Shown here: positions 1 through 64,000 of the stretch, piece after piece
How positions within the stretch are numbered: position 1 is the stretch's first letter
How the letters are laid out: each line of letters opens with the position of its first letter
Origin: Eubacteriales bacterium
Lineage (GTDB): Bacteria > Bacillota > Clostridia > Oscillospirales > CAG-382
DNA: 64,000 bases
NCBI GenBank assembly: GCA_045538555.1
Contig: JAZSRP010000043.1
Location: forward strand, 9,616 to 73,615
Reading direction: 5' to 3'
Translations under genes and position numbers: made by a program
Notes under the pieces: generated by a model
Databases searched by the model: none
Told to the model about the DNA's origin: nothing
The model's input: the letters and a program-made list of their open reading frames with translations, nothing else

Positions 1-523
1 ACGTCTTTTGACTTTGTCGCTTGCAGGTGAGGGATACCTCAATTTTATGGGCAATGAATTTGGACATCCTGAGTGGATCGATTTCCCCCGTGAAGGCAAC
101 GGCTGGAGCTACAAATACTGCCGCAGACAATGGAATCTTGTAGATGATGAATTGCTTAGATACAAGGATTTGGCGTTGTTTGACAAAGAAATGATAAAGC
201 TTGCAAAGAGCAAAAAGCTGTTTTCTGCTCCACCGGTCAGTATGTATATTGACGAGGAAGCGCAGGTTCTTGTTTACAGCAGAAATGGGGTTGTATTTGC
301 TTTTAATTTCAATCCCTCCCATTCTTTTGCATCATATCCGCTGAGAAACGTTCCTCTTGGTGCATACAATGTAGTTCTGTCTACCGACGAGTCCCGTTTT
401 GGCGGTTTTGACCGTATTTCGGACACTCAAAAATACGTTGTTCATTCCCTTGAGGATGGGGCAATGGGATTTGAGATTTATTTGCCGTCAAGGACAGCAA
501 TTGTGCTCAAAAAAATCAAATAA
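1..523 (+). CDS. glgB: 1,4-alpha-glucan branching enzyme, C-terminal fragment (gene begins upstream of the window)
   Basis: The frame is open from the window edge. The translation carries the GH13 branching-enzyme block NFMGNEFGHPEWIDFPREGNGWSY..CRRQWNL, followed by the C-terminal beta domain. The track start at 8 is a TTG and is not the true start. Confidence 0.8.
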   Translation, partial: RLLTLSLAGEGYLNFMGNEFGHPEWIDFPREGNGWSYKYCRRQWNLVDDELLRYKDLALFDKEMIKLAKSKKLFSAPPVSMYIDEEAQVLVYSRNGVVFAFNFNPSHSFASYPLRNVPLGAYNVVLSTDESRFGGFDRISDTQKYVVHSLEDGAMGFEIYLPSRTAIVLKKIK

Positions 524-602
524 AATGTATTTCACTCCTTTTGCGTGTGCTGGGAATAAAAATATTATTCTGTAGTATACTGATATAAAAGGAGTGATTT
601 TT

Positions 603-1073
603 TTGAAGATAAAATGGAAGCTATTAATTGCCTGTATTGCATTGCCGTTGATAGTAGGAGGACTTGCATCGCTTCTAACTATGGACAGTATGGAAACATT
701 TGAGGCGCTATCAAAACCTCCGCTGTCTCCTCCGGGATGGCTTTTTCCTGCTGTGTGGACGGTTTTGTATATACTGATGGGTGTTGCCTCGTATCTTGTG
801 CTTGTATCTGGTTCTCCACAGGATTCTATCAACCGTGCCCTAAAATTTTACGGAATTCAGTTGGCGCTGAATTTTGGATGGACACTTTTGTTTTTCAACC
901 TGTCGGCATATTGGGTTGCTTTTGCGTGGCTCTTGCTTCTTTGGATATTTGTATTTCTCACGTGGCGCGAGTTCAAAAGCAATTCAGCGGCTGCGGGATG
1001 GTTGCTTGTGCCGTATCTGATCTGGATCACTTTTGCAGCGTATCTGAACGCAGGCATTGCATATCTGAACTGA
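603..1073 (+). CDS. tspO: TspO/MBR family tryptophan-rich sensory protein
   Basis: Small 5-TM protein with Trp-rich TspO-like stretches (PPLSPPGWLFPAVWTVLYILMG, LALNFGWTLLFF, LVPYLIWITFAAYLN). The GGAG at 591-594 favours the TTG at 603 over the track GTG at 594. Confidence 0.8.
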   Translation: MKIKWKLLIACIALPLIVGGLASLLTMDSMETFEALSKPPLSPPGWLFPAVWTVLYILMGVASYLVLVSGSPQDSINRALKFYGIQLALNFGWTLLFFNLSAYWVAFAWLLLLWIFVFLTWREFKSNSAAAGWLLVPYLIWITFAAYLNAGIAYLN

Positions 1074-1075
1074 AT

Positions 1076-1112
1076 GAAAAAAGACTTGTTGTTTGCCAAC
1101 AAGTCTTTTTTG
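1076..1112 (+). terminator. Rho-independent terminator after tspO
   Basis: Stem agacttgttg (1082-1091) pairs with caacaagtct (1097-1106), followed by a T-run at 1107-1112. Confidence 0.8.
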
Positions 1113-1141
1113 ATTGGTGCCTTTTAAGGCGTGGAAATAAA

Positions 1142-1460
1142 CCCCCGGTTCTACCGGGGGAAGAAAATTACTTTTGTATATGCATAATAAAACCTCCGTG
1201 ATATAATTGTGTAAAGGTTTGGCGACCGCATTACACAATGAAAAACGGAGGTTTTATAGCGATGTTAAAAAATGAGAAAAACGAAATAAAAAGTAGCGCC
1301 CATTCAAAATACAGATGCCAATATCATATAGTATTTGCCCCAAAATATCGCAGACATGAGATATATGGACAAATCAAAAAAGATATAGGGAAAATACTAC
1401 GTAAATTGTGTGAACAAAAAGGCGTAGAGCTAATAGAATCAGAAGCGTGTGTAGACCAGT
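1142..1460 (+). mobile_element. IS200/IS605-family element remnant (left-end hairpin, RBS-sequestering stem-loop, 5' part of tnpA)
   Basis: GC hairpin cccccgg-ttcta-ccggggg at 1142-1160. A long imperfect hairpin spans 1187-1257 (ataaaacctccgt/acggaggttttat and attgtgtaa/ttacacaat) and buries the GGAGG RBS. The TnpA-like coding sequence stops being homologous at about 1460. Confidence 0.7.
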
Positions 1461-1489
1461 TCAACCGGTGGTTTTGTTTTTTACGATAG
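1262..1489 (+). pseudogene. tnpA: Truncated IS200-type Y1 (HUH) transposase TnpA, N-terminal ~66 aa only
   Basis: The translation SSAHSKYRCQYHIVFAPKYRRHEIYGQIKKDIGKILRKLCEQKGVELIESEACVDQ matches the IS200 TnpA N-terminus as I remember it. The HUH motif and catalytic Tyr region are absent. The reading frame runs into the antisense of the tyrS 3' end. The likely start is ATG 1262, 10 nt after GGAGG. Confidence 0.7.
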
Positions 1490-2645
1490 CTTTGATAAAT
1501 TTGTTTTTGCCCTTGCTGACTACATATTCACCGGCAGAGTCAAGAACTTTGTTAGGGTCGGTAATCTGTGTTCCGTCAAGCTTGACACCGCCTCCTGTGA
1601 TGAGTCGGCGCGCCTCGCTGTTTGAGGGAGCAAGACCGGATTTTGAAAGCACTTCGATCAATCTGATGCCTGACTCAAACTCCATTGATGCGATATCCTG
1701 AGGTATCCCGCCGCCTGCAACGCTCTGGTATCTCTTTTCTGCAGCTTCAATGGCTTCTTTTCCGTGATAGAGGGTGATGATCGCCTCTGCATAGAGCTTG
1801 TGAGCAGCTCTTATATCAGACTCGCAAAGGGGTTTGTATTCATCCTCGGGAAGCTCAGTGGTAAGGTTGAAATATGTGAGCAACAAATTGTCGGGAACCT
1901 TCATGCATTTCTCGTACATGATCTCTGCGGGCTCGTCGATACCGATATAGTTGTCAAGAGATTTTGACATTTTTTCAACGCCGTCAAGTCCGGGAAGCAG
2001 GGGGAATGTAATAACCTCCTGAGATGACTGGCCATAATCCTTTTGGAGCTCTCTGCCTACCAAAAGGTTGAATGTCTGATCGTTTCCTCCGACCTCAATA
2101 TCAGCATTGAGTGCAACACTGTCGTAGCCCTGCATTAGAGGGTAGAAAAGCTCGTGCATGCCGATGGGGCGTTTCTCGTTGTAGCGTTTGGCAAAATCGT
2201 CTCTCTCCAGAATACGTGCGAGAGTGTATTTTCCGGCAAGGGAAAGAACATCCTCAAAAGTCATTTTTCCCAACCATTCGGAGTTGTAAGTAATGGTTGT
2301 TTTTTCTCTGTCAAGAATTTTTGTTACTTGCTCATAGTAGCTGATAGCATTTTCGCGCGTCTGTTCAAAAGTGAGAGGAACACGGGTCTTGCTTTTTCCG
2401 GAGGGGTCACCGATCATTGCCGTAAAATCACCGATGACAAAAATGATCTCATGTCCCAGATCCTGCAGCATCTTGAGTTTTCTCAACACAACAGAGTGGC
2501 CGAGATGAAGATCAGGACGGCTGGGATCCGCACCCATCTTTATTCTGAGCTTTTTTCCGCTCTCAAGCTTTTCTTTCAGTCCCTCGGGAGAGAAAACGCT
2601 TATGGCATCACGCATGATAATATTGTATGCTTCTGTACCTGTCAT
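1461..2645 (-). CDS. tyrS: Tyrosine--tRNA ligase
   Basis: Class I signatures HLGH (PDLHLGHSV) and KMSKS, plus a C-terminal S4-like RNA-binding domain. It is 394 aa, with a GGAGA RBS 7 nt upstream. Confidence 0.9.
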   Translation of the reverse strand: MTGTEAYNIIMRDAISVFSPEGLKEKLESGKKLRIKMGADPSRPDLHLGHSVVLRKLKMLQDLGHEIIFVIGDFTAMIGDPSGKSKTRVPLTFEQTRENAISYYEQVTKILDREKTTITYNSEWLGKMTFEDVLSLAGKYTLARILERDDFAKRYNEKRPIGMHELFYPLMQGYDSVALNADIEVGGNDQTFNLLVGRELQKDYGQSSQEVITFPLLPGLDGVEKMSKSLDNYIGIDEPAEIMYEKCMKVPDNLLLTYFNLTTELPEDEYKPLCESDIRAAHKLYAEAIITLYHGKEAIEAAEKRYQSVAGGGIPQDIASMEFESGIRLIEVLSKSGLAPSNSEARRLITGGGVKLDGTQITDPNKVLDSAGEYVVSKGKNKFIKAIVKNKTTG

Positions 2646-2670
2646 TTTTTAATTTCTCCAATTCTTTTTA

Positions 2671-4167
2671 TCAAGAATAAAAATTGTCGTCAAGTGCGGG
2701 AATTGAAGCCACATCAAATCTTGAAATGACCTCGTTGTTGATCTCAATATCATCGTTGAATGAAAGGATGTATTGATAGAAAGCGTCGTTAATGAGGGTA
2801 TCCTCTATTGTTGAATAAATCTCTTCAGTGATATCATCTGCCTTGAGTTCAAGCTTTTTGACGATAAATACGCCGTCATTGCTGATCTCTTTGAGAATAT
2901 ACTCGCCAACCTTTGCATCTTTTATGGCCTTTTCAAGATCGCTGTAGTTTGTTTTTCCGTCGGTTGTCACAGCGGGTTTTTCGTAGAAATAGTAGTCCTT
3001 GTCCTCTTTTACAAAACCGTCAAGCTCGCCCGATTTGAGTTTTTCAAAGCACTCGTTTGCCTCAAAACGTATTTTGTCAGCGCTCATTGCTGCTGCAACA
3101 GAGACTTTGATACTTCCTTTTGTATTTCCGTCAGCGTCGGTTGTGCCAAAAAGATCTGTGTCAGAAAGCTCAAGTTTTTCAATTACATGATAACCGTATT
3201 GTGTCTTGGCGATGCCTACGGCACCGATCTCCAGATCGAAAGAAAGCTCTTCAAATTCTTTTACCATCTTTCCTTTGGTAAAAGTATAGGTATATCCGCT
3301 ATCGTCGGTAGCGTGCTTGAAATCATCAAGAGTCTTTTCGCCGCTCTGAATTGCAGCCAGGGCGCTCTCTGCATCGGATTTTGCTTTTTCAACTTCTTCT
3401 TTTGACAGCTCTTTGCCGGTAGCGTCAACTGTTTTGTAGAGAACATGGTTGACTTTTACGTAGTTTTCATAAAAATACGTCTTGATCTCGTCGTCTGTCA
3501 AATCAAAAATATACTGAGTGTTGTTTCCGTCTTTGTCCTCGGTGAGGAACGAATATATACATCCTTCAAAGCTGAAATATTCGCTGAGGAACTTTTCTGT
3601 AACGGAGGATTCCGGAATTTTTGCAACACCGTTGTCGCCGTATCTGAAATCACTGTAAAGATTGAGAAGATAATTGTATCTCTCGTATCTTTCGATACTG
3701 CTGCGTACAAATCCCATTTTTGCAAGCTCGATCTCAAAAAGATCCTTTCCACCGTAGGCATACTCAAGCTCATCAACGTAGGTGCTGATTTCATTGATGG
3801 ATGACTCATCGGTGATAGTCAGCCCCGCCTCATCGCAGAGATGCTCAATAATAAGAACACGCTTGGCAGTCTCATCTATTGCCTCTTTGATATAATCAGA
3901 AACTGTTTTTCCGTCCTCTGAGAATGACTGCTTGAGTATATCTGCCTCCTGATAGACAGTGCCTGTCATTTGATAGAGATAATATTGGTAATAATATACA
4001 ACGTTGTCCTTGACGATTGACGCGATATAAAGATAATCGCTCTCGTTGAGAGTTTTGTCACCGTAGCGCATCACAACGTCTCCGCCGCTCAAAACGCCGC
4101 ATGAGCAGAATGAAAGCATCAAAGCGATGACAAGAAACAAGCTGATCATATTTTTGATCTTTTTCAT
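2671..4167 (-). CDS. PrsA/SurA-like lipoprotein with parvulin-type peptidyl-prolyl isomerase domain
   Basis: Signal peptide with a lipobox-like LSFCSCG. The parvulin block is FEELSFDLEIGAVGIAKTQYGYHVIEKLE. Start chosen at the second Met (MKKIKNMISLF); the track start is 4188. Confidence 0.7.
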   Translation of the reverse strand: MKKIKNMISLFLVIALMLSFCSCGVLSGGDVVMRYGDKTLNESDYLYIASIVKDNVVYYYQYYLYQMTGTVYQEADILKQSFSEDGKTVSDYIKEAIDETAKRVLIIEHLCDEAGLTITDESSINEISTYVDELEYAYGGKDLFEIELAKMGFVRSSIERYERYNYLLNLYSDFRYGDNGVAKIPESSVTEKFLSEYFSFEGCIYSFLTEDKDGNNTQYIFDLTDDEIKTYFYENYVKVNHVLYKTVDATGKELSKEEVEKAKSDAESALAAIQSGEKTLDDFKHATDDSGYTYTFTKGKMVKEFEELSFDLEIGAVGIAKTQYGYHVIEKLELSDTDLFGTTDADGNTKGSIKVSVAAAMSADKIRFEANECFEKLKSGELDGFVKEDKDYYFYEKPAVTTDGKTNYSDLEKAIKDAKVGEYILKEISNDGVFIVKKLELKADDITEEIYSTIEDTLINDAFYQYILSFNDDIEINNEVISRFDVASIPALDDNFYS

Positions 4168-4231
4168 ATAAAATTTTGCCTTTCTCATTGTATTCTACAC
4201 ATTATAACTCATTTCAACTGTTTTGTCTATA

Positions 4232-7200
4232 CTAATTTTGTGACAATTTTAAGTACCTGAAAACGACCTTTTCTGCCATATCCAGATTATTTTCCTTTTC
4301 ACGCAATCTGTATGCTATGTGTGGTCTTCCGCCTGCGGAAAGCATCACTGCACCCTTGAACGGATCCTCTGAAGCAATAACAGCTGCTTTTTCAATTGAC
4401 AGCGTGGGAGTATAAAAGCTCAAAACGTTGCTGTTTTGTTCAATTGAAGTAAAACCGCATTCCATTGCCGTATTTCGTATCAAAGAGACACGAATGAGAT
4501 TTTGTGTTGGTTTTGGAATATCTCCAAACCTGTCGTTCAACTCATCAAAAAGATCGTCAACATCATCACAGTTACGGATTGAAGCGATTTTTTTGTATAC
4601 GTCAATACGCATTGCGGAGGAAGAAATGTAGTTTTCGGGAATAAAAGCGTTGCAAAGAATGTCGATGCTGCAGTTCCTCTCTGCAACCGGTGCAATACCT
4701 TTTTCTGCATTTATAGCATCTTCAAGTATCTTTATGTAAAGATCATACCCGATTGCTTCAAGATGACCGCTCTGCTCTGAACCGAGGAGGTTTCCGGCAC
4801 CTCTCAGCTCAAGATCTCTCATGGCGATCTTGAATCCTGAACCAAACTCTGTAAATTCCTTGATTGCTTCCAGCCGTTTTTCGGCAATTTCGTTCATTAT
4901 CTTGTTTTTTCTATACGTAAGGTATGCGTATGCTTTTCGTGTAGATCTTCCCACCCGTCCTCTGATCTGGTGCAGCTGTGACAGGCCCATACGGTCGGCG
5001 TCTTCAATAATGAGGGTATTTGCATTTGGAACATTGATACCGGATTCGATAATAGTTGTGCAAACAAGTATGTCGATTTTTCCTTCTACCATATCTGCCC
5101 AGACGTCAGAAAGCGTTTCTTTGTCCATCTGGCCGTGAGCAATTCCGACAGTATGATCGGGAAATGCATTGGAAATGCGTGTCGCTGTTGAAAAGATAGA
5201 ATCAACAAAATTGTGGAGATAGAACACCTGCCCGCCCCGGCGGAGCTCGCGTCTTATGGCTTCAAACAAAACCTCATCATCCTGCTCAACCACAAATGTT
5301 TGCACCGGCACTCTGTCCATGGGCGCTTCTTCCAATACAGACATATCACGGATTCCGCTAAGTGCCATATTGAGGGTTCTTGGTATAGGTGTTGCGGTCA
5401 ACGTCAGTACGTCAACGCCTTTTGCAAGCTCTTTCAAACGTTCCTTGTGAGTGACGCCAAAGCGTTGCTCCTCGTCGACAACAAGTAGTCCGAGATCCCA
5501 AAACTGAATATCCTTTTGCAACAGTCTGTGAGTACCAACTATAATATCAATTTGTCCTTCACGCAGCTTGCAAATAATTTCGGTTTGTTCTTTTTTTGTA
5601 ACAAAACGTGAGAGCATTGCAATTTTTACGGGGTACCCTCTGAACCGAGCCAAAAGAGTCTGATAATGTTGAAGCGAAAGAATGGTTGTAGGTACCAAAA
5701 ATGCCGCCTGCTTTCCTGAAAAAACGCACTTGAATATGGCGCGTAGCGAAACCTCTGTTTTTCCAAATCCAACGTCTCCGCACAAAAGTCGATCCATGGG
5801 GTAGGGGTTTTGCATATCTCTTTTTATTTCCTCTGCCGCCTGCATTTGACCGTCAGTTTCGGCATATTCAAATCCTGCTTCAAACTCGTCCTGGAGTTCA
5901 TCGTCGGGAGGAAAAGCGTATCCCGGTTGGTTGCGGCGTTCTGCATAAAGCTTGATCAAATCTTTGGCAATGTTTGCGGCAGATGCTTTTGCCTTTGCTT
6001 TGGCACGTTTCCACTCAGCGCCGCCCATTTTTGAAAGCTTTGTGTCCTCGGCTCCGATATATTTGCTCACCATATCCAGCTGATCGCACGGAACGTAAAG
6101 TATACCTCCGTCAGCATAAACGATTTTGATAAAATCACGTGACATCCCTTGTGATACAAGGTTTTGGATACCTTGATACCGTCCTATACCATGATTGATA
6201 TGCACCACAAGATCACCGGTGTTAAGATCGGCATATGACGCAATTCGCTCTCCTTTGACAGCTTTTGCCATACGCTTCCTGCCCATGGATCCCTCATGAA
6301 GACGGGTGGCGGACTTGTCGGTATACAGCACAAAATTTCCCTTTGGAAGCTCAAATCCCGAATAGAAACCAAAATCACCTGATGCAACTGCGATTCTGTA
6401 ATCGTGAAGAACACCAAAATATGGATATGCGGCAATATCATTCTCGGCAAGTATATCAAGCATCGCCGAGGCAGAATAATCTCCGGAGCATACGATCATT
6501 ACTGTGTGCGAAGAGTCGAGATGTGCTTGAATATCATCAATGAATATATCTGTTTTGTCGGGAATCTGCATTACGGTTTTTGTAGTAATATTGTAAGATG
6601 CAGAAGCACTGACAAAATTTCCGGAGCTTGAAAAAGTGTCCACAAGCACGGTGTTTACTCCGAGAAGGGATCCCAACTCATCACTGTTGCAGATCGGTCT
6701 GCAATTCTTCATTTTGCACAAACCGCTTTTTGCAAGAGATTCGATGGAATTGTAAGAAATTTGCTCAAACCCTCTTGCTCTGTCAATGACTCTCTTTGAA
6801 TCAACAACAATACGCAAAGCATCACTGCAGGCGTCAAGTATAGATTCCTTTTGGTTGTAAATAAGAGAAAAATATCTATCCGATATCCCGCACCGGTCGT
6901 CCTTTTCCGCCTTTTCAAGATCAGAAAAAAGATCAGCGCGTCGTTTTTCTGATCCCTCAAAATGGTCAAGCAGATACTTTACCTCTCTTTTGACAGCAAG
7001 CAGTGTGTTGTCGGTAGCCGTCAACTCAGAGCAGGGGAGAACATGAATGCTCTCGAGGTTTTCCACTCTTCTTTGAGATACAATATCAAAACGTCCGATG
7101 AGATCAATTTCATCACCAAAAAAGTCAATTCTTACCGGTGAGTCACCGCCGGGGGTAAAAATATCCAAAATTCCGCCGCGTACAGAGAATTGCCCCACGC

Positions 7201-7702
7201 CTTCTACAATATCGGTGCGCTTGTAACCCATTCTTATCAATTTTGCAGTAACTTTGTCAATGGAGGCAGCATCGCCCCTTGACAGAGAAAAAGAGATCTC
7301 TTGCAAAAAATCGGCAGGCATTGTGTATTGCATCACTGCGTCAGGCACCGCAATTACAACATCATAGTCCCCTTGCAGGCATTTCCAGAGAACAGTGAGG
7401 CGCTCGTGCTCCCATTCTCTTGAATACGCAGAAACCGTATCAAGCACAAGATCTCTGGTAGGGAATATAAGCACTCTTTCAAAAAATACCGAGAGTGCAT
7501 CCCTGAGACGAAGAGCTTCTTTCTCTTCGGAAACAAGGATAAATCCTTTATTTTCTGTGTCTTTCAGCAATGCGGAAATGAAAAAAGGGCGCGAAGAATC
7601 GCACATCCCACTGATGTGGCAGGGCATGTGTCTTTCTTTTATGCCGTTGAGTACGGCTCTGTATTCGCTGTCCTTTAAAAACTGTTTGAGTATTTGTTCC
7701 AT
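4232..7702 (-). CDS. mfd: Transcription-repair coupling factor Mfd
   Basis: 1156 aa with a UvrB-homology N-terminus and a CarD/RNAP-interacting region. The superfamily-2 helicase motifs are GDVGFGKTE, DEEQRFGV and QLHQIRGRVGR, followed by a TRCF C-terminal domain. Confidence 0.95.
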   Translation of the reverse strand: MEQILKQFLKDSEYRAVLNGIKERHMPCHISGMCDSSRPFFISALLKDTENKGFILVSEEKEALRLRDALSVFFERVLIFPTRDLVLDTVSAYSREWEHERLTVLWKCLQGDYDVVIAVPDAVMQYTMPADFLQEISFSLSRGDAASIDKVTAKLIRMGYKRTDIVEGVGQFSVRGGILDIFTPGGDSPVRIDFFGDEIDLIGRFDIVSQRRVENLESIHVLPCSELTATDNTLLAVKREVKYLLDHFEGSEKRRADLFSDLEKAEKDDRCGISDRYFSLIYNQKESILDACSDALRIVVDSKRVIDRARGFEQISYNSIESLAKSGLCKMKNCRPICNSDELGSLLGVNTVLVDTFSSSGNFVSASASYNITTKTVMQIPDKTDIFIDDIQAHLDSSHTVMIVCSGDYSASAMLDILAENDIAAYPYFGVLHDYRIAVASGDFGFYSGFELPKGNFVLYTDKSATRLHEGSMGRKRMAKAVKGERIASYADLNTGDLVVHINHGIGRYQGIQNLVSQGMSRDFIKIVYADGGILYVPCDQLDMVSKYIGAEDTKLSKMGGAEWKRAKAKAKASAANIAKDLIKLYAERRNQPGYAFPPDDELQDEFEAGFEYAETDGQMQAAEEIKRDMQNPYPMDRLLCGDVGFGKTEVSLRAIFKCVFSGKQAAFLVPTTILSLQHYQTLLARFRGYPVKIAMLSRFVTKKEQTEIICKLREGQIDIIVGTHRLLQKDIQFWDLGLLVVDEEQRFGVTHKERLKELAKGVDVLTLTATPIPRTLNMALSGIRDMSVLEEAPMDRVPVQTFVVEQDDEVLFEAIRRELRRGGQVFYLHNFVDSIFSTATRISNAFPDHTVGIAHGQMDKETLSDVWADMVEGKIDILVCTTIIESGINVPNANTLIIEDADRMGLSQLHQIRGRVGRSTRKAYAYLTYRKNKIMNEIAEKRLEAIKEFTEFGSGFKIAMRDLELRGAGNLLGSEQSGHLEAIGYDLYIKILEDAINAEKGIAPVAERNCSIDILCNAFIPENYISSSAMRIDVYKKIASIRNCDDVDDLFDELNDRFGDIPKPTQNLIRVSLIRNTAMECGFTSIEQNSNVLSFYTPTLSIEKAAVIASEDPFKGAVMLSAGGRPHIAYRLREKENNLDMAEKVVFRYLKLSQN

Positions 7703-7710
7703 GTCTGGTT

Positions 7711-8313
7711 TCAGTTGTTTTTGTTAAAAAGGTTCATTGCTTTGTCAGTATTTCCTTCAATTATACATTCAATAGCAGAAAGAATATTGTCAAAATTTGC
7801 ACTGACACGTTTTATGTCATCATCGGTAAACTTGCCCAGAACATAGTCTGCAAGATCGTATCCGTCGGGCTTGTTGCCGATTCCCAGCTTTATGCGGGGA
7901 AAATCCTGTGTACCGAGGTGAGAAATAATTGACTTGATTCCGTTGTGTCCGCCTGCGCTTCCGTTTTTTCTGATGCGAAGCGCACCGACACCAATTGAGG
8001 TGTCATCATAGATTACAATAACATTTTCTGCAGGAATTTTATAAAAGTTGGCTGCATCTCTGACTGCTTCTCCGGAGTTGTTCATATATGTTTGAGGTTT
8101 CATCAACAAAACGCCTGTTTGACTGATGATTGTCTTTTGGATGAGCGAAAGATGCTTGAGGTGCTTGATATTGCACCCAAGCTTTTCGGCGATATGGTCG
8201 ATTGCCAAAAATCCTGCGTTGTGGCGTGTGTGTGCATATTGGGATCCGGGATTGCCCAAACCTACTACTAAAAAACGAGGTGTGGATTTTCCTATCCCTC
8301 CAAAAAATTTCAT
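7711..8313 (-). CDS. pth: Peptidyl-tRNA hydrolase
   Basis: Motifs LVVGLGNPG..YAHTRHNAGF and GGHNGIKS; GAGAGGA RBS. Confidence 0.9.
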   Translation of the reverse strand: MKFFGGIGKSTPRFLVVGLGNPGSQYAHTRHNAGFLAIDHIAEKLGCNIKHLKHLSLIQKTIISQTGVLLMKPQTYMNNSGEAVRDAANFYKIPAENVIVIYDDTSIGVGALRIRKNGSAGGHNGIKSIISHLGTQDFPRIKLGIGNKPDGYDLADYVLGKFTDDDIKRVSANFDNILSAIECIIEGNTDKAMNLFNKNN

Positions 8314-8390
8314 GTTATTTTCCTCTCAACAAACGTGATAAAACAACTCAAAGAGGCCGTATAAACAGCCCCTTTTTGTGGTTTTAATAA

Positions 8391-9941
8391 TTATTTTTCG
8401 TCAATTGTTGCAACAAAGAAGAAATCTGTGGGATCGATTTTTTTGCTTTCTTTTGGAGTTGTTTTTTGGGGTTTCTTGTCAGTTTCTTCTTCCTCGTCGT
8501 CAAAAATCACAACGGGAGGATAATCCTCATTTGCGTGTTCAACAGTGTTTTTTGAAACAAAATTGGATTCTTTTGTTTTGTGAGGTTCATTTTTTTCAAG
8601 TTTTGAAAAATCAATAGCATACGTATCAAATTCTATTTCTGACTTGTTTATATCATTCTCGCCAGAATCGTTTGATTTGTTGGCTTTCGTGTCAGATGAG
8701 TTGTCGGTGTTTGGTTCATTATCGTTTTTGATCATATCAACCAAGCTGTCGGAACCGTCGGCAGCATTGTCATATGCCTTTTCCGACACGGGTGAATCCA
8801 CGGGCAATGAAATGTCGTTTTCCGTATGGTCAAAAATGGTTTTTGTTTCTTTGACTTCTTCAACACTTGGACACTGACCTATGTGTGTAAAAATATCCTC
8901 GTGGGTCATTTCGGAGTTTTGCGACTGCTGTGAAGGAGTAATGAGAATATCAAGATCTGTTTTTTGTTTTACAGATGCATCTCTTGAGAGTGAATATGGA
9001 AGGTTTGGGTCGGCAAGCATCTTTTCAATCTCAGGGATCTTTGAAAGCCTGACCGAACCCAAAAGCTCGTTGATCTCATCTGTCACAGAATCATCCTCAA
9101 GATCTTTGCTTTCTGCTTTGGCAGGAGGATTTTCGGATTCTTCTTTTACATTTGAATCAGTATCAACACTGCTTCCGGTCTTTTTCAAAAGAATATCATA
9201 AAAATCATCTTGGCTGATAATGGTTTTGCTTTTTGATTCCGATGTGGGTTTTGTATCGACAGGCGCCGTTTTTGTATCAAGATCATCTTTGAGGGATGAT
9301 GCTTGTTTTTCCGCCTTGTATGCTGCAATATCGTTTTCTGTACCGCCGAATGCGCGTATGACATCCTCACTGCTGAAAGGATTTGTTTTTACTTTTTGCG
9401 GTTCGGTATTCTCAAGCGCTCTTGATTCTCTGATAAACTTGTTGAATAGCTCTTTGAGCTCCTTAAGCGAAGTGCGGATATCCTGTTGAGGTATCAGAAT
9501 AGAGGGGAGATTTTCTTCGAGATTATCGCGCATTTCCTCTGCGGCTTTTCCATGGAGCATTGCAAGAACAATGTCGTTGTTTTCAAGACGGATGCCAAAA
9601 AGCGGTGATTTTTTTGTGCCGAATATCCCGATGCTCGAAATGTTGGTCCACTCTATCTCCACGTTGCTGCCAAGTGATGAAACGGAAAATCCATGATTGT
9701 TGAGCACCAATGCGTTTTGGGGCTTGATCTCACGCATAAGTAGGTAAACAAACAAAGAAATGAAAAATATAAATGCTATACCGCCGATTGCAAGAAACAT
9801 GATCTTTTTCTCGGCTGCAAAATCAAACAAATACGGCATGAGTGCAAAAAACAGGGAGCCAACTGATAGAAAGAGCCAACATATGCCGATAGTCAAAAAA
9901 TTACTGCGTTTTTCTTTGATTTCAATGATATTGTAGTTCAT
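8391..9941 (-). CDS. Hypothetical membrane protein with long acidic low-complexity tail
   Basis: AGGAGG RBS 8 nt upstream. Two N-terminal TM helices and a small globular segment are followed by a ~330-aa D/E/S/K-rich region. I recognise no family. Confidence 0.6.
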   Translation of the reverse strand: MNYNIIEIKEKRSNFLTIGICWLFLSVGSLFFALMPYLFDFAAEKKIMFLAIGGIAFIFFISLFVYLLMREIKPQNALVLNNHGFSVSSLGSNVEIEWTNISSIGIFGTKKSPLFGIRLENNDIVLAMLHGKAAEEMRDNLEENLPSILIPQQDIRTSLKELKELFNKFIRESRALENTEPQKVKTNPFSSEDVIRAFGGTENDIAAYKAEKQASSLKDDLDTKTAPVDTKPTSESKSKTIISQDDFYDILLKKTGSSVDTDSNVKEESENPPAKAESKDLEDDSVTDEINELLGSVRLSKIPEIEKMLADPNLPYSLSRDASVKQKTDLDILITPSQQSQNSEMTHEDIFTHIGQCPSVEEVKETKTIFDHTENDISLPVDSPVSEKAYDNAADGSDSLVDMIKNDNEPNTDNSSDTKANKSNDSGENDINKSEIEFDTYAIDFSKLEKNEPHKTKESNFVSKNTVEHANEDYPPVVIFDDEEEETDKKPQKTTPKESKKIDPTDFFFVATIDEK

Positions 9942-9944
9942 ATG

Positions 9945-10610
9945 TCAGTCCTCCTGCGGCTCAAAATCCGCTTTTGTAAAAACAGTGTTGTTTTTGTATA
10001 TTGTAAGCGTCTCTATTGTTTGTTCAACATCCTTGTGTTTTACGGCAAAATACCATATCTTGTTTTCTCGCTTTTCGTTTTGGTGGTCTTCCTTGTTGTA
10101 TCGCAGATCGTTTAGGTCAAGTTTTAGGTCCACGTTTTCAAAGCAGACACGGGCAAATGCATATTTTCCACGTGAATCCGTTACAATGTTTGTGGGTTGA
10201 AAAATGTTGCCGTCGCTGTCTGTCAAAACAAAGTACAGTCCTGCATCATCACCGTTTGTCAACTTGTCGGTATTGACCTTCACGCCGATCTCAAGTGCTT
10301 GGCAATCCTCGGCGTAAAAAATGTGGTATAGCTGAACTGTCCCGTCATAGTTCATAAAATCAGCCGCGTTGATTCTGAAAAAATCAAATTCATCTCCAAT
10401 CTCTTCGGCTTGCTGAACAACAGAAGGCGTAAAATACATCTGCTCAAGAATCTTGCTGTCTCGGTTTGAAAATATTACGTAAAAAATGACTGCATATATC
10501 AAAAAGGAAATGCCGTACATTGTCCATTTGAAAATGCCTTTTACAATACGATATGTTTTTGATTCCCGTTCGTCTCTGTCCTCGGGGAAATAGTTGCCTT
10601 GATAATCCAT
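9945..10610 (-). CDS. Hypothetical single-pass membrane protein
   Basis: 221-aa ORF with one TM helix (MYGISFLIYAVIFYVIF) and a beta-rich extracytoplasmic part. It sits 3 nt upstream of the next gene. I recognise no family. Confidence 0.55.
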   Translation of the reverse strand: MDYQGNYFPEDRDERESKTYRIVKGIFKWTMYGISFLIYAVIFYVIFSNRDSKILEQMYFTPSVVQQAEEIGDEFDFFRINAADFMNYDGTVQLYHIFYAEDCQALEIGVKVNTDKLTNGDDAGLYFVLTDSDGNIFQPTNIVTDSRGKYAFARVCFENVDLKLDLNDLRYNKEDHQNEKRENKIWYFAVKHKDVEQTIETLTIYKNNTVFTKADFEPQED

Positions 10611-10665
10611 GGTGTCGCTCTTTCTGTGATTTTTGATTGGTTACATAATTTTTGTCAAAAAATAG

Positions 10666-10780
10666 TTATTCACTGAGTTTTCCACATTTCAACAGGTCCT
10701 AGGTAAAAAAACAGCTTGATTTTTCAAGAAAAACCAGAGTTTTCCACAAAGTTGTTCACATCGAGGGGTGTTTTTCCACA
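10666..10780 (+). promoter_or_regulatory. Cluster of DnaA-box-like 9-mers
   Basis: TTTTCCACA occurs identically at 10678-10686, 10740-10748 and 10772-10780, all in the same orientation. Weaker copies are TTATTCACT at 10666-10674 and TTGTTCACA at 10752-10760. The consensus DnaA box is TTATCCACA / TTWTNCACA. Confidence 0.55.
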
Positions 10781-10807
10781 TGTTTTATGTAAACTGTAAT
10801 GTGTGTT

Positions 10808-12373
10808 TCACAAGGAAAAATACTTTCTGTCAAGCGATCTCATCTGTATTGCAACTGCAATGTGCTGTTTTTGAATGAGTTGACTTTGGTCAAAATCAGC
10901 AACTGTACGCGCAACTTTTAGGACACGGTCGTATCCTCTTGCAGATAATCCCAGCTTGTCATATGCGTCACGCAAAAGATCTCTGCCGCTATCGTCAACT
11001 ACGCAAAATTTTCGGATGTGTTTTGGTTGCATTGCGGCGTTGTTTGTGAGAGGAAGCCCGTTTGCAAGCTTTTCGCCGTCAAAACGTTCCATTGCAAACT
11101 CCCGTGCTTTGCAAACTCGAGCGCGTATCTCGCTGCTGCTCTCTGCAGCAACAGAGGTGTCAAGGTCCGAAAAAGCAAGTGCATTGACCTCGACTTGAAT
11201 ATCGATTCTGTCAAGTATGGGACCGGAAATTTTTGACAAATATGAGTTGCGGGACATCGGTGTACAGCTACATGCTTTTGTGGGATGACCGTAGAATCCG
11301 CATTTGCAGAGGTTCATAGCACACACCAACATAAAAGAGCTTGGGTATTCGACAGTGCTGTTGACTCTTGCTATGGTAACCTTGCGCTCCTCAACGGGTT
11401 GCCTGAGAACCTCGCATGCGTGCTTGTCAAATTCCGGAAATTCATCAAGAAACAAAACTCCGTTGTTTGCAAGAGAAATTTCACCGGGCTTTGGATTTGT
11501 ACCGCCTCCGATGAGAGCTGCGGCGGAAAGAGAGTGATGAGGTAATCTGAAAGGCCTTTTTGTAATAAGCGGTTTGAGTTCGGATGAATAACCCGCGATA
11601 GAATAAATTTTTGAAGTTTCGATTGATTCCTCAAGGGTGATGGGAGGGAGAATATCGGGCAACCGAGATGCGAGCATGCTTTTTCCTGTGCCGGGAGGGC
11701 CTATAAGGAGAACGTTGTGAGCTCCGGCGGCAGCGATCTCAAGTGCCTTTTTGGCGGTTTCCTGTCCCTTTACGTCTCGGTAATCAGAATTTATCTCGTT
11801 GGAAACTTTGAAAAAATCATGTTCCTCAAATATCAGTGGCAAGACTTTTTCTCTTGTCAAAAAGTGATTGATCAACTGAACAAGGTTTTTTATGGGATAA
11901 ACATTGATCTTTCCTGCAGCAGATGCCTCGGGAGCGTTCTCAGCAGGTACAAACATGCGTCGAAATCCGGAATCTCTGGCAGCTACCGCCATTGGCAAAA
12001 CTCCGGTGACCGGTCTCAGCTCACCGGACAGTGAAAGCTCTCCGATAAAACAGCAATCGGAAAAATCAATTTTGTTAAACCCGGGAATATCCAGAAGCGA
12101 AAGCAGGATAGGCAGATCAAAAACCGTGCCTTCCTTCCGAACGTCAGCAGGGGCAAGGTTTACTGTCAAAACACCGCGCTTGAGCGGCATGTTGATAGCT
12201 CTTGCGGCGGCGCGAACGCGGCCTTGGGATTCTTTTACGGCTGTATCCGGAAGACCAATAATATCCATTCGCGGGCTGCTGCTGGCGGCACTGGTGGCCT
12301 CCACCGTAACGATCTGTCCGTCTATTCCTCGAAGTGCGGCGGAATAAAATGTACTGACCAAATCATTTCTCAT
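10808..12373 (-). CDS. comM: YifB/ComM family Mg-chelatase-like ATPase
   Basis: Lon-like N-domain, Walker A GPPGTGKS, Walker B VLFLDEFPEF and a ChlI-type AAA+ core. The start is moved to ATG 12373 (MRNDLVSTFYSAALRGIDG), which has an AGGAG upstream. Confidence 0.85.
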   Translation of the reverse strand: MRNDLVSTFYSAALRGIDGQIVTVEATSAASSSPRMDIIGLPDTAVKESQGRVRAAARAINMPLKRGVLTVNLAPADVRKEGTVFDLPILLSLLDIPGFNKIDFSDCCFIGELSLSGELRPVTGVLPMAVAARDSGFRRMFVPAENAPEASAAGKINVYPIKNLVQLINHFLTREKVLPLIFEEHDFFKVSNEINSDYRDVKGQETAKKALEIAAAGAHNVLLIGPPGTGKSMLASRLPDILPPITLEESIETSKIYSIAGYSSELKPLITKRPFRLPHHSLSAAALIGGGTNPKPGEISLANNGVLFLDEFPEFDKHACEVLRQPVEERKVTIARVNSTVEYPSSFMLVCAMNLCKCGFYGHPTKACSCTPMSRNSYLSKISGPILDRIDIQVEVNALAFSDLDTSVAAESSSEIRARVCKAREFAMERFDGEKLANGLPLTNNAAMQPKHIRKFCVVDDSGRDLLRDAYDKLGLSARGYDRVLKVARTVADFDQSQLIQKQHIAVAIQMRSLDRKYFSL

Positions 12374-12527
12374 AAAAACACCCGCTCCTTTCCTATATAC
12401 AGAGTCAATAATATCATAAATAATTTTGTTTTTCAAGACGTTGATGAATATATGTATGAAAAAATAAACTTTTCATAAAATGTAAAATTTTGTTTTAATC
12501 AAATGTCGAAAAATTAAGAAAATGCTC

Positions 12528-12556
12528 TTTACAATCAAAAAAAAAGGTGCTATAGT
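12528..12556 (+). promoter_or_regulatory. Putative sigma-A promoter of the PFOR gene
   Basis: TTTACA (12528-12533), a 17-nt spacer, then TGcTATAGT with the -10 hexamer at 12551-12556. Confidence 0.5.
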
Positions 12557-12599
12557 ATGTATGTATGAATATGAAAACAAAACAGGAGGCAAGTTCCAT

Positions 12600-15500
12600 A
12601 TGTCAACAAGAAAAAAGCTGTCAATGGACGGCAACACAGCCGCGGCGCACGTGTCATATGCGTTTACCGAGGTTGCAGGTATTTATCCCATCACTCCTTC
12701 ATCTCCCATGGCAGAGGTCACTGATCAGTGGGCAGCTGAAGGACGCAAGAACATCTTTGGCCAGACTGTAAAGGTCGTTGAGATGCAGTCCGAGGGCGGT
12801 GCTTCGGGTACTGTTCACGGTTCTCTTGCCGCAGGTGCTCTTACCACAACCTACACAGCATCGCAGGGTCTCCTGCTCATGATTCCCAATATGTACAAAA
12901 TCGCCGGCGAGCTTCTTCCCGGTGTAATCCATGTTTCTGCTCGTTGCCTTGCTTCTCACGCACTCAACATTTTTGGAGATCACTCCGATGTTATGGCGTG
13001 CAGACAGACCGGTTTTGCGCTCCTTTGCGCTTCCAATGTTCAGGAAGTTATGGACCTTGGCGCTGTTGCACACCTTACTGCAATTGAAAGCAGAGTTCCT
13101 TTCCTACACTTCTTTGACGGTTTCAGAACCTCTCACGAGATTCAAAAAGTTGAGGTTTGGGATTATGACGATCTTGCTGAGATGTGTAACTGGGATGCTG
13201 TAAAAGCATTTAGAGAAAGAGCACTCAATCCTGAGCATCCAGTTCTCCGCGGTACAGCTCAGAACCCCGATATCTTCTTCCAGGCAAGAGAGGCCTGCAA
13301 TACTTATTATGATGCAGTTCCCGCACTCGTTGAGAAATACATGGACAAGGTCAACGAAAAGGCCGGAACAAACTACAAACCCTTCAACTACTACGGCGCT
13401 CCCGACGCAGAAAAAGTCATCATTGCGATGGGTTCTGTTTGCGACACCATTGAGGAGACAGTTGATTATATCAACGCAAACGGCGGCAAAGTTGGTCTTG
13501 TAAAGGTTCGTCTGTATCGTCCTTTTGTCAACTCACTGCTTGTTGACGCAATCCCCGCTACTGCAAAGAAGATTGCTGTTATGGACAGAACAAAAGAGCC
13601 CGGCGCAGGCGCTGAGCCCTTGTTCCTTGATGTCGTAAACGCACTCCGCGGTACCGCATTTGAATCTGCTCTTGTTGTTGGCGGTAGATATGGTCTCGGC
13701 TCCAAGGATACAACTCCCGCATGTATTTTTGCTGTATTCAACAACCTTGATGCTGACAAACCCATCGATGGATTTACCGTTGGTATCAACGACGATGTTA
13801 CCAACCTTTCTCTTCCCATGGAGCCCGCTCCCAATACCGCAGGTGAGGGAATCGTTGCATGTAAATTCTGGGGTCTTGGCTCTGACGGTACAGTTGGAGC
13901 AAACAAGAACTCTATCAAGATCATCGGCGACCATACCGACAAGTACATTCAGGCATACTTTGCATACGACTCCAAAAAGTCCGGCGGTATCACCATCAGC
14001 CACCTGCGTTTTGGTGACACTCCCATCAGATCAACATACTATGTATCCCACGCAAACTTTGTGGCTTGCCACAATCCTTCCTATATTGATAAATATGACA
14101 TCACCGGCGATCTTGCTGAGGGCGGAACTTTCCTGCTCAACTGCCAGTGGAGCGCAGACGAGCTCAACGAGAAGCTTCCTGCAAAGGTGAAGAGGGATAT
14201 TGCGACCAAAAATGTGAACTTCTATACCATCGACGCAATTACAATTGCACGTGAGATCGGTCTCGGCAACAGAACAAATACTGTTCTTCAGAGCGCTTTC
14301 TTCTCTCTTGCAAATATTATTCCTTCTGCAGATGCTATCGAGTATATGAAAAAAGCTGCTTACAAGAGCTTTGCAAAGAAGGGTGAAGCTATTGTCAACA
14401 TGAACTATGCCGCAATTGATGCCGGAGCAAATGCGTTTACAAAGATCGATGTTCCTGCTGATTGGGCAACGGCTGTTGATACCAAAAAGGTTGATAAGAA
14501 CCTCGAAGGCAGACCTGAGGTTGTGAAATTTGTGCGTGAGATTCTTGAGCCCGCAAATGCACAGAAGGGTGATGATCTTCCTGTTTCTATCTTCCATGAG
14601 AACGCAGACGGCACATTCCCCCAGGGTACCGCTGCGTACGAGAAGCGCGGTGTTGCGGTTGATGTTCCTAACTGGAATCCCGACAACTGCATCCAGTGTA
14701 ACTTCTGCTCCTACGTATGTCCTCACGCAACCATCAGACCTATTGCGATGACAGACGCTGAAGCGGAGCAGTATCCCGATTTCAAGCTTGTTCCCATGAC
14801 AGGTATGGCAGGTTACAAGTTTGGTATCACAGTTTCTGCACTTGACTGCCTCGGATGCCAGAGCTGTGTACAGATCTGTCCCGGCAAAAAAGGCGAAAAG
14901 GCGCTCTCTATGGCACCCATTGAGGGTCAGCTTAAGTATCAGAATGCATTTGATGCAAGCTACAAATATGCTGACAACAAAGAAGTTCTTGCAAAATTCA
15001 AACCCGAAACCGTAAAGGGCAGCCAGTTCAAGCAGCCCCTCCTCGAGTTCTCGGGCGCATGCGCAGGCTGCGGTGAGACACCTTATGCAAAGCTGATCAC
15101 TCAGCTCTTCGGCGACAGAATGTTTATTGCCAACGCAACCGGATGTTCCTCTATCTGGGGCGGTTCTGCTCCTTCTATGCCTTACACCGTGAACAAAGAC
15201 GGACACGGTCCGGCATGGGCAAACTCTCTCTTTGAGGACAACGCAGAGTTTGGTATCGGTATGGCAACTGCAATGAACGCACGCAGAGACCGTCTTGCAG
15301 AGACCGTGACTACTCTTATCGCAATTGATTACACCGATGCTGATATCAAAGCAGCGGGTGCAGAATGGCTTGCAGGTAAAGACGAGGCGGAGTCATCCAA
15401 GGATGCCGGCGCAAAGCTTCTTGCTGCATGCAAGGATGCTATTATTGATGGTTGCACCTGCGATGCATGTACTCTTGCTCGCAAGGTAGTTGAGGATGCT

Positions 15501-16163
15501 GATCTTCTCACCAAAAAATCCATGTGGATCTTTGGTGGCGATGGTTGGGCATATGATATCGGATTTGGCGGTCTTGACCATGCACTTGCATCTGGCGAGG
15601 ATGTAAATATCTTTGTGTTTGATACAGAGGTTTATTCCAACACCGGCGGACAGGCGTCCAAGTCAACTCCTACCGGTTCTACTGCAAAGTTTGCAGCTGC
15701 AGGTAAAACAATGAAGAAAAAAGACCTTGCAGCGATTGCGATGTCCTACGGTTACGTATACGTAGCACAGATTGCAATGGGCGCCGACTATGCACAGTGC
15801 ATCAAGGCGATCACTGAGGCCGAAAAGTACAAAGGACCTTCCCTTATTATCGGTTATGCACCCTGTATCAACCATGGTATCAAGAAAGGTCTTGGTACAA
15901 GCATGCTTGAGACAAAAGCAGCTGTTGCAGCCGGTTACTGGTTCAACTTCCGCTACAACCCCGAGCTTGCTGCTGAGGGCAAAAACCCCTTCGTGCTCGA
16001 CAGCAAAGAGCCCACAACATCCTACAAGGACTTCATCAAGTCTGAGACTAGATACAGTTCTTTGGGACTGTCCTTCCCTGAGAGAGCAGAAAAACTCTTT
16101 GATACTGCTGAACAGCAGTCCAAGGAAAAATATGCTATGCTCAAGAAGAAAGCAGAGAATTAA
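12600..16163 (+). CDS. nifJ: Pyruvate:ferredoxin (flavodoxin) oxidoreductase
   Basis: Single-chain PFOR of about 1187 aa. It has two ferredoxin-type clusters (CIQCNFCSYVCP, CLGCQSCVQICP) and a TPP motif (GGDGWAYDIGFGG). The start is at ATG 12600, after AGGAGG at 12584-12589; the track start at 12522 is an upstream extension. Confidence 0.95.
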   Translation: MSTRKKLSMDGNTAAAHVSYAFTEVAGIYPITPSSPMAEVTDQWAAEGRKNIFGQTVKVVEMQSEGGASGTVHGSLAAGALTTTYTASQGLLLMIPNMYKIAGELLPGVIHVSARCLASHALNIFGDHSDVMACRQTGFALLCASNVQEVMDLGAVAHLTAIESRVPFLHFFDGFRTSHEIQKVEVWDYDDLAEMCNWDAVKAFRERALNPEHPVLRGTAQNPDIFFQAREACNTYYDAVPALVEKYMDKVNEKAGTNYKPFNYYGAPDAEKVIIAMGSVCDTIEETVDYINANGGKVGLVKVRLYRPFVNSLLVDAIPATAKKIAVMDRTKEPGAGAEPLFLDVVNALRGTAFESALVVGGRYGLGSKDTTPACIFAVFNNLDADKPIDGFTVGINDDVTNLSLPMEPAPNTAGEGIVACKFWGLGSDGTVGANKNSIKIIGDHTDKYIQAYFAYDSKKSGGITISHLRFGDTPIRSTYYVSHANFVACHNPSYIDKYDITGDLAEGGTFLLNCQWSADELNEKLPAKVKRDIATKNVNFYTIDAITIAREIGLGNRTNTVLQSAFFSLANIIPSADAIEYMKKAAYKSFAKKGEAIVNMNYAAIDAGANAFTKIDVPADWATAVDTKKVDKNLEGRPEVVKFVREILEPANAQKGDDLPVSIFHENADGTFPQGTAAYEKRGVAVDVPNWNPDNCIQCNFCSYVCPHATIRPIAMTDAEAEQYPDFKLVPMTGMAGYKFGITVSALDCLGCQSCVQICPGKKGEKALSMAPIEGQLKYQNAFDASYKYADNKEVLAKFKPETVKGSQFKQPLLEFSGACAGCGETPYAKLITQLFGDRMFIANATGCSSIWGGSAPSMPYTVNKDGHGPAWANSLFEDNAEFGIGMATAMNARRDRLAETVTTLIAIDYTDADIKAAGAEWLAGKDEAESSKDAGAKLLAACKDAIIDGCTCDACTLARKVVEDADLLTKKSMWIFGGDGWAYDIGFGGLDHALASGEDVNIFVFDTEVYSNTGGQASKSTPTGSTAKFAAAGKTMKKKDLAAIAMSYGYVYVAQIAMGADYAQCIKAITEAEKYKGPSLIIGYAPCINHGIKKGLGTSMLETKAAVAAGYWFNFRYNPELAAEGKNPFVLDSKEPTTSYKDFIKSETRYSSLGLSFPERAEKLFDTAEQQSKEKYAMLKKKAEN

Positions 16164-16180
16164 ACAGTTATATATTGCAT

Positions 16181-16204
16181 GTGCGGGCGCATAGTCGCCC
16201 GCAC
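16181..16204 (+). other. GC-rich hairpin without U-tract between PFOR and the next gene
   Basis: gtgcgggcg (16181-16189), loop catagt, cgcccgcac (16196-16204). There is no T-run on either strand. Confidence 0.4.
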
Positions 16205-16227
16205 AAATCAACTTACGGAGGCACAAA

Positions 16228-17193
16228 ATGCCGAATAAAAGAAAAGGCAACGGAGCATACAATTACATGTACTTCTCCGCAGGTCTCATCTGTGTGGTTG
16301 TTGCCATTATCATTGCCTCTTTGATTGCTTTTGTCAATTTTGAGGAGGAAGATATTTCTGAAGATGTTTCGGAGCTTGTTTCAGAGGCAACATCTGAGGT
16401 CATTGTGAGCACTGATGTTTCTGCAGGAGCACAATCCGGGCTGCTTGATGATATCAGAATGGATGATCTTGTTGTTAACAACTCGTCTGTTTTTGATGGA
16501 AAGCTTGCTGTAATCACAAACAACGACGAGTCATATAGAAGCGCTGAGGATTTTGAGCTTGTTAGGTTTTACGGCAACAAAGGAAGTGGCTATGAATTGT
16601 CGGGAACCGGTGTAAAAGTTGAAAAAGAAGCCCAGGAACGTTTTGATGCATTTTTGGTATCTTTTGCTGAAACACTCCCGGGTAGCGGCGTTATCGTGGA
16701 TAAAGGTTATTCTGACCGTGAAACTCTTATAAAAAACAGTTTATTTGATGAATTTGCGGATCTTACGTCCGGAATGTCTGTTTTGCTTGGACTCAGCGGG
16801 AGCGATTATTCATTCTCGTCACCGGAGTTTGCTTATCTATATGAGCAAGCGTATAAGTATGGCATAATCCAGAGGTATCCTGAGAATAAAGAAAGCTCGA
16901 CAAACCATACTGCCAACAAAAAACTGTATCGATATATCGGTATTGCGCATACGCAGTATATGCATATATACAATCTTTCTCTTGAGGAATATCTTGATGC
17001 GCTCAGAAGCAATGATAAGCCGCTCGAGATAACCAGCACACTTGAGCAAAACAAAAAATACGTTGTTTATTATACCGCAATGTCCGGCGGGGCAGGGGAT
17101 ACTACTATCGTAAAAGTTCCTTCTGATCTGCCTTATGAAATTTCCGGAGACGGTTCAGGTGGATTTGTGGTTACTGTAACAATTGAAAATTAA
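16228..17193 (+). CDS. Membrane-anchored VanY/LdcB-like (peptidase M15B fold) protein, probably catalytically inactive
   Basis: N-terminal TM anchor and a GGAGG RBS. The C-terminal block AYKYGIIQRYPENKESSTNHTANKKLYRYIGIAH resembles the YGFIxRYPxxKxxxTGxxYEPWHxRYVG block of D,D-carboxypeptidases. The SxHxxGxAxD and ExxH ligand positions are not conserved. Confidence 0.5.
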   Translation: MPNKRKGNGAYNYMYFSAGLICVVVAIIIASLIAFVNFEEEDISEDVSELVSEATSEVIVSTDVSAGAQSGLLDDIRMDDLVVNNSSVFDGKLAVITNNDESYRSAEDFELVRFYGNKGSGYELSGTGVKVEKEAQERFDAFLVSFAETLPGSGVIVDKGYSDRETLIKNSLFDEFADLTSGMSVLLGLSGSDYSFSSPEFAYLYEQAYKYGIIQRYPENKESSTNHTANKKLYRYIGIAHTQYMHIYNLSLEEYLDALRSNDKPLEITSTLEQNKKYVVYYTAMSGGAGDTTIVKVPSDLPYEISGDGSGGFVVTVTIEN

Positions 17194-17206
17194 GCTTGCA
17201 CACTGC

Positions 17207-17236
17207 AAAAAAACAGCGAAAAAACGCTGTTTTTTT
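17207..17236 (+). terminator. Rho-independent terminator
   Basis: cagcg-aaaaaa-cgctg hairpin flanked by an A-run and a T7 run. Confidence 0.7.
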
Positions 17237-17656
17237 GATCTTATCAAAAGAACATGCGTTTTGTAAAAATGTGCTTGTTGTAGAATTATTTAAACTCAAG
17301 TTGTGCAATGTGTACACAATATTTGCTTTCACTATTCGAAAAATTCGAGAGAAATAAATTTTAAAAAATCAAGTATATATTTTTTGGCATTTTTCTGAAA
17401 GATAAATGTGTAAATAAAGTTATATATTTTTTGCCTGTTGTGAAACATAAAAATAACGTTTGCCTTTAAAATCAAGGGGTTTTGTTGTGATTAACTTGCC
17501 TCGGCAATTATAAAATTTTCAAATTTAAATTTTGCTTAAAAAATTCATAACAACAAAATTAACAGTTGAAATATGTCGAGATTATTTGTGATTTTTGAGC
17601 AAGTGAGATACATTAGTATAAATTGCATTATTTTGAATCGTGTTTTATATGCACAC

Positions 17657-17686
17657 TTGACAAAATGACGAACCATGTGCTATTAT
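17657..17686 (+). promoter_or_regulatory. Putative sigma-A promoter of the glycan ABC locus
   Basis: TTGACA (17657-17662), an 18-nt spacer, then an extended -10 TGcTATTAT with the hexamer at 17681-17686. Confidence 0.55.
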
Positions 17687-17705
17687 CACATATATAAAAA
17701 TATAC

Positions 17706-17735
17706 CGTGCGTACATATGCGCATATGTGTGCACG
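17706..17735 (+). promoter_or_regulatory. 30-nt quasi-palindrome in the 5' leader (operator or RNA hairpin)
   Basis: Perfect 16-bp palindrome ACATATGCGCATATGT at 17713-17728. It extends to cgtgcgt.../...gtgcacg if G-U pairs are allowed. It lies between the predicted -10 and the RBS. Confidence 0.45.
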
Positions 17736-17769
17736 TATATCCAAAGGATTCTTCGCAGGAGGATTAGAA

Positions 17770-20700
17770 ATGACCAGAATCAGGAGAAAAACCCAAAGCA
17801 TTTGCGTCATGATGCTCGTTTTGGCAATGCTTGTTACAGGCGTTGGCGGGGTGTGCGCATCTGCTATCGGCGATTTTTTTGGTGACTCCGATTCTCTGTA
17901 CCGTACCTCGTTGGAGGATGTTGAGAAGTATCTTACTTCCACAACCTACAATGAGTATATGTCAATTTACGGTTCAACAGAGAAAGTCTCAGAAGAAATC
18001 GTTCTCAACCCCAAGGATTACAACACCGAGCTTACCACCGGTGCTGTAAGTGTTGTCGACTCTCTCGGCAATTACAACGGTGATGTTATCGTTTGCGGTG
18101 ACAACAGTACTGTTTACTGGACGGTTGAGGTTGATAAGCCCGTGCTTTTCAACGTTCTTGTTGAGTATTACACCGGTGACTATGATCTTGGTGAAAATCT
18201 CGCTTCAAAGTCTTCTACCGTTGAGAGATACATTCTCATCGACGGAACTGTTCCCTACAAAGAGGCACGTTCCGTAGAGTTTGAGCGCATTTGGGCCGAT
18301 CAGTATACCGTTGTTGATGCAGAAGGAAAATACGTCCTTGACGAGAACGGCAAGAAGCAAACGTTCCTCTCCAACGAACAGAGATTTATTGACTTTGTTC
18401 TGAAGCAGGAAAATGTTACTTCCGAGAGCGAGCGTCTTTATGTTCGCGATACAAACGGCAACGAGCTAAAGCCCGAGAAAAAACTCATCGCTGACTGGAG
18501 CAAAAAGTTTATCTATGACTCCACAGGTTATTACAACACTCCTTTGTCTTTTTATGTTTCTGAGGGCACACACACCTTTGGAATCCAGGCAGTAAGAGAA
18601 CCTCTTGCTATCAAGAGTATCACTCTTGTTGCTGCTGACACAGCTCCCACCTATGAGGAGTATCTTGAAAGCCACAAGGATGCCAAGGATTACAACGGTG
18701 ACAGCATCATCATCCAAGCTGAGTACGCAGTTCAGACCTCTGAGAGAACTATCTATCAGCTCAATGACAGATCCTCGAGCTTTTCTCAGCCCCAGGATTC
18801 TGCGTTGATCCGTCTCAATGAGATCGGTGGTGACAAGTGGCAGTACGTTGGTCAGTGGATCGAATGGAAGGTTGAAGTTCCCGAGTCGGGCTTCTACACA
18901 ATTGTTCCTCGTAGCCAGCAGAACTATTACTCAGGTATTTACGTTTCAAGACGTATTTACATAAACGGTGAGATGCCTTTCCAGGAAGCATCTTTCCTCA
19001 GATTTGAGTATTCCTCTGATTGGAGCACCAAACCGCTCAACAACGGCAAGCAGGATTTCAAGTTCTACCTCGAAAAGGGTGTCAACACCATCAAGCTTGA
19101 AGTTGTTCTCGGTGATATGTCCGAGATTCTCAGCACGGTTGAAAACTCTCTTGCAGCCATCAACGGTTATTACAGAAAAATACTCATGATTACAGGTCCT
19201 GATGCGGACGATTACCGTGATTACGGCTTTAACAAGCTGATCCCCGATGTTCTCACCGGACTCAAGGATCAAGCAAAGCTTCTCTACGGTGTATCAGATT
19301 TGCTCACAGAGCTGACCGGTGAAAAGGGCGAACACTCCTCCACACTTGACCGTGTGGCTCTCATCTGCGAGAGAATGGGTACCAACCAAAAGACAATTGC
19401 GTCTCAGATGGATACTCTCAAGGACTACACCGCGTCCCTTGGTTCTTGGCTCTCTGATACTCAAAACCAGCCCCTTGATCTGGATTATTTCAGCATCCAG
19501 GCGCCTTCCGCAGATACCCCCGAAGCTGAACCCGGTTTCTTTAAGAGTTTTTGGTTTGAGCTTCAGAAATTTTATGAGTCGTTCTTCAACGATTACAACT
19601 CTCTTGGTTCCGTCGGTGAGGACGGAAAGGTACAGGAAGTTGTAAGCGTAGAGGTTTGGACCGCGTCCTCCCGCGACCAAGCACAGATCATCAGAACACT
19701 TGTTGACGACAACTTTGCGATGAAATATCCCGGACTCTCCGTTGATATCAAGCTTGTTGCAGGCGGCACGTTGCTTCCCGCAACACTTGCAGGAACCGGT
19801 CCCGATATTTATTTGGGTGCTGCACAGGGAGACCCTGTAAACTACGCTATCCGTTCTGCGGTGCTGTCTCTCAACACAAAGACCGGCAACAACCAGATAG
19901 GATATGATTTTACCGACCTCGAAAATTCCGTTTGGAATTCCAAAGACGAAGCCGGCAACTACAAGTATCCTACCTACCATGCTCTGATTGAGTCCGGCAG
20001 TGTCAGGAACTTTGGTGAGGTCAAAGAGTGGTTTGCTGATCAAGCACTTATTCCTCTTACTCTTTACGGCGAGACCTATGCGCTTCCTGAGACGATGTCG
20101 TTCTCTATGATGTTCTACCGCAAAGACATATTTGTGGATCTGGGCATCAGCGTTCCCAATACCTGGGATGATTTCTACGATATTATATATTCTCTGCAGT
20201 CCAACTCGCTGGAGATCGGATTCCCCACAGGTACCGGCGGATCCATGGTACTTATGTATCAGCAGAATGATCCTCTCTACGATATGGGCAACTACGATTA
20301 CTATACTGAGCTGTTCAGACGTTACTATTATGAAGGCGACGATTATGACAGTCTCAATGAGCAACAGATTGCCGAGATTGACAAAAAGCTCAATGATATG
20401 GGTCTTACATACACCGATGCAGACGGAAATGTTGTTACCAAGACTGACGGCATGACCATCAATCTTGATTCTGATATTTCACTCGCAGCTTTCAAGGACG
20501 TATGCCAGCTGTTCACAATGTACGACTTTGACGTTACATACAGCTTTGCAAACAGATTCCGTTCCGGTGAGATGCCTCTCTCCATCATTGATTACACTTC
20601 CTATAATACACTTATAGTATTTGCACCCGAGATCAACGGTTTGTGGGAATTCACACCGCTTCCCGGCACGGCAGATCCTCTCACTCAGGAGGTAAACAAC

Positions 20701-21183
20701 GTTACTATCGGCGCCGTTTCCGCTCTGATGATGATGAGATCTGTTGATGAGGCAACTGCATTTGCAGCATGGACATTTATGCAATGGTATCTCAGCGCTG
20801 AGATACAAAGTGCATACGGCAACGAGATGGTTGCTCTCCTTGGACCTTCTGCAAAACAACCTACTGCAAATATGCTGGCTCTTCAGGATATGGCATGGTC
20901 TACCGACGAGTATAACAACCTGTTTGCTCAGTTTAATGCGGTTGCATGTACACCTGAGTTCCCCGGTGGATATATTATCGGAAGATATACAAACTTTGCG
21001 TTCCTTGACGTATACAACGACGGCGCAGAGCCCGTTGACGAGCTTCAGTCTTACATAGTTGACATCAACGTTGAGCTGACCAGAAAGAGAGAAGAGTTTG
21101 GGCTTCCCACTGACAAGTCGGTAAAAGAAATGATAGAAGCAGTCAACCAAAAATACAAAGACTGGGATAAAGGAGGGAATTAA
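17770..21183 (+). CDS. Giant extracellular solute-binding protein (ABC family-1 SBP core) with N-terminal tandem CBM-like modules
   Basis: About 1137 aa, with an AGGAGGA RBS and a signal peptide (MTRIRRKTQSICVMMLVLAMLVTG). Two similar beta-sandwich-like modules are present (YWTVEVDKPVLFNVLVEYY..RYILIDG and IEWKVEVPESGFYTIVPRS..RRIYINGE). The C-terminal half is typical of sugar SBPs (VEVWTASSRDQAQIIRTLVDDNFAMKYPGLSVDIKLV..GTGPDIYLG). Confidence 0.75.
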   Translation: MTRIRRKTQSICVMMLVLAMLVTGVGGVCASAIGDFFGDSDSLYRTSLEDVEKYLTSTTYNEYMSIYGSTEKVSEEIVLNPKDYNTELTTGAVSVVDSLGNYNGDVIVCGDNSTVYWTVEVDKPVLFNVLVEYYTGDYDLGENLASKSSTVERYILIDGTVPYKEARSVEFERIWADQYTVVDAEGKYVLDENGKKQTFLSNEQRFIDFVLKQENVTSESERLYVRDTNGNELKPEKKLIADWSKKFIYDSTGYYNTPLSFYVSEGTHTFGIQAVREPLAIKSITLVAADTAPTYEEYLESHKDAKDYNGDSIIIQAEYAVQTSERTIYQLNDRSSSFSQPQDSALIRLNEIGGDKWQYVGQWIEWKVEVPESGFYTIVPRSQQNYYSGIYVSRRIYINGEMPFQEASFLRFEYSSDWSTKPLNNGKQDFKFYLEKGVNTIKLEVVLGDMSEILSTVENSLAAINGYYRKILMITGPDADDYRDYGFNKLIPDVLTGLKDQAKLLYGVSDLLTELTGEKGEHSSTLDRVALICERMGTNQKTIASQMDTLKDYTASLGSWLSDTQNQPLDLDYFSIQAPSADTPEAEPGFFKSFWFELQKFYESFFNDYNSLGSVGEDGKVQEVVSVEVWTASSRDQAQIIRTLVDDNFAMKYPGLSVDIKLVAGGTLLPATLAGTGPDIYLGAAQGDPVNYAIRSAVLSLNTKTGNNQIGYDFTDLENSVWNSKDEAGNYKYPTYHALIESGSVRNFGEVKEWFADQALIPLTLYGETYALPETMSFSMMFYRKDIFVDLGISVPNTWDDFYDIIYSLQSNSLEIGFPTGTGGSMVLMYQQNDPLYDMGNYDYYTELFRRYYYEGDDYDSLNEQQIAEIDKKLNDMGLTYTDADGNVVTKTDGMTINLDSDISLAAFKDVCQLFTMYDFDVTYSFANRFRSGEMPLSIIDYTSYNTLIVFAPEINGLWEFTPLPGTADPLTQEVNNVTIGAVSALMMMRSVDEATAFAAWTFMQWYLSAEIQSAYGNEMVALLGPSAKQPTANMLALQDMAWSTDEYNNLFAQFNAVACTPEFPGGYIIGRYTNFAFLDVYNDGAEPVDELQSYIVDINVELTRKREEFGLPTDKSVKEMIEAVNQKYKDWDKGGN

Positions 21184-21186
21184 ACA

Positions 21187-22122
21187 ATGGCAAAAGAAAA
21201 AGCGATAATCAGAAGCGATATATCGCGCTTCAAATGGACATTGATGGAAATGAAGAAGCACAAAGCCGGATATATGATGGCACTTCCGTTCTTTATTCTG
21301 TTCTTCATATTTACTGTTGTCCCGGTACTTCTTTCGTTTGTACTCAGTTTTACCACTTTCAACCTTCTTGAGTGGCCCACATTTGTGTTTATGGATAACT
21401 ACATCCGTCTCATTCTTGATGACGATATCTTCATAGTAGCTATCAAAAACACTCTAAAGTTCTCTGCTATCACCGGTCCCTGCTCGTATCTGTTGAGTAT
21501 GCTTTTTGCATGGTTTATCAACGAGTTGAGACCCAAGCTGAGATCGTTTGTAACACTTCTCTTTTACGCACCTTCAATTTCGGGTCAGGTATATCTGATC
21601 TGGACAATCTTCTTCAACTCCGACCAGTACGGTTACGTCAACGCTTGGGGCATGAAACTTGGTCTCATCAATGAGCCGGTTCTTTGGTTCCAGGATGAAA
21701 AATACATCTTTGGACTCATCGTTGCCGTTGCTCTTTGGACTTCGCTTGGTACATCGTTCCTGACGTTTATTGCAGGTTTCCAGGTTGTAGACAAAGGTTT
21801 GTATGAGGCAGGAGCTGTTGACGGTGTCAAGAATCGTTGGCAGGAGCTTTGGTTCATCACTCTGCCTACAATGCGTCCGCAGATGATGCTGGGTGCAATT
21901 CTTGCAATCACCGGTTCGTTTGGATTTGGTGCAGTTATTACTGCTCTGGTTGGATTCCCCAGCCCCAACTACTGTGCACATACAATCATGCACCATCTTG
22001 AGGACTACGGTAATGCGCGTTTTGAGATGGGTTATGCATCCGCAATTGCTACCATCCTCTTCTTTATGATGATTGGTGCCAATATGCTGGTTACAAAAAT
22101 GCTGAGAAAGGTAGGTACGTAA
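21187..22122 (+). CDS. Carbohydrate ABC transporter permease (MalF-like), pair 1
   Basis: 6-TM protein with an EAA-loop YEAGAVDGVKNRWQELWFITLPTMRP and an AGGAGGG RBS. Confidence 0.9.
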   Translation: MAKEKAIIRSDISRFKWTLMEMKKHKAGYMMALPFFILFFIFTVVPVLLSFVLSFTTFNLLEWPTFVFMDNYIRLILDDDIFIVAIKNTLKFSAITGPCSYLLSMLFAWFINELRPKLRSFVTLLFYAPSISGQVYLIWTIFFNSDQYGYVNAWGMKLGLINEPVLWFQDEKYIFGLIVAVALWTSLGTSFLTFIAGFQVVDKGLYEAGAVDGVKNRWQELWFITLPTMRPQMMLGAILAITGSFGFGAVITALVGFPSPNYCAHTIMHHLEDYGNARFEMGYASAIATILFFMMIGANMLVTKMLRKVGT

Positions 22123-22123
22123 T

Positions 22124-23041
22124 ATGTCTTTTGCAGACCTTAAGAAAAAATATCGTAACTACCGCAACAAAAAGCTTCAGAACAAAACGCAGTTCAAGCG
22201 TTCTGTCAACAGATCTGCAGGCGGTGACGCAGGAATCTTTATTCTGCTCGGTGTGGTTGCTGTAATCATGGTTCTTCCTATGGTTTACGCAATCTGCCAA
22301 TCACTCAAACCTCTTGACGAGTTGTTTGTTTTCCCGCCCAGATTCTTTGTGGTTAATCCCACATTTAAAAACTTTAGAGACCTTTTCAATTTGATGAATG
22401 AGTCTTGGGTTCCTTTCTCCAGATATATCTTCAACACGGTTCTTATCTCTGTTGTTGGTACATTTGGTAACGTTATCTTTGCATCCTATGCAGCATATGC
22501 GCTTGCAAAGATCAACTTCCCCGGAAGAAAGTTTTTGTTCTCCGTGGTCGTTTACTCCCTGATGTTCAACTCCACCGTTACCGGCATTACAAACTTTATT
22601 ACAATGTCTGCTCTCGGTTGGGTTGATACATATCTTGCAGTTATCGTTCCCGCATTCTGCTACACATTCGGCCTCTACCTGATGAAGCAGTTTATGGAAT
22701 CCTCGGTTACCGACTCTGTTCTTGAAAGCGCTCGTCTTGAGGGCGCAAATGAGAATCTGATCTTCTGGCGTATCGCAATGCCTATGGTAAAGCCCGCTTG
22801 GATCACTTTGATCATCTTTGCTTTCAAGGATCTGTGGAATATGGGCGCAAGCTTGTATATTTACAGTGAGGAGCTCAAGACATTTAACTATGCTATCAGC
22901 CAGTTGGTTACCGCTGGTATTGCACGTTCCGGCGTATCAGCCGCGGCAACCGTTGTTATGATGATCGTTCCCATTACCGTATTTGTTGTTACACAAAGCC
23001 AGGTAATCACAACGATGTCAACTTCTGGTATGAAAGATTAA
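22124..23041 (+). CDS. Carbohydrate ABC transporter permease (MalG-like), pair 1
   Basis: EAA-loop LESARLEGANENLIFWRIAMPMVKP. It starts 1 nt after the preceding stop. Confidence 0.9.
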   Translation: MSFADLKKKYRNYRNKKLQNKTQFKRSVNRSAGGDAGIFILLGVVAVIMVLPMVYAICQSLKPLDELFVFPPRFFVVNPTFKNFRDLFNLMNESWVPFSRYIFNTVLISVVGTFGNVIFASYAAYALAKINFPGRKFLFSVVVYSLMFNSTVTGITNFITMSALGWVDTYLAVIVPAFCYTFGLYLMKQFMESSVTDSVLESARLEGANENLIFWRIAMPMVKPAWITLIIFAFKDLWNMGASLYIYSEELKTFNYAISQLVTAGIARSGVSAAATVVMMIVPITVFVVTQSQVITTMSTSGMKD

Positions 23042-23052
23042 GGAGGGTAAAA

Positions 23053-25266
23053 ATGAAAAATAGATTTGTTCGCACCCTGCTTGTCTGTCTCGTGCTGGTT
23101 ATGTTTTTTGGAACAATTTCTGCAAGTGCTATTGTTCCTTATACCAGCTACACCTACAACGTATACGGCGTTATGGCTACCAGCCCTCACGCATACGTTC
23201 CCCACGTTGTTGTCAACACCGCAACACTTCTTGAATCCCTTACAGAAGAGGGTGGTGCCAGCGATAACGCAAAAGCAATGCATGGACCAAACTCTGACGA
23301 TCCTTTTGTAGCGTTGGAGTCTCCCAAAGATATCTTTGTAGATGATCTCGGCCACATTTATATTGCCAACACCGGCGCAAACCAGATTGTTGTCACCGAC
23401 GAGAACTACAATGTCCGTGTTATAATCAGCGCTTTTACAAACCAATATGGTGTTCCCGATGCTCTCAATACTCCAAGTGGTGTGTTTGTTACATCCAACG
23501 AGATTTTTGTAGCAGATACCGAGAACTCCCGTATCGTCGTATTTGACAAACTCGGAAATTTTGTGGATATCATTCCCGAGCCCGAGAGCGAAGTACTTCC
23601 CGATAACAGCGTTTACAAGCCCGTTGCTGTTGCTGTTGACAAAGCCGGACGTGTTTACGTTGTATCTTCTACCACAAACTATGGTGTTGTTTCTCTGAAC
23701 AGAGATGGCTCTTTCAACGGATTTATCGGACCTCAAAAGGTTACGTACAATTTGCTGGAGCATTTTCTCCGTCTGTTCAAGACCGCAGACCAGCTGGCTG
23801 CAAGTGAGCAGAACGTTTCAACAGAGTTTAACAACCTTACCATTGACGCTGACGGTTTCATCTACGTTACAACATCTTCAGTTGATGAAGGATCCCGCGC
23901 CGCAGCTATCACAGGACGCAGCAAGTCCGGTGACTATGCTCCCGTAAAGAAACTCAACCCCAATGGTTCTGACGTCATGAACAGAAACGGCTTCTGGCCG
24001 CCCTCCGGCGAGGTTGATTTCAGAAACATGGCAACTACCGAGTTTAAGACCTCAGGTCCTTCCACTATCGTCGACGTTGCACTTGGTCCCAACAACACTT
24101 GGAGCATCATTGACAACAAGAGAAGCAGGATTTTCACCTATGATTCCAACGGCAACCTTTTGTATGCCTTTGGTGACACAGGCAACCAGCTCGGCAGTAT
24201 TTCAAACCTTGTTGCAATCGATTATCAGGACACCAACATGCTCCTGCTTGATCGAAGCAACGAGTCTATCACTGTTTACAAGCGTACTACATACGGTGAT
24301 CTGGTTGCGCAGGCAATCCAAAACACTGAGGATAAGCAGTACGACAAAGCTGTTGAATACTATATCAGCATTCTTCAGAGAAACAACAACTATGATACCG
24401 CATACGTGGGAATCGCACAGAGTATGTACCGTGACGGTGAGTATGTTCAGGCAATGAAGTACTACAAATACGCGTACAACACTGAGGATTACTCAGAGGC
24501 ATATCAGGCATACCGTAAAGAATGGATGGAAAAATACATCTGGGTCATTCCTCTGGTTCTGTTTGTAGCGATTTTTGGCATTTCAAAGTTTTTCAAATAT
24601 GCCAAGAAGGTCAACAAGCAGGGGCAGAAGCGTGTTGAAAAACGCACCTTCTGGCAGGAGGTATTGTATGGATTCCATATTATCTTCCACCCGTTTGACG
24701 GTTTCTGGGATGTAAAACACGAGAAGCGCGGATCTGTCAGAGGCGCAAGTTTTTGGCTGGGAATCACCGCTCTCACATTTGTGTATCAGTCGGTTGGTAC
24801 CGGTTATCTTTCCAATCCTTATGGCACAACCGGTTCATATTTCATCAGCGCAATTTCAATTATACTTCCCGCAATGCTTTGGGTTACTGCAAACTGGTGT
24901 TTGACAACACTGTTTGACGGCGAGGGTACATTCAAGGACGTTTACATTGCGACCTGCTACTCACTTGTACCGCTGCCCATGCTTATCATTCCTACCGTCA
25001 TGATCTCCAACGTTCTCACTCTTGAGGAACTTGATATCGTTGCTATGATCAACTCATTGGCATTTATCTGGCTCGCTCTGCTTGTGTTCTTTGGCATGAT
25101 GGTTACACATGATTACACCCTCGGAAAGAACTTCCTCACCACGCTGGGAACAATCGTTGGTGCAGCATTTATTATATTTGTTGTTGCGCTGTTCTCCGCA
25201 CTTGTTACCAAGGTGTTCACGTTCTTCTATAACATTTACATCGAGCTCTCTTACAGATGGTCGTAG
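23053..25266 (+). CDS. Signal peptide + NHL-repeat beta-propeller + TPR + C-terminal Yip1-type 5-TM domain fusion protein
   Basis: AAGGAGGG RBS. NHL-like blades include IFVDDLGHIYIANTGANQIVV, VFVTSNEIFVADTENSRIVVFD and VAVDKAGRVYVVSS. A TPR-like pair follows (QYDKAVEYYISILQ..GEYVQAMKYYKYAY). The Yip1/DUF1282-like membrane domain begins at HPFDGFWDVKHEKRGS. Confidence 0.65.
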   Translation: MKNRFVRTLLVCLVLVMFFGTISASAIVPYTSYTYNVYGVMATSPHAYVPHVVVNTATLLESLTEEGGASDNAKAMHGPNSDDPFVALESPKDIFVDDLGHIYIANTGANQIVVTDENYNVRVIISAFTNQYGVPDALNTPSGVFVTSNEIFVADTENSRIVVFDKLGNFVDIIPEPESEVLPDNSVYKPVAVAVDKAGRVYVVSSTTNYGVVSLNRDGSFNGFIGPQKVTYNLLEHFLRLFKTADQLAASEQNVSTEFNNLTIDADGFIYVTTSSVDEGSRAAAITGRSKSGDYAPVKKLNPNGSDVMNRNGFWPPSGEVDFRNMATTEFKTSGPSTIVDVALGPNNTWSIIDNKRSRIFTYDSNGNLLYAFGDTGNQLGSISNLVAIDYQDTNMLLLDRSNESITVYKRTTYGDLVAQAIQNTEDKQYDKAVEYYISILQRNNNYDTAYVGIAQSMYRDGEYVQAMKYYKYAYNTEDYSEAYQAYRKEWMEKYIWVIPLVLFVAIFGISKFFKYAKKVNKQGQKRVEKRTFWQEVLYGFHIIFHPFDGFWDVKHEKRGSVRGASFWLGITALTFVYQSVGTGYLSNPYGTTGSYFISAISIILPAMLWVTANWCLTTLFDGEGTFKDVYIATCYSLVPLPMLIIPTVMISNVLTLEELDIVAMINSLAFIWLALLVFFGMMVTHDYTLGKNFLTTLGTIVGAAFIIFVVALFSALVTKVFTFFYNIYIELSYRWS

Positions 25267-25284
25267 AAAGGAGTGTATGTTATT

Positions 25285-28200
25285 ATGAAAAATAAATTTA
25301 TAAGATCATTGGCACTCATTGTCTGCGTCATGATGATTTTTTCATCCCTGACCTGCTTGTCTGCCTTTGCTGACAACAGCGATACTTCTTCTGCAACCAC
25401 ATCCGGCACAACGTCCGGTACAACCTCAGGTTCAACATCAGGCTCGACCTCTGGAGATACCTCTGAGGAGGATATCTGGGAGACACTGCAGCCCGCATAT
25501 ATGCAGACTGCTTTTACCTCTATTGTAAAAAGAATGGAAGGTAACGACACCATCGCTCCCATGATTTGCTATGCAGTGGTTGAGGGATATGCATTTTATG
25601 GCGATCCTCTCACCGGTGAGATGGTATTTCTCAAGCTCACTGATCCCACTCTTACAAAAGAAGTCATTGAGGAGTCAGGCGTAATTCCCGACTACACCGC
25701 ATATTATTGCACCAATCCCTACAACATTGGCTCTTCAGCCGCAATCGGCAACGAGAGCGGTCAGCAGACTGCCGCATCCGAAAAAGAAAAGCTCTACTCC
25801 CAGCTCATTATCAAATACACTGATAACGACAAGGATACAGAGATGAACTCCTTTACAGATGCCGCTGTACGCAACCAGATAACCGTCAAGAATATCAGAA
25901 ACGGTGTCCGTGTTGAGTATACTGTTGGACGTGAAGAGGTCAACTACCTTGTTCCTCGTCTTATCAAAGCCGACAAGCTGTTGGCTCTGAGAGACCAGAT
26001 TGCCGCAAACTCGCAGATCGCAAGAGATGCAAGAACGTTTATGGCATTCTATATGCACAAAGACCTTGAGGATCCCAACCTTTCCGAAAAAGGAAAGGCG
26101 GAGATGGAAGCTCAGTATCCCATCACCAAGCAGTTTCCGATCTATGTCTGTGAGCCTCTTATCTCCACACAGGAGCTTTTGAGACTTGAACGTCTTGTGG
26201 TTCAATATACAACATATGACTATGAAACGCTTGAAGCAGACCACGCTGAGACAGACTATGAATCGTCTGACGAGGTTCCCGCTCTGTTCAAGCTGGCGCT
26301 TGAGTACAAGGTTGACGGAAACGAGATCACAATCCGTTGCAAGTCCGGCAACATCAGATTTGACTCATCTGTTTACAAGCTTTCCGATATTGTTCTTCTG
26401 CCTTATGGCGGTGCAGGAGACTGCAACAACGAGGGTTATCTCTTCTCACCGGACGGCTCCGGCTCGTTGCTCAATTTCTCTGATTTTTATGAGGAATTCA
26501 ACAACACCACACCTCTCTACGGTCAGGACTACGCATATCACACCATCAGCGGTGCAAACTACGAGGTTGCAAGACTTCCTGTGTTTGGTGTCTACCAAAA
26601 GGTAGAAAACAACAGCACCGAGATTCAAAAACAGCCCGTGCTTGACGAGCAGGGGCAACCCACCTATGATGAGGAAGGAAATCCCATCATGGAGGACGTA
26701 GAGGTTTCTGTGCCTCTTGAGATCGCATATCTTGCAGTTGTTGAGACTGGTTCTTCACTGGCAAACATCACCACAAGATATGGCGGAAATCTCCATATGT
26801 ACGCCTCTGTGTATACCTCATTTAACCCCAGACCCAAGGACTCATACGTACTTGACGGCGGTATCTCTGCAGGTACTGATGCGATGTGGACGGTTGAGTC
26901 AAAGAGAAAATACACAGGAGACTATAAGATCCGTCTCTTCATTCTTGATGGTACAGAGGACGGCGACGTAGCTCCCGGAATCGGCGATGCAGAAAAATCC
27001 TATTCTGATATGGCTGCGGCTTATCGTACCTACTTGTTGGAAGAAGGCGTTTTGACAAAGCTTGAAGATACCAAGGAAAATATTCCTCTTTATCTCGAGA
27101 CTTTGGGCGCGATCGAGACAACACGTACCGTGCTTGGCGTTCCTGTAACAACAACCGTTGCGATGACTAGGTTTGAAGATACAAAGAACGTTTTGGAAAC
27201 TCTCAAAAACGAGGGTGTCACCAACGTCAAAGTCAAACTCACCGGTTGGTACAACGGCGGCATGATTCCTTATGTTCCCACCTCCATTGATATTGAGAAA
27301 TGCATGGGCGGTGAGGAAGGATTTAAAGACCTGCTTGACTATGCAAACCAGAACGGCATCACGATTTTCCCTGATATCGAACTTTCGCTTGCATTTAGAG
27401 ACAAGACATTTGACGGATTTGATTCCGGCGACGATCTTTCTCAGACCATCGACGAGCGTTCTGCAATCATGAAAGAGTATGATCCTATCTGGCAGGGCTA
27501 TATCAAGACAGGTATCGGTGTAATTTCTCCCAACTTTATGAAAGAACTTTACACCAAAGCATATGAGGATTACGGCACACTGAACGTTGGAGCAATTTCT
27601 GTTGGTTCTGTTGGCAAATACTTGTCATCTGATTTCAACACAGACAATCCTTTGACTCGTGAGGATTCCAGAGAGCTGATCGCTCAGCTTATGTCTGCAA
27701 TAGCTGAAAACAATAATAAAGTTCTTGTTTCCGGCGGTAACGAGTACGTTCTTGAGTACGTAACCGATATTATCGAGCTTCCTCTTGATGACTCGAGATA
27801 CAAGCACTCCTATGCAACAGTTCCTTTCATGAGCATGGTGCTTCACGGAACAAAAGAGTATGCAGGAACCGCACTCAACCTTGCAGGTGATTACAACTAT
27901 CAGGTTCTCAAGTCCATTGAGTCCGGTGCTGCTCCTTACTTTGTAGTTGCTTCACAGAACACTTCTGAGATGAAGCAGTACACCTATTCAATCCTTGCAC
28001 AGTATTATTCTATCAGATGCAACATCTGGCTGGCTGACATCATCAAAACATACAAAGAGATGAACGAAGCGCTGTGCGATGTTCAGTCTGAGTCCATCCG
28101 CAAGCATGAGCTTCTCACCGCTGACGGAAAGGTTTCCAAGGTTACTTACTCCAACGGCGTTTCGTTCTACATCAACTACCGTATCACTGATTATACCGTA

Positions 28201-28296
28201 GTCGATAATGGAAACGAATATGTGATTCCTGCTGAAGGATACATCAAACTTGCAGCCGATGGTACGGTTGTATTGAAAGGGGAGGGAGACAGATGA
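25285..28296 (+). CDS. Large secreted protein of unknown function, DUF5696-like (possible TIM-barrel glycoside-hydrolase-like core)
   Basis: Signal peptide (MKNKFIRSLALIVCVMMIFSSLTCLSAFA) followed by a (T/S)SG linker repeat. The C-terminal half has a barrel-like pattern (VKVKLTGWYNGGM..GGEEGFKDLLDYANQNGITIFPDIEL). The family name is from memory and is unverified. Confidence 0.5.
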   Translation: MKNKFIRSLALIVCVMMIFSSLTCLSAFADNSDTSSATTSGTTSGTTSGSTSGSTSGDTSEEDIWETLQPAYMQTAFTSIVKRMEGNDTIAPMICYAVVEGYAFYGDPLTGEMVFLKLTDPTLTKEVIEESGVIPDYTAYYCTNPYNIGSSAAIGNESGQQTAASEKEKLYSQLIIKYTDNDKDTEMNSFTDAAVRNQITVKNIRNGVRVEYTVGREEVNYLVPRLIKADKLLALRDQIAANSQIARDARTFMAFYMHKDLEDPNLSEKGKAEMEAQYPITKQFPIYVCEPLISTQELLRLERLVVQYTTYDYETLEADHAETDYESSDEVPALFKLALEYKVDGNEITIRCKSGNIRFDSSVYKLSDIVLLPYGGAGDCNNEGYLFSPDGSGSLLNFSDFYEEFNNTTPLYGQDYAYHTISGANYEVARLPVFGVYQKVENNSTEIQKQPVLDEQGQPTYDEEGNPIMEDVEVSVPLEIAYLAVVETGSSLANITTRYGGNLHMYASVYTSFNPRPKDSYVLDGGISAGTDAMWTVESKRKYTGDYKIRLFILDGTEDGDVAPGIGDAEKSYSDMAAAYRTYLLEEGVLTKLEDTKENIPLYLETLGAIETTRTVLGVPVTTTVAMTRFEDTKNVLETLKNEGVTNVKVKLTGWYNGGMIPYVPTSIDIEKCMGGEEGFKDLLDYANQNGITIFPDIELSLAFRDKTFDGFDSGDDLSQTIDERSAIMKEYDPIWQGYIKTGIGVISPNFMKELYTKAYEDYGTLNVGAISVGSVGKYLSSDFNTDNPLTREDSRELIAQLMSAIAENNNKVLVSGGNEYVLEYVTDIIELPLDDSRYKHSYATVPFMSMVLHGTKEYAGTALNLAGDYNYQVLKSIESGAAPYFVVASQNTSEMKQYTYSILAQYYSIRCNIWLADIIKTYKEMNEALCDVQSESIRKHELLTADGKVSKVTYSNGVSFYINYRITDYTVVDNGNEYVIPAEGYIKLAADGTVVLKGEGDR

Positions 28297-29294
28297 CAAA
28301 CGACATGACCAAAAAAACCAAGGTTTCTTCTCCTTCTGAATCTGCGCCCGTAAAACAAAAGAAGCGCAGATCCAAATCACTTCAAACTCAAAAATCCCGT
28401 ATGGGTTGGGTGTTTATATCACCGTTTTTGATCGGATTTTTCCTGATCTATCTGCCCATGATTGTTGAATCGGTTCAGTTTTCGTTCAGCAAGGTCATCA
28501 TTCAGGGCGGCGGCGGATTCAAGCTCGAAAACGTTGGCTGGGAGAACTACTCCTACGCAATACTCAAAGACGTTGACTTTGTAGAAACACTCATCTCCAG
28601 CATTAAGGAATTGTTGTTCAACGTTCCCGCAATCGTTATTTTCTCGTTGTTTATGGCAGTTATGCTCAACCAGAAAATGCGCGGCAGAGCGATTTTCAGA
28701 GCAATATTCTTTATCCCGGTCATTGTTTCTACAGGTATTATTGAGTCGATTGACTTGAGAAACAGCCTTGCTGCAAACATGGAGTCCATGACTCAGGGCG
28801 AGACCGGTATGGACAATACCAGCGCAGGAAACCAGATCATTTCAGCAATGGACGTTGCTGCTTTGTTTGGAAGCATGAGGGTCGGCGGTCAGCTTGTTGG
28901 CTACGTTACTACTATTGTCAATGATGTGTACGATATCGTCAACAAGTCCGGTGTACAGATGCTTATATTCCTTGCAGGTCTTCAGTCCATTTCTCCTGCA
29001 ATCTATGAGTCCTGCTATATTGACGGCGCTTCCGCATGGGAGACTTTCTGGAAAATCACATTCCCGATGATCAGCCCCATGATACTTGTAAATGCTGTCT
29101 ATACGGTCATTGACTCGTTCACGTCACAGTCCAATCAGGTTATGACCTATATTTCTGCGGTCTATAACTCACAGAACGGTACTGTCAGAGCAACGGCGAT
29201 GTCCTGGATGTACTTCCTGCTCGTCGTAGCAATTCTGGCTCTGGTGGCAGGTTTGCTGAGTGCATACGTCTTCTATCAGAGACGCGATACTTGA
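28293..29294 (+). CDS. Carbohydrate ABC transporter permease (MalF-like), pair 2
   Basis: ATGA overlap with the upstream gene and a GGGAGGGAG RBS. The EAA-loop is YESCYIDGASAWETFWKITFPMISP. Confidence 0.85.
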   Translation: MTNDMTKKTKVSSPSESAPVKQKKRRSKSLQTQKSRMGWVFISPFLIGFFLIYLPMIVESVQFSFSKVIIQGGGGFKLENVGWENYSYAILKDVDFVETLISSIKELLFNVPAIVIFSLFMAVMLNQKMRGRAIFRAIFFIPVIVSTGIIESIDLRNSLAANMESMTQGETGMDNTSAGNQIISAMDVAALFGSMRVGGQLVGYVTTIVNDVYDIVNKSGVQMLIFLAGLQSISPAIYESCYIDGASAWETFWKITFPMISPMILVNAVYTVIDSFTSQSNQVMTYISAVYNSQNGTVRATAMSWMYFLLVVAILALVAGLLSAYVFYQRRDT

Positions 29295-29313
29295 GAAAGG
29301 AGGAACAGCTTTT

Positions 29314-30390
29314 ATGGATACTTCCACAATGACAAAGCAAGAGTTGAAGGAATACCAAAAACAACTCAAGCGCGAAGAAGCCATCCGCAAGATCAAGATG
29401 CAGGAAAAGACTCCGTTTTGGATGAGACTGAAGTACAAGTATCTCACTTTCTACTTCCTGAAAAAATTGGCCTGGTCCCTGTTTAGATTCATCCTTTTGG
29501 TTGGTATTTCTTACGTTATCCTGTTCCCCTATATCTCCAAAATCGCCGGTTCGTTCATGAGCCGTGAGGATTTTACGGACGTTACCGTAAAGCTTATTGC
29601 AAAATATCCTACTCTCGATACATACAAAGCAGTTATTACCGATAACCAGTATTTCAAAGCACTTTTCAACACGTCTGTGCTTTCTGTGCTTTGCGGTGTA
29701 TCACAGATGCTGATTTGTTCTATCGTTGGTTATGGTTTTGCAAAATTCAAGTTCAGATTCAAAAAACTCTTGTTCCTGTGCGTCATTTTTACAATGATTG
29801 TTCCCCATGAGACCATCCAGCTGTCAATGTTCATGAAATTTAGATATTTTGACATCTGGGGTATCTACGGATTTATCGCCAAGAACATTTTTGGATCCAC
29901 CGAAGCCACTCCCGCTATTTGTAATATGCTCAACTCCTATTGGCCGTTTATGGTTTTGTCAATCACCGGTCTTGCATTCAAAAACGGGTTGTACATTTAC
30001 ATCATGCGTCAGTACTTCAACGGTGTACCCGATGAGCTTGAGGAAGCAGCGTACGTTGATGGCGCAGGCGTTATCAAGACTTTTGTGAGAATTATTCTTC
30101 CGATGTCAGTTCCCATGCTTGTTACCATCTTTATGTTTGCGTTCTCTTGGCAGTGGTCCGACACCTTCTACACCGGCCTCTTCTTTACAACCACCAAGGG
30201 CAGAGTACTGCTTCCTGATATTGTAAAGATTCCCGCTTCACTGGATACTGACTATGTAGCACAGACAGCATATGAAGCAGCTATCAGAAATACCTGCGGA
30301 TTGCTTATACTTGCTCCGTTAGTTATCATCTATATGTTTGCTCAGCGTACTCTGATCGAAGGCGTAGAGCGCAGCGGTCTGACCGGCTGA
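29314..30390 (+). CDS. Carbohydrate ABC transporter permease (MalG-like) with ~60-aa charged N-terminal extension, pair 2
   Basis: The AAGGAGG RBS supports ATG 29314. The EAA-loop is EEAAYVDGAGVIKTFVRIILPMSVP. Confidence 0.85.
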   Translation: MDTSTMTKQELKEYQKQLKREEAIRKIKMQEKTPFWMRLKYKYLTFYFLKKLAWSLFRFILLVGISYVILFPYISKIAGSFMSREDFTDVTVKLIAKYPTLDTYKAVITDNQYFKALFNTSVLSVLCGVSQMLICSIVGYGFAKFKFRFKKLLFLCVIFTMIVPHETIQLSMFMKFRYFDIWGIYGFIAKNIFGSTEATPAICNMLNSYWPFMVLSITGLAFKNGLYIYIMRQYFNGVPDELEEAAYVDGAGVIKTFVRIILPMSVPMLVTIFMFAFSWQWSDTFYTGLFFTTTKGRVLLPDIVKIPASLDTDYVAQTAYEAAIRNTCGLLILAPLVIIYMFAQRTLIEGVERSGLTG

Positions 30391-30408
30391 TACCGTTTTT
30401 GCATGAAT

Positions 30409-30447
30409 ATGCCCGTACACCTGATGGTGTACGGGCATGTTTTTTTG
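30409..30447 (+). terminator. Rho-independent terminator closing the ABC locus
   Basis: atgcccgtacacc-tgat-ggtgtacgggcat followed by a T7 run. Confidence 0.85.
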
Positions 30448-30561
30448 GTACGTACTGCAATTAAAATCAACAAAAATCAAAGCTCTTTATTGGTGAAAAT
30501 GAATCGCAAAAGGTGTTGAAAAAATGCGGAAACTATGATAAAATAAACAATTGGTGATAGT

Positions 30562-31206
30562 ATGTATTTTGAAAATGTTTTCTTTGATTGGAACGGAACT
30601 CTGTATGACGATGCAATGGCCTCTGTCCTGGCGGTAAACCATATGCTGCGCGACCGTGACAGATTGCCAATTACCCTTGAAAACTACAGGGAAATGATAG
30701 AAATCCCAATCGAAAATTTTTATAAAAAAGTGTTGGATATGTCCCTCGAGAATATGGACGATCTGTCAGTAGAATTCAACACGTTATATAAAAAAAATCT
30801 GCCCGATTGTCCGGTAGCGCCAAATGTTAAGCAAACCTTGGAGACCCTGTCACAGATGGGTGTACATATGTATATATTTTCATCAAGTGCATGCGACATC
30901 ATTTTGCCTCACCTGAAAAAATGGGGTATGGAAAAATATTTCTGTACCGTGCTGGGTGCTTCGGATTGCTATGTTACAAGCAAAACAGAGCGCACTGCAA
31001 AGTATATTTTTGAAAATAATATTGATCCGCAAAAAACACTTTTTGTAGGTGATATGGTTCACGACAGAGAGGTTGCACAGCATGTTGGTTCTGAATGTTT
31101 GCTGGTATCCTACGGGCACCAATCGGAGTCAGCGTTGAAAGAAACCGGAATGCCTGTGATAAGCGATATTTCTTGCCTTTCCCATATTGTAAAAAACGGT
31201 TTTTGA
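30562..31206 (+). CDS. HAD-superfamily hydrolase (phosphoglycolate-phosphatase-like)
   Basis: Motif I is FDWNGTLYDD, motif II is IFSSS, and motif IV is GDMVHD. The residue at nucleophile+2 is Asn rather than Asp. Confidence 0.7.
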   Translation: MYFENVFFDWNGTLYDDAMASVLAVNHMLRDRDRLPITLENYREMIEIPIENFYKKVLDMSLENMDDLSVEFNTLYKKNLPDCPVAPNVKQTLETLSQMGVHMYIFSSSACDIILPHLKKWGMEKYFCTVLGASDCYVTSKTERTAKYIFENNIDPQKTLFVGDMVHDREVAQHVGSECLLVSYGHQSESALKETGMPVISDISCLSHIVKNGF

Positions 31207-31238
31207 TACATAGATTATAATTTCTTTGGAGTATGAAT

Positions 31239-32699
31239 ATGAAACGAATCGGTTTTGATTGTGATAAATACGTTGAGCTACAAACCAAGCATATCCGTGA
31301 ACGGATCGATCAGTTTGGCGGAAAGCTATTTGATGATTTTCATGCCGCACGAGTACTTCCCGGTTTTAAGCCAAGTATAAAGATCGATATGCTCAGCGAG
31401 CTCAAGGACGTTGCAGAGATCGTAATCACCATCAATGCAAATGATATCGAAAAAAACAAGGTTCGCGGTGATCTTGGTATAACATATGATCAAGAGGTTT
31501 TGCGCCTCATTGATGCATTTCGTGCCTGCGGACTATATGTTGGGAGCGTTGTGCTTGCACAGTATAATTCACAACCGGCCGCAAAAGCGTTTCAGCAACG
31601 TCTTGAAAAGCTTGGTGTAACAACATATAAGCACTATACTATCGAAGGATATCCTTCAAATATAAAGCTCATTGTCAGCGAACAAGGGTATGGCAAAAAC
31701 GAGTATATTCACACTACCAGAAAACTAATTGTCGTTACTGCGCCCGGCCCCGGGAGCGGAAAAATGGCAACCTGTCTCTCGCAGCTCTATCATGAGCATG
31801 AAATGGGTGTTAAAGCAGGTTATGCAAAATTTGAGACTTTTCCTATCTGGAATATTCCTCTGAAGCATCCTGTTAACGTCGCTTACGAGGCTGCTACTGC
31901 CGACCTTGACGACAACAACGTTATTGATCCTTTCCATCTTGAAGCATACGGCGTACAGACAGTCAACTATAACCGCGACGTAGAGATATATCCTGTTTTA
32001 AATGCGATATTCGAACGTATATATGGTTATTCTCCTTATAAATCGCCTACTGATATGGGCGTAAATATGGTTGGACAAGCCATTATTGACGATGACGCCT
32101 GCCGTGAAGCAGGAAAGCAGGAAATTATACGGAGATACTATGAGGCGCTTTGTCAGCAGAGAAAGGGAATGGGCAGGGATGAGACCGTTTACAAAATCGA
32201 ACTGCTTATGAACAGATTGGGTCTTTCCATTGAAGATCGCGCAGTTGCTGTTGCTGCTGTCAAAAAAGCACAAGAAACGGGTGCTCCGGCAGCAGCGCTT
32301 CAGCTTCACGACGGCAGGATTATTACAGGTAGAACAAGCTCTCTCCTTGGCGCTTCCAGTGCAATGCTTCTCAATGCGCTAAAAACTCTTGCAGGAATTG
32401 ATGATTCAATCTGCCTCATTTCTCCTTCTGTTATAGAACCTATCCAGGATCTAAAAATAAAGCATCTTCGCAACAGGAACCCCAGACTGCATACTGATGA
32501 GGTTTTGATAGCGCTCTCTGTATGTGCAGTTACTGACAAAAATGCCCGCAATGCGCTTGATCAGCTGGAGAATCTGTCTTGCTGTGAGATGCATTCCTCT
32601 GTTCTGCTGTCGCAGGTAGATGAAAAACTGATACATCGACTTGGCATCAACCTTACAAGTGAACCGGTTTATCAAACAAAAAAGCTTTATCATGCATAG
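31239..32699 (+). CDS. DUF1846 / UPF0371 family protein
   Basis: The N-terminus GFDCDKYVELQTKHIRERI..FGGKLFDDFHAARVLPGFKP matches my memory of UPF0371 proteins. The GGAG RBS favours the second ATG at 31239. Confidence 0.6.
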   Translation: MKRIGFDCDKYVELQTKHIRERIDQFGGKLFDDFHAARVLPGFKPSIKIDMLSELKDVAEIVITINANDIEKNKVRGDLGITYDQEVLRLIDAFRACGLYVGSVVLAQYNSQPAAKAFQQRLEKLGVTTYKHYTIEGYPSNIKLIVSEQGYGKNEYIHTTRKLIVVTAPGPGSGKMATCLSQLYHEHEMGVKAGYAKFETFPIWNIPLKHPVNVAYEAATADLDDNNVIDPFHLEAYGVQTVNYNRDVEIYPVLNAIFERIYGYSPYKSPTDMGVNMVGQAIIDDDACREAGKQEIIRRYYEALCQQRKGMGRDETVYKIELLMNRLGLSIEDRAVAVAAVKKAQETGAPAAALQLHDGRIITGRTSSLLGASSAMLLNALKTLAGIDDSICLISPSVIEPIQDLKIKHLRNRNPRLHTDEVLIALSVCAVTDKNARNALDQLENLSCCEMHSSVLLSQVDEKLIHRLGINLTSEPVYQTKKLYHA

Positions 32700-32752
32700 C
32701 TATATCTTGCATAATATAAATCCCCCCCTCGCATCGAGGTGAAACGTATAAT

Positions 32753-34165
32753 ATGTTTTTAAAATTTTTTACTGCAGCAGGTATGTCAAAAAGAATCAAA
32801 CCACTTGGCGAGCTTCCTGATACTCGACAGTTGTACGGAGGGTTTATCAAGGTTGCGTGGCCGGCAATTGTTGAATCTGTGTTGATGAGCTTGGTAAATC
32901 TCATTGACACAAAAATGGTTTCGGTTTTGGGATCAAGTGCTGTGGCAGCAGTGGGGCTTACCACACAGCCGAGAATGATATTTTTTGCTGTATTTTTTGC
33001 GATGAACATTGCGGTTACAGCAATTGTGTCTCGGCGAAAAGGTCAAAACGACCGTGATGGTGCCAATGAGTCTTTGGGTCAAGCAATTTCACTTGTATCT
33101 GTACTTGCTGTATTTTTGTGCGGAGCCGCAATTGTTTCTGCGGAGCCGTTGCTATTGTTTGCAGGTGCAAAAGAAGACACTATTGCTGATTCGATGATAT
33201 ATTTTAGGATCACAATGTTTGGCCTTGTGTTCACGTCGATCGGAATGATCATCAACGCAGCACAGCGCGGATGCGGAAACACAAAGATATCAATGCGGAC
33301 AAATATTGTTGCCAATATTACCAATATATGTCTCAATTACTGTCTGATCAGTGGTCATTTGTATTTTCCTGCTCTTGGTGTAAAAGGTGCAGCCATTGCA
33401 ACGGTTGTTGGAAATTTTGCATCGTTTTGCATGAGCTTGTGGTCATTGCATAACAAAAACGGCTTTTTAAGATTTAATTTCAAGTATCTTTTCCGATGGA
33501 AAAAATCATTGCTTTCAACGATTATAAAAATATCGATGGGAGCAGGAACAGAACAGATATTTATGCGTGTAGGATTCTTTGCATATGCAAAAATGGTTGC
33601 TGAGCTTGGTACAGCTGAGTTTGCAACCCACACGATATGCATGAATATCATTACAATTTCATTCGCATGCGGTGACGGACTCAGCATGGCAGCTTCTTCA
33701 CTGGTTGGTCAAAATCTCGGTAAACGAAGACCGGATATTTCAACTCTGTTTGGAAAAACAGGACAAAGAATCGGTTTGTTCTTTTCGGGACTGCTGGTGT
33801 TGATATTTGTGTTTGCCGGAAAATTCATGGTCTCGATGTTCACTGATATCGGTGACGTAAACTATGAGTATATTATATATGCAGGCACACTGATCATGTA
33901 CCTTATGGCAATCGTTACACCGGCGCAGATATCGCAAGTTATATACAATGGTGTTTTGCGTGGCGCAGGAGATACAAAATACGTTGCAATCACGTCAGCG
34001 GTTACCATTGCTTTTGTTCGTCCGGTGCTGACATATATTATGTGCTTCCCATTGGGATGGGGATTGTACGGTGCTTGGATAAGCTTGGTAGTAGATCAGT
34101 ATTTGAGACTATTGTTTTCCGTAAAACGCTTTGCAAACGGAAGATGGAGCAAAATAGAGATTTGA
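32753..34165 (+). CDS. MATE family efflux transporter
   Basis: About 12 TM helices in a typical MATE arrangement (AWPAIVESVLMSLVNLIDT.., GAGDTKY). Confidence 0.8.
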   Translation: MFLKFFTAAGMSKRIKPLGELPDTRQLYGGFIKVAWPAIVESVLMSLVNLIDTKMVSVLGSSAVAAVGLTTQPRMIFFAVFFAMNIAVTAIVSRRKGQNDRDGANESLGQAISLVSVLAVFLCGAAIVSAEPLLLFAGAKEDTIADSMIYFRITMFGLVFTSIGMIINAAQRGCGNTKISMRTNIVANITNICLNYCLISGHLYFPALGVKGAAIATVVGNFASFCMSLWSLHNKNGFLRFNFKYLFRWKKSLLSTIIKISMGAGTEQIFMRVGFFAYAKMVAELGTAEFATHTICMNIITISFACGDGLSMAASSLVGQNLGKRRPDISTLFGKTGQRIGLFFSGLLVLIFVFAGKFMVSMFTDIGDVNYEYIIYAGTLIMYLMAIVTPAQISQVIYNGVLRGAGDTKYVAITSAVTIAFVRPVLTYIMCFPLGWGLYGAWISLVVDQYLRLLFSVKRFANGRWSKIEI

Positions 34166-34190
34166 TAAAATGTTTTGGAGGAATAGGGAA

Positions 34191-35687
34191 ATGACAAAAC
34201 AACAGGCATTGGAAGAAATTAAAAAATATCAATCTGCCAAAAGCGCATTGAGCCACGCAAGTGCACTCATATATTATGATGCTGCAACTCTTGCTCCCGA
34301 AGGAAGCATAGAGATACGCACCTACACGCTGGGCGAGCTTGCCAGAATGGAATATGAGCTTGAGACATCTCCTGCCCATGTCGAATCGCTGGAAACATTG
34401 TACCCTATCAGAGATGAGCTTTCTTTTGTAGAAAAAAGAACCGTTGAGGAAATGTGGCGCAACTATGATCGTGTAAGAAAAATTCCCATGGACGAAATGG
34501 TTGAATTTGAGATGCACCTGTCCGAGTCTGACGCTGTGTGGCACAAGGCAAAAGAAAACAACGATTTTGCATCATTTGAGCCCTATCTCCAAAAAACTTT
34601 TGACACATTGAAAAAATTTGCATCATATACCGATCCCGACAAGGATCCCTATGATGTCGCACTTGATCAGTACGAAAGAGGTTTGACTCAGGAGAAATGC
34701 GACAAATTTTTTACTTCACTTCGCAAAAAAATCGTTCCTCTCATAAACTCTGTCTGCAACGCAAAACAGATCGATGATGCTGTTCTTCATCTCAACTTTC
34801 CGGTTGAACAACAGCGTAGATTCAGCGACTTTTTGGTTGATGTTATGGACATTGACAAAAAATATTTTACCATAGGCGAGACAGAGCATCCTTTTACTAT
34901 TGACATGTCAAAAAAGGATGTACGCATAACAACTCATTATTATGAGGATGCACTCGCAAGCTCTCTTTACAGTGTTGTTCACGAGTGCGGGCACGCTCTG
35001 TACGAACTCAATACAGGTGACGATCTATTCAGAACCGTTCTGGGCGGCGGTGTTTCTATGGCGATCCATGAGAGCCAGTCAAGATTTTATGAAAATATTA
35101 TTGGCAGAAGCAGAGAGTTTTGCGCTGTTATTTTGCCGTTTCTTAAAAAAGAATTTCCCCAGCAGCTCAAAGATGTGGACGAGGATTCATTCTATCGAAT
35201 GATCAACCGTTCCGAGCCATCCCTCATCCGTACTGAAGCAGATGAGCTCACATATTGCCTCCATGTTATGATAAGGTACGAATTGGAGAAAAAGATGTTT
35301 GCCGGAGAACTGACTGCAAAGGAGCTTCCTGCAGAATGGAACAGACTTTACAAGGAGTACCTTGGTATTGATGTTCCGGACGATAAAAACGGTGTGCTTC
35401 AGGACAGCCATTGGTCAAATGCAAATATTGGTTATTTTCCGTCATATGCTTTGGGGTCTGCATACGGTGCACAGATTCTCAAGGAAATGAAAAAGGATAT
35501 TGATGTAGAGTCCGTTGTTGCATCAGGCAGGCTCACCGCCATAAACGACTGGCTCAGAGAGAAAATTTGGAAATTTGGATGTCTCTACGATCCTTCTCAA
35601 CTGTTCAACATAGTGTGCGGTGAGTTTGATCCCGACGTTTACGTAGATTATTTGCAAAACAAGTTTTCTGACATCTATGGTCTTTGA
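34191..35687 (+). CDS. Carboxypeptidase M32 (Taq-type metallocarboxypeptidase)
   Basis: Motifs HPF, HEXXH (VHECGHALYE), HESQSRFYEN and IRTEADELTY. Start at ATG 34191, after GGAGG. Confidence 0.85.
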   Translation: MTKQQALEEIKKYQSAKSALSHASALIYYDAATLAPEGSIEIRTYTLGELARMEYELETSPAHVESLETLYPIRDELSFVEKRTVEEMWRNYDRVRKIPMDEMVEFEMHLSESDAVWHKAKENNDFASFEPYLQKTFDTLKKFASYTDPDKDPYDVALDQYERGLTQEKCDKFFTSLRKKIVPLINSVCNAKQIDDAVLHLNFPVEQQRRFSDFLVDVMDIDKKYFTIGETEHPFTIDMSKKDVRITTHYYEDALASSLYSVVHECGHALYELNTGDDLFRTVLGGGVSMAIHESQSRFYENIIGRSREFCAVILPFLKKEFPQQLKDVDEDSFYRMINRSEPSLIRTEADELTYCLHVMIRYELEKKMFAGELTAKELPAEWNRLYKEYLGIDVPDDKNGVLQDSHWSNANIGYFPSYALGSAYGAQILKEMKKDIDVESVVASGRLTAINDWLREKIWKFGCLYDPSQLFNIVCGEFDPDVYVDYLQNKFSDIYGL

Positions 35688-35695
35688 GGTGAAAA

Positions 35696-35905
35696 ATGAG
35701 CTATCTGGTTGGTGAAGAGGTATTGGACTCCGGTGACAGAGTCATCATTACCTGGACGGACAGAACGGAAACGCTTGCTGAATATAAAAACACATACGGT
35801 TACACACATATTTTTGAACCCATCAATCCACAGGGGAAGGAAATAAAGCTTTCAAACCATTTCATGCGATTGAAGGGTATATATATCCGACGCGCAGAAG
35901 AATAG
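35696..35905 (+). CDS. Hypothetical small protein (69 aa)
   Basis: GAGGTG RBS, tightly packed between its neighbours. I recognise no family. Confidence 0.45.
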   Translation: MSYLVGEEVLDSGDRVIITWTDRTETLAEYKNTYGYTHIFEPINPQGKEIKLSNHFMRLKGIYIRRAEE

Positions 35906-35913
35906 GAATTTTC

Positions 35914-36771
35914 ATGAACAAAAACACCAATATGATCGATCTTCACACTCATTCAAATTGCTCTGACGGTTCAATGACTCCCATTGAGCTTGTCCACCAT
36001 GCAAAAATCAACGGTCTTTCTGCCATTGCGCTGACAGACCATGATTCTGTTGATGGCATTTCACGGGCACTTGAAGAGGGAAACAGTATTGGTCTTGAGG
36101 TTGTTCCCGGCATTGAGTTTTCTGTTCAATCAGAGACAGAGACCCACATTCTTGGTTTTTTCATCGATCACAAATCCCACTTACTGCAGGATGCCATAGA
36201 AAATATTCGTTCTGTGAGAACAACACGCATCGAAAATACCTGTAAAAAGCTGGGACATCTTGGTTTTGACGTATCAATGGAAGAAGTACGTGAACTTGCA
36301 CCCTCAGGACTTATCGGAAGAGCTCATTTTGCAAAGCTGCTTGTAAAAAAAGGGTATACCTCTTCTGTAAAGGAAGGATTTGACAAATATCTTTCCAACG
36401 GAAAATATGCCTATGACGGTTCACAATACCTGACTGCGTCCGATGCAATCTCTCTCATTAGAGATTGCGGCGGAGTCAGCTTTCTTGCACATCCTCATTT
36501 GACTCGGCTGCCCGAAGAACGATTGATCGCTTTTTTGGAAGAACTGAAAAGTTTTGGACTTTCGGGTCTTGAGGGCTATTATAGCGAGTACACTCCGGAA
36601 ATGCAAAAATATTTTTGCAGTTTGGCTGACAAAATGGGACTTGACGTTTCCGGTGGCAGTGATTTTCATGCCGATATGAAACCTCATATAAGCATTGGAA
36701 AAGGTATGGGGAATCTTTATATACCATATTCTGTATTGGCAAAAATAAAGGAGATTGCCCATGTGGGCTAA
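35914..36771 (+). CDS. PHP-domain phosphoesterase (TrpH/YciV-like)
   Basis: N-terminal IDLHTHSNCSDGS, then LTDHDS and FLAHPH motifs. Confidence 0.8.
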   Translation: MNKNTNMIDLHTHSNCSDGSMTPIELVHHAKINGLSAIALTDHDSVDGISRALEEGNSIGLEVVPGIEFSVQSETETHILGFFIDHKSHLLQDAIENIRSVRTTRIENTCKKLGHLGFDVSMEEVRELAPSGLIGRAHFAKLLVKKGYTSSVKEGFDKYLSNGKYAYDGSQYLTASDAISLIRDCGGVSFLAHPHLTRLPEERLIAFLEELKSFGLSGLEGYYSEYTPEMQKYFCSLADKMGLDVSGGSDFHADMKPHISIGKGMGNLYIPYSVLAKIKEIAHVG

Positions 36772-37339
36772 AAATAGCGGACCAATTGACATTTTTTCTG
36801 CAGAAGAGCTGATCCTTGAATTACTTCAAAAAAAACCATCCGAGCCTGTTTTTGTAGCAATCGATGGCGAAATCGGAGCAGGGAAGTCATATTTTGCAAA
36901 TTTAATGCACGAAAAACACTGTCTTTCGGTTGTGCATACCGATGACTTTTATAAACCCGGTTTTGATCCAAAAAAACCTCCTGTATTTGATGGAAATATT
37001 GATTTTGAACGTCTGTGCAGAGAGGTTTTTTTTCAAACATCAGATATATTTTCTTATGGTGTGTTTGATTGTTTTGTGCAGACAAATGTTTGCCAAAGAA
37101 TGATTGATGCAAGAAAACCGATCATTATTGAGGGAACTTATTCTCTCCACCCAAGAATATCTCAACGATATTCATTGAAGTTGTTTTTTGAAACAGCTGA
37201 GGATGTGAGAGACAACCGCATTTCCGCCCGTGGACCGGATGCCGAAAAACGTTTGACAAATATTTGGATCCCTGCCTCAAAGAGATATTTTGAGCATTAC
37301 AAAATTAAAGAACGTTGCCACGCAGTTGTAAAAACTTGA
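36761..37339 (+). CDS. Uridine-kinase-like P-loop NTPase
   Basis: Walker A IDGEIGAGKSY, then HTDDFY and IIIEG motifs as in the uridine kinase/PRK family. ATG 36761 lies 7 nt after AAGGAG. Confidence 0.6.
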   Translation: MWAKNSGPIDIFSAEELILELLQKKPSEPVFVAIDGEIGAGKSYFANLMHEKHCLSVVHTDDFYKPGFDPKKPPVFDGNIDFERLCREVFFQTSDIFSYGVFDCFVQTNVCQRMIDARKPIIIEGTYSLHPRISQRYSLKLFFETAEDVRDNRISARGPDAEKRLTNIWIPASKRYFEHYKIKERCHAVVKT

Positions 37340-37353
37340 AAGGAATCGAAAGA

Positions 37354-39111
37354 ATGAGCGTTTTTTGTTATAATGAGAAAAGTTTCTTGCTTGACGAAAC
37401 AGAGTTTCAGATTATATCAGGATCTATCCATTATTTTCGGACCGTTCCGCAATATTGGCGGGACAGATTGAGAAAGCTCAAACAATGCGGATTCAATACA
37501 GTCGAAACATATACATGCTGGAACCTCCACGAGAGGCGCGAGAACGAGTTTTCGTTTGAAGGTATACTTGACCTCGGTCAGTTCCTGGATATTGCCAAGG
37601 AAGAAGGTCTGTACGCCATTGTAAGGCCGGGGCCGTATATCTGCGCAGAGTGGGAGTTTGGCGGTCTGCCTTCCTGGCTTTTGAAGTACGAAAACATCCA
37701 TATCCGATGCCGCAATCCCATCTTTTTGGAAAAAGAAAAAAGATATCTGTCAAAACTGTTTGAAATCATTGTACCGCGGCTTATAACAAACGGCGGAAAC
37801 ATCCTGATGGTACAGGTAGAAAACGAGTATGGATCATATGGAAATGATCACGATTACATCAACGAGCTTGCAGATTTTTACCGTCAATGCGGAATTGATA
37901 CCGTTCTTTTTACTTCTGACGGAGCAAACGAGATGTTTCTCGGAGGCGGAACAGTTCCTGATCTTTTACCAACCGCAAATTTTGGATCGGATTTTAAAAC
38001 CTGGTTTGGTGAATTGGAACGCTTGCGCCCCGGGTTTCCAAAAATGTGCGCTGAGTATTGGGACGGTTGGTTTGATACCTGGCACGAGCCCCATCACAGA
38101 CGAATCCCCGATGATGTACCTCAACAGTTGGACGGTATTATATCAAGCGGCGGCAATGTGAATTTTTATATGTTTTGCGGTGGAACAAACTTTGGATTCC
38201 ACAATGGAGCAAATATAATTGACGGAAAGATTTGCCCTCAGACCACCAGTTATGATTATGATGCGATGTTGACTGAGGAGGGCGACCTTACAGAACGGTA
38301 TTTCAGATGCAGAGAAGTGATTGAAAAGCATTTTGGCACGCTTCCTCCGCTTACTGTAAACAATACAAAAAAAATGAGCTATGGCAAAGTATTGTTGAAA
38401 GAAAGTTCTTCTGTCATAAAGTACGCAAAAAACAACGTAGATCCAATAGTTTCAGCTTTTCCGCAGAGTTTTGAAGAACTGGGCATTGATTTTGGATTTG
38501 TACTGTACAGCACAACAATCGATTATGAACTGCCTGAAACAGAGATCATAATCGAACCCGTTAGGGACAGAGCGATTATTTTTATCAACGGAATATATGC
38601 AGGCACAAAAGAGCGTGATCGTCGTGACGACAGGGTTACTGTTTCTGTTAAAAAAGGCGAAACGGTGCAGGTCGATGTTCTGATGGAAAATATGGGCCGT
38701 GTCAATTATGGGCAGTATATGCTTGACAACAGAAAAGGGATAACAACCGGCGTTAGAACAGGACAGCAATATCTGTTTGGCTGGAAGATGTACCCAATGA
38801 CAATGGATGATCTTTCAAATGTTGTCTTTGACCGTGAAAAAGGGTTTACAGAGCCCGCATTTTTGAAAGGTGAATTTGCTGTCGACGGAACCCCGTGTGA
38901 TACTTTTGTACGCCTTGACGGGTTTAAAAAAGGATTTGTATGTGTAAACGGTTTTAATATCGGTAGATATTGGAATACCGCGGGTCCGCAAAAAACTTTA
39001 TACTTGCCTGCGCCGCTTCTAAAAAAAGGAAATAATACCGTTGTCGTCTGCGAGCTTGACGGTTATGAACAAGCAGAGATATGTCTTACTGATGTTCGTG
39101 ATCTCGGTTGA
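37354..39111 (+). CDS. Beta-galactosidase, glycoside hydrolase family 35
   Basis: GSIHYFRTVPQYWRDRLRKLKQCGFNTVETY, RPGPYICAEWEFGGLPSWL, and VQVENEYGSYG carrying the acid/base Glu. Confidence 0.9.
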   Translation: MSVFCYNEKSFLLDETEFQIISGSIHYFRTVPQYWRDRLRKLKQCGFNTVETYTCWNLHERRENEFSFEGILDLGQFLDIAKEEGLYAIVRPGPYICAEWEFGGLPSWLLKYENIHIRCRNPIFLEKEKRYLSKLFEIIVPRLITNGGNILMVQVENEYGSYGNDHDYINELADFYRQCGIDTVLFTSDGANEMFLGGGTVPDLLPTANFGSDFKTWFGELERLRPGFPKMCAEYWDGWFDTWHEPHHRRIPDDVPQQLDGIISSGGNVNFYMFCGGTNFGFHNGANIIDGKICPQTTSYDYDAMLTEEGDLTERYFRCREVIEKHFGTLPPLTVNNTKKMSYGKVLLKESSSVIKYAKNNVDPIVSAFPQSFEELGIDFGFVLYSTTIDYELPETEIIIEPVRDRAIIFINGIYAGTKERDRRDDRVTVSVKKGETVQVDVLMENMGRVNYGQYMLDNRKGITTGVRTGQQYLFGWKMYPMTMDDLSNVVFDREKGFTEPAFLKGEFAVDGTPCDTFVRLDGFKKGFVCVNGFNIGRYWNTAGPQKTLYLPAPLLKKGNNTVVVCELDGYEQAEICLTDVRDLG

Positions 39112-39113
39112 AC

Positions 39114-39146
39114 AAAAAAGGATGTAAGAAATTACATCCTTTTTTA
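39114..39146. terminator. Bidirectional terminator between GH35 and the symporter gene
   Basis: aaaaaaggatgtaa-gaaa-ttacatcctttttt, with A/T runs on both sides. Confidence 0.85.
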
Positions 39147-39148
39147 TG

Positions 39149-40561
39149 TTATTTGCAGTTTTTCTTACTCTTAAAAATCAAATTGCGGAAAAGTAAAATG
39201 TTCAACACAACGCAAAGTATCGCAAGGCACCCAAGAGTGATATATGTCGCCGATTCACTTGTTGGTGCGTAGGATACAAAAAGCATGATAGGAAATCCAA
39301 AAACGATAGCAGGCAGATTTTGATATACAAGGTTGTCAGAAACAGGTGACGTAAAATCCTGATCAACCTCGCGCAAAAGAATCATGCCTGTGCTTGCTGT
39401 GCCTGTGAGCATACCGTACATAGCAAGAAATTGCTGGTCCTTGTATTCGGGAAACAGCTTTTTGCACACGAATTGAAGATAAATAAATGTCGAAAGAGCG
39501 CCAAAAAGTCCGAGAATAAGAAGTGTATACCAGTACTCTGCAATAAGATCGATCTGTATTGCGGCAATTCCTGCAACTATCATAACGTCAAAAGCAAAAC
39601 CACTTATTCTGGAAAGCATAAAATTGTTGATATATTCGCGTTTGATGACCTTTTTTCTACGAAAATAATTATAAACAGCTTTGAAACCAACTGCAACCAA
39701 AGTTCCGAGAAGGAAGTTAAAACCAAAAATAGTAGCGGTCATACCCTCGCCGACAACCTTGCTCAAAAGGTACATGAATATGTATGCAACTGCATATGCA
39801 CAGATAATAAACCCAACCTGAATGGAAAACTTGTCAACTGTGGAAGTCATGGGGATCTCATCGTCTGCTTGGATATCTGCACCTTTCATTGTTTTGGCTG
39901 TTTCATCGGATGCATCGCATATCCTGCCTTTTCTCTTGAGATAGTTGAGATACATTACACCCAAAATGCTGGCACTGAGAAACCCAAGAGCAGCAATTGT
40001 CAGTCCAAAGCTCTTTCCTCCCTCAAAGCCATACGATGACTCATAGATAGAGCCGTAGTTGAGTGCCTGGCCGGTTCCCTGACCATATCCGAGTGCAAGA
40101 ATGATACCGGCTGCTTTGATAAGCTTTGGAACAAAGCATGAAAGTCCAATGGTAATACCAATACCCAATATAGCTTGGATTAGATAGGTTGAAACAGTGG
40201 TAACACCTGTGTTAAAGATTTCTGCCATGCGTTTTCCGGTAAAGGATTTTTTATCTTGGCGCAGGGACATGGCAATAAAACCGATTGCAAGTGAATGGTA
40301 GGTAATATTTTCCAACTCATTCATTCCGGAAACCGTGCTGTCTGAAGAGAATACCGCCAGGTTAAAAAGGTAGTCTCCGCAACACATTTTGCAAACTGTA
40401 GAAATGACCAAAAGTATAATTCCGCCAAGTACCGAAGCGGGTATCAGTGATCTTTTCAAAAATGGGATCAACTGCTTAAGAGCGTTTGCCAAAACAATGG
40501 CACCAAGAAGAACAGCGCAAAGCAAAACAAATGACCATGTTTGCGGTTCCCAAAAGTTCAT
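39149..40561 (-). CDS. Sodium/glutamate symporter family (GltS/ESS-like) transporter
   Basis: Polytopic membrane protein. The N-terminus LKQLIPFLKRSLIPASVLGGIILL resembles the GltS N-terminal pattern. This is a by-eye assignment only. Confidence 0.5.
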   Translation of the reverse strand: MNFWEPQTWSFVLLCAVLLGAIVLANALKQLIPFLKRSLIPASVLGGIILLVISTVCKMCCGDYLFNLAVFSSDSTVSGMNELENITYHSLAIGFIAMSLRQDKKSFTGKRMAEIFNTGVTTVSTYLIQAILGIGITIGLSCFVPKLIKAAGIILALGYGQGTGQALNYGSIYESSYGFEGGKSFGLTIAALGFLSASILGVMYLNYLKRKGRICDASDETAKTMKGADIQADDEIPMTSTVDKFSIQVGFIICAYAVAYIFMYLLSKVVGEGMTATIFGFNFLLGTLVAVGFKAVYNYFRRKKVIKREYINNFMLSRISGFAFDVMIVAGIAAIQIDLIAEYWYTLLILGLFGALSTFIYLQFVCKKLFPEYKDQQFLAMYGMLTGTASTGMILLREVDQDFTSPVSDNLVYQNLPAIVFGFPIMLFVSYAPTSESATYITLGCLAILCVVLNILLFRNLIFKSKKNCK

Positions 40562-40770
40562 AAAATCACCTCTGATATCATATTAAACCACTTAATTATA
40601 CAACATTTTTGTAAAAAGTAAAATACTTTTTTTCAAAAAAATGAAATAAATACATACAAGATATACCGCAAATTTTTGTTATACAAATCAAACAATATTG
40701 ATTTTGCGGTAGATGTATGATATTATAAAATTAAATATAAGATAAAAAATAACGCACGGGGAGTTTATTG

Positions 40771-43700
40771 ATGAAAAAGATAGCTACAGTATTCTTGGCA
40801 GCTTTTATCCTTTTCTCACTGGTCATTCCTTTTGAAACTGTATTTGCCACGAGATATATCGGTGATTTGAGTGGAGATAAAAGCGTTACTGCAGTTGATT
40901 ATCTCACGCTCAAAAGATATTGTCTCGGCACCTATGATCTTTCGCGCAGCTCTTTGGAAGCGGCTGACGTCAACGGGGACGGTGACATCGGTGCCTCTGA
41001 CTATTTGATGGTAAAACGCAGTGTACTTGGTACATATGATATTTCAAACCCCGAGTTTTTCACACCTGTCAGCAACGGAAAGCAATATTCATTCAGTGTT
41101 TCACCAAGCAGCACTTATCCCGATACTTACTCATGTGAGCTGACCGATGGCATCCATGCAAAATCCGCTTCTTATTCTTCAAATGAATTTTGCGGTATAA
41201 ATTCAAGCTTTTTTGTGGTATTGGATTTGGGAAACGACGGCAAGAAGCTCAATCGATTTGAACTCTATTATCTTGCCACAACAAATGCCGGTATTGCTGC
41301 TCCCGCTGCTATTGATCTGTACGGTTCAGATGATGGGGTTTCATGGGAATCTATCGGCACGATGACAATGCCCGCATATGTTGAAAACACGATCCAGTGT
41401 GCATATTTTGTGCCACAGACAGAGCTTGAATATCAATACATAAAATATGACCTGACCAAAAAAGCATATTGGATATTTATAGATGAGATTGTTGCATATT
41501 CAAATATTCCTGATTACAAAACTTATCCCTCTGACAGAGTTTTTGAGTCTTATCGAAGTGATACTGTTACGGATTCACAGCGTCAAGTGAATCTCATTGC
41601 ACTTTCCAACGGTGTTTCATACGATAAAGAAAAAGGAAAAACCGTCATTTCCAATAATTGCAGCTATGAAATCACTGCAAACGGGTTTGACTGGAGGACG
41701 GGTGAAAAATCCGGGGTGCTTACCGACGGAGTTGATACCGGTTCTTATTTTGAAAGTCAAAATTTTGTGGGAATCGATGCAAACGGAGGTATCGGCATCA
41801 CAATCGATCTTGGTCAAAAATATACCACCATTTGCGGTTTTTCTCTCCATTGCTTCAAGCGTCCCGCCGCAAAAATCGATTTGCCTGTTTTTGTTGATAT
41901 ATTTGCCGGTGATTCTACCGATACGATGATCAACGTTGCAAGATCATATATGACTTGCGGTGAAGATGAAAATTTTGAGTATTTTGTGACACTTGATTCA
42001 ATTATATGTGCAAGATACATTACTTTTTATATCCCTGCAAATGATTTTTACTGTTGGGTTGAAGAGGCACAAATATTTGAAAACAGCGGCTCTGCCCCTT
42101 TGCAGTATTTTGTATATGATACTCCAAACATTCCGGTTATTGAAAAAGATATATATCACAATGTATCCGATTCCGATTATAATACACACCAAAATCTGAT
42201 TCTTGGAAAAACTCAGCAGATTACTTCGGATATTGATCTTGATTACGAGTATTACGGTGAATCAAACACTCCTCAGACCTCCAATCTGCTTACGGACGGA
42301 AAATATACATCCGACACCAACTGCTACAACGGATATTGGTTTCATTTCTCTCGAGGCACAGGTAGAAATGTTTTTTATGATCTTGGAGCACTTTCTGCAG
42401 TTGATAGCTATTCAATCCGTTTTCTTGTAAATGACAGTTGGGGAATCCGACTGCCCACAAAAGTGTCGCTCATTCTTTCTCAAAACGGTAAAGACTGGTA
42501 CGTCGCAGACACCCATTATCCAGACGTATTGTATGACGAACAGATTTTTGTTGTTGAGCGCGAGCTAAACAAACAATACAAGGCAAGATACGCTCTTGTT
42601 TACATGACGGTCGCCGCACACGTATTTCTTGATGAAATTACTGTAAACGGCACAAAAAATATTGATTATGCAACCTCTCTCTCTTCCTCAGGTCTTTCAA
42701 CCCACTCTGTATTTACAGGAAACGAAAACCAAGGGTATATGGCACCCGATCCCGATATTCTCGGTGGCGCAAAGGATGTCAATCTGGTTTATCATACAGG
42801 AACCGTCACTGATGAAGAGTTTCTTTTGCCATATGTGGCATATTTGGATCAAAACGGAAATATTGTCGACACAATGTTTGACGGATTTTTGTTTCTTCCC
42901 ACCACCGGCACTTTACCAAGCGGCGGTAGACCATACGGAACAAATATCAAGAGCGACTGGGATTATTTGTACAACGATATTTTTGCTTCAGACAGATGCT
43001 TCCAGGCACTTGAAAACGTGGCAGATAGCGTAAAAACAGCACTTGGTATATCACAGCTCAAGCTCAAGGTTTTTGTTGCAATTCCGCACCTTGACACAAC
43101 GTTGACAAGCTTTGGCGATGTAGACGGTGACGGTGTTTCCGAGAACCTGACAAAAATGGATGACCGCATCAAGGTTACACAGTGGTATACCCAAAAAGTG
43201 CGTACGGAATTTGACGCCCGAGGGTATGACAATCTACAGCTCAACGGTTTTTATTGGTTCCATGAAACAATTGAAGGTGACGATGCCGAGACGGCAAAAA
43301 ACGTCAGCGCAATGTTGAAATATAACAACGAGCAGCTGTTCTGGATCCCTTATTTTCAGGCAACCGGATTTACAGACTGGAAAGATTTTGGTTTTGTGAC
43401 GGGCTGTCTCCAGCCAAATTATGCTTTCAATCTTGACGTACCGGTATCTCGGCTTTACTACGCTTCGGAGATTGCAAAGAAGTACGGAATGTGCATTGAG
43501 CTGGAATTGGACAACAGAGCTTTTTCTGATGACAGATACTTCCAGAAATATATGGATTATTTGCGATGCGGTGTAGAATACGGATATATGAGTGACTGTA
43601 TCCATATGTACTACCAAGGCGTGGGATATTTTAATACTGCATGCTATTCTACGGGAAAATACAGATTGATATACGACTATACGTATCAGTTTGTGAAAGG

Positions 43701-43974
43701 CACGTTGGGATTTGATATTGACAGTGTTGTAGATCAGGAATACAACGCCTATTCCAACAAAATGTTTTCTGGCAATCTCAATGCAAATGACACTGTCGGC
43801 GTCTCTTTTGAATTGACAAAATCTCCGTCTCACGGGACTGTATCGGTTGATTCAAACGGTGATTTTGTCTACTATCCCAACAAGGGTTTTTCAGGTACTG
43901 ACAGCTTTTGCTTTGCTGCCAATGATTATCTTTGTACATCCGGTGATTGTACAGTCACAATAAACGTGGAATGA
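40771..43974 (+). CDS. Secreted multidomain protein: N-terminal dockerin-type module, three discoidin/CBM-like domains, DUF4855-like domain, C-terminal Ig-like domain
   Basis: Signal peptide followed by a duplicated EF-hand dockerin segment (DLSGDKSVTAVDYLTLKRYCLG / DVNGDGDIGASDYLMVKRSVLG). Three beta-sandwich units each open with LTDG (CELTDGIHA, GVLTDGVDT, NLLTDGKYT). The FDGFLFLP..FYWFHE region is DUF4855-like from memory. The tail is SPSHGTVSVDSNGDFVYYPNKGFSGTDSF. Confidence 0.6.
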   Translation: MKKIATVFLAAFILFSLVIPFETVFATRYIGDLSGDKSVTAVDYLTLKRYCLGTYDLSRSSLEAADVNGDGDIGASDYLMVKRSVLGTYDISNPEFFTPVSNGKQYSFSVSPSSTYPDTYSCELTDGIHAKSASYSSNEFCGINSSFFVVLDLGNDGKKLNRFELYYLATTNAGIAAPAAIDLYGSDDGVSWESIGTMTMPAYVENTIQCAYFVPQTELEYQYIKYDLTKKAYWIFIDEIVAYSNIPDYKTYPSDRVFESYRSDTVTDSQRQVNLIALSNGVSYDKEKGKTVISNNCSYEITANGFDWRTGEKSGVLTDGVDTGSYFESQNFVGIDANGGIGITIDLGQKYTTICGFSLHCFKRPAAKIDLPVFVDIFAGDSTDTMINVARSYMTCGEDENFEYFVTLDSIICARYITFYIPANDFYCWVEEAQIFENSGSAPLQYFVYDTPNIPVIEKDIYHNVSDSDYNTHQNLILGKTQQITSDIDLDYEYYGESNTPQTSNLLTDGKYTSDTNCYNGYWFHFSRGTGRNVFYDLGALSAVDSYSIRFLVNDSWGIRLPTKVSLILSQNGKDWYVADTHYPDVLYDEQIFVVERELNKQYKARYALVYMTVAAHVFLDEITVNGTKNIDYATSLSSSGLSTHSVFTGNENQGYMAPDPDILGGAKDVNLVYHTGTVTDEEFLLPYVAYLDQNGNIVDTMFDGFLFLPTTGTLPSGGRPYGTNIKSDWDYLYNDIFASDRCFQALENVADSVKTALGISQLKLKVFVAIPHLDTTLTSFGDVDGDGVSENLTKMDDRIKVTQWYTQKVRTEFDARGYDNLQLNGFYWFHETIEGDDAETAKNVSAMLKYNNEQLFWIPYFQATGFTDWKDFGFVTGCLQPNYAFNLDVPVSRLYYASEIAKKYGMCIELELDNRAFSDDRYFQKYMDYLRCGVEYGYMSDCIHMYYQGVGYFNTACYSTGKYRLIYDYTYQFVKGTLGFDIDSVVDQEYNAYSNKMFSGNLNANDTVGVSFELTKSPSHGTVSVDSNGDFVYYPNKGFSGTDSFCFAANDYLCTSGDCTVTINVE

Positions 43975-44540
43975 AAATGAAGAACAACAAGTTATTTCAA
44001 CTTTTCAAAACATTTTTCAAGATTGGTGCCTTTACAATCGGCGGCGGGTATGCAATGCTTCCGCTGATCCAAAACGAGGTGGCCGAAAAGAAAAAATGGA
44101 TCAAAGAATCTGATATGCTGGACATAGTGGCAATCGCTGAGAGCACCCCAGGTCCAATTGCAATCAATACTGCAACATTTGTTGGAACAAAGGTAGCGGG
44201 ATTTTGGGGAGCATTTTGTGCCACTATTGGCACAGTTCTTCCGTCTTTTCTTATCATTGTTACACTTGCGTTTGTTTTGGGAAAGATCAACCAGTACACA
44301 GTTGTGCGTTTTGCTTTCAACGGTGTACGCGCAGGCGTGATTGCGCTGATTGTCAAAGCGCTTTTTGGAATGGCAAAATCCTGTCCAAAAAATCTTTCTT
44401 CTGCAATACTGGCATGTGTTGCTTTTGCCATAGTCTTGTTTACAAATGTAAATATTGTTTTTGTTATCATCGGTGGCGCATTTATTGGGCTGGCTGCAGC
44501 AATACTATGCAAACAAAAAGAGAAAGGAGATAAAAAATGA
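43971..44540 (+). CDS. chrA: Chromate transporter family protein, short-chain (N-type half)
   Basis: FKIGAFTIGGGYAMLPLIQ and ESTPGPIAIN motifs. ATG 43971 overlaps the upstream stop (ATGA); ATG 43977 is an alternative. Confidence 0.8.
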   Translation: MKMKNNKLFQLFKTFFKIGAFTIGGGYAMLPLIQNEVAEKKKWIKESDMLDIVAIAESTPGPIAINTATFVGTKVAGFWGAFCATIGTVLPSFLIIVTLAFVLGKINQYTVVRFAFNGVRAGVIALIVKALFGMAKSCPKNLSSAILACVAFAIVLFTNVNIVFVIIGGAFIGLAAAILCKQKEKGDKK

Positions 44541-45106
44541 TTCTCCTTGAGCTTTTTCTTACCTTTCTTCAAATCGGCGCGCTCACCTTTGGCGGCGGGT
44601 ATGCAATGCTTCCGTTGATGCAGCAGGAGGTGCTTGCTCACCAATGGATGCCCGAAGAACAGCTTTTGGATTTTATTGCAGTTGCAGAGAGTACTCCGGG
44701 TCCCGTTGCAATAAATATGGCAACATATATTGGGGTCGAAAATGCAGGAATTTTTGGCGCAATTTGTGCAACTGTCGGCGTTGTGCTTCCTTCCTTTTTG
44801 ATCATATTGATCGTGGCAAGGTTTTATGAAAAGTACAAAAATTCCTTTGTTGTAAAAGGTTGTCTTACCGGCCTGCGTCCTGTTGTTGTTGGACTTATTG
44901 CATCGGCTGTGATCTCTTTAGGAGCAGGAGTGTTTTTTTCAACTCCCATATCAGAAACAGTTTACGGTGTTGGTTTCTTTTCAAATATATTAATTTTTGG
45001 GATTACAGTATATCTTGCATTCAAAAAGAAAAACCCAATACTGCTGATACTTTTGTCAGCGTGTCTTGGAATTGCGGCTGGATATACGGATATGTATCTT
45101 TTCTAA
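44537..45106 (+). CDS. chrA: Chromate transporter family protein, short-chain (C-type half)
   Basis: LQIGALTFGGGYAMLPLMQ and ESTPGPVAIN motifs. There is a 4-nt ATGA overlap with the partner gene. Confidence 0.8.
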   Translation: MILLELFLTFLQIGALTFGGGYAMLPLMQQEVLAHQWMPEEQLLDFIAVAESTPGPVAINMATYIGVENAGIFGAICATVGVVLPSFLIILIVARFYEKYKNSFVVKGCLTGLRPVVVGLIASAVISLGAGVFFSTPISETVYGVGFFSNILIFGITVYLAFKKKNPILLILLSACLGIAAGYTDMYLF

Positions 45107-45109
45107 ACA

Positions 45110-45136
45110 AAAGGGTGCCAAAAGCACCCTTTTTTA
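45110..45136 (+). terminator. Rho-independent terminator
   Basis: aaagggtgc-caaaa-gcacccttt followed by a T-run. Confidence 0.8.
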
Positions 45137-45258
45137 ATCGAAAATATCACAAATAATAGCAAAATTTTTAAACAAACTTGTATGTGAACACAATAAATAT
45201 CTGTTGAAAAAACCTTGAATTTGTGATACAATTATTTAAATTATTTCCGGAGGCCGAT

Positions 45259-46383
45259 ATGAGATTTGTAGCAACGTGCCTATTTGGACTCGAAAGACTT
45301 TTGGGTGAAGAAATTGATGCCCTTGGTTACCAGCGTATTGAAACCATTGACGGCAGAGTGGAGTTTGAAGCGCCACCTGAAGCGATTGCTGTCTGCAATA
45401 TACATTTTCGATATGCTGAGCGTGTTCTTATTCTCATGAAAAAGTTCAAGGCATTGACTTTTGATGAGCTTTTTGAGGGTGTAAAGTCTATTTGCTGGAA
45501 TGAAATTATCGGCAGGGAAGACGCATTTCCTGTAAAGGGACATAGCGTCAGATCAAAGCTGTTTTCAATTCCTGATTGCCAGCGCATTATAAAAAAAGCC
45601 ATTGTTGATAGTATGTCAAAAAACTATGGTATCAAATTTTTTGAAGAGAGCGGCACAAAATATCAGATCAACTTTTTTATTCTCAACGATGTGGCTTCAA
45701 TAATGTTAGATACAAGCGGCGAGCCGCTTCACAAGCGCGGTTATCGCAAGCTGGCTGGAATTGCACCGCTGCGCGAAACTCTTGCCGCCGCAATGGTTTC
45801 GCTCTCTCGCCCACGTGAGAATGTTATTATTTGTGACCCGCTCTGCGGTAGCGGAACAATTGCCATCGAGGCTGCAATGTTATCAAAAGGCATTGCGCCG
45901 GGAATTTACCGCTCTTTTTCTGCTGAGGCGTTTCACATTTTGAAAAACAGTGTCTGGAATTTGGAAAGGGAAAAAGCAAAAAGCAAAATACACGATCCTG
46001 CTTTTTTCGTTTATGGTTCGGATATTGATTCAGAATGCATATCTCTTGCAAAAGATAACTCAACCAAGGCAGGAGTATCAGATGCAGTTTCATTTTGTGT
46101 GACCGATGCAATTAATTTTGTTTCACCGGTACCCGAGGCAAGGGGAACAATAGTCACAAACCCACCGTATGGTGAGCGTCTGCTGGATATTGAGTCCGCA
46201 AGGGCACTATACAAAGGAATGGGAAAAGCTTTTTCGGAAAACGTACCCGCATGGCAGATATACGTTATTACTTCGGATCCTGAATTTGAGCGTCACTTTG
46301 GCAGAAGGTGCGACAAAAAGCGTCCGATGTACAACGGTATGATAAAATGCACATTCTATCAATTTTTCAAGCGTAATCATTGA
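45259..46383 (+). CDS. THUMP-domain class I SAM-dependent RNA methyltransferase (RlmL/YpsC-like)
   Basis: N-terminal ferredoxin-like/THUMP region, SAM motif DPLCGSGTIAIEAA and catalytic NPPYGER. ATG 45259 follows GGAGG. Confidence 0.8.
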   Translation: MRFVATCLFGLERLLGEEIDALGYQRIETIDGRVEFEAPPEAIAVCNIHFRYAERVLILMKKFKALTFDELFEGVKSICWNEIIGREDAFPVKGHSVRSKLFSIPDCQRIIKKAIVDSMSKNYGIKFFEESGTKYQINFFILNDVASIMLDTSGEPLHKRGYRKLAGIAPLRETLAAAMVSLSRPRENVIICDPLCGSGTIAIEAAMLSKGIAPGIYRSFSAEAFHILKNSVWNLEREKAKSKIHDPAFFVYGSDIDSECISLAKDNSTKAGVSDAVSFCVTDAINFVSPVPEARGTIVTNPPYGERLLDIESARALYKGMGKAFSENVPAWQIYVITSDPEFERHFGRRCDKKRPMYNGMIKCTFYQFFKRNH

Positions 46384-46438
46384 TTGGCACTGAAAAACAG
46401 TGAGAATAAGCGAATATTATTGATTTTATTGTCAAACA

Positions 46439-46465
46439 TTGGCACTCTTGCCGTCAGTCTGCCAA
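46439..46465 (+). promoter_or_regulatory. Degenerate CIRCE-like inverted repeat upstream of groES
   Basis: TTGGCACTC-N9-GTCTGCCAA versus the CIRCE consensus TTAGCACTC-N9-GAGTGCTAA. The right arm has two mismatches to the perfect inverted repeat. Confidence 0.4.
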
Positions 46466-46508
46466 TACTTTACAAATTATATGACACATATTCTTTTTTT
46501 GTTCATAA

Positions 46509-48508
<2,000 letters not shown>

Positions 48509-48528
48509 TCCTTTAGAATTTACTGAAA

Positions 48529-48561
48529 AAGCCGCAGTTTTTAGATTGCGGCTTTTGTTTT
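48529..48561 (+). terminator. Rho-independent terminator after groEL
   Basis: gccgca...tgcggc hairpin followed by ttttgtttt. Confidence 0.75.
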
Positions 48562-48638
48562 CCTATAGATTCAACCATTGGTTGCAACGTTTTTGTAATT
48601 TACATTTTTCAAAAATTGTGTTTTCAATCACAAGTTTA

Positions 48639-48667
48639 TTGACTGAAATACAGATTTTTGTTAGAAT
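48639..48667 (+). promoter_or_regulatory. Putative sigma-A promoter of the XRE-family gene
   Basis: TTGACT, a 17-nt spacer, then TGtTAGAAT. Confidence 0.5.
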
Positions 48668-48710
48668 TTTTTCATAGAGCTCTTGTATTTTTCAGAAGAA
48701 AAGGAGATCA

Positions 48711-49895
48711 ATGATGTTTGATATGAAAAGGTTTGCGCTTTTTCTATCGGAAAAACGCAAAAAGAAAAATATCACTCAAGGTCAGCTTGCAGATATGATG
48801 GGTGTTTCGCATCAAGCTGTCAGCAAATGGGAGCGTGGGGAGTCAATGCCTGAGATTTCAAAACTGGCATCGCTTTCTGATGCAATTTCTGTTCCTGCAG
48901 ATGAGATTCTTGCTGCAATGAACAGCAATGACGTATCTTCAACTGATCATAACAAATGTCTTGATGATCAATATTTTGCATTGCCGGACAAATCCTTGGT
49001 AGGTGATGTGTATGAGTTGGCACCTTATCTTTCAAATGATACTCTCACAAAAGCAATCATCGAGATAGTTGTATCAAAGGGAAGCGAGATTGCAAGTGTT
49101 TTGTTTCAATTTGCCGATCAAAAAACATTGTCTTTGATTGCAGAGCGTGCATTTGAAATGGATTGTACAAAGGGACGTGCACATTTGCTGCCGTATCTCT
49201 CAGAGTCAACTTTGACAAAGGTTGTTCTCAACAAATACGCAAATAATGAGCAGCATATATTGGCACAGCTTATACCAATGATAAAAAACGAAAAAGTACT
49301 TGATCTTGTATTTGAGATCTGTGTTGATAAATATGATGGGACATGGAATCTTCTCAGACCGTATATTTCGGAAATGCCCGACTCCATTGTAATCAAACAT
49401 GGAATAAAAATTGCTGTCAGAGTTGGTCCGGGTTGCTTCAATTCCTGGTGGCACTTATTGGGAAAAGACACCAGTGCCGAGATCTTGGCGGGGTATTGTC
49501 AGCGCTTTGATTATAATCCCCGCAGCATTCAAGACATTTCACGATTCATACATTTTTGTAATAAGGATATTGTTGAAAAATATTTCAAAGAAGCTGTACA
49601 ATCCGGAGTTGATGTTCAATGCTTTGTTTATGTATATCACCTTGTGTCCGATGAGACAAAGAGGTTTTTTGATTCAAAAAATATTGATGTATCATCCTAC
49701 GAAAAAAAAATCAATGACAATCTTGGATTACCTTTCTCAAGCTTTTTTGACTTTGCTCACAAAAACAGCACCGACAGCGTTGCTGAAGAAAACGGTTTTG
49801 ATGAGCGAATCACAGAGATTGAAGAAGCACTGGAGTTCTTGACCGAACAAATTGCAATCCTCAGAAATAAAATCGAAAATATGGAAAAACAATAA
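48711..49895 (+). CDS. XRE-family helix-turn-helix protein with large repeat-containing C-terminal domain and terminal coiled coil
   Basis: HTH segment ITQGQLADMMGVSHQAVSKWERGESMP. A PY[LI]S motif recurs three times. The C-terminal segment ITEIEEALEFLTEQIAILRNKIENMEK looks like a coiled coil. Confidence 0.75.
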   Translation: MMFDMKRFALFLSEKRKKKNITQGQLADMMGVSHQAVSKWERGESMPEISKLASLSDAISVPADEILAAMNSNDVSSTDHNKCLDDQYFALPDKSLVGDVYELAPYLSNDTLTKAIIEIVVSKGSEIASVLFQFADQKTLSLIAERAFEMDCTKGRAHLLPYLSESTLTKVVLNKYANNEQHILAQLIPMIKNEKVLDLVFEICVDKYDGTWNLLRPYISEMPDSIVIKHGIKIAVRVGPGCFNSWWHLLGKDTSAEILAGYCQRFDYNPRSIQDISRFIHFCNKDIVEKYFKEAVQSGVDVQCFVYVYHLVSDETKRFFDSKNIDVSSYEKKINDNLGLPFSSFFDFAHKNSTDSVAEENGFDERITEIEEALEFLTEQIAILRNKIENMEKQ

Positions 49896-49902
49896 TTTTT
49901 CA

Positions 49903-49940
49903 TAAAAAAAAGGACAGAAAACACTTCTGTCCTTATATTT
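49903..49940. terminator. Bidirectional terminator between convergent genes
   Basis: aggacagaa-aacac-ttctgtcct, with an A-run upstream and a T-rich tract downstream. Confidence 0.75.
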
Positions 49941-49950
49941 ATACATAAAA

Positions 49951-50874
49951 CTAATAATTGAGCATCTCGTCAAGGTTGTAGGGAGTATTTTGATACACAA
50001 AGTAGTTGAGCCAGTTTGCAAATAACAGGTGAGCATGGGCGCGCCATGTTGCAATTGGCTCAAGATTTGGATCATCATTGGGGAAGTAGTTCTTTGGAAC
50101 ATTTGGGTTCATACCTTTTCCGAGATCACGGAGATACTCATTCCTCAATGTGTCAAAATCATATTCACAATGCCCGGTAACATACACCTCTCTGCCGTTT
50201 TTGTTGGCTACAAGATATACACCGGCATCCTCGGATTTTGCCAGGAGCACAAGTTCATCTTTTGACGTAATGTCAGACTCGGTTACACCTGAAAATCTGG
50301 AATGAGGAGCGGAAAACTCGGGGTTGAAACCACGAACAAGCGGATGCTCCGGTACAAGTGTTTTGTGCCTGTAGACACCTGAAATTTTGTCTTTCAGCGG
50401 ATGTTTTTCAATACCATGATTATAATACAGGCCTGCGTATGCTCCCCAACAGACGTAAAGGGTTGAATATACGTTCTTTTTTGTCCATTCCAATACACGG
50501 CAGAGCTCATCCCAATAGTCCACGTCCTCAAATCCCAGAAGCTCAACAGGGGCACCGGTAATGATCATACCGTCAAACTTTTCGTCTTTAACTTCATAAA
50601 AAGTTTTGTAAAAAGCAGTGAGATGTTCCATGGGAGTATTCTTTGCTTGATGAGAGGCGGTTGCAAGGAGTGTAATATCGATCTGCAGAGGAGTGTTGGA
50701 CAAAAGGCGAAGGAACTGTGTCTCTGTCACAATCTTTGTTGGCATAAGATTGAGAATCGCAATTTTGAGCGGTCTGATATCTTGCTTGACAGCGCGAGAC
50801 TCGTCCATCACAAAAATATTCTCTTTTATCAGTTTTTCGGCCGCAGGAAGCGACATTGGAATCTTGATGGGCAT
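49951..50874 (-). CDS. metA: Homoserine O-acyltransferase, MetA family
   Basis: [21 protein letters not shown]...[24 protein letters not shown] and the catalytic-region VCWGA. Confidence 0.9.
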
Positions 50875-50999
50875 TGTGTCCTCCGATAAATATTATCAAA
50901 ATAAGTATATCATTATAAACAGTTGTTTTCAATAGTTTTTTACCAAAACCTATGGAAAACGAAGGTATGATGTGTTATAATTTTTTTGAGGTGATATAT

Positions 51000-51635
51000 A
51001 TGACACCACATATTTTTGTTTTTGATGAAAATTCTCCGGATATAAACGCAATACGTGAATGCGCTGATATTATACGTAGTGGTGGAATAGTTATTTTCCC
51101 AACCGAAACTGTGTATGGAATCGGTGTAAATGCTCTTGATCAAAATGCAGTGAAGCGTCTTTATGCAGCAAAGCAAAGACCTCTTGACAAACCGTTGCTT
51201 TGCCATATCACCGGTATTGAACAGGCAAAAAAATTTGCATATATTGATGATCGGGCAAAAAAAGTAATTGATGCTTTTACACCGGGACCTCTTACACTTG
51301 TCGTGAAAAAACGATCTTTGATTCCCGATATTGTTACATCGGGCAGTGATACGGTGGGATTGAGGTTTCCAAGCAACAATTTGTTTAAATTATTGTCAAT
51401 GGAATGTGATCTTCCCATTGCCGCAACCAGCGCCAATATTTCCGGAAATGTGAGCGCAAAGGATTCTCAGGATCTAAAAAACGTTTATGGTATTGCAGAT
51501 GCAGTCATTGACTGCGGAAAATGTCAGTATTCGTTGGAGTCCACGATACTTTCGCTTGTTGATGAGCCAAAATTGATCAGACAAGGTGCTTTTTCAAAAG
51601 AACAGCTTGAGGAGGTGCTTCGATCATGCTTTTAA
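51000..51635 (+). CDS. tsaC: L-threonylcarbamoyladenylate synthase (Sua5/YrdC/YwlC family)
   Basis: GGIVIFPTETVYGIGVNA, KQRPLDKPL and AATSANISG. ATG 51000 follows GAGGTGA. Confidence 0.85.
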   Translation: MTPHIFVFDENSPDINAIRECADIIRSGGIVIFPTETVYGIGVNALDQNAVKRLYAAKQRPLDKPLLCHITGIEQAKKFAYIDDRAKKVIDAFTPGPLTLVVKKRSLIPDIVTSGSDTVGLRFPSNNLFKLLSMECDLPIAATSANISGNVSAKDSQDLKNVYGIADAVIDCGKCQYSLESTILSLVDEPKLIRQGAFSKEQLEEVLRSCF

Positions 51636-52219
51636 TTGGACTTTGCGGCAGAAGCGGCAGCGGAAAAGGTGTATTTTGCAATATTGCTTCGCAGCTCGGA
51701 TATTATGTTGTTGACTGTGACAAGGTTTATCACAACCTTATTTCTGCACCATCTGATTGCTTGCTTGAAATCGAAAAGGAATTTGGCAGTCAATATATAA
51801 AAAACGGAGCACTCGACAGACCCGCTCTTGCAAAATTGGTTTTTAATAACAACAAGTTATTGAAAAAGCTTAACAAAATCACTCACAAGCATATTATCGC
51901 TCAAATCGATAATATGATTAGTACACTGAAAGAGGATTCGATTGTAATATTTGATGCTCCAACTTTGTTTGAAAGTGGTTTGAACGAGCGATGCGATATT
52001 GTGGTTGGTATCCTGGCAAGTGATGACGATTGCATCACACGGCTCGTACAGAGGGACAAGATCTCCAGTGATAATGCGATCCTGCGCCTCAATAATCAAA
52101 AAAGCAACAAGTATATTGCCGAGAACAGCGACTATATTCTATATAATGATTCTACATTTGAGGATTTTGAGGCATCTGTTCGGGATTTCTTTTATGAAGT
52201 TGTGAAGGAAAATGTATGA
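51626..52219 (+). CDS. coaE: Dephospho-CoA kinase
   Basis: P-loop IGLCGRSGSGKG, then VVDCDKVYHNL, at about 197 aa. It overlaps tsaC by 10 nt. Confidence 0.85.
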   Translation: MLLIGLCGRSGSGKGVFCNIASQLGYYVVDCDKVYHNLISAPSDCLLEIEKEFGSQYIKNGALDRPALAKLVFNNNKLLKKLNKITHKHIIAQIDNMISTLKEDSIVIFDAPTLFESGLNERCDIVVGILASDDDCITRLVQRDKISSDNAILRLNNQKSNKYIAENSDYILYNDSTFEDFEASVRDFFYEVVKENV

Positions 52220-52770
52220 GAAGACGTGGATTATTGATATGCATTCTGTTATTGATTGCTTTTGCAGTTGGATGCGTTTTTGGTGTGAAAATCTACGAAA
52301 AACAAAGCTATCCCCAAAAGTACCAGTCTTATGTCACAAAATATTGTAGTGAGTATTCTGTGCCCGAGCCGTTGGTGTACGCTGTCATTCGGACCGAGAG
52401 CAGTTTCAAACCCGATGCTGTGTCTCCTGTAGGTGCACAAGGGTTGATGCAGTTGATGCCTGACACTTTTTCTTGGCTGGCACGTTTGATAGAGGTTGAG
52501 CACAAAGCGGAGACAATCACTGATCCCGAAACAAATATTCGTTTTGGCACATATTATCTGCGTCACCTTTATGACCGTTTTGGCAACTGGGATACTGCAC
52601 TTGCTGCTTACAATGCAGGTCACGGAAGAGTGACTCAATGGCTTGCGGACAGCCGGTATTCAGATGACGGTATTGTGCTGAAAAGAATACCGTACAAAGA
52701 AACTTATAATTTTGTTAAAAGAGTAAATTCTTCCACTGAAAAATACAAAGAATTATATTACGGAGAGTAA
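52216..52770 (+). CDS. Lytic transglycosylase (SLT domain), membrane anchored
   Basis: AVIRTESSFKPDAVSPVGAQGLMQLMP and AYNAG motifs, with an N-terminal TM helix. Confidence 0.85.
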   Translation: MRRRGLLICILLLIAFAVGCVFGVKIYEKQSYPQKYQSYVTKYCSEYSVPEPLVYAVIRTESSFKPDAVSPVGAQGLMQLMPDTFSWLARLIEVEHKAETITDPETNIRFGTYYLRHLYDRFGNWDTALAAYNAGHGRVTQWLADSRYSDDGIVLKRIPYKETYNFVKRVNSSTEKYKELYYGE

Positions 52771-52772
52771 AA

Positions 52773-54146
52773 ATGGACAGAGAAAACGCAAAAAAACTTT
52801 TGAGAACCCCACAGTCTACCATCGTTGCAAACAAGGCAAACCTTGAGCAGGTTGAAACGTTCAACAAAGAGTACCGAGTGTTTATTGATGAGGCAAAAAC
52901 AGAACGCAGAGCAGTTGAATATGCTGTATCAGCTGCAGAAGCACTTGGATTTGTTGAGTTAAAAGCAAATATGAAGCTAAATCCCGGCGACAAGGTGTAC
53001 AGGGTAACAAAAAATAAGAGCATCTGTCTGGCGGTTGTTGGCAGCGACGGGATGAAAAACGGCGGCCGAATTATTGCGTCACATATTGATTCACCGCGTC
53101 TTGATCTCAAACCTGTTCCTTTGTATGAGACGGGAGGTTTCTCATATTTCAAGACACACTACTATGGTGGTATAAAAAAATATCAGTGGACCGCATTGCC
53201 TCTTGAGCTTCAGGGAGTTGTGTATAAAAAAGATGGCACAAGAGTTGATGTCAATATAGGTGCTGATGAAAACGACCCGGTTTTTTATATTTCTGACCTT
53301 ATGCCTCATATCGGAAAGGACCAAATGAGCAAGGGTGCCGCAGAATTTATCCCCGGCGAGTCTCTAAATATCATAAACGGAAGCATGCCTCTTGATGAAG
53401 AGGGCGATGTCAAGCTCAACATTCTTGCCATTCTCAATGAAAAATACGGTATCACTGAGAGCGATCTTTCAACTGCAGAGATTACGGCAGTGCCTGCCCA
53501 AAAATCCCGTGAGGTTGGTTTTGACCGCAGTATGATTGCTGCCTACGGTCATGATGACAGAATCTGTGCTTTTCCTTCGCTCAAGGCTCTGTTTGATTGC
53601 AAGGTTCCTCAAAAAACTGCCATTGTTATGCTTGCTGATAAAGAAGAAATCGGTTCATACGGCATCACCGGACTTGGAAGCGAGACATATATTGATTTTG
53701 TATACGACCTCTGCGAGGGAACAGGTGCACATCTCCGCGACGCAAAGAGAAAAACAGTGTGTCTGTCAGCAGATGTTGGCGGCGCATATGATCCTACGTT
53801 TGCAGATGCGTATGAGGCAGGAAACTCTTGCTATCTCAACAAAGGTGTTGTGATAAGCAAATATACAGGATCACGCGGTAAAAGCGGTTGTTCTGATGCT
53901 TCTGCAGAAACACTGGCGCTTCTTGCGGGCATTTTTGATCGCGAGGGCATTGTATGGCAGGTTGGTGAGTATGGCAAGGTCGACCAGGGCGGTGCCGGAA
54001 CTGTTGCATCTGAAATATCACATTACGGTATTGAGGTTGTTGACTGCGGTGTTCCCATACTTTCAATGCATTCACCTGTAGAACTTGCATCCAAGTATGA
54101 TATCTATGAGATGTACAAGGCATCAAAAGCGTTTTTCATGAGTTGA
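52773..54146 (+). CDS. M18-family aminopeptidase
   Basis: IIASHIDSPRLDLKP, YYGGIKKYQW, HDDRICAF, ADKEEIGS and SMHSP motifs. Confidence 0.85.
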   Translation: MDRENAKKLLRTPQSTIVANKANLEQVETFNKEYRVFIDEAKTERRAVEYAVSAAEALGFVELKANMKLNPGDKVYRVTKNKSICLAVVGSDGMKNGGRIIASHIDSPRLDLKPVPLYETGGFSYFKTHYYGGIKKYQWTALPLELQGVVYKKDGTRVDVNIGADENDPVFYISDLMPHIGKDQMSKGAAEFIPGESLNIINGSMPLDEEGDVKLNILAILNEKYGITESDLSTAEITAVPAQKSREVGFDRSMIAAYGHDDRICAFPSLKALFDCKVPQKTAIVMLADKEEIGSYGITGLGSETYIDFVYDLCEGTGAHLRDAKRKTVCLSADVGGAYDPTFADAYEAGNSCYLNKGVVISKYTGSRGKSGCSDASAETLALLAGIFDREGIVWQVGEYGKVDQGGAGTVASEISHYGIEVVDCGVPILSMHSPVELASKYDIYEMYKASKAFFMS

Positions 54147-54187
54147 AAAAAAAAATAAAAGCCACTTACGTGGCTTTTATTTTTTTA
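54147..54187. terminator. Bidirectional terminator
   Basis: aaaagccac-ttac-gtggctttt flanked by A9 and T-runs. Confidence 0.85.
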
Positions 54188-54191
54188 ATTA

Positions 54192-55136
54192 TTACTGGTT
54201 ATTATCCGAAAAATTGGGGGAGGAAGATTCCTGTTGAGGAACAAACTGCTGTGCAGTCCCGCCAAAATTGTTTGTATCAGTCCCGCCGGAGATAACGGGG
54301 CAGGCAAGAATCGCTTTTGAGAATTCTGAAATAAAGGATGCAAGTATAAAATAGAAGAATATGTCAAAAATGTTACCGATAAAGGAAACCACGGTAGATG
54401 CATTAAAAACATTTTGACCATCTGCAGGGGCACCGATAAATCCGATGATAGCAAGTATAGTCCCAATTATCATGATAGTGGCAATCGCTCTATAAAAACC
54501 AACGATATATCCGGCTTTCTTAAATGTTGCCACACCAAGCTCCACTTGATTGCGGATTGCCTTGATCTGTCCGGAAATTTTGTGAAGTGCAATAATATAC
54601 AAAACAACAAAAATGAGAATTACAACAAAGACAACTGTGAGGATATTGTATACCAGTTCAAAGAGATCAATAACGCCGGTTGTACCAAAAAAAGTCACAA
54701 AGATCTCTTTGGGAATCTCTGTATACTTGTCAATTGTTGAAAAGATGATAAGAAAAATAAGAAGAGCCACACCAATGATGTACAATATTACATTCATAAA
54801 CACAGGGTAAAAACGAAGGTATCCAACGTTTTTTACTGTAACGTTTTTCTTTAGTGCATATGCTCCAAAAACGGTAAAAGCCAAAAACACAATAGGAAGA
54901 AGTGCACCGATCAAGGTTGGTACATCAAATTCCTGAGATGTGAGCGTGGAAATAGCAGAATAGATGGTCATTCCAAGAGAGATAGCCAACAAAATGCATA
55001 CAGTAGACCATTTTTTAGAAGAGAAGTAATATTTTATGCAGTCAAGGCGAGGGCTTGACGAAACAACATTGCATCCGCAATTTGTGCAAAAAGATGCATT
55101 GCTGTCCAATGGGGCGCCACAGTTTTTACAAAACAT
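54192..55136 (-). CDS. Zinc-ribbon domain membrane protein
   Basis: N-terminal CKNCGAPL..FCTNCG zinc ribbon, followed by about 6 TM helices. AAGGAG RBS. Confidence 0.65.
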   Translation of the reverse strand: MFCKNCGAPLDSNASFCTNCGCNVVSSSPRLDCIKYYFSSKKWSTVCILLAISLGMTIYSAISTLTSQEFDVPTLIGALLPIVFLAFTVFGAYALKKNVTVKNVGYLRFYPVFMNVILYIIGVALLIFLIIFSTIDKYTEIPKEIFVTFFGTTGVIDLFELVYNILTVVFVVILIFVVLYIIALHKISGQIKAIRNQVELGVATFKKAGYIVGFYRAIATIMIIGTILAIIGFIGAPADGQNVFNASTVVSFIGNIFDIFFYFILASFISEFSKAILACPVISGGTDTNNFGGTAQQFVPQQESSSPNFSDNNQ

Positions 55137-55222
55137 AATTGTACTCCTTTAATTATTTTAAATATATTATATGTTTATATATAAATTTTGTCAAGATTTA
55201 ATATGATTTGTTTCAATTGTTT

Positions 55223-55258
55223 AAAAAAATCAAGGGCTTCCGTTTAACGGGAAGCCCT
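55223..55258 (-). terminator. Rho-independent terminator after GH20 copy B
   Basis: Read on the minus strand: agggcttcccg-ttaaa-cgggaagccct, then tgattttttt. Confidence 0.8.
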
Positions 55259-55270
55259 AACAAATTTATT

Positions 55271-57898
55271 TTACCAGACGGTAACAGTACAGGAAAGTGA
55301 ATCTGATGAACGCTCTCGTGTTTCGGTATCAAAGATATAAATAGTGTATGTACGGCGGCCAAGATTCTGCGCCTGGAATTTTATTTGATACATATCGCGG
55401 TTTTGGTTGGAATTGAAAAATATCCATTCTTCAACATAAACTCTGTTGTTCAGGTCATCGTAAATACGAATATTCTCTTTCAACTCTACAAAATCATGAC
55501 CTTTCTCAACACCTACTGCAAATATAAAGTATTTTCCAAGATTTGCAGTATCGGTTCTTGAGGCGACGCTGAACAAATAATTGTTTTCGCTGACATCAGA
55601 GAGGAGCACAAGCTCGTCGCTAAGGCGTGTAAGCCGCGAGAAGTAGTTGTCAACCTTTGCTTGCTCAATATCTGCGTCAGAGTTCAAATATGCCTCTGCC
55701 TCAACTGCAAGCTGTTTGTATGCGTTGTATGACTCCGTAGTATAAGAAGCAGAATTGCAGTTTTCAAACAGATTCAGAGCATCATTCAGATCAGATGCAT
55801 CATATACGGGCTTATTTTCAAGAGAAGCAATTGCAGCATTGATAGCATCAAGCGCTTTGTTTACATCTGACTGAGAAGGATCGCCATTGAGAATCTCTCT
55901 GCCTGCATCAACAGCAGCAGTATATTTACCAAAGCTCTCTTTTGTATATGCAAATCTGTTTGTATCATAGTTGCTGTCATATTCTTCAATTGCGGCAATG
56001 AGTGCTGTGTAATCAGCGCCATATGTTATTGTCGCTTCTTTCAAATTGGCGGGTGCATTGCCAAGTGAAGAAATATCTGCTGCATAGTCTGTGTATGATT
56101 GGGAGGTGTTGGCGGTAGTTTCCCAGCACTTTGCCGCATTTGCACGGATGGGACCAATAGCAGTTGACATTATATAATCTTCTGTATACTGATTTGGTAT
56201 ATCACACCAGATTGCATATGCGCCGCCGGTTACATTGCTTCTGTATTGATTTGGAATTGTTGTCGGTGTGGATGATCCGGCAGGAATATCAATATAGGGA
56301 TTCCACTCGTTGTAGATCTTTTGAGCAGTGGCTCTCGGGCCGTTGTATGCGTTCAAAACATAATAATTGTAATCCTGGAGGTAATTGACAACATTATATT
56401 TTTCTGCATACTGTGAAAGCGTGTTGAAATATGGACTGCCCCATGGATTTGTCCAATAATTGATAGAAAATCCTGAGTTGAGTTGTACGACTCCATTCCA
56501 TCCGGTGTCTGTAGAACGCATTACGTCATCATTCCACATTCTGATATCATCAAAGCCAAGATCTTCTACAATGCCGTAAACGGTGTTCATGAAATAAAGG
56601 AAGGCATCATAGGCAACGGCATTATTGTTGCCGGTGATAGATTTTGCATAGCTGTCCCAGTGGGGGAGTGCCTGCCATCTGTTATATCCTCCGACAGTAC
56701 CCCATCCCAAAAGTTCATCGCCGCCGATATCAAACTTTGTGCAACCGAGCTCTCTGAAGAAAGTACCATATGCCCTGTAGAGTTCAAAAACAAAATCACG
56801 CGCCTCTTGACTTGCGATATCAATACATCTTGAGTATTGATCCGCTGTTCCACCGGCCGCACTTGACCCCTCTACAATGTAATATCTGTTGTTATAGTAA
56901 AAATAATTTCCGATACCAAAATTTGTATTTCCAAAGGTTGCTCCGGAAACGTTGTAGTTTGGGTCATCGGCATAGTTTGAACTGCCGGAATGGTACTTTG
57001 AAACCTTGCTGCTGTTCTTGTTGTACTCGTGGATAAGGTAATTTAAATGTCCGGGGGAATCAAAAGAGGGCACTATCTCAACGTGATACAATTTTGCAAC
57101 CTCAGCAATTTCACGCATGTCAGATACAGTCAAAACGCTATTGTCGGTAGGAACATTTATCGCTTGTGTGCACATTGCTCCATCACGACCCGCAACCTCT
57201 GCAATCCATTTGTAATCATCACTGAAATATGATTCATCAAGTGCGATACCAAGTCCCATTTCTTCAGAGAAATGGAGATAAAGTGTATTCATATTTGACC
57301 ATGAGATCTCACGAATCATTTCCTTGATCCAGTTGGGTGTAAAATACTTTCGACCGCAATCCAACGAAAGGCCGCGCTCCATCATATCGGGAGAATCGGT
57401 ATATGTCTGACCTACGATAAGGTCATCCCCAAGTATCAACTGGCGGATAACATATCTACAGCCATAAAAAAGTCCGTCAGCATCGGATGCTTTTACAACA
57501 ATTCTTCCGCCGACAGGTACTTCAATTGAAAATCCCTGAGCAGTAATGTTGTGAGCTGATGAAAGTGAAAGAACAATATCGTTTTCACCAATGCTATCTG
57601 CATCATCGCAATACTTGATAGGAAGAACTTGTGATGTACATCCCTTTGACTCAAGCTCTGATGCAAAGAGCTTTATTTGTTCTGCCAGATCAGTATCAGA
57701 TTTGTCAGAGATAGCAGTTTCAAGCCACACGATTGAAGTTTCGTTTGTGACTTTCCATTGAATACCCTGAGGCGAAACACCAAGGGAACCTGTGCTTGCA
57801 GCAATTGCACAGATGTTGGTGAATGAAAGCATGCAAAGCAGCGTCAACAACAGAGAAATACATCTGTTTGTGTTTGATTGGGGGTTTTGCTTCTTCAT
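55271..57898 (-). CDS. Secreted GH20 beta-N-acetylhexosaminidase-like enzyme with FIVAR-like helical repeats and C-terminal Ig-like domain (copy B)
   Basis: Signal peptide. GH20 barrel start RGLSLDCGRKYF, then SFDSPGHLNY and the catalytic pair in FDIGGDELLGW. Start set at the MKKQ Met (57898), after GAAAGGA, by analogy with copy A; the track start is 57916. Confidence 0.85.
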   Translation of the reverse strand: MKKQNPQSNTNRCISLLLTLLCMLSFTNICAIAASTGSLGVSPQGIQWKVTNETSIVWLETAISDKSDTDLAEQIKLFASELESKGCTSQVLPIKYCDDADSIGENDIVLSLSSAHNITAQGFSIEVPVGGRIVVKASDADGLFYGCRYVIRQLILGDDLIVGQTYTDSPDMMERGLSLDCGRKYFTPNWIKEMIREISWSNMNTLYLHFSEEMGLGIALDESYFSDDYKWIAEVAGRDGAMCTQAINVPTDNSVLTVSDMREIAEVAKLYHVEIVPSFDSPGHLNYLIHEYNKNSSKVSKYHSGSSNYADDPNYNVSGATFGNTNFGIGNYFYYNNRYYIVEGSSAAGGTADQYSRCIDIASQEARDFVFELYRAYGTFFRELGCTKFDIGGDELLGWGTVGGYNRWQALPHWDSYAKSITGNNNAVAYDAFLYFMNTVYGIVEDLGFDDIRMWNDDVMRSTDTGWNGVVQLNSGFSINYWTNPWGSPYFNTLSQYAEKYNVVNYLQDYNYYVLNAYNGPRATAQKIYNEWNPYIDIPAGSSTPTTIPNQYRSNVTGGAYAIWCDIPNQYTEDYIMSTAIGPIRANAAKCWETTANTSQSYTDYAADISSLGNAPANLKEATITYGADYTALIAAIEEYDSNYDTNRFAYTKESFGKYTAAVDAGREILNGDPSQSDVNKALDAINAAIASLENKPVYDASDLNDALNLFENCNSASYTTESYNAYKQLAVEAEAYLNSDADIEQAKVDNYFSRLTRLSDELVLLSDVSENNYLFSVASRTDTANLGKYFIFAVGVEKGHDFVELKENIRIYDDLNNRVYVEEWIFFNSNQNRDMYQIKFQAQNLGRRTYTIYIFDTETRERSSDSLSCTVTVW

Positions 57899-57999
57899 GA
57901 TAGTTCCTTTCATCATTTGTGCGTAACTATCAAAAGCAATTATTGAGGAATTGAATACAACAAATACAGCTTTTTGTTATATCAAATATCCTCAGGATA

Positions 58000-58034
58000 A
58001 TTTGATAGAAACATCACAAAAAATTTTATCAAAT
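58000..58034 (-). promoter_or_regulatory. Inverted repeat ATTTGATA-N19-TATCAAAT at the predicted transcription start of GH20 copy B
   Basis: Perfect 8-bp arms at 58000-58007 and 58027-58034. Two further TATCAAA copies lie at 57928-57934 and 57980-57986. Confidence 0.3.
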
Positions 58035-58040
58035 CACATT

Positions 58041-58069
58041 ATTATATACAATTTTACTAGATTTGTCAA
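58041..58069 (-). promoter_or_regulatory. Consensus sigma-A promoter for GH20 copy B
   Basis: Read on the minus strand: TTGACA (58069-58064), exactly 17 nt, then TATAAT (58046-58041). Confidence 0.65.
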
Positions 58070-58081
58070 GTATTTCATTGA

Positions 58082-58858
58082 TTAACCAAGCGCAACATCA
58101 AGCAGCATCATAACAGAAAAACCTATCGCAACACTCAAAGAGGCCACATGATCATTTTGGTCAGAATTTATATCCGGTATAAGATCTGATATTACCACAT
58201 ACACCATGGCTCCTGCTGCAAATGACAGCACGTAGGGAAGTGCAAAGCCCACAACAGACGTAATAGCTATTGTAATAATTGCAGAAATCGGTTCAACAAT
58301 TCCTGAAATCAATCCGACAAATAATGCTTTTTGTTTTGAAACGCCTTCTCCTGCAAGCGGCAAAGAAATCATTGCTCCCTCCGGAAAATTTTGGACTGTT
58401 ATACCCAAAACAAGTGCAAAAACCTCCGCTTCCGACACCAACGTGTGTGCTTCCAGCAATGCAGAAAGTACCACACCCACCGCCATTCCTTCAGGAATAT
58501 TGTGCAATGTAACTGCAAGGAACATTAAAAATGACTTTTTTCCAGTGTGCCTACTCCATCTTGCAGATTGCATTTTTTTCAATATATCATCAATTAATAT
58601 TAAAAATAACACTCCTACCAAAAATCCTGTAACGGCAGGAAACCATTTTGCAAAGCTGTTGTTTTCTGATAAATCAATTGCGGGTATCAAAAGTGACCAC
58701 ACTGATGCTGCAAGCATTACTCCCGATGCAATTCCCACAAGTGCTTTTTGTGTTATTTTATCCGCATCTTTTTTCAATACAAAAACCGTCAAAGCACCAA
58801 AAGAAGTACCAAAAAACGGCAATATAATTCCAAATATTATTTTTGCAGATTCACACAT
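58082..58858 (-). CDS. ZIP-family divalent metal transporter (ZupT-like)
   Basis: 8-TM protein with the HNIPEGMAVG and QNFPEG signature pair. AAAGGAG RBS. Confidence 0.85.
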   Translation of the reverse strand: MCESAKIIFGIILPFFGTSFGALTVFVLKKDADKITQKALVGIASGVMLAASVWSLLIPAIDLSENNSFAKWFPAVTGFLVGVLFLILIDDILKKMQSARWSRHTGKKSFLMFLAVTLHNIPEGMAVGVVLSALLEAHTLVSEAEVFALVLGITVQNFPEGAMISLPLAGEGVSKQKALFVGLISGIVEPISAIITIAITSVVGFALPYVLSFAAGAMVYVVISDLIPDINSDQNDHVASLSVAIGFSVMMLLDVALG

Positions 58859-58908
58859 AATTTATTTCTCCTTTTATTATGAGTTTATTCTGCAGCAAAT
58901 TTCTTGTG

Positions 58909-58941
58909 AAAAAAAGAGTGATGCAGTCAATAGCATCACTC
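58909..58941 (-). terminator. Rho-independent terminator after the radical SAM gene
   Basis: Read on the minus strand: gagtgatgc-tattgact-gcatcactc followed by T7. Confidence 0.8.
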
Positions 58942-58947
58942 AAAATT

Positions 58948-60042
58948 TTATGATTTTGCAGCATTTAAAAATGATTTGCAATAAGTTTTTATATATTTGC
59001 ACATCTCTGGCGCAAGTACAGATGGATCACCGTTGCGAGCAAACCCGATCGCAGCACATGAAGGGCAGATCTTTTTGTATTGACAATCTGTACAATCTTT
59101 TGGCAAAAACATGCTTTCTGTACGTTTTGTAATCTCGTTCCATGCATTTTGAAAACCGTATTTCAAGGGTTCTGACCAAAATCCGTTGATCATTCCGCAT
59201 GGAAGCATCAACCCATCCCAGGTGATCCAAAATGCGCCTTTTCCTGCCATGCATGACGATGCAGAACATTCAACCGGGTCATCAGTAAGCTCCGGTTCTT
59301 CAGCTTCGGTGATATTTGTCAACACTTCGATCCGTCTTTGCTTCTGCTCATTGTTCATGGTCAAAATATCAAACTTGGATGACAAACAGCCCATTTCTTC
59401 AGGAGAAAGAAAACAAGAATCCTCTGAGCTTCCGCATTTTCTCACCGGTGGAAAAATATAGCTTGCGGTGCGAATAGGGATGTTGTGTTCTTTTGAAAAA
59501 GCAACAAGATCAAAAATATCGTTTTTGTTATAATGCGTAAACGTTGTATTTATAATAACGTTAAAACCGCTGTTTTTGAGTTTTAGGATCCCCTCAATGG
59601 ATTTTTTGTATCCGGAATTATTTTGGCATAGGGAAGTATATGTCTCTTCACTTGAGCCGTATATAGTCACGTTTATACGCTCAGGTGGGTGGTTGTGAAA
59701 ACAATCAAGTATCTCCTGGGTTATGCAAGATGCATTTGTATTTATGGAAATAATAACTCCCATTTTTGCCATTTCTGTATAAATATAGGAAAAATCTTTT
59801 CTCAACAAGGGTTCTCCGCCGGTCATGAGAAGATAAATCATTCCTTTATTTACAGCTTGTCTGCCAATATCGATCCATTGCGCGGCAGACAATTCACGCG
59901 ACATGGCGTGTGTATCGTTTTCATCAGAATGGATATAGCACATTTTACAGTCAAAATTACATCTTGCAGTCAGCTCAAATGTTCCGCTGACAGGAATTTT
60001 GTTGTAAGCACCTTTTGCAAAGAGATACTTTTTCATGTTCAT
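58948..60042 (-). CDS. Radical SAM enzyme with C-terminal SPASM domain (anSME/peptide-maturase-like)
   Basis: CxxxCxxC (CNFDCKMCY) begins at about residue 28, with GGEPLL downstream. The Cys-rich C-terminus is CSASSCMAG..PCG..CTDCQYKKICPSCAA..C. There is no room for an N-terminal RRE/PqqD-like domain. Confidence 0.85.
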   Translation of the reverse strand: MNMKKYLFAKGAYNKIPVSGTFELTARCNFDCKMCYIHSDENDTHAMSRELSAAQWIDIGRQAVNKGMIYLLMTGGEPLLRKDFSYIYTEMAKMGVIISINTNASCITQEILDCFHNHPPERINVTIYGSSEETYTSLCQNNSGYKKSIEGILKLKNSGFNVIINTTFTHYNKNDIFDLVAFSKEHNIPIRTASYIFPPVRKCGSSEDSCFLSPEEMGCLSSKFDILTMNNEQKQRRIEVLTNITEAEEPELTDDPVECSASSCMAGKGAFWITWDGLMLPCGMINGFWSEPLKYGFQNAWNEITKRTESMFLPKDCTDCQYKKICPSCAAIGFARNGDPSVLAPEMCKYIKTYCKSFLNAAKS

Positions 60043-60063
60043 AGCATCAACCCGTTTTCTATT

Positions 60064-60099
60064 GAAAAATTACGGGCTTCCATCTTGAGGGAAGCCCGT
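60064..60099 (-). terminator. Terminator-like hairpin after GH20 copy A
   Basis: Read on the minus strand: acgggcttcc-ctcaagat-ggaagcccgt, then aattttt. The hairpin is a paralog of the one after copy B. Confidence 0.6.
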
Positions 60100-60110
60100 T
60101 ATTTGTAGTT

Positions 60111-62645
60111 TTACCAAACATTAACAGTACAGGAGAGAGAATCAGCAGAACGTGTGATTCCGTCCTTGTCAAGGATATAAATAGTATAGGTGCGTGTTCC
60201 GAGATGCTGTGCCTGGAATTTGATCTGATACATATCGCGGCTGTCGTTTGTATTGAAGAAAAGCATATCCTCTATATAAACTCTGTTGTTGAGATCGTCA
60301 TAGATACGGATTTCAGAGAACTCATATCCTTTGTTGATACCCACAGCAAATATAAAGTATTTACCAAGATTTGCAGTAGAGGTTCTGGACGCAACACTGA
60401 ACACGTAGTCATTTTCGCTGACATTGGAAGTGAGCACAAGCTCTTCACTCAGACGGAAAAGTCTTGAGTAATAGCTGTCAACTCTGGTCTGCTCAATATC
60501 AGCATCAGAGCTGATATATGCTTCAGCTTCAACAGCAAGCTGTTTGTATGCGTTGTATGATTCAGCAGTATATGCAGAAGAGTTACATGCTTTGTACTCA
60601 GCAAGAGCACTCTTGAGATATGACGCATCATACTCCGGCTTGTTTTCAAGAGCATCGATTGCAGCATTGATAGCATCAACAGCTTTGTTTACATCAGACT
60701 GAGAAGGTTCACCATTGAGAAGTGCTCTGCCTGCCTCAACAGCTGCAGTATAATTGCCAAAGCTCTCTGTTGTATATGCAAATCTGTTTGTTTCGTAGTT
60801 GTTGTCATATACTTCAATAGCAGCAACAAGAGCAGCAGTATCAACACCAAAAGTGATGGTTGCTTCTTTGAGATTTGAAGGAGCACTGCCAAGAGTTGTC
60901 ATTCTGGAAGCAAAAGCAGAATAAGTCTCATAAGAATTTGCACTGGTATTCCAACATTTTGCAGCATTTGCGCGGATAGGATCAATTGCACCGGATTTTA
61001 CCTGTGCTTCAGTATGGAGCGAGGGATGGTCACACCAAATAGCATAAGCACCGCCCAAAACATTTGATCTGTAAGAGCTGCTTACAGATGTTCCGCTTGT
61101 ATCCTGTGTATAAGGAGTCCAGCTGTCATAAATTGTTTGGGCCGAAACTTTGGCCCCGTTTGTGCCGGTATTGACTATATAGTAGTTGTAATCATCAAGG
61201 AAATTGATGATTTTGTATGATTTTGCATAAGTATCAATTGTATTTTGACCGGATGTCCAATAGTTGATTCTGATATTGGAATTAAGAGTTACTGCCTGCT
61301 GCCAACCTGTATCAGAGGAGCGGAGTGCATCGTCATTCCACATTCTGATATCGTTGTAACCGAGATCGACGAGCAGACTATATACACTATTGAGATAATA
61401 GATAAATCCGTCATAAGCAACCACATTGGTTTTTCCGGTTACAGACTTAGCATACTCTTTCCAGTGGTCAAGCTGCTTCCATTTTGTAACAGAGCTGGAG
61501 GGTACAGCAGAGCCCCAACCCAAAAGCTCGTCACCACCCAGGTCAAACTTTGTACAACCAATGGATCTGAAAAAGTTTCCATATGCTGTGTAAAGCTCAT
61601 AAGCAAAGTTTCTTGCTTCTTCACTTGCAATATTGATACCTCTTGAATAAGAAGTATTGCGTGAACCTTTTACAAGAGTAGTATAATTGTTGTATTTGAA
61701 ATAGTTACCGATACCAAATGTACCGTTGTCCTTATTGTAATCGGATGCAGAAGCGTAGCCATATTGCTTATTGTATTCGTGTACCAGATAGTTCATGTGA
61801 CCGGGGGAGTCAAATGAAGGAACGATCTCAACATGATACAGCTTTGCAACCTCTGCAATAGCGATAATATCGGATTTTGTCAGATATCTGTCATCGTCAG
61901 CAATTACAGCTCCTACACACATTGTGCCGTCACGGCCTGCAACGTTGGCAATCCATTTATAACCTTCTGAAAAATCGGATTCATCAAGCTTGATGCCAAG
62001 TCCCATCTCCTCTGAGAAATGGAGATAGAGAGTGTTCATATTGGACCAGGATATCTCACGTATCATATCCTTGATCCAGTCGGGAGTAAAATATTTTCTT
62101 GCACAGTCGAGGAAAAGTCCGCGCTCAAGAGTGTCGGGGGAATCGGTATATGTCTGACCGACAATAAGCTTGGTTCCAAGAATAAGCTGCTGAATAACAT
62201 ATCTGCAACCGTAAAAGAGGCCGTCTGCATCAGATGCTTTTACTACAATTTTTCCACCTACAGGAACTTCAACTATAAATCCCTGAGTGGTGATGTTGTG
62301 AGAAGATGAAAGATTGAGAACGATATCATTTGTTCCTGCGTTGCTGATATCATCACCGTATTTGATGGGAAGCACACTTGAGGTACAGCCTTTTGCTTCA
62401 AGCTCGGATGCAAAAAGCTTTACTTGATCAGCAAGTTCAGTATTTGATTTGTCTGAATCAGCAGTTTCGAGCCAAAATATCTCTGTATCGTTTGTAACGA
62501 CCCATTGAACTCCGCTGGGGGATACTCCAAGTGAACCCGTGCTTGCAGCAATAGCACAGATATTTGTAAACGAGAGCACACAAAGCAGCATCAGCACAAG
62601 CGCAAAAGATCTGCTTGTTTTAGAATAGGAACATTGCTTCTTCAT
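60111..62645 (-). CDS. Secreted GH20 beta-N-acetylhexosaminidase-like enzyme with FIVAR-like repeats and C-terminal Ig-like domain (copy A)
   Basis: Same architecture as copy B: RGLFLDCARKYF, SFDSPGHMNY, FDLGGDELLGW. GAAAGGAAG RBS. Confidence 0.85.
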   Translation of the reverse strand: MKKQCSYSKTSRSFALVLMLLCVLSFTNICAIAASTGSLGVSPSGVQWVVTNDTEIFWLETADSDKSNTELADQVKLFASELEAKGCTSSVLPIKYGDDISNAGTNDIVLNLSSSHNITTQGFIVEVPVGGKIVVKASDADGLFYGCRYVIQQLILGTKLIVGQTYTDSPDTLERGLFLDCARKYFTPDWIKDMIREISWSNMNTLYLHFSEEMGLGIKLDESDFSEGYKWIANVAGRDGTMCVGAVIADDDRYLTKSDIIAIAEVAKLYHVEIVPSFDSPGHMNYLVHEYNKQYGYASASDYNKDNGTFGIGNYFKYNNYTTLVKGSRNTSYSRGINIASEEARNFAYELYTAYGNFFRSIGCTKFDLGGDELLGWGSAVPSSSVTKWKQLDHWKEYAKSVTGKTNVVAYDGFIYYLNSVYSLLVDLGYNDIRMWNDDALRSSDTGWQQAVTLNSNIRINYWTSGQNTIDTYAKSYKIINFLDDYNYYIVNTGTNGAKVSAQTIYDSWTPYTQDTSGTSVSSSYRSNVLGGAYAIWCDHPSLHTEAQVKSGAIDPIRANAAKCWNTSANSYETYSAFASRMTTLGSAPSNLKEATITFGVDTAALVAAIEVYDNNYETNRFAYTTESFGNYTAAVEAGRALLNGEPSQSDVNKAVDAINAAIDALENKPEYDASYLKSALAEYKACNSSAYTAESYNAYKQLAVEAEAYISSDADIEQTRVDSYYSRLFRLSEELVLTSNVSENDYVFSVASRTSTANLGKYFIFAVGINKGYEFSEIRIYDDLNNRVYIEDMLFFNTNDSRDMYQIKFQAQHLGTRTYTIYILDKDGITRSADSLSCTVNVW

Positions 62646-62675
62646 AAATTCTTCCTTTCAATTTTTTTGTTTCTG

Positions 62676-63503
62676 TCACTGATTATTTAACCAATCAGAT
62701 AGTGCAACAGATGCAGAGTGGGATCTAACACAAGCAAACCTGACAATATCAGTAACAGCAACAATTTCTTGGATTGTATTTAATACATTTTCATTCAACA
62801 AACGGTCTGATTCAAATCTGATGCACTCAGAATAAAGCGTCAAAAAGGCATCGCGCTTTGTCATTTTACACACAGCGTTTTTTTCACTCTTTTCAACTCG
62901 TGCAACAACCTTTACGTTTGCCGAAATATCTCTGTATATGCCTGATGTACCTGCAATCGGACTGCCGTAAGCGATACATTTTCCATCATTGACAGCAAGT
63001 ATCACTTTGTCACCGTTGAGCATCTCCGAGCCAAATTTTTCTTGCCATATTTGTGCCTGAGTTGATTTTCCGCCGCCGGAGGGGGCGCAAAAAATGATTG
63101 CTTCACCGGCATCAATAACGCATGAAGAATGAAGTACAACTCGTCCGTGTTTGGCAAAAAAACGCTCAAGATTTAATAGCAAATTCCAGTTTGCATTACT
63201 TGTTATTGCATTTTTAAAAGATGTTGGAACAAACAGATAATAAAGGGTATTGTCCTCAAATGATTCTGAAAGAATGATTTTTGAACCGTCGTTGAGGGGA
63301 AATTCTTTGATAACCCTAACTCTTTGGTCATTTTTACAAAAATATTCACCCACAAAAATCTCAAATACGCCCTGGTGGGTCGCCTCAGATGCTTCCTCCC
63401 TTAAAAAAGGGAGGAAGCAATCCGGGAAATCGATTTTTACGGGTGATTTGATTCTGATATTCAGACCTGCGATACAAAAATCAAAATTATATTTGCCTGT
63501 CAC
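62676..63503 (-). CDS. HPr-kinase-like P-loop protein (HprK C-terminal-domain-like)
   Basis: LHSSCVIDAGEAIIFCAPSGGGKSTQAQIW..LNGDKVIL resembles the HprK catalytic-domain pattern HG..v...g.gvLi.G.SG.GKSe.a..L...g..LvaDD. A GTG at 63503 overlaps the upstream stop (GTGA); the track TTG start at 63539 would overlap by 40 nt. Confidence 0.6.
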   Translation of the reverse strand: MTGKYNFDFCIAGLNIRIKSPVKIDFPDCFLPFLREEASEATHQGVFEIFVGEYFCKNDQRVRVIKEFPLNDGSKIILSESFEDNTLYYLFVPTSFKNAITSNANWNLLLNLERFFAKHGRVVLHSSCVIDAGEAIIFCAPSGGGKSTQAQIWQEKFGSEMLNGDKVILAVNDGKCIAYGSPIAGTSGIYRDISANVKVVARVEKSEKNAVCKMTKRDAFLTLYSECIRFESDRLLNENVLNTIQEIVAVTDIVRFACVRSHSASVALSDWLNNQ

Positions 63504-63721
63504 GAAGTAAACGCAACCTGAACGTTGGAGTGGTAGCAAATCTCAGTGCCCATAATTCTTCCATCAGCATCAGGGAGAATATAGCAAGTGCTATCTGCAA
63601 AAACGCCAAGGTTTACAAGTGATTTCACATCATCAAAATCTGCTGTACAGTTGAAAGCGATGGGGGAGTCAAGCTCAAGTGACTCGGTGGCAATCATGGG
63701 CTTGGTGTATTGTTTTTTCAT
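63500..63721 (-). CDS. Small acidic Cys-containing protein (73 aa), candidate modified-peptide precursor
   Basis: AAGGAGGG RBS 7 nt before the ATG. The sequence is MKKQYTKPMIATESLELDSPIAFNCTADFDDVKSLVNLGVFADSTCYILPDADGRIMGTEICYHSNVQVAFTS. It has no signal peptide, and its stop is coupled to the next gene. Confidence 0.6.
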   Translation of the reverse strand: MKKQYTKPMIATESLELDSPIAFNCTADFDDVKSLVNLGVFADSTCYILPDADGRIMGTEICYHSNVQVAFTS

Positions 63722-63738
63722 TTTTAAGCCCTCCTTAT

Positions 63739-64000
63739 TTAATCGACAAACACGTCAAGCTTGTTGACGGAAGCGTTTCCGTTTGCGTCAAATGCTCTGA
63801 CAGTGTAGGTTTGTCCTGCGGTGAGAGAAATCTCTGCAACAAATGTCACGGTGTCATCACCAACAGACTTTGTGGATCCAAGGATCTCTACTTCATTGCC
63901 AAACATATCAAGCACGGAGATCTTCTCAGCACCTGCGGTAGTAACAACAGTGAGAGCACCGTCTGCATTTGCAGAAAGTACAGTCAGCTCATCGTTGACA
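63739..64000 (-). CDS. 3' end of a gene extending beyond the window; C-terminal Ig-like domain
   Basis: My own translation of the minus strand gives ...VNDELTVLSANADGALTVVTTAGAEKISVLDMFGNEVEILGSTKSVGDDTVTFVAEISLTAGQTYTVRAFDANGNASVNKLDVFVD, with the stop at 63741-63739. It is not in the ORF track because no start lies inside the window. Confidence 0.6.
   Translation of the reverse strand, partial: VNDELTVLSANADGALTVVTTAGAEKISVLDMFGNEVEILGSTKSVGDDTVTFVAEISLTAGQTYTVRAFDANGNASVNKLDVFVD

Follow-up and report, generated by a model that had tools for sequence, protein, structure and literature searches.

CUT1 importers that share an MsmX- or MsmK-type ATPase, such as AraNPQ, GanSPQ and YesOPQ of B. 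subtilis with MsmX, combine a family-1 solute-binding protein (SBP) fold with MalF/MalG-type permeases carrying EAA loops in an operon that has no ATPase gene, and the sharing of ATPases among Firmicute CUT1 importers is established (PMC7658222, PMC5730181). A Yip1-family membrane protein encoded together with an ABC transporter is known in Firmicutes from Bacillus YknWXYZ, where YknW is needed for assembly of its transporter (PMC4887032), and the GH129 and GH129-like enzymes, among them the B. bifidum alpha-N-acetylgalactosaminidase NagBb (5wzn) and the Zobellia 3,6-anhydro-D-galactosidase DagB (5opq), have an architecture of beta-sandwich, (beta/alpha)8 barrel and C-terminal beta-sandwich (PMC5698469). 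Gram-positive PULs (gpPULs) and the SusCD utilisome of Bacteroidota likewise encode a transporter together with a surface glycosidase and modules that bind glycans. A gpPUL is usually defined by an enzyme for degradation, a transporter and a transcriptional regulator encoded side by side, and the definition of Sheridan et al. from 2016 reportedly includes the regulator in cis.

The window analyzed here, a 64-kb stretch of DNA from a Eubacteriales bacterium, contains seven tightly packed ORFs, all on the + strand as the initial annotation had stated, which make up a single locus at 17770–30390. We consider it reasonably probable (roughly 60%) that they encode a system working outside the cytoplasm that captures, trims and imports a complex glycan, probably one with alpha linkages, and a seven-gene glycan-uptake operon of this type is previously undescribed in the literature searched. 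The search on DUF5696 or PF18952, the Pfam family of one of the encoded proteins, returned no paper mentioning the family, in agreement with the earlier view that no functional description exists.

Genes within the locus are separated by gaps of at most 20 nt or overlap, their RBSs are strong, and the junctions at 21183/21187 and 22122/22124 and the ATGA overlap at 28293–28296 are as previously described. The boundaries proposed earlier, a promoter at 17657 and a terminator, hold as well, with a promoter-like site at 17657–17686 and an intrinsic terminator (17-bp stem, then a T run) at 30405–30442 on the + strand. By this spacing, these RBSs and the flanking signals, all read from sequence, the seven genes are one transcription unit. 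The promoter (17645–17686, + strand) comprises a box, TTATATGCAC (17645–17654), a −35 hexamer TTGACA (17657–17662) and an extended −10 element TGcTATTAT (17678–17686); scanned against the consensus, TTGACA-18-TATTAT gives 11 of 12 matches plus the upstream TG. Related loci conserve the box as well as both hexamers, with ATATGCA directly 5' of the −35 in 23 of 42. A stem-loop in the 5'-UTR close to the predicted mRNA 5' end (17700–17740, + strand; −17.1 kcal/mol, z −3.4 by RNAfold) is retained in relatives despite unrelated stem sequences (median z −2.3, 42 loci), and may act as an mRNA stabilizer or a regulator site. The earlier statement that the locus has no regulator stands in cis, where none was found either in the locus itself or among the genes flanking it in 80 relatives, but should not be extended further, as the conserved extra motifs of the promoter region point to control by a regulator whose gene lies elsewhere.

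The arrangement is not a product of chance, because the seven genes recur in unchanged order in every one of the 80 related loci examined, 60 of them complete. The initial annotation had described similar gene sets as recurring in Firmicutes and had pointed to co-conservation and synteny as a check, and the conservation proves to be strict: the set occurs unaltered in hundreds of gut and soil Firmicutes and reaches both Lachnospiraceae and Paenibacillaceae. Distant copies on Butyrivibrio pNP243 (Lachnospiraceae) and on a plasmid of Paenibacillus cellulosilyticus (Bacilli) keep the gene order at about 25% identity, with a positional ortholog for each gene. This synteny shows co-inheritance of all seven predicted genes to be obligate across two classes of Bacillota.

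Pfam BPD_transp_1 is found in four of the encoded proteins, all on the + strand, so the two membrane subunits with EAA loops expected of a CUT1 importer are present twice, in place of the one pair of MsmX-type importers. The first pair consists of P1, MalF/UgpA-like (21187–22122; UgpA/PotB-like in NCBIfam), and P2, MalG/UgpE-like (22124–23041), and the second of P3, a divergent MalF-like protein with an insertion of about 100 aa (28293–29294; BPD_transp_1 at aa 223–329), and P4, MalG-like (29314–30390). The start of P3 overlaps the stop of the DUF5696 gene in the ATGA, and the likeliest start of P4 is ATG 29314, preceded by AGGAGG, with GTG 29260 a less likely candidate. Four intact EAA loops had been claimed; those of P2 (at aa 201) and P4 are indeed canonical, but P1 and P3 carry the variants YEAGAVDG and YESCYIDGAS in their translations. 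P1 is 43–55% identical to its positional orthologs in Paenibacillus and Butyrivibrio and only about 22% identical to P3, which is itself 32–43% identical to its own positional orthologs; these values show P1/P2 and P3/P4 to be anciently distinct predicted heterodimers of the CUT1 type.

That level of identity between the pairs (about 22% for P1/P2 against P3/P4) also bears on the possibility that the operon simply houses two ABC importers independent of each other, with the giant SBP working with P1/P2 only and P3/P4 using conventional lipoprotein SBPs encoded elsewhere; there would then be no single machine and no scaffold role for the Yip1 protein. Butyrivibrio and its metagenomic relatives have two ordinary SBPs with a lipobox immediately following P4, and the related locus L029 has one ordinary SBP, which seems to fit such a division. 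However, most loci have no second SBP gene nearby, the pairs never occur apart in the 80 loci or in the two distant lineages, and P3/P4 always follow the NHL/Yip1 and DUF5696 genes, so we regard independent importers as unlikely, although to be taken seriously. That one binding protein would have to serve two translocators weighs against the single system that we favor.

The nucleotide-binding subunit of the MalK/MsmX type is absent from the 64-kb window, as had been noted before: no LSGGQ-type signature occurs in its six frames, and a Paenibacillus UgpC/MsmX-type ATPase used as a tblastn query gives nothing below E 0.2. Its absence is expected if a shared MsmX-type ATPase serves the importers. 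In the Paenibacillus copy an MsmX/UgpC-type ATPase gene lies 37 nt upstream, and MsmX-like ORFs lie a few kb from two related loci (L041 and L053). By analogy with the described importers, we infer that those of the locus draw their power from a shared ATPase of the MsmX/UgpC type whose gene lies elsewhere in the genome.

The first gene (17770–21183, + strand; RBS AGGAGGA at 17757–17763) encodes a giant non-lipoprotein SBP of 1137 aa which, unlike the binding proteins of MsmX-type importers, is about 2.6 times normal length and has putative tandem CBM35-like modules, a helical bundle and no lipobox. The family-1 extracytoplasmic SBP of a CUT1 importer is nevertheless recognizable in it, with Pfam SBP_bac_8 matching residues ~759–1038, in the C-terminal third only (34.5 bits; cut-off 27), and with Foldseek matches to oligosaccharide SBPs at target TM 0.73–0.79 (best 5yse, E 8e-15, TM 0.79). 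In the AF2 model (pLDDT 79.5) a signal/anchor helix is followed by two beta-sandwiches, a four-helix bundle and the family-1 oligosaccharide-binding domain. The profile of the second sandwich picks up the CITase CBM35 (5x7g) at E 1e-4, with weaker hits to further CBM35 modules; the first alone is not significant against CBM35 (E about 1), and the two are paralogous (hhalign 95.8%). These matches support a CBM35-like second sandwich with the first as its paralog, and a predicted role in glycan capture; capture, which had been proposed for the accessory proteins, thereby gains support from modules on the binding protein. No conserved lipobox Cys is found in 38 orthologs, nor in the giant SBPs of Butyrivibrio and Paenibacillus, and the ordinary SBPs next door carry AAGC and ISGC lipoboxes. 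Judged by this motif, the comparison shows that the giant SBP is not lipid-anchored.

Between the permease pairs lie, obligately and unlike in MsmX-type importers, a Yip1 membrane protein and a glycosidase-like protein. The former (23053–25266, + strand; 737 aa) consists of a signal peptide, an extracellular NHL beta-propeller (about aa 60–410), a TPR region (about 415–480), a TM helix (496–514), a Lys/Arg-rich loop and a five-TM Yip1 domain (542–737), a region with hydrophobic segments. Pfam gives Yip1 at E 7e-14 (PF04893; 52.5 bits, cut-off 28.6, profile positions 2–172 of 173), NHL at E 4e-11 and TPR weakly. This predicted topology shows the propeller and TPR facing outward on the Yip1 membrane domain. 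NHL and YIP1 are separate genes in Butyrivibrio (YIP1 206 aa) and fused in Paenibacillus. The comparison with YknW has limits, as YknW has no extracellular propeller or TPR whereas the Yip1 domain here bears an extracellular part of about 480 aa, and YknYZ, which has a membrane-fusion protein, is an exporter of the MacB type whereas the partners here are type I importers.

The second intervening protein (25285–28296, + strand; about 1000 aa) is a secreted or anchored DUF5696 protein (Pfam, E 2e-144). Its likeliest start is ATG 25285, with GGAG 8 nt upstream; GTG 25273 is a less likely candidate. The layout is a signal peptide, a Ser/Thr-rich linker, N-terminal domains, a beta-sandwich, a (beta/alpha)8 barrel and a C-terminal beta-sandwich, and both the secondary structure of the AF2 model (pLDDT 79.8, pTM 0.77) and the top Foldseek matches give the three-domain architecture of GH129: 5opq (E 2e-27) and NagBb 5wzn (E 7e-22), then GH101, GH36 and GH31. 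Unlike NagBb and DagB, which are stand-alone enzymes, it is encoded within an ABC operon and adds an N-terminal region of about 400 aa with the signal peptide and linker. The Pfam profile PF18952 also recognizes a NagBb fragment (37.6 bits against a gathering cut-off of 25.6), and an hhalign comparison with NagBb reaches 87.5% at E 3.6e-6, its 144 aligned columns being confined to strands 1–3; a single-sequence phmmer search against the PDB found no relative, and the clade profile reached E 3.5. Target TM to 5opq and 5wzn is about 0.69, with a structural-alignment identity of only 11–13%, and thus a GH129 substrate is not transferable. The earlier view of the accessory proteins can be refined in that DUF5696 is a very distant relative of a characterized CAZy family, from which no known substrate can be carried over.

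On this structural model, the protein is a GH129-superfamily surface protein and probably an alpha-glycosidase-like enzyme, and the proposed depolymerization is supported by the fold matches and the NagBb fragment above the Pfam cut-off. Three barrel carboxylates, D714, D787 and E883 (numbered from GTG 25273), are invariant across lineages sharing only about 25% identity; as in GH129, an invariant Asp follows strand 4, and the NagBb nucleophile D435 (DagB D486) extrapolates to 7 Pfam-profile positions before D787. Because the catalytic residues do not map, the protein could be non-catalytic, and DUF5696, the NHL propeller or both could be receptors in a transporter-coupled sensor or pure binding platform without surface depolymerization. 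No conserved acid/base candidate occurs on the expected strand (strand-6 region), no carboxylate of the barrel beyond these three is invariant, many relatives have long coiled-coil-like insertions typical of surface stalks, and the propeller is closest to the PknD sensor and to Pizza designs. We consider a purely receptor role very improbable, as it would leave the invariance of the three carboxylates and the retention of the complete GH129 architecture (PMC5698469) to be accounted for, and Pfam finds no signaling output domain.

In the window's own clade the locus is surrounded by housekeeping genes, and neither a regulator nor a further CAZyme is nearby, which is unlike typical nutrient PULs. 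There it belongs to the core, is inherited vertically and is set between PFOR, a gene for a VanY-like peptidase and further housekeeping genes; of 58 loci, 56 have the VanY-like gene adjacent (53 upstream, 3 downstream). This setting, together with the strong and conserved promoter, would suit a cassette that serves the cell's own envelope through turnover or recycling of wall-associated glycan rather than foraging for external polysaccharide. We find this improbable. PFOR is conserved alongside VanY, so that plain synteny accounts for the adjacency in most loci, the Paenibacillus copy is on a megaplasmid without VanY, and the SBP fold is closest to binders of exogenous oligosaccharides; the Butyrivibrio copy, moreover, has a carbohydrate setting, with GH43, a histidine kinase and response regulator pair, and two lipoprotein SBPs as neighbors. 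The window's locus has the enzyme-like gene and the transporter but no cis regulator, and falls outside the gpPUL definition.

The PUL-like machine for a complex glycan with capture and depolymerization accessories that was originally proposed is thus supported as a predicted function. In the capture-trim-import system that we favor, the CBM modules of the giant SBP would keep the polymer on the surface of the cell, the GH129-like DUF5696 enzyme would remove alpha-linked residues or cut out fragments, and the binding domain of the giant SBP would pass oligosaccharide to P1/P2. P3/P4 may carry a second product, fed by the giant SBP or by ordinary lipoprotein SBPs encoded elsewhere, and a shared MsmX/UgpC-type ATPase, also encoded elsewhere, would energize both translocators. 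More speculatively, the Yip1 protein may act as a tether or organizer for both translocators and for both extracellular proteins that lack a lipid anchor, in the way YknW does for YknXYZ, physical association of the locus proteins being purely inferential.

Carried further, the seven proteins might assemble into a single supercomplex in the membrane, the Gram-positive equivalent of the utilisome of Bacteroidota, which we think rather doubtful. Unlike the SusCD utilisome, the locus encodes no TonB-dependent transporter or SusD, and any complex of its products is hypothetical. In such a supercomplex the Yip1 domain would be the docking site for two different ABC translocators, and the NHL/TPR ectodomain would hold the CBM-bearing, non-lipidated SBP and the GH129-like enzyme. 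If this is true, polymer would be captured and trimmed and two kinds of product channeled into two importers, with none released to competitors.

The arrangement of the seven genes is consistent with a single transcription unit encoding an import system. All seven ORFs lie on the + strand between 17,770 and 30,390 with gaps of at most 20 nt or with overlaps, and re-reading the junctions (21183/21187, 22122/22124 and the ATGA at 28293-28296) bears out the tight packing described in the initial annotation. A GGAGG-type ribosome-binding site, inspected in the sequence for each start, precedes 17770, 21187, 23053, 25285 and 29314, and on this basis the most likely start is ATG 25285 for the DUF5696 gene, instead of GTG 25273, and ATG 29314 for the last permease gene, instead of GTG 29260. 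The promoter and strong terminator proposed to bound the operon were both located, the former as a promoter-like site at 17657-17686 (TTGACA, 18 nt and TATTAT with a TG extension; 11/12, top-scoring in the region) and the latter as a 17-bp stem at 30405-30442, downstream of the last gene. Pfam and NCBIfam assign BPD_transp_1 (UgpA/UgpE/MalF/MalG type) to four permeases and SBP_bac_8 to one oversized binding protein (SBP) of 1137 aa, where the match is confined to the last third, while Pfam recognizes NHL, TPR and Yip1 domains in a 737-aa protein and DUF5696 (E 2e-144) in a protein of ~1000 aa, all in agreement with the initial gene assignments. An export function of the permeases was rejected, since BPD_transp_1 proteins with EAA loops are importer subunits. 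The genes on either side are housekeeping (PFOR and a VanY-like peptidase upstream; a HAD hydrolase, DUF1846, MatE and an M32 peptidase downstream).

Scanning the whole 64-kb window in six frames gave no LSGGQ-type signature, and tblastn with an MsmX-type ATPase query gave no match in it, so the claim that no ATPase gene is present there holds. A locus of this kind is ordinary, since Firmicutes are well known to run several sugar ABC importers of the CUT1 class on one “multitask” ATPase (PMC7658222, PMC5730181). The giant SBP gene of Paenibacillus is preceded, at a distance of 37 nt, by the end of a UgpC/MsmX-type ATPase gene, and two relatives of the window have MsmX-like ORFs downstream of the cassette, a few kb away. 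Within the clade of the window, the flanks of related loci show no regulator that recurs beside the cassette, which places it outside the usual definition of a Gram-positive polysaccharide utilisation locus (gpPUL).

To describe conservation, one genome per GTDB species was scanned with the DUF5696 alignment, the best 80 of the 276 relatives' loci were kept, and their ORFs were searched with the seven window proteins. The order SBP-P1-P2-NHL/Yip1-DUF5696-P3-P4 (P1/P2 at 21187..22122 and 22124..23041 being the first permease pair, P3/P4 at 28293..29294 and 29314..30390 the second) occurs on one strand in all 80 of these best loci, 60 of them complete and 20 cut by contig ends, and among them it holds without exception down to 37-40% DUF5696 identity. 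Their hosts are uncultured Clostridia (Eubacteriales, Oscillospiraceae, “Ruminococcus”) from ruminant, rabbit, chicken, horse and human guts, with a few groundwater MAGs. Searching plasmid records by tblastn recovered the identical order at ~25% DUF5696 identity on pNP243 of Butyrivibrio fibrisolvens D1 (Lachnospiraceae) and on a 509-kb plasmid of Paenibacillus cellulosilyticus (Bacilli), with a positional ortholog for each of the seven genes in both, and metagenomic relatives of the Butyrivibrio locus retain an extended version of the cassette. Co-conservation across Firmicutes, which the initial annotation had named among the points to check, is thus found in 80/80 loci as well as in Butyrivibrio and Paenibacillus. 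At the level of genomic comparison this establishes both the parts list and the obligate co-inheritance of the seven genes, and across a large clade of uncultured Oscillospirales from rumen and gut the cassette belongs to the core and is inherited vertically. Our searches of the literature for the cassette, DUF5696, PF18952, or Yip1 alongside an SBP or a GH with an ABC transporter returned nothing relevant, as anticipated by the remark that the gene set recurs with no functional description. Elsewhere in the window are genes for a DUF4855 protein that bears a dockerin as well as F5/8 type C and Ig-like domains (40768-43974), a GH35 beta-galactosidase (37315-39111) and a GH20 hexosaminidase with FIVAR (55271-57916), which mark the organism as a glycan degrader with cellulosome-type anchoring; Pfam matches neither of two adjoining - strand ORFs, 8391-9941 (516 aa) and 9945-10610 (221 aa), at E 1e-3.

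The first permease P1 shares 43-55% identity with other P1s and ~22% with P3, and P2 and P4 behave alike, so that the two pairs are ancient and maintained rather than the product of recent duplication. Two independent importers housed in one operon would be a rival account of such a pairing. In its favor, Butyrivibrio-type loci (L081 at 16345-19775, L083 and L084) carry two ordinary lipoprotein SBP genes directly after P4, and the related locus L029 has one ORF there (14546-16081) that lacks a Pfam match and resembles an SBP of this sort weakly (35 bits), which hints, from gene content, that P3/P4 may be able to use conventional binding proteins.

The giant SBP (17770..21183) is alignable over almost its full length to its Butyrivibrio and Paenibacillus counterparts. 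Its model (pLDDT 79.5) begins with a hydrophobic helix, followed by two beta-sandwiches at about aa 77-290 and 313-446, a four-helix bundle (450-565) and a family-1 binding fold (625-1130) that structure comparison places nearest to sophoro-, cycloisomalto- and malto-oligosaccharide binding proteins. The profile of the second sandwich matches the CBM35 of cycloisomaltooligosaccharide glucanotransferase (E 1e-4) and, weakly, other CBM35 modules; the first sandwich alone has no significant match in the PDB and is paralogous to the second (hhalign 95.8%). No lipobox was seen in any giant SBP examined, and the ordinary SBPs of the Butyrivibrio locus do carry one. The giant SBP must therefore be held at the surface otherwise, by an uncleaved anchor or a partner protein.

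The NHL/TPR/Yip1 protein (23053..25266) comprises, in order, a signal peptide, a six-bladed propeller, TPRs, one TM helix, a Lys/Arg-rich stretch and a five-TM Yip1 domain. The signal peptide and the Lys/Arg-rich stretch after the TM helix predict that propeller and TPRs face outward, and the extracytoplasmic orientation of the system's parts is likewise predicted from signal peptides and the positive-inside pattern. The propeller is of the sensor-like PknD type, and an enzymatic role (lyase or lactonase type) was rejected because sensor propellers of this type are its nearest relatives. Butyrivibrio encodes NHL and Yip1 in two adjoining genes, which are fused elsewhere, a classic indication of a putative joint function. 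In Bacillus the Yip1-family protein YknW, the only studied bacterial Yip1 protein in the literature searched, modulates how the ABC transporter YknXYZ is assembled (PMC4887032). A more speculative extension, which we hold to be less likely than not, is that the Yip1 protein physically organizes both translocators and, by tethering the two ectoproteins that lack a lipid anchor, gathers them all into one complex.

In an AlphaFold2 model of the DUF5696 protein (25285..28296; 35 homologs, pLDDT 79.8, pTM 0.77), a signal peptide and a disordered Ser/Thr linker lead into mixed domains of the N-terminal part, after which come a beta-sandwich, a (beta/alpha)8 barrel and, at the C terminus, a further beta-sandwich. 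Among PDB structures, Foldseek ranks first the Zobellia 3,6-anhydro-D-galactosidase DagB (5opq; E 2e-27, target TM 0.69) and also finds the B. bifidum alpha-N-acetylgalactosaminidase NagBb (5wzn; E 7e-22), both GH129-type, ahead of GH101, GH36 and GH31 enzymes. All four are families of retaining alpha-glycosidases. Sequence evidence for GH129 kinship is weak but concurs with the fold: the clade profile has NagBb as its sole, weak PDB match (E 3.5), and hhalign with a NagBb-type sequence reaches 87.5% probability over barrel strands 1-3 only. Pfam DUF5696 recognizes a 133-aa fragment of NagBb with 37.6 bits, the curated cut-off being 25.6, so this “family of unknown function” already holds a characterised CAZy enzyme; a protein search seeded with a NagBb fragment yielded short fragments only. 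Three barrel carboxylates, D714, D787 and E883 (numbered from GTG 25273), are invariant across the window clade, Butyrivibrio and Paenibacillus. NagBb and DagB have in common only the nucleophile Asp (PMC5698469), and D787 falls 7 Pfam-profile positions after NagBb D435 as extrapolated, an ambiguous placement. Catalytic competence is likely, the rival being that DUF5696 and the NHL domain are non-catalytic receptors. Since identity is 11-13%, no substrate can be transferred from GH129, and because neither its sequence similarity nor its catalytic residues place it clearly in GH129, the protein is best regarded as forming a subfamily of its own within the GH129/PF18952 superfamily rather than as a bona fide GH129 member. 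The family comprises 5,140 clusters at 50% identity (E <=1e-3, public data). Among 148 top-scoring representatives newly found by profile search, 61 exceed 1300 aa (including P0304, P0342, P0319 and P0369); the 1,000-1,500-aa extensions of long relatives contain no Pfam domain and hence no substrate hint from fusions. In P0304, the sole extension sequence inspected, an Ala/Glu/Lys-rich, coiled-coil-like insertion of ~1100 aa separates the barrel from the last beta-sandwich.

Promoter conservation in related loci extends well beyond the hexamers. A TTATATGCAC box at 17645-17654, conserved in upstream regions (L001-L073), abuts the -35 hexamer, and ATATGCA lies against the -35 in 23 of 42 related loci, including some with only ~45% DUF5696 identity; the box could be a UP element or an activator or repressor site. 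Within the 5'-UTR a stem-loop at 17700-17740 (-17.1 kcal/mol, z -3.4) has counterparts at the same place with unrelated stems (median z -2.3, 42 loci), possibly an mRNA-stabilising or regulatory site. Rfam gave 0 matches on the whole window, and so no known riboswitch in the 575-bp leader. Two conserved motifs, GAACATGCGTTTTGT (17250-17264) and TGTGCAATGTGTACACA (17302-17318), stand in an otherwise variable leader just past the VanY-like gene's terminator; TGTGCAATGTGTACACA resembles a palindrome and is a perfect TGTGCA-ATA-TGCACA in L003. Half-sites of the TGCAC type recur near -440, at -45 and within the UTR, the promoter box and the UTR hairpin each containing one, which may point to a regulator whose gene lies elsewhere.

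The VanY-like (M15) membrane-anchored peptidase gene (16228-17193) is immediately upstream of the cassette in 53/58 loci, and in the divergent loci L072 (15349-16719), L074 and L080 a Pfam-VanY gene immediately follows P4 instead. No CAZyme or regulator lies beside divergent cassettes, whose neighbours are housekeeping (VanY, a radical-SAM protein, PurL, AlaRS, CarB, AdhE). A core, regulator-free locus in housekeeping surroundings, with a VanY-like neighbour in 56/58 loci, suggests, as a further rival, a housekeeping role in turnover of the cell's own envelope glycans. However, PFOR is conserved alongside VanY, so that the adjacency could be plain synteny as well as a functional cell-wall link, and the Butyrivibrio copy is adjoined by a histidine kinase, a response regulator and a GH43 gene, a context that likewise weakens this rival.

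We favor a joint reading as carbohydrate uptake, to which we assign a probability of roughly 0.6. The CBM modules would capture polymer, the GH129-like enzyme would remove alpha-linked units, and the products would enter through two different CUT1 translocators, both powered by a shared MsmX-type ATPase. Judged from genes alone, the cassette would work like the Firmicute CUT1 importers coupled to a surface glycosidase (gpPUL). A textbook importer has one SBP and one permease pair, whereas the cassette differs from every described importer in its two permease pairs, its unanchored, CBM-bearing, triple-size SBP, and its embedded Yip1 subunit and GH129-like protein. The system is real, widespread and unstudied, and lends itself to direct testing because two of its carriers, Butyrivibrio fibrisolvens D1 and Paenibacillus cellulosilyticus KACC 14175, are in culture. 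Connecting DUF5696 with GH129 offers an initial clue to function, alpha-glycosidase-type chemistry, and suggests that many “DUF5696” annotations may conceal an unclassified glycoside hydrolase subfamily, while the cassette as a whole could reveal how surface depolymerisation is coupled to uptake in Gram-positive bacteria.

Follow-up and report, generated by a model that had tools for sequence, protein, structure and literature searches.

The radical SAM/SPASM (rSAM) gene at 58948-60042 of the 64,000-nucleotide stretch of DNA analysed here (the window) most probably encodes the maturase of a small peptide and closes a six-gene operon of ~9.9 kb, a reading which, together with the mechanism proposed below for the PqqD chaperone, rSAM, kinase-like protein and hairpin, is given a probability of about 0.7. 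Judged from gene content, the operon is a conserved and unstudied one of gut Clostridia, in which a peptide-modification kit appears combined with secreted sugar-cleaving enzymes.

Gene order and proposed transcription of the operon

The genes follow each other in the order PqqD chaperone, giant secreted protein, peptide of 73-83 aa in the various loci, HPr-kinase-like (ScmC-like) protein, GH20 hexosaminidase, and rSAM. The two features beyond the end of the window are given in window-equivalent positions.

Window-equivalent ~68840-68868: promoter-like site upstream of the PqqD gene, TTGAAT-17-TGnTATAAT
Window-equivalent 68373-68765: PqqD chaperone gene (PqqD, E 7.4e-12)
63739-64000, minus strand: C-terminal end of a 1528-aa secreted PA14 protein, the giant protein (PA14, 2e-9), whose gene runs to window-equivalent 68325
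63500-63721, minus strand: precursor-like peptide of 73 aa, with YxxP leader, C25, C46, C62 and C-terminal Ser73
62676-63503, minus strand: HPr-kinase-like (ScmC-like) P-loop protein (HprK_rel_A, 5.5e-5)
60111-62645, minus strand: GH20-A, secreted beta-N-acetylhexosaminidase or lacto-N-biosidase-like protein of 844 aa (Glyco_hydro_20, 1.9e-27, plus FIVAR)
60072-60099, minus strand: GC-rich stem-loop with a weak U-tract, within the 68-nt spacer between GH20-A and rSAM
58948-60042, minus strand: putative rSAM/SPASM maturase gene, 364 aa, final cistron
58909-58941, minus strand: predicted intrinsic terminator at the operon end, 9-bp stem (58941-58916) and tail TTTTTTT
55271-57916, minus strand: GH20-B, old paralogue of GH20-A (66% amino-acid identity) with its own consensus promoter

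The hairpins that a sequence-only reading had placed on either side of the rSAM gene are both real (60072-60099 and 58916-58941). On the minus strand, positions 60099-60072 form a 10-bp stem with seven GC pairs, followed by the tail AATTTTTCAA, and the folding energy of the GH20-A/rSAM spacer is ~-23 kcal/mol. The same reading had taken the gene for an isolated unit of its own, which was not upheld: only ~30 nt separate the 60072-60099 hairpin from the rSAM start codon, with no promoter-like site between them, and an analogous arrangement of post-GH20 hairpin and directly following rSAM ribosome-binding site recurs in seven of the eight loci of the window clade. Since the binding site comes directly after the hairpin and leaves no space for a promoter, the stem-loop is best read as an intra-operon element, an attenuator or an mRNA-stabilising hairpin, which transcription would read through, and the rSAM gene as the last cistron of the ~9.9-kb operon. 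The conserved intercistronic hairpin would then keep expression of the distal rSAM lower than, or buffered against, that of the secreted and abundant GH20 without splitting the gene off, and the true terminator would be the hairpin plus T7 at 58909-58941. Strong stem-loops also lie 3′ of the rSAM stop codon in three related loci (L013, L016, L075), and terminator-like sites in the region number 16, as compared with 7.2 +/- 2.7 in shuffled sequences. The spacer hairpin was duplicated along with the GH20 gene, as 60065-60110 matches 55225-55270.

Radical SAM protein, candidate substrate and partner proteins

The rSAM protein matches Pfam Radical_SAM over residues 23-180 (E 2e-21). In an alignment of 178 homologues all ten cluster cysteines are invariant, namely C28, C32 and C35 of the CX3CX2C motif and C264, C282, C317, C320, C326, C329 and C348 of the SPASM region. 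The latter are spaced C264-x12-G277-x4-C282 ... C317-x2-C320-x5-C326-x2-C329 ... C348, which agrees with the seven-Cys SPASM motif for two auxiliary clusters (CX9-15GX4C ... CX2CX5CX2-3C ... C). The AF2 model (pLDDT 90.8) has its radical SAM core beginning near residue 19, which leaves no room for an N-terminal RRE domain. Open reading frame, alignment and model thus agree with the earlier description of a 364-aa rSAM with CxxxCxxC near residue 28, a SPASM C-terminus and no N-terminal RRE.

Comparison with characterised SPASM enzymes was based on HMM scores and a fold search. The nearest folds in Foldseek were SuiB (E 2e-13), SkfB, PqqE and anSME (TM 0.69), and the matches also included the sugar-modifying rSAMs BlsE and DesII. 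In the NCBIfam scan no equivalog cut-off was reached: AhbD scored highest (96 bits, cut-off 500), with NirJ2 and MoaA next, while ScmE scored 65.9 against 400 (E 2.9e-18), ScmF 53 against 400, SkfB 71 against 300, PapB 58 against 340, PqqE 64 against 381 and StsB 53 against 625. Neither anSME models nor QhpD were among the top 25 matches.

The order of these scores, the BlsE and DesII folds and the hairpins on both sides of the gene would suit an unrelated, separately transcribed gene between two terminators, coding for an AhbD/NirJ-like cofactor or heme enzyme or for a sugar-modifying rSAM. Against this stand the large distance of the AhbD score from its cut-off, the lack of a promoter between hairpin and start codon, and the conserved neighbourhood of peptide, ScmC and PqqD genes, which is kept in dozens of loci with unrelated flanks. 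The rSAM gene is also missing from 24 genomes of the same genus, which would be unexpected for a housekeeping cofactor enzyme, and such a reading of the gene is accordingly regarded as very improbable. When a signal of horizontal transfer was sought, no GC-content anomaly was seen over the cassette.

The only small Cys-containing ORF pointed out earlier, that of 73 codons at 63500-63721, is a real ORF with the ribosome-binding site AAGGAGG. Y5, P8, C25, C46, C62 and S73 of the peptide are invariant among 25 sequences, and position 10 is I, V or L. The peptide family comprises ~2070 clusters at 50% identity in public metagenomes, mostly of gut and rumen Clostridia, and of the best 150 of these clusters 149 have YxxP, and conservation of the terminal Ser column reaches 99%. 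Peptides of the window clade have three Cys residues as compared with four in the wider family. The rSAM family likewise has more than 1000 clusters in public metagenomes, mostly from gut and rumen Clostridia, and the family of the kinase-like protein is large as well. The 73-aa peptide matched no Pfam or NCBIfam family and its sequence has no signal peptide, and for ten peptides sharing the leader only non-significant N-terminal matches were obtained from NCBIfam and Pfam (tryglysin E 0.05, paeninodin family E 0.13).

A survey of the genome neighbourhoods of rSAM orthologues, proposed earlier as a check, gave the opposite of a constant association with some other substrate gene: peptide homologues adjoin rSAM homologues in about 30 loci. 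For two peptides (P0127, P0130) the contigs were only 0.7-3 kb long and uninformative as to context. Distant rSAM relatives (26-37% identity) are adjoined by one to four tandem small ORFs, which have the same MKKxYxxPx leader and different Cys-bearing cores. Because the leader is shared beside distant rSAM relatives and the cassette is conserved, the peptide is the likely substrate, and it may be named the most likely client of the rSAM. The earlier proposal of this pairing is therefore retained as regards adjacency and the rSAM phylogeny (see below), and not upheld in its original form as regards an inserted GH20 gene separating the two partners.

The kinase-like gene probably starts with GTG at 63503 and overlaps the peptide stop codon (GTGA). 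In its product H137, G157-K158-S159 and D177 are invariant, and only one Asp is so. The top PDB profile match was HPr kinase, which is weak (E 0.013), and the homologues match ScmC (PF27840/TIGR04249) with scores of 22-25 against a cut-off of 125. For the PqqD protein the best NCBIfam matches were lasso-type (Bacillota) PqqD chaperones and ScmD, the latter with 23-26 against a cut-off of 100; in distant systems PqqD and the HprK-like protein form one fusion protein (L002). As the scores of the rSAM, kinase-like and PqqD proteins all lie far below the curated cut-offs, no function is transferred from a characterised equivalog. A second PqqD gene is followed by an ORF of 157 aa, which by eye looked signal-peptidase-like but had no Pfam match and was discarded.

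In the proposed mechanism the stand-alone PqqD, encoded ~8 kb upstream of the rSAM, would bind the Y5-x-x-P8-x-I leader and then present the peptide to both modifying enzymes, which explains the missing RRE of the rSAM as one supplied in trans. The rSAM would use 5′-deoxyadenosyl radical chemistry and its two auxiliary Fe-S clusters to make at least one intramolecular crosslink within the core, thioethers formed by the three invariant Cys residues being the likeliest kind, and the HPr-kinase-like protein would phosphorylate the invariant C-terminal Ser. Cys crosslinking combined with Ser phosphorylation is thus the likely chemistry, with the invariant Cys and Ser residues as candidate sites.

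Conservation of the cassette and the secreted enzymes

Homologues of the rSAM with 46-66% identity close the same cassette in seven further independent contigs. All six genes are present at the locus of the window and in L072, L073, L074 and L075, and the part from the giant protein to the rSAM in L014/15 and L016/17, loci that stop inside the giant gene. The flanking genes differ from locus to locus. Among rSAM homologues of at least 34% identity, a ScmC-like gene was found in 39 of 45 loci, PqqD in 35 and the peptide in 29, several of the loci lacking one of these genes being incomplete. Loci of split-GH20 architecture make up a single clade of the rSAM tree (100/100), those with peptide plus giant protein group together, and shuffled labels never reached the clustering observed, which is far stronger (0/500). 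The rSAM phylogeny tracks precursor type, indicative of co-evolution of the rSAM with the type of precursor.

GH20-A, the best PDB matches of which were GH20 hexosaminidases and lacto-N-biosidases, had been taken for an inserted copy. A GH20 gene occupies the position between the kinase-like and rSAM genes in every member of the window clade, and the giant protein of the sister clade carries a GH20 domain as a fusion; it is GH20-B that is the extra copy, and it is absent in the nearest relative (L013). GH20-A is thus to be regarded, from this fixed position, as a conserved member of the cassette and not as a chance insertion. In the giant protein, it is the last ~600 aa that the wider family has in common. 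A common C-terminal tail of the PA14 protein and GH20 was considered and rejected, as BLAST of the last 120 aa gave only GH20-GH20 and BIG-BIG matches (BIG, the PA14 protein).

The constant company of these secreted proteins raises the question of whether the rSAM matures a protein, as anSME does, with GH20 or the giant PA14 protein as the client and with peptide, PqqD and kinase-like protein as a separate module. In both clades the rSAM occurs together with GH20, either as a separate protein or as part of a giant one, the anSME structure aligns as given above, and three Cys residues of the catalytic domain are conserved in the eight GH20 proteins of the clade, which is not diagnostic of modification. 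However, in related clades of the rSAM, ScmC, PqqD and small YxxP peptides are retained where neither GH20 nor the giant protein is present, and PqqD chaperones bind leader peptides. Both GH20 and the giant protein are exported proteins with Sec signal peptides, to which a cytoplasmic Fe-S enzyme has limited access. No anSME-type family appeared in the top NCBIfam matches, and PF00884 sulfatase had no match anywhere in the 99%-complete genome, by which the earlier remark that no sulfatase client was visible in the window holds genome-wide. A protein maturase of this kind is considered improbable, but given the conserved adjacency the GH20 or giant protein may be modified in addition to the peptide.

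With the peptide kept as the preferred substrate, its product could still be a stoichiometric partner of the secreted GH20/PA14 enzymes (a subunit, cofactor carrier, inhibitor or anchor, QhpC-like) instead of a free product. The rSAM would then still act on the peptide, so that this proposal refines the main explanation. Within the clade the peptide is conserved over its full length, with up to 63% identity, which is above that typical of hypervariable RiPP cores, and such conservation suggests that it could act as a small protein partner. The GH20 link runs deep and has outlasted gene fission or fusion (separate in the window clade, fused in the sister clade), and the cassette has no leader peptidase, exporter, protease or immunity gene in the loci of the clade. 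On the other hand, AF2 predicts no compact fold for the peptide (pLDDT 59.5), the peptide lacks a signal peptide, and other clades of the rSAM family resemble ordinary multi-precursor RiPP clusters. A partner role is for these reasons thought unlikely, though less so than a protein client.

A wider proposal, equally doubtful, is that of an undescribed RiPP class of ~80 aa in gut Clostridia, with a YxxP leader, SPASM crosslinking and a phosphorylated C-terminal Ser. Secreted GH20 and giant PA14-type glycan-binding proteins would have such a peptide as their obligate partner, be it a subunit, activator, inhibitor or cell-surface anchor. If true, this would tie RiPP chemistry directly to the degradation of host or mucin glycans, and a peptide that modulates or anchors GH20 enzymes would be a new control of glycan foraging by gut bacteria; if the peptide is a free product, it would represent a new and abundant RiPP class of the microbiome. 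Either way, the rSAM and the peptide constitute a concrete and testable enzyme-substrate pair. Two RiPP toolkits so far studied apart, YxxP leader with discrete RRE and HprK kinase (paeninodin, LPP) and SPASM radical crosslinking, would here be joined, and the combined kit would be hard-wired to secreted GH20 glycosidases. No paper was found that describes these rSAM, peptide or kinase-like families, none of which reaches a curated family cut-off, and a literature search returned nothing relevant on ScmC/SynChlorMet or on the combination of rSAM, HprK and glycoside hydrolase.

Comparison with known systems

The SynChlorMet (SCM) cassette is defined computationally in TIGRFAMs/NCBIfam by the HprK-like ScmC, the PqqD-like ScmD and the rSAM/SPASM proteins ScmE and ScmF, and is to our knowledge uncharacterised. 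The present system resembles it in the co-location of an HPr-kinase-like protein, a stand-alone PqqD and an rSAM/SPASM without RRE beside a small peptide gene. It differs in having one rSAM instead of two, another precursor family, conserved GH20 and giant secreted proteins and other taxa (gut Clostridia), and in scores far below the cut-offs.

With SkfB, AlbA, CteB, PapB, SuiB and PqqE the rSAM shares the radical SAM core and SPASM region, the motifs of two auxiliary clusters and a Cys-containing candidate substrate, and with PqqE also the separate PqqD. SkfB, CteB and SuiB carry a fused RRE. The present rSAM, unlike sactipeptide and ranthipeptide synthases, has no fused N-terminal RRE and scores far below the cut-offs of SkfB, PapB and StsB, and in contrast to SPASM RiPP maturases it is accompanied by a kinase partner and GH20 genes. 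It is likewise set apart from anSME, as the genome has no sulfatase client and the protein no anSME model among its top 25 NCBIfam matches.

The rSAM/SPASM enzyme QhpD crosslinks Cys residues of the ~80-aa QhpC, a subunit of quinohemoprotein amine dehydrogenase, an exported enzyme of the same operon. The parallel is a conceptual one only. No sequence relationship of QhpD to the present rSAM was detected; quinoprotein and heme subunits are lacking here, and the partner enzymes are glycoside hydrolases.

Also comparable are paeninodin-type phosphorylated lasso peptides (PadeA/PadeB1/PadeK) and LPP, the linear polyphosphorylated peptides of LppA/LppB/LppK (Popov et al. 2026, PMC13381572), with which the present system shares a [Y/W]xxPx[L/V/I] leader, a discrete PqqD-like RRE and an HprK-like protein with conserved His, Lys and Asp, the similarity to HprK itself being weak as stated above. 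The motif recognised by discrete RREs is [Y/W]xxPx[L/V/I/F/A] (PMC13381572). In paeninodin-type precursors HprK-like kinases phosphorylate a conserved C-terminal Ser (PMC9266682), and a C-terminal Ser is strictly conserved in the present peptide as well. A lasso cyclase, B2 protease, SpI-like peptidase, NTP transferase and MsbA exporter are, unlike in those systems, absent from the six-gene cassette in all clade loci; NTP_transf_5 genes occur elsewhere in the genome. What distinguishes the present system from paeninodin and LPP is the rSAM/SPASM with Cys-containing cores, precursors of ~80 aa, and the GH20 and giant genes within the operon.

Radical SAM/SPASM protein and its family

The features at and around the gene for the radical SAM/SPASM protein (rSAM) were as follows.

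58948-60042, minus strand: rSAM ORF, 364 aa
60099-60072, minus strand: hairpin upstream of rSAM, 10-bp stem with 7 GC pairs, tail AATTTTTCAA
58941-58916, minus strand: hairpin downstream of rSAM, 9-bp stem, then TTTTTTT

The sole Pfam match of rSAM was Radical_SAM (residues 23-180, E 2e-21). In an alignment of 178 homologues, the CX3CX2C motif (C28, C32, C35) showed no variation, and C264, C282, C317, C320, C326, C329 and C348, which match the SPASM pattern, were likewise invariant. As the radical SAM core starts at about residue 19, the protein is without a fused RRE (peptide-recognition domain, here of PqqD type), and the sequence-only reading of a CxxxCxxC at about residue 28, SPASM cysteines and no N-terminal RRE was thereby upheld. 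The AF2 model was confident (pLDDT 90.8), its closest solved folds being the peptide maturases SuiB, SkfB and PqqE (anSME, TM 0.69), and SkfB was also the nearest solved protein by sequence (E 1.9e-13). No equivalog cut-off was reached in NCBIfam: the top model was AhbD (96 bits versus 500), and the peptide maturase models SkfB, WgkB, GeoRSP, ScmE, PqqE, ACGX and PapB gave 58-71 bits versus cut-offs of 300-650.

A housekeeping cofactor enzyme is disfavoured by these low family scores and by distribution, as the gene was not found in 24 genomes of the same genus and, at E ≤ 1e-40, occurred in only 13 of 400 genomes of the class. An anSME-like role was excluded, with no anSME model among the top 25 NCBIfam hits and no sulfatase in the 99%-complete genome, which extends the earlier observation that the window has none. 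In a large protein collection 1165 rSAM homologues were found, mainly from Clostridia and Oscillospiraceae metagenomes; the best 120 were all at least 45% identical. Two contigs labelled Bacteroidaceae (loci L034 and L051) carry rSAMs almost the same as Clostridia ones (branch lengths 0.01-0.03 to L039 and L050), and these bins are probably contaminated.

A six-gene cassette and its transcription

The full gene order was found in the window with its upstream extension L018, and in loci L072-L075.

Position 1: PqqD gene
Position 2: giant secreted protein, 736-1767 aa, PA14 frequent
Position 3: small peptide ORF, 73-83 aa (window 63500-63721)
Position 4: ScmC/HPr-kinase-like protein, 268-289 aa
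Position 5: GH20 hexosaminidase, 716-1066 aa (GH20-A in the window)
Position 6, last: rSAM

The order from giant protein to rSAM was also present in L014/15 and L016/17, which stop within the giant gene, and the flanks of all these cassettes were unrelated from locus to locus. Among 45 loci with an rSAM of ≥34% identity, the ScmC-like gene was present in 39, PqqD in 35 and a peptide-family member in 29, several of the loci without these genes being cut by contig ends. The rSAM tree followed cassette architecture: loci whose GH20 is a gene of its own, placed after the kinase-like gene and before rSAM (the window clade), formed a single clade (100/100), related to a clade with peptide plus giant protein and to one with short tandem precursors. 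Between the peptide and kinase-like genes, the sister clade, which has no separate GH20 before rSAM, encodes a conserved lipoprotein or membrane-anchored protein of 227-247 aa and no known family (L023:8472-9155, L024:8296-9036, L027:8400-9140), absent from the window clade.

In the nearest relative, L013 (66% identity), GH20 and rSAM are followed by genes for ZIP and a Zn-ribbon protein. A ZIP/ZupT-like transporter (58082-58858) and a Zn-ribbon membrane protein (54192-55136) likewise come after rSAM in the window, and a Zn-ribbon protein also trails the L035 cassette. On the minus strand, 58041-58069 and 55166-55194 match the sigma-70 consensus promoter perfectly (12/12); these sites are upstream of a second GH20 gene (GH20-B, 55271-57916) and the Zn-ribbon gene. 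Beyond the window, the gene for a transporter of the AI-2E family (L018:5705-7033, window-equivalent 69089-70417) is divergent from the operon promoter region. L045 and L070 also have homologues close to their cassettes, and this transporter may be the missing exporter.

The six cassette genes all run in the same direction with gaps of 47, 17, -4, 30 and 68 nt, the -4 gap being a GTGA in which the peptide stop overlaps the probable kinase-like start. Upstream of PqqD there is a site resembling a promoter, its -10 element being of the extended type. Both hairpins proposed to bracket rSAM are present, but the claim that rSAM is isolated as its own unit did not hold: only about 30 nt separate the upstream hairpin from the rSAM start codon, no promoter-like site was found between them, gene order is shared, and a GC-rich stem-loop occupies the GH20-rSAM spacer in seven of eight clade loci, mostly with a short or missing U-tract and with the rSAM Shine-Dalgarno directly after. 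The simplest reading of this arrangement is one putative operon of about 9.9 kb, closed by the terminator at 58909-58941, within which the hairpin after GH20 would serve for attenuation or stabilisation.

The 73-aa peptide as candidate substrate

In 25 aligned members of the peptide family, Y5, P8, C25, C46, C62 and the C-terminal S73 were invariant. When 1.84 billion representative proteins were searched with a profile of the family, 2070 clusters had E ≤ 1e-3, of which 594 reached E ≤ 1e-10. The 150 best of these 2070 were 72-93 aa long throughout, with YxxP in 149, a 99% conserved terminal Ser column and four Cys in 130; the second Cys has been lost in the window clade. No Pfam or NCBIfam model matched the family, and the AF2 model had no compact fold (pLDDT 59.5). 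Alongside more distant rSAMs (26-37% identity) there are 1-4 tandem small ORFs with a common MKKxYxxPx leader and differing Cys-bearing cores, which is the classical RiPP precursor signature. In L002, L046, L048, L050, L051, L054, L059 and L061-L066 such precursors, of 45-75 aa, follow rSAM; the HprK-like protein of these loci has 350-400 aa, and in the distant L002 system a PqqD domain is fused to it as an extra C-terminal part.

The cassette PqqD (Pfam E 7.4e-12), whose best NCBIfam matches were lasso-type PqqD chaperones and ScmD, would supply the missing RRE of rSAM in trans. Taken together, synteny, peptide family conservation, the distant relatives, phylogeny and PqqD point to the 73-aa peptide as the most likely rSAM substrate, as the sequence-only reading had suggested, and a probability of about 0.7 is given to the operon and substrate model as a whole. 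Thioether chemistry specifically is a more tentative proposal, to which we would give somewhat less than even odds. That rSAM instead matures GH20 or the giant protein is disfavoured, since related rSAM clades are without these proteins yet still have the peptides, the kinase and PqqD.

Three elements are retained in the kinase-like protein, namely H137, the P-loop G157-K158-S159 and D177, with a weak profile match to HPr kinase (E 0.013). In lasso clusters of the paeninodin type, HprK-like kinases (poly)phosphorylate a strictly conserved precursor C-terminal Ser (PMC9266682), and in the recently described Bacillota family LPP a YxxP leader occurs together with a discrete RRE and a kinase of the HprK-like type (PMC13381572). 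The invariant C-terminal Ser fits this precedent, and by analogy the peptide is presumably phosphorylated there.

Elsewhere in the genome, contig C34 (161253-165627) carries another ScmC/HprK-like gene, encoding 238 aa (E 2e-40 versus an ScmC profile built for this analysis). Its neighbours encode an intramembrane protease of CPBP/Rce1-like type (Pfam 8e-19) and a secreted protein of 859 aa, and the region may be a second peptide-modification locus without rSAM. On contig C12 (55718-56519), another stand-alone gene for PqqD (Pfam 4e-18) directly precedes a 157-aa ORF with 'GISMTPMLKNG', signal-peptidase-like by eye though with no Pfam match; the two could be an LPP-type pair of RRE and leader peptidase acting in trans. 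Contig C15 (30412-31997 and 22385-22507) has two more small ORFs with Y-x-x-P leaders and no Cys, MKKYYSEPELNII...PPDWWD and MKYTAPEFEVV...NSWWN, one of them adjoining one of the genome's three NTP_transf_5 (PF14907) genes. Multiple YxxP-leader systems may thus coexist in this genome, which would raise the issue of RRE discrimination studied in PMC13381572.

Linkage to GH20 and relation to known systems

GH20-A is a genuine GH20 that has the GGDE catalytic motif (Pfam E 1.9e-27; PDB neighbours hexosaminidases and lacto-N-biosidases). The duplicated DNA, 60065-62660 versus 55225-57912 with the 3' hairpin included, is 68-75% identical in nucleotides and 66% in amino acids, and the duplication is old. 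GH20-A had been regarded as an inserted copy; GH20 is instead a cassette member in all clade loci, and the extra copy is GH20-B, because L013 has no second GH20.

Nine sister-clade loci have a GH20-like match, which in seven is an N-terminal domain of the giant protein (1535-1806 aa). L025 has it as a gene of its own further upstream, and in L053 the match falls within a 1781-aa protein encoded downstream of rSAM; an N-terminal GH20 catalytic domain was identified in the giant proteins of L022, L027, L028, L034, L035, L036, L039 and L053. Over their C-terminal 500-600 aa, these giant proteins share homology with residues 930-1520 in the 1528-aa window PA14 protein. This module belongs to no Pfam family, and no PDB sequence match was obtained for the protein as a whole. 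As GH20 is fused in the sister clade and the C-terminal module is shared, the link of the peptide module to a secreted GH20 is conserved and predates the clade split. The peptide might be a partner of the enzymes, QhpC-like, or a phosphopeptide that bears a glycan and is processed by GH20 (compare the hexosylated phospho-Ser in pseudomycoidin; PMC9266682); co-regulation is another option.

Literature searches found no paper on this cassette or peptide family. Among named systems, the closest is the SynChlorMet cassette, which was defined computationally and has HprK-like ScmC, PqqD-like ScmD and the rSAM/SPASM proteins ScmE and ScmF. The window system falls far short of all its curated cut-offs. 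Mechanistically the window system looks like a hybrid, in which a SPASM crosslinking enzyme would be combined with the paeninodin/LPP module of leader, RRE and kinase.

Follow-up and report, generated by a model that had tools for sequence, protein, structure and literature searches.

Enzymes related to HPr kinase (HprK) act on ribosomal peptides in described settings. In phosphorylated lasso peptides, kinases phosphorylate the conserved C-terminal Ser of the precursor, and require a His-Lys-Asp-Asp motif to do so (PMC9266682). In the linear polyphosphorylated peptides (LPP; LppA/K/B/S/D/N), the HprK-like kinase LppK phosphorylates its precursor, and the motif [Y/W]xxPx[L/V/I/F/A] is that bound by discrete lasso recognition elements (PMC13381572). 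In addition, HprK-related proteins adjacent to PqqD and radical SAM/SPASM genes have been catalogued computationally for years, as the SynChlorMet cassette (ScmC/ScmD/ScmE/ScmF) and the HPr-rel-A and GeoRSP systems of TIGRFAMs/NCBIfam, apparently with no precursor, chemistry or function assigned. Here, we examined a small Cys-rich peptide gene and its overlapping kinase-like partner in a 64,000-nt stretch of DNA (the window), and show that they belong to a six-gene operon of gut Clostridia, not described in the literature searched, that joins peptide-modifying enzymes to two secreted sugar-binding or sugar-cleaving proteins.

The peptide, the kinase-like gene and their operon

The original prediction was of a 73-aa Cys- and Asp-rich peptide translationally coupled to an HprK-like protein, inferred to form a RiPP-like system, possibly with a radical SAM/SPASM gene located downstream. 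Every sequence feature it described is present, on the minus strand (Table 1), and the radical SAM gene starts 2.63 kb downstream. An NCBI gene call for the 275-aa protein uses the same GTG start. The conservation of both genes is far beyond chance: the peptide has 13 further close homologues, 53-80% identical, and 92 representative clusters in a library of 1.84 billion proteins, and its partner has 64 further homologues.

Table 1. Features of the operon within the window, listed in order of transcription.
Coordinates	Strand	Feature	Details
63739..64000	-	Giant secreted fibro-slime/PA14 protein, C-terminal end	Last 86 codons and stop; C-terminal Ig-like domain (CTD)
63729..63736	-	Shine-Dalgarno sequence	AAGGAGGG; 2 nt after the giant's TAA stop; 7-nt spacer (CTTAAAA) to the peptide ATG
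63500..63721	-	73-aa precursor-type peptide	ATG 63721-63719; TGA 63502-63500; Y5xxP8xI10, LDxPIA, three Cys (C25-T-A-D, C46-Y-I-L-P-D, C62-Y-H-S-N); ends ...VAFTS (Ser73)
62676..63503	-	275-aa ScmC-like P-loop enzyme, predicted HPr-kinase/PEPCK fold	GTG 63503-63501, overlapping the peptide stop (GTGA); contains IFCAPSGGGKST...LNGDKV; H125, P-loop A140-PSGGGKST-148, N163-G-D165-K
60111..62645	-	844-aa secreted GH20 hexosaminidase or lacto-N-biosidase-like enzyme	Signal peptide, GGDE catalytic pair, FIVAR domain, CTD
60072..60099	-	GC-rich hairpin (10 bp) followed by a T-run	Between the GH20 stop and the radical SAM start
58948..60042	-	364-aa radical SAM/SPASM enzyme	C28x3C32x2C35 plus seven C-terminal Cys; no recognition domain of its own
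58916..58941	-	Intrinsic-terminator-like hairpin plus TTTTTTT	7 nt after the radical SAM stop; 3' end of the operon

The peptide contains 10 Asp/Glu against 5 Lys/Arg, lacks a hydrophobic signal sequence and has no Pfam or NCBIfam match. Its N-terminal region carries the YxxPx[ILV] leader motif that PqqD-type recognition elements bind. Across the family, Y5 and P8 are 100% conserved and C25, C46 and C62 are 97-99% conserved, with E13, A22, F41, Y63, H64 and the terminal Ser also near-invariant. Of 89 representatives, 86 end in Ser and 56 have exactly three Cys, an odd number that cannot all be in disulfides. In contrast, the Asp or Asn residues that follow each Cys in the window copy, noted in the original prediction, are only about 50% conserved, so Cys-x-x-x-Asp/Asn ranthipeptide motifs were rejected as a family signature. 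A sulfatase-type C-x-P/A-x-R formylglycine motif at CTADF was also rejected, as there is no Arg and no sulfatase gene. The peptide is not predicted to fold (AlphaFold pLDDT 42.5, with only one short helix), and this, together with a separate PqqD gene in every complete relative, argues that it is not itself a PqqD-like domain.

The 275-aa protein matches HprK-related sequence models only weakly. TIGR04352 was hit at E 5.5e-5 (22.4 bits against a cut-off of 200), the ScmC model TIGR04249 at E 0.012 (14.9 bits against 125) and TIGR04355 at 12 bits against 200; the TIGR00679 (hpr-ser) threshold was not reached. Pfam Hpr_kinase_C did not hit, and a search of a Pfam copy lacking PF27840 returned only noise at E <= 1, although homologues carry a weak precomputed PF27840 ScmC hit. 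However, the AlphaFold model (pLDDT 92.9) matches PEPCK and HPr kinase/phosphorylase structures at E 1e-6 to 1e-5 (probability 1.00) and, with one exception (a respiratory supercomplex chain, 8iuf, at E 3e-4), all Foldseek hits below E 0.1 are PEPCK or HprK/P, at E 9e-7 to 2.5e-3 and probability 0.99-1.00. The P-loop, which fits the Walker A pattern GxxGxGK[ST], is invariant in 24 homologues. A narrow-profile sequence search of the PDB gave no HprK hit, but a wider profile aligned the P-loop with GDSGVGKSE of L. casei HprK/P, and the conserved H125, P-loop K146 and D165 with His140, the P-loop Lys and Asp179, respectively. Only one Asp of the His-Lys-Asp-Asp motif is present, as the position of the first is occupied by Gly164 (NGD instead of ADD).

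Gene order was then compared between relatives. The order PqqD, a ~1,500-aa secreted fibro-slime/PA14 protein, the peptide, the kinase-like gene, a secreted GH20 and radical SAM/SPASM is fixed in 16 complete loci from gut and rumen Clostridia, with 7 further loci cut by contig ends, whether the search is anchored on the kinase-like gene or independently on the peptide. Wherever the contig allows, the peptide gene is always followed by the kinase-like gene and accompanied by the radical SAM/SPASM gene. Only these six genes are shared between the 18 loci compared (the window and loci L001-L017), whereas the flanks differ and no protease or exporter is conserved. The GH20 is therefore part of the unit, as is the giant PA14 protein, and not a mere neighbour. 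Packing is tight, with 17 nt from the giant's stop to the peptide ATG and 30 nt from the kinase-like gene to the GH20 start. The hairpin between the GH20 and radical SAM genes could be a partial terminator or a stabilizer; a strong hairpin sits at the same position in all 14 loci examined, with folding energies of -22 to -49 kcal/mol. An Rfam search of the whole window found nothing.

The C-terminal end of the giant protein was identified by phmmer against the C-termini of giants in syntenic loci (E 2e-12) and by an HMM of the CTD (E 5e-22). The rest of this gene and the PqqD gene lie beyond the window end, and are inferred for this genome only from synteny. In relatives, the giants are about 1,350-1,690 aa and have Sec signal peptides, a TIGR02148 fibro-slime domain (66.6 bits, cut-off 45) and a PA14 domain; a PDB sequence search with the giant gave nothing. 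The PqqD protein matches best the lasso PqqD chaperone model lasso_PqqD_Bac (E 2.3e-7, below its cut-off). The GH20 domain is recognized by PF00728 (E 1.9e-27; 97 bits against a cut-off of 22.3), its closest solved structures are 6jqf/7ezt and the lacto-N-biosidases, and the DIGGDELLGW motif (DLGGDELLGW in the window copy) and signal peptides are present in all 18 copies. The GH20 and the giant share the CTD, which PDB and Pfam searches place only as a generic Ig-like fold and which, in a large protein search, returned only fragments of close relatives. The radical SAM enzyme (Pfam Radical_SAM, E 2e-21) has the full SPASM Cys set, C264...G277x4C282, C317x2C320x5C326x2C329 and C348, conserved together with the CxxxCxxC motif in 18-19 of 19 sequences.

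Proposed role of the operon and alternative readings

Together, these results support the original prediction of a peptide-modification module, and none of the computational refutation tests named with it refuted the idea. With reasonable confidence, we consider the two genes to encode the precursor peptide and the ATP-using tailoring enzyme of a self-contained six-gene operon, although the chemistry and the fate of the product are inferred. In this scheme the Y5xxP8xI motif docks as a strand on the PqqD protein, as inferred from motif identity with lasso and LPP leaders; PqqD presents the peptide to the radical SAM/SPASM enzyme, inferred to cross-link the three near-invariant Cys, most likely as thioethers; and the HprK-like enzyme is inferred to use ATP to phosphorylate the C-terminal Ser, as lasso-peptide kinases do. 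More distant Clostridia loci contain peptide, ScmC-like, radical SAM and PqqD genes without the secreted proteins, and those peptides also end in Ser. As the operon has no protease or exporter of its own and always carries two Sec-secreted glycan-active proteins with a shared CTD, the modified peptide probably acts with those proteins at the cell surface rather than as a free antibiotic. This last step is the weakest. The absence of a conserved leader peptidase or exporter leaves unexplained how a cytoplasmic peptide would meet Sec-secreted proteins. The strong conservation of the core is unusual for antibiotic peptides and better fits a structural or cofactor role.

A tentative extension, compatible with the maturation steps above, is that the cross-linked, C-terminally phosphorylated peptide is a stoichiometric component (small subunit, anchor or glycan-attachment handle) of an extracellular glycan-degrading complex of the GH20 and the PA14/fibro-slime giant, perhaps bound through their shared CTD. 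It would then be the first peptide of this biosynthetic type dedicated to a secreted carbohydrate-active complex in Gram-positive gut bacteria. The interleaved gene order, the shared CTD and the conserved core motifs (LGYF, DT[IV]CYHSN) are consistent with such a role, and one further locus (L022) pairs the peptide and ScmC-like genes with a different giant secreted glycosidase, a GH88. A possible parallel, by analogy only, is the gamma subunit QhpC of quinohemoprotein amine dehydrogenase, which appears to be a Cys- and acidic-residue-rich peptide of about 80 aa without a Sec signal, bearing Cys-to-Asp/Glu cross-links, matured by the radical SAM/SPASM enzyme QhpD and encoded between the genes of secreted large subunits. 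However, the operon described here lacks a Trp-derived quinone (the peptide has no Trp), a heme subunit, the QhpE protease, the QhpF exporter and QhpG, and its partner proteins are glycan-active. Furthermore, GH20 enzymes need no cofactor, sets without any secreted partner exist, and, as there is no exporter for the peptide and Sec exports unfolded chains, assembly would have to occur outside the cell.

It is doubtful, but possible, that the HprK-fold protein is not a Ser kinase and uses its P-loop for other chemistry, such as carboxylate activation or a pyrophosphate-dependent reaction, or acts as an ATP-dependent scaffold for the radical SAM step, with the terminal Ser conserved for another reason, for example as the radical SAM target or a recognition point. 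The top structural hits are PEP carboxykinases, which cover more of the model than HprK does (TM-score on the query 0.44-0.47 against about 0.3), only one Asp of the kinase pair is present, and no member of the ScmC family appears in the literature searched. On the other hand, the His, Lys and Asp align with the catalytic residues of HprK/P, related enzymes sit in LPP-like gene sets, and a near-invariant terminal Ser is the hallmark of precursors of kinase-containing lasso clusters (PMC9266682).

A free antimicrobial or signalling peptide, with the GH20 and giant genes as unrelated passengers, is unlikely. Radical SAM/SPASM peptides characterized to date seem mostly to be bacteriocins or signals, and the core four-gene sets do occur alone in other Clostridia; however, the interleaved order is kept at 31-41% identity of the kinase-like protein across families, with unrelated flanks, no exporter, immunity gene or protease is conserved, and the core sequence is conserved. 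That the 73-aa ORF encodes an ordinary small folded or regulatory protein is very unlikely: although conserved over its whole length, it is not predicted to fold, has a lasso-type leader motif and is always adjacent to PqqD, radical SAM and kinase-like genes.

Comparison with described systems

The paeninodin-type phosphorylated lasso peptides (PadeK, ThcoK and PsmK kinases with a discrete B1/PqqD recognition protein) share with this operon a discrete PqqD-type protein, a [Y/W]xxPx[L/I/V] leader, an enzyme of (here predicted) HprK fold and a precursor with a conserved terminal Ser. The operon differs in having no lasso cyclase, B2 protease or nucleotidyltransferase among its six conserved gene families, in adding a radical SAM/SPASM enzyme and three conserved Cys, in retaining only one Asp of the His-Lys-Asp-Asp motif, and in its fixed fusion with secreted glycan-active genes, a link not reported in the literature searched.

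The LPP system likewise combines a recognition protein, an HprK-like kinase and a YxxP leader without a lasso cyclase, and is linked genomically to polysaccharide biology; our operon would extend this recently noted, unexplained association between phosphorylated peptides and polysaccharide loci in Bacillota. The SpI-like peptidase, NTP transferase and MsbA-like exporter of LPP are absent from the six-gene operon. LPP-like accessory genes were found only in two distant relatives, L026 and L028, which place ScmC-like genes beside PqqD, an S24-like peptidase and NTP_transf_5 (plus an ABC exporter in L026). LPP has no radical SAM enzyme, and its phosphosite is Ser3 of the core, not a C-terminal Ser.

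As in the sactipeptide and ranthipeptide maturases (SkfB, PapB and relatives), a radical SAM enzyme with a full seven-Cys SPASM domain is paired with a Cys-containing peptide, and the sactisynthase SkfB is the nearest solved structure (E 1.9e-13). Full-length NCBIfam matches to SPASM families were obtained, but none reached a curated cut-off, including those for SkfB (71 bits against 300), WgkB (70 against 650), PapB (58 against 340) and StsB, and the enzyme has no fused recognition domain.

Finally, the SynChlorMet, HPr-rel-A and GeoRSP systems, which appear to be uncharacterized, also combine an HprK-related protein, a PqqD homologue and radical SAM/SPASM, and give the best NCBIfam and Pfam hits. 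All scores are far below the equivalog cut-offs, with 66 bits against 400 for ScmE and 24.5 against 100 for ScmD in addition to the ScmC score given above. Each operon has one radical SAM gene instead of two, although more distant loci such as L030, L036 and L053 do have two. In this operon a candidate precursor with a near-invariant C-terminal Ser and three Cys is identified, and the GH20 and PA14 genes are fixed members.

The 73-aa peptide and its predicted HprK-fold partner

The original prediction, that a 73-aa acidic, Cys-containing ORF ending in Ser is coupled to a 275-aa protein with an HprK-like P-loop context, was confirmed, with all of the features located on the minus strand. The TGA of the 73-aa ORF shares two bases with the GTG that opens the 275-aa ORF, and an independent NCBI gene call (P0001) uses the same 275-aa start. 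The peptide is acidic (10 Asp/Glu against 5 Lys/Arg), has no signal sequence, contains three Cys and ends in Ser, whereas the partner contains IFCAPSGGGKST...LNGDKV. The peptide is not a chance ORF: there are 13 further close homologues (53-80% identical), and a profile search of 1.84 billion representative proteins found 92 clusters.

Sequence models detect the 275-aa protein only faintly (HprK_rel_A TIGR04352, E 5.5e-5 and 22 bits against a cut-off of 200; ScmC TIGR04249, E 0.012; HprK_rel_B, E 0.08), and Pfam returned nothing, although homologues in the large collection carry a precomputed 'weak' PF27840 ScmC hit. The structural comparison is clearer. An AlphaFold model built on 24 homologues has a pLDDT of 92.9 and, apart from one respiratory supercomplex chain (8iuf, E 3e-4), its Foldseek matches below E 0.1 are all ATP- or GTP-PEP carboxykinases and HPr kinase/phosphorylases (E 9e-7 to 2.5e-3, probability 0.99-1.00), two enzyme families that share one fold. 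A wider profile that includes distant relatives reaches L. casei HprK/P by sequence (E 0.0018), and aligns H125 with His140, APSGGGKST with GDSGVGKSE, and NGD165 with ADD179. H125 and most of the P-loop are invariant across that alignment, and the rest are conserved. The protein is thus a predicted HprK-fold P-loop enzyme that keeps three of the four His-Lys-Asp-Asp residues that lasso kinases need (PMC9266682), but it is not a member of any curated family.

For the peptide, AlphaFold gives a pLDDT of 42.5 with one short helix, so it is not predicted to be a folded domain. In an alignment of 75 full-length family members (the window peptide plus 74 representatives) the near-invariant positions are M1, K2, Y5, K7, P8, E13, L17, A22, C25, F41, C46, C62-Y63-H64 and the last residue. 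Y5xxP8x[I/L/V] is the [Y/W]xxPx[L/V/I/F/A] motif that discrete lasso-type recognition proteins bind (PMC13381572). Of 89 representatives of 55-125 aa, 86 end in Ser, and at least one of the three exceptions looks truncated; 56 have exactly three Cys and 23 have four. The stretch between Cys2 and Cys3 is acidic and varies in length and sequence. The Asp/Asn residues following each Cys, which were noted in the original prediction, are only about 50% conserved and are not a family signature.

Coordinates of features in the window and in related loci
Location	Feature	Coordinates	Strand
Window	AAGGAGGG, followed by a 7-nt spacer and ATG	63736-63729	-
Window	73-aa ORF	63721..63500	-
Window	275-aa ORF	GTG at 63503, end at 62676	-
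Window	Ig-like C-termini of the giant protein and the GH20s	63742-63999, 60114-60413 and 55274-55573	-
Window	Hairpin between the GH20 and radical SAM genes	60072-60099	-
Window	Terminator-like hairpin after the radical SAM gene	58941-58916	
Window	ZIP-family zinc transporter gene	58082-58858	-
Window	Second GH20 gene	55271-57916, with promoter-like site 58069-58041 and terminator-like site 55258-55233	-
Window	314-aa multi-pass membrane protein	54192-55136, with promoter match at 55194-55166	-
Window	Dockerin-I protein and GH35 beta-galactosidase	40768-43974, 37315-39111	+
L002	Region of the genes flanking the operon	3680-4524 and 14457-20840	
L013	Decayed operon	9801-11751	
L022	GH88 protein with peptide and ScmC-like pair	519-8463	
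L026	LPP-like gene set	62-6051	
L028	LPP-like gene set	75-12207	

A conserved six-gene operon

Gene calls around the homologues show one order, as do our own ORF and HMM mapping of 69 loci from species-representative genomes and of 11 loci found independently with the peptide (loci are numbered with the prefix L). The order is PqqD (about 110-200 aa), a giant secreted protein (about 1,350-1,690 aa), the peptide, the ScmC-like enzyme, GH20 and radical SAM/SPASM. Sixteen loci are complete, and seven more are cut by contig ends but are consistent. One, L013 from a Christensenellaceae genome, is a decayed remnant, with a truncated peptide, the ScmC-like gene and an 85-aa radical SAM fragment but no PqqD, giant or GH20. 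The hosts are Oscillospiraceae, Ruminococcus, Anaerotruncus, Lachnospiraceae and other Clostridia, from human, ruminant and other gut samples, and their kinase-like proteins are only 31-41% identical to that of the window.

Clustering all ORFs of the window and of loci L001-L017 showed that only these six families are shared; the flanks differ, and no protease or transporter is conserved. In the window, the last 86 codons before position 64000 are the C-terminal domain of the giant, and PqqD and the rest of the giant are inferred to lie just beyond the window. In several genomes (L002, L003, L011, L076 and L078) the operon is followed by a multi-repeat DUF4379 treble-clef zinc-finger gene. In L002, L003 and L011 it is also preceded by a phage-type integrase, and L002 further carries DUF6076 and primase-like genes downstream, so the operon may travel on an integrative element.

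Secreted proteins, enzymes and neighboring genes

The giant protein has a Sec signal peptide, a conserved mature N-terminus (YVSLPITIRDYA), a fibro-slime domain (66.6 bits, cut-off 45) and a PA14 domain. The GH20 has a signal peptide and an intact catalytic D-E pair (GGDE motif) in all 18 copies. It also has a FIVAR domain, and its closest solved relatives are the 6jqf/7ezt hexosaminidases, lacto-N-biosidases and dispersin B. Both secreted proteins end in a homologous, uncharacterized Ig-like domain of about 95 aa: an HMM built on the giants hits the extreme C-termini of the GH20s at E 1e-10 to 8e-20, and at 4e-7 for the window copy. The domain matches no specific Pfam or PDB family, and in L001 a further upstream FIVAR giant also carries it.

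The radical SAM enzyme has CxxxCxxC and all seven SPASM Cys but no N-terminal recognition domain, and SkfB is its nearest solved relative. The best match of PqqD is the Bacillota lasso PqqD chaperone model (E 2.3e-7), followed by ScmD. A terminator-like hairpin follows the radical SAM gene, and a strong GC-rich hairpin lies between the GH20 stop and the radical SAM start in all 14 loci examined. The sequence of the latter is not conserved, but its position and stability are; it could be a partial terminator that sets the ratio of secreted proteins to enzyme, and may lower radical SAM expression relative to the upstream genes.

Beyond the operon terminator, the window contains a second GH20 gene that is 66% identical to the operon's GH20 and carries the same signal peptide and C-terminal domain. 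With its own perfect TTGACA-17-TATAAT promoter match and its own terminator, it looks like a duplicated copy expressed independently of the operon. A ZIP-family zinc transporter gene (ZupT-like, E 4e-28) sits between the operon terminator and this paralogue and is not conserved in other loci. The 314-aa membrane protein, of unknown function, has an N-terminal zinc-ribbon and a perfect consensus promoter match. The window also encodes a dockerin-I protein with DUF4855 and Big_9 domains and a GH35 beta-galactosidase, so the host seems to be a glycan-foraging Clostridium with cellulosome-type parts; Mfd, PFOR and a DUF5696 protein are also present.

Proposed mechanism and relation to known systems

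From the gene content, packing, motifs, predicted fold and conservation, we infer that the leader docks on PqqD, that the radical SAM/SPASM enzyme cross-links the Cys, that the HprK-fold enzyme phosphorylates the terminal Ser, and that the product works with the secreted GH20 and giant. Phosphorylation is the best supported of these inferences, because the terminal Ser is the most conserved feature of the core and is the known target of the nearest characterized enzymes. The link to the secreted proteins is the weakest, because no exporter or protease is present. A QhpC-like small-subunit role is a tentative alternative for the product, compatible with the docking, cross-linking and phosphorylation steps. 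A non-kinase role for the P-loop protein is a less likely possibility, and a free antibiotic or signal is argued against by the fixed interleaved synteny and the conserved core. The evidence also argues against an unmodified small protein.

Full-text searches found no description of ScmC or HprK-like proteins together with radical SAM peptide systems, or of such genes together with GH20 or fibro-slime proteins; the closest published system is LPP (2026; PMC13381572). The individual components are of known kinds. What is new, in the literature searched, is the combination of a recognition protein, an HprK-like enzyme and radical SAM/SPASM, inferred to act on a defined precursor, and its obligatory fusion with two secreted glycan-active proteins that share a private C-terminal domain.

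More distant Clostridia loci have the peptide, ScmC-like, radical SAM and PqqD genes without secreted proteins (L021, L023 and L024), while L081 and L082 show peptide, ScmC-like and radical SAM genes. In L021, L023 and L024 the peptides again start MKKxYxxP, have three Cys and end in Ser. In L022, a 2,219-aa secreted GH88 protein with Ig-like domains lies directly upstream of a peptide and ScmC-like pair, a second, different pairing with a giant secreted glycosidase. L026 and L028 place ScmC-like genes beside PqqD, an S24-like peptidase and an NTP_transf_5 gene, plus an ABC exporter in L026, which is essentially the gene set of the experimentally phosphorylated LPP peptides with a radical SAM/SPASM enzyme added; L028 lies next to Wzz/CpsD-type capsule genes and has two ScmC-like genes. 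Still more distant loci (Omnitrophota, Planctomycetia) show the classical layout of two radical SAM genes, ScmC and PqqD. The window's operon is therefore one branch of a continuum running from lasso and LPP kinase systems to SynChlorMet-type cassettes.
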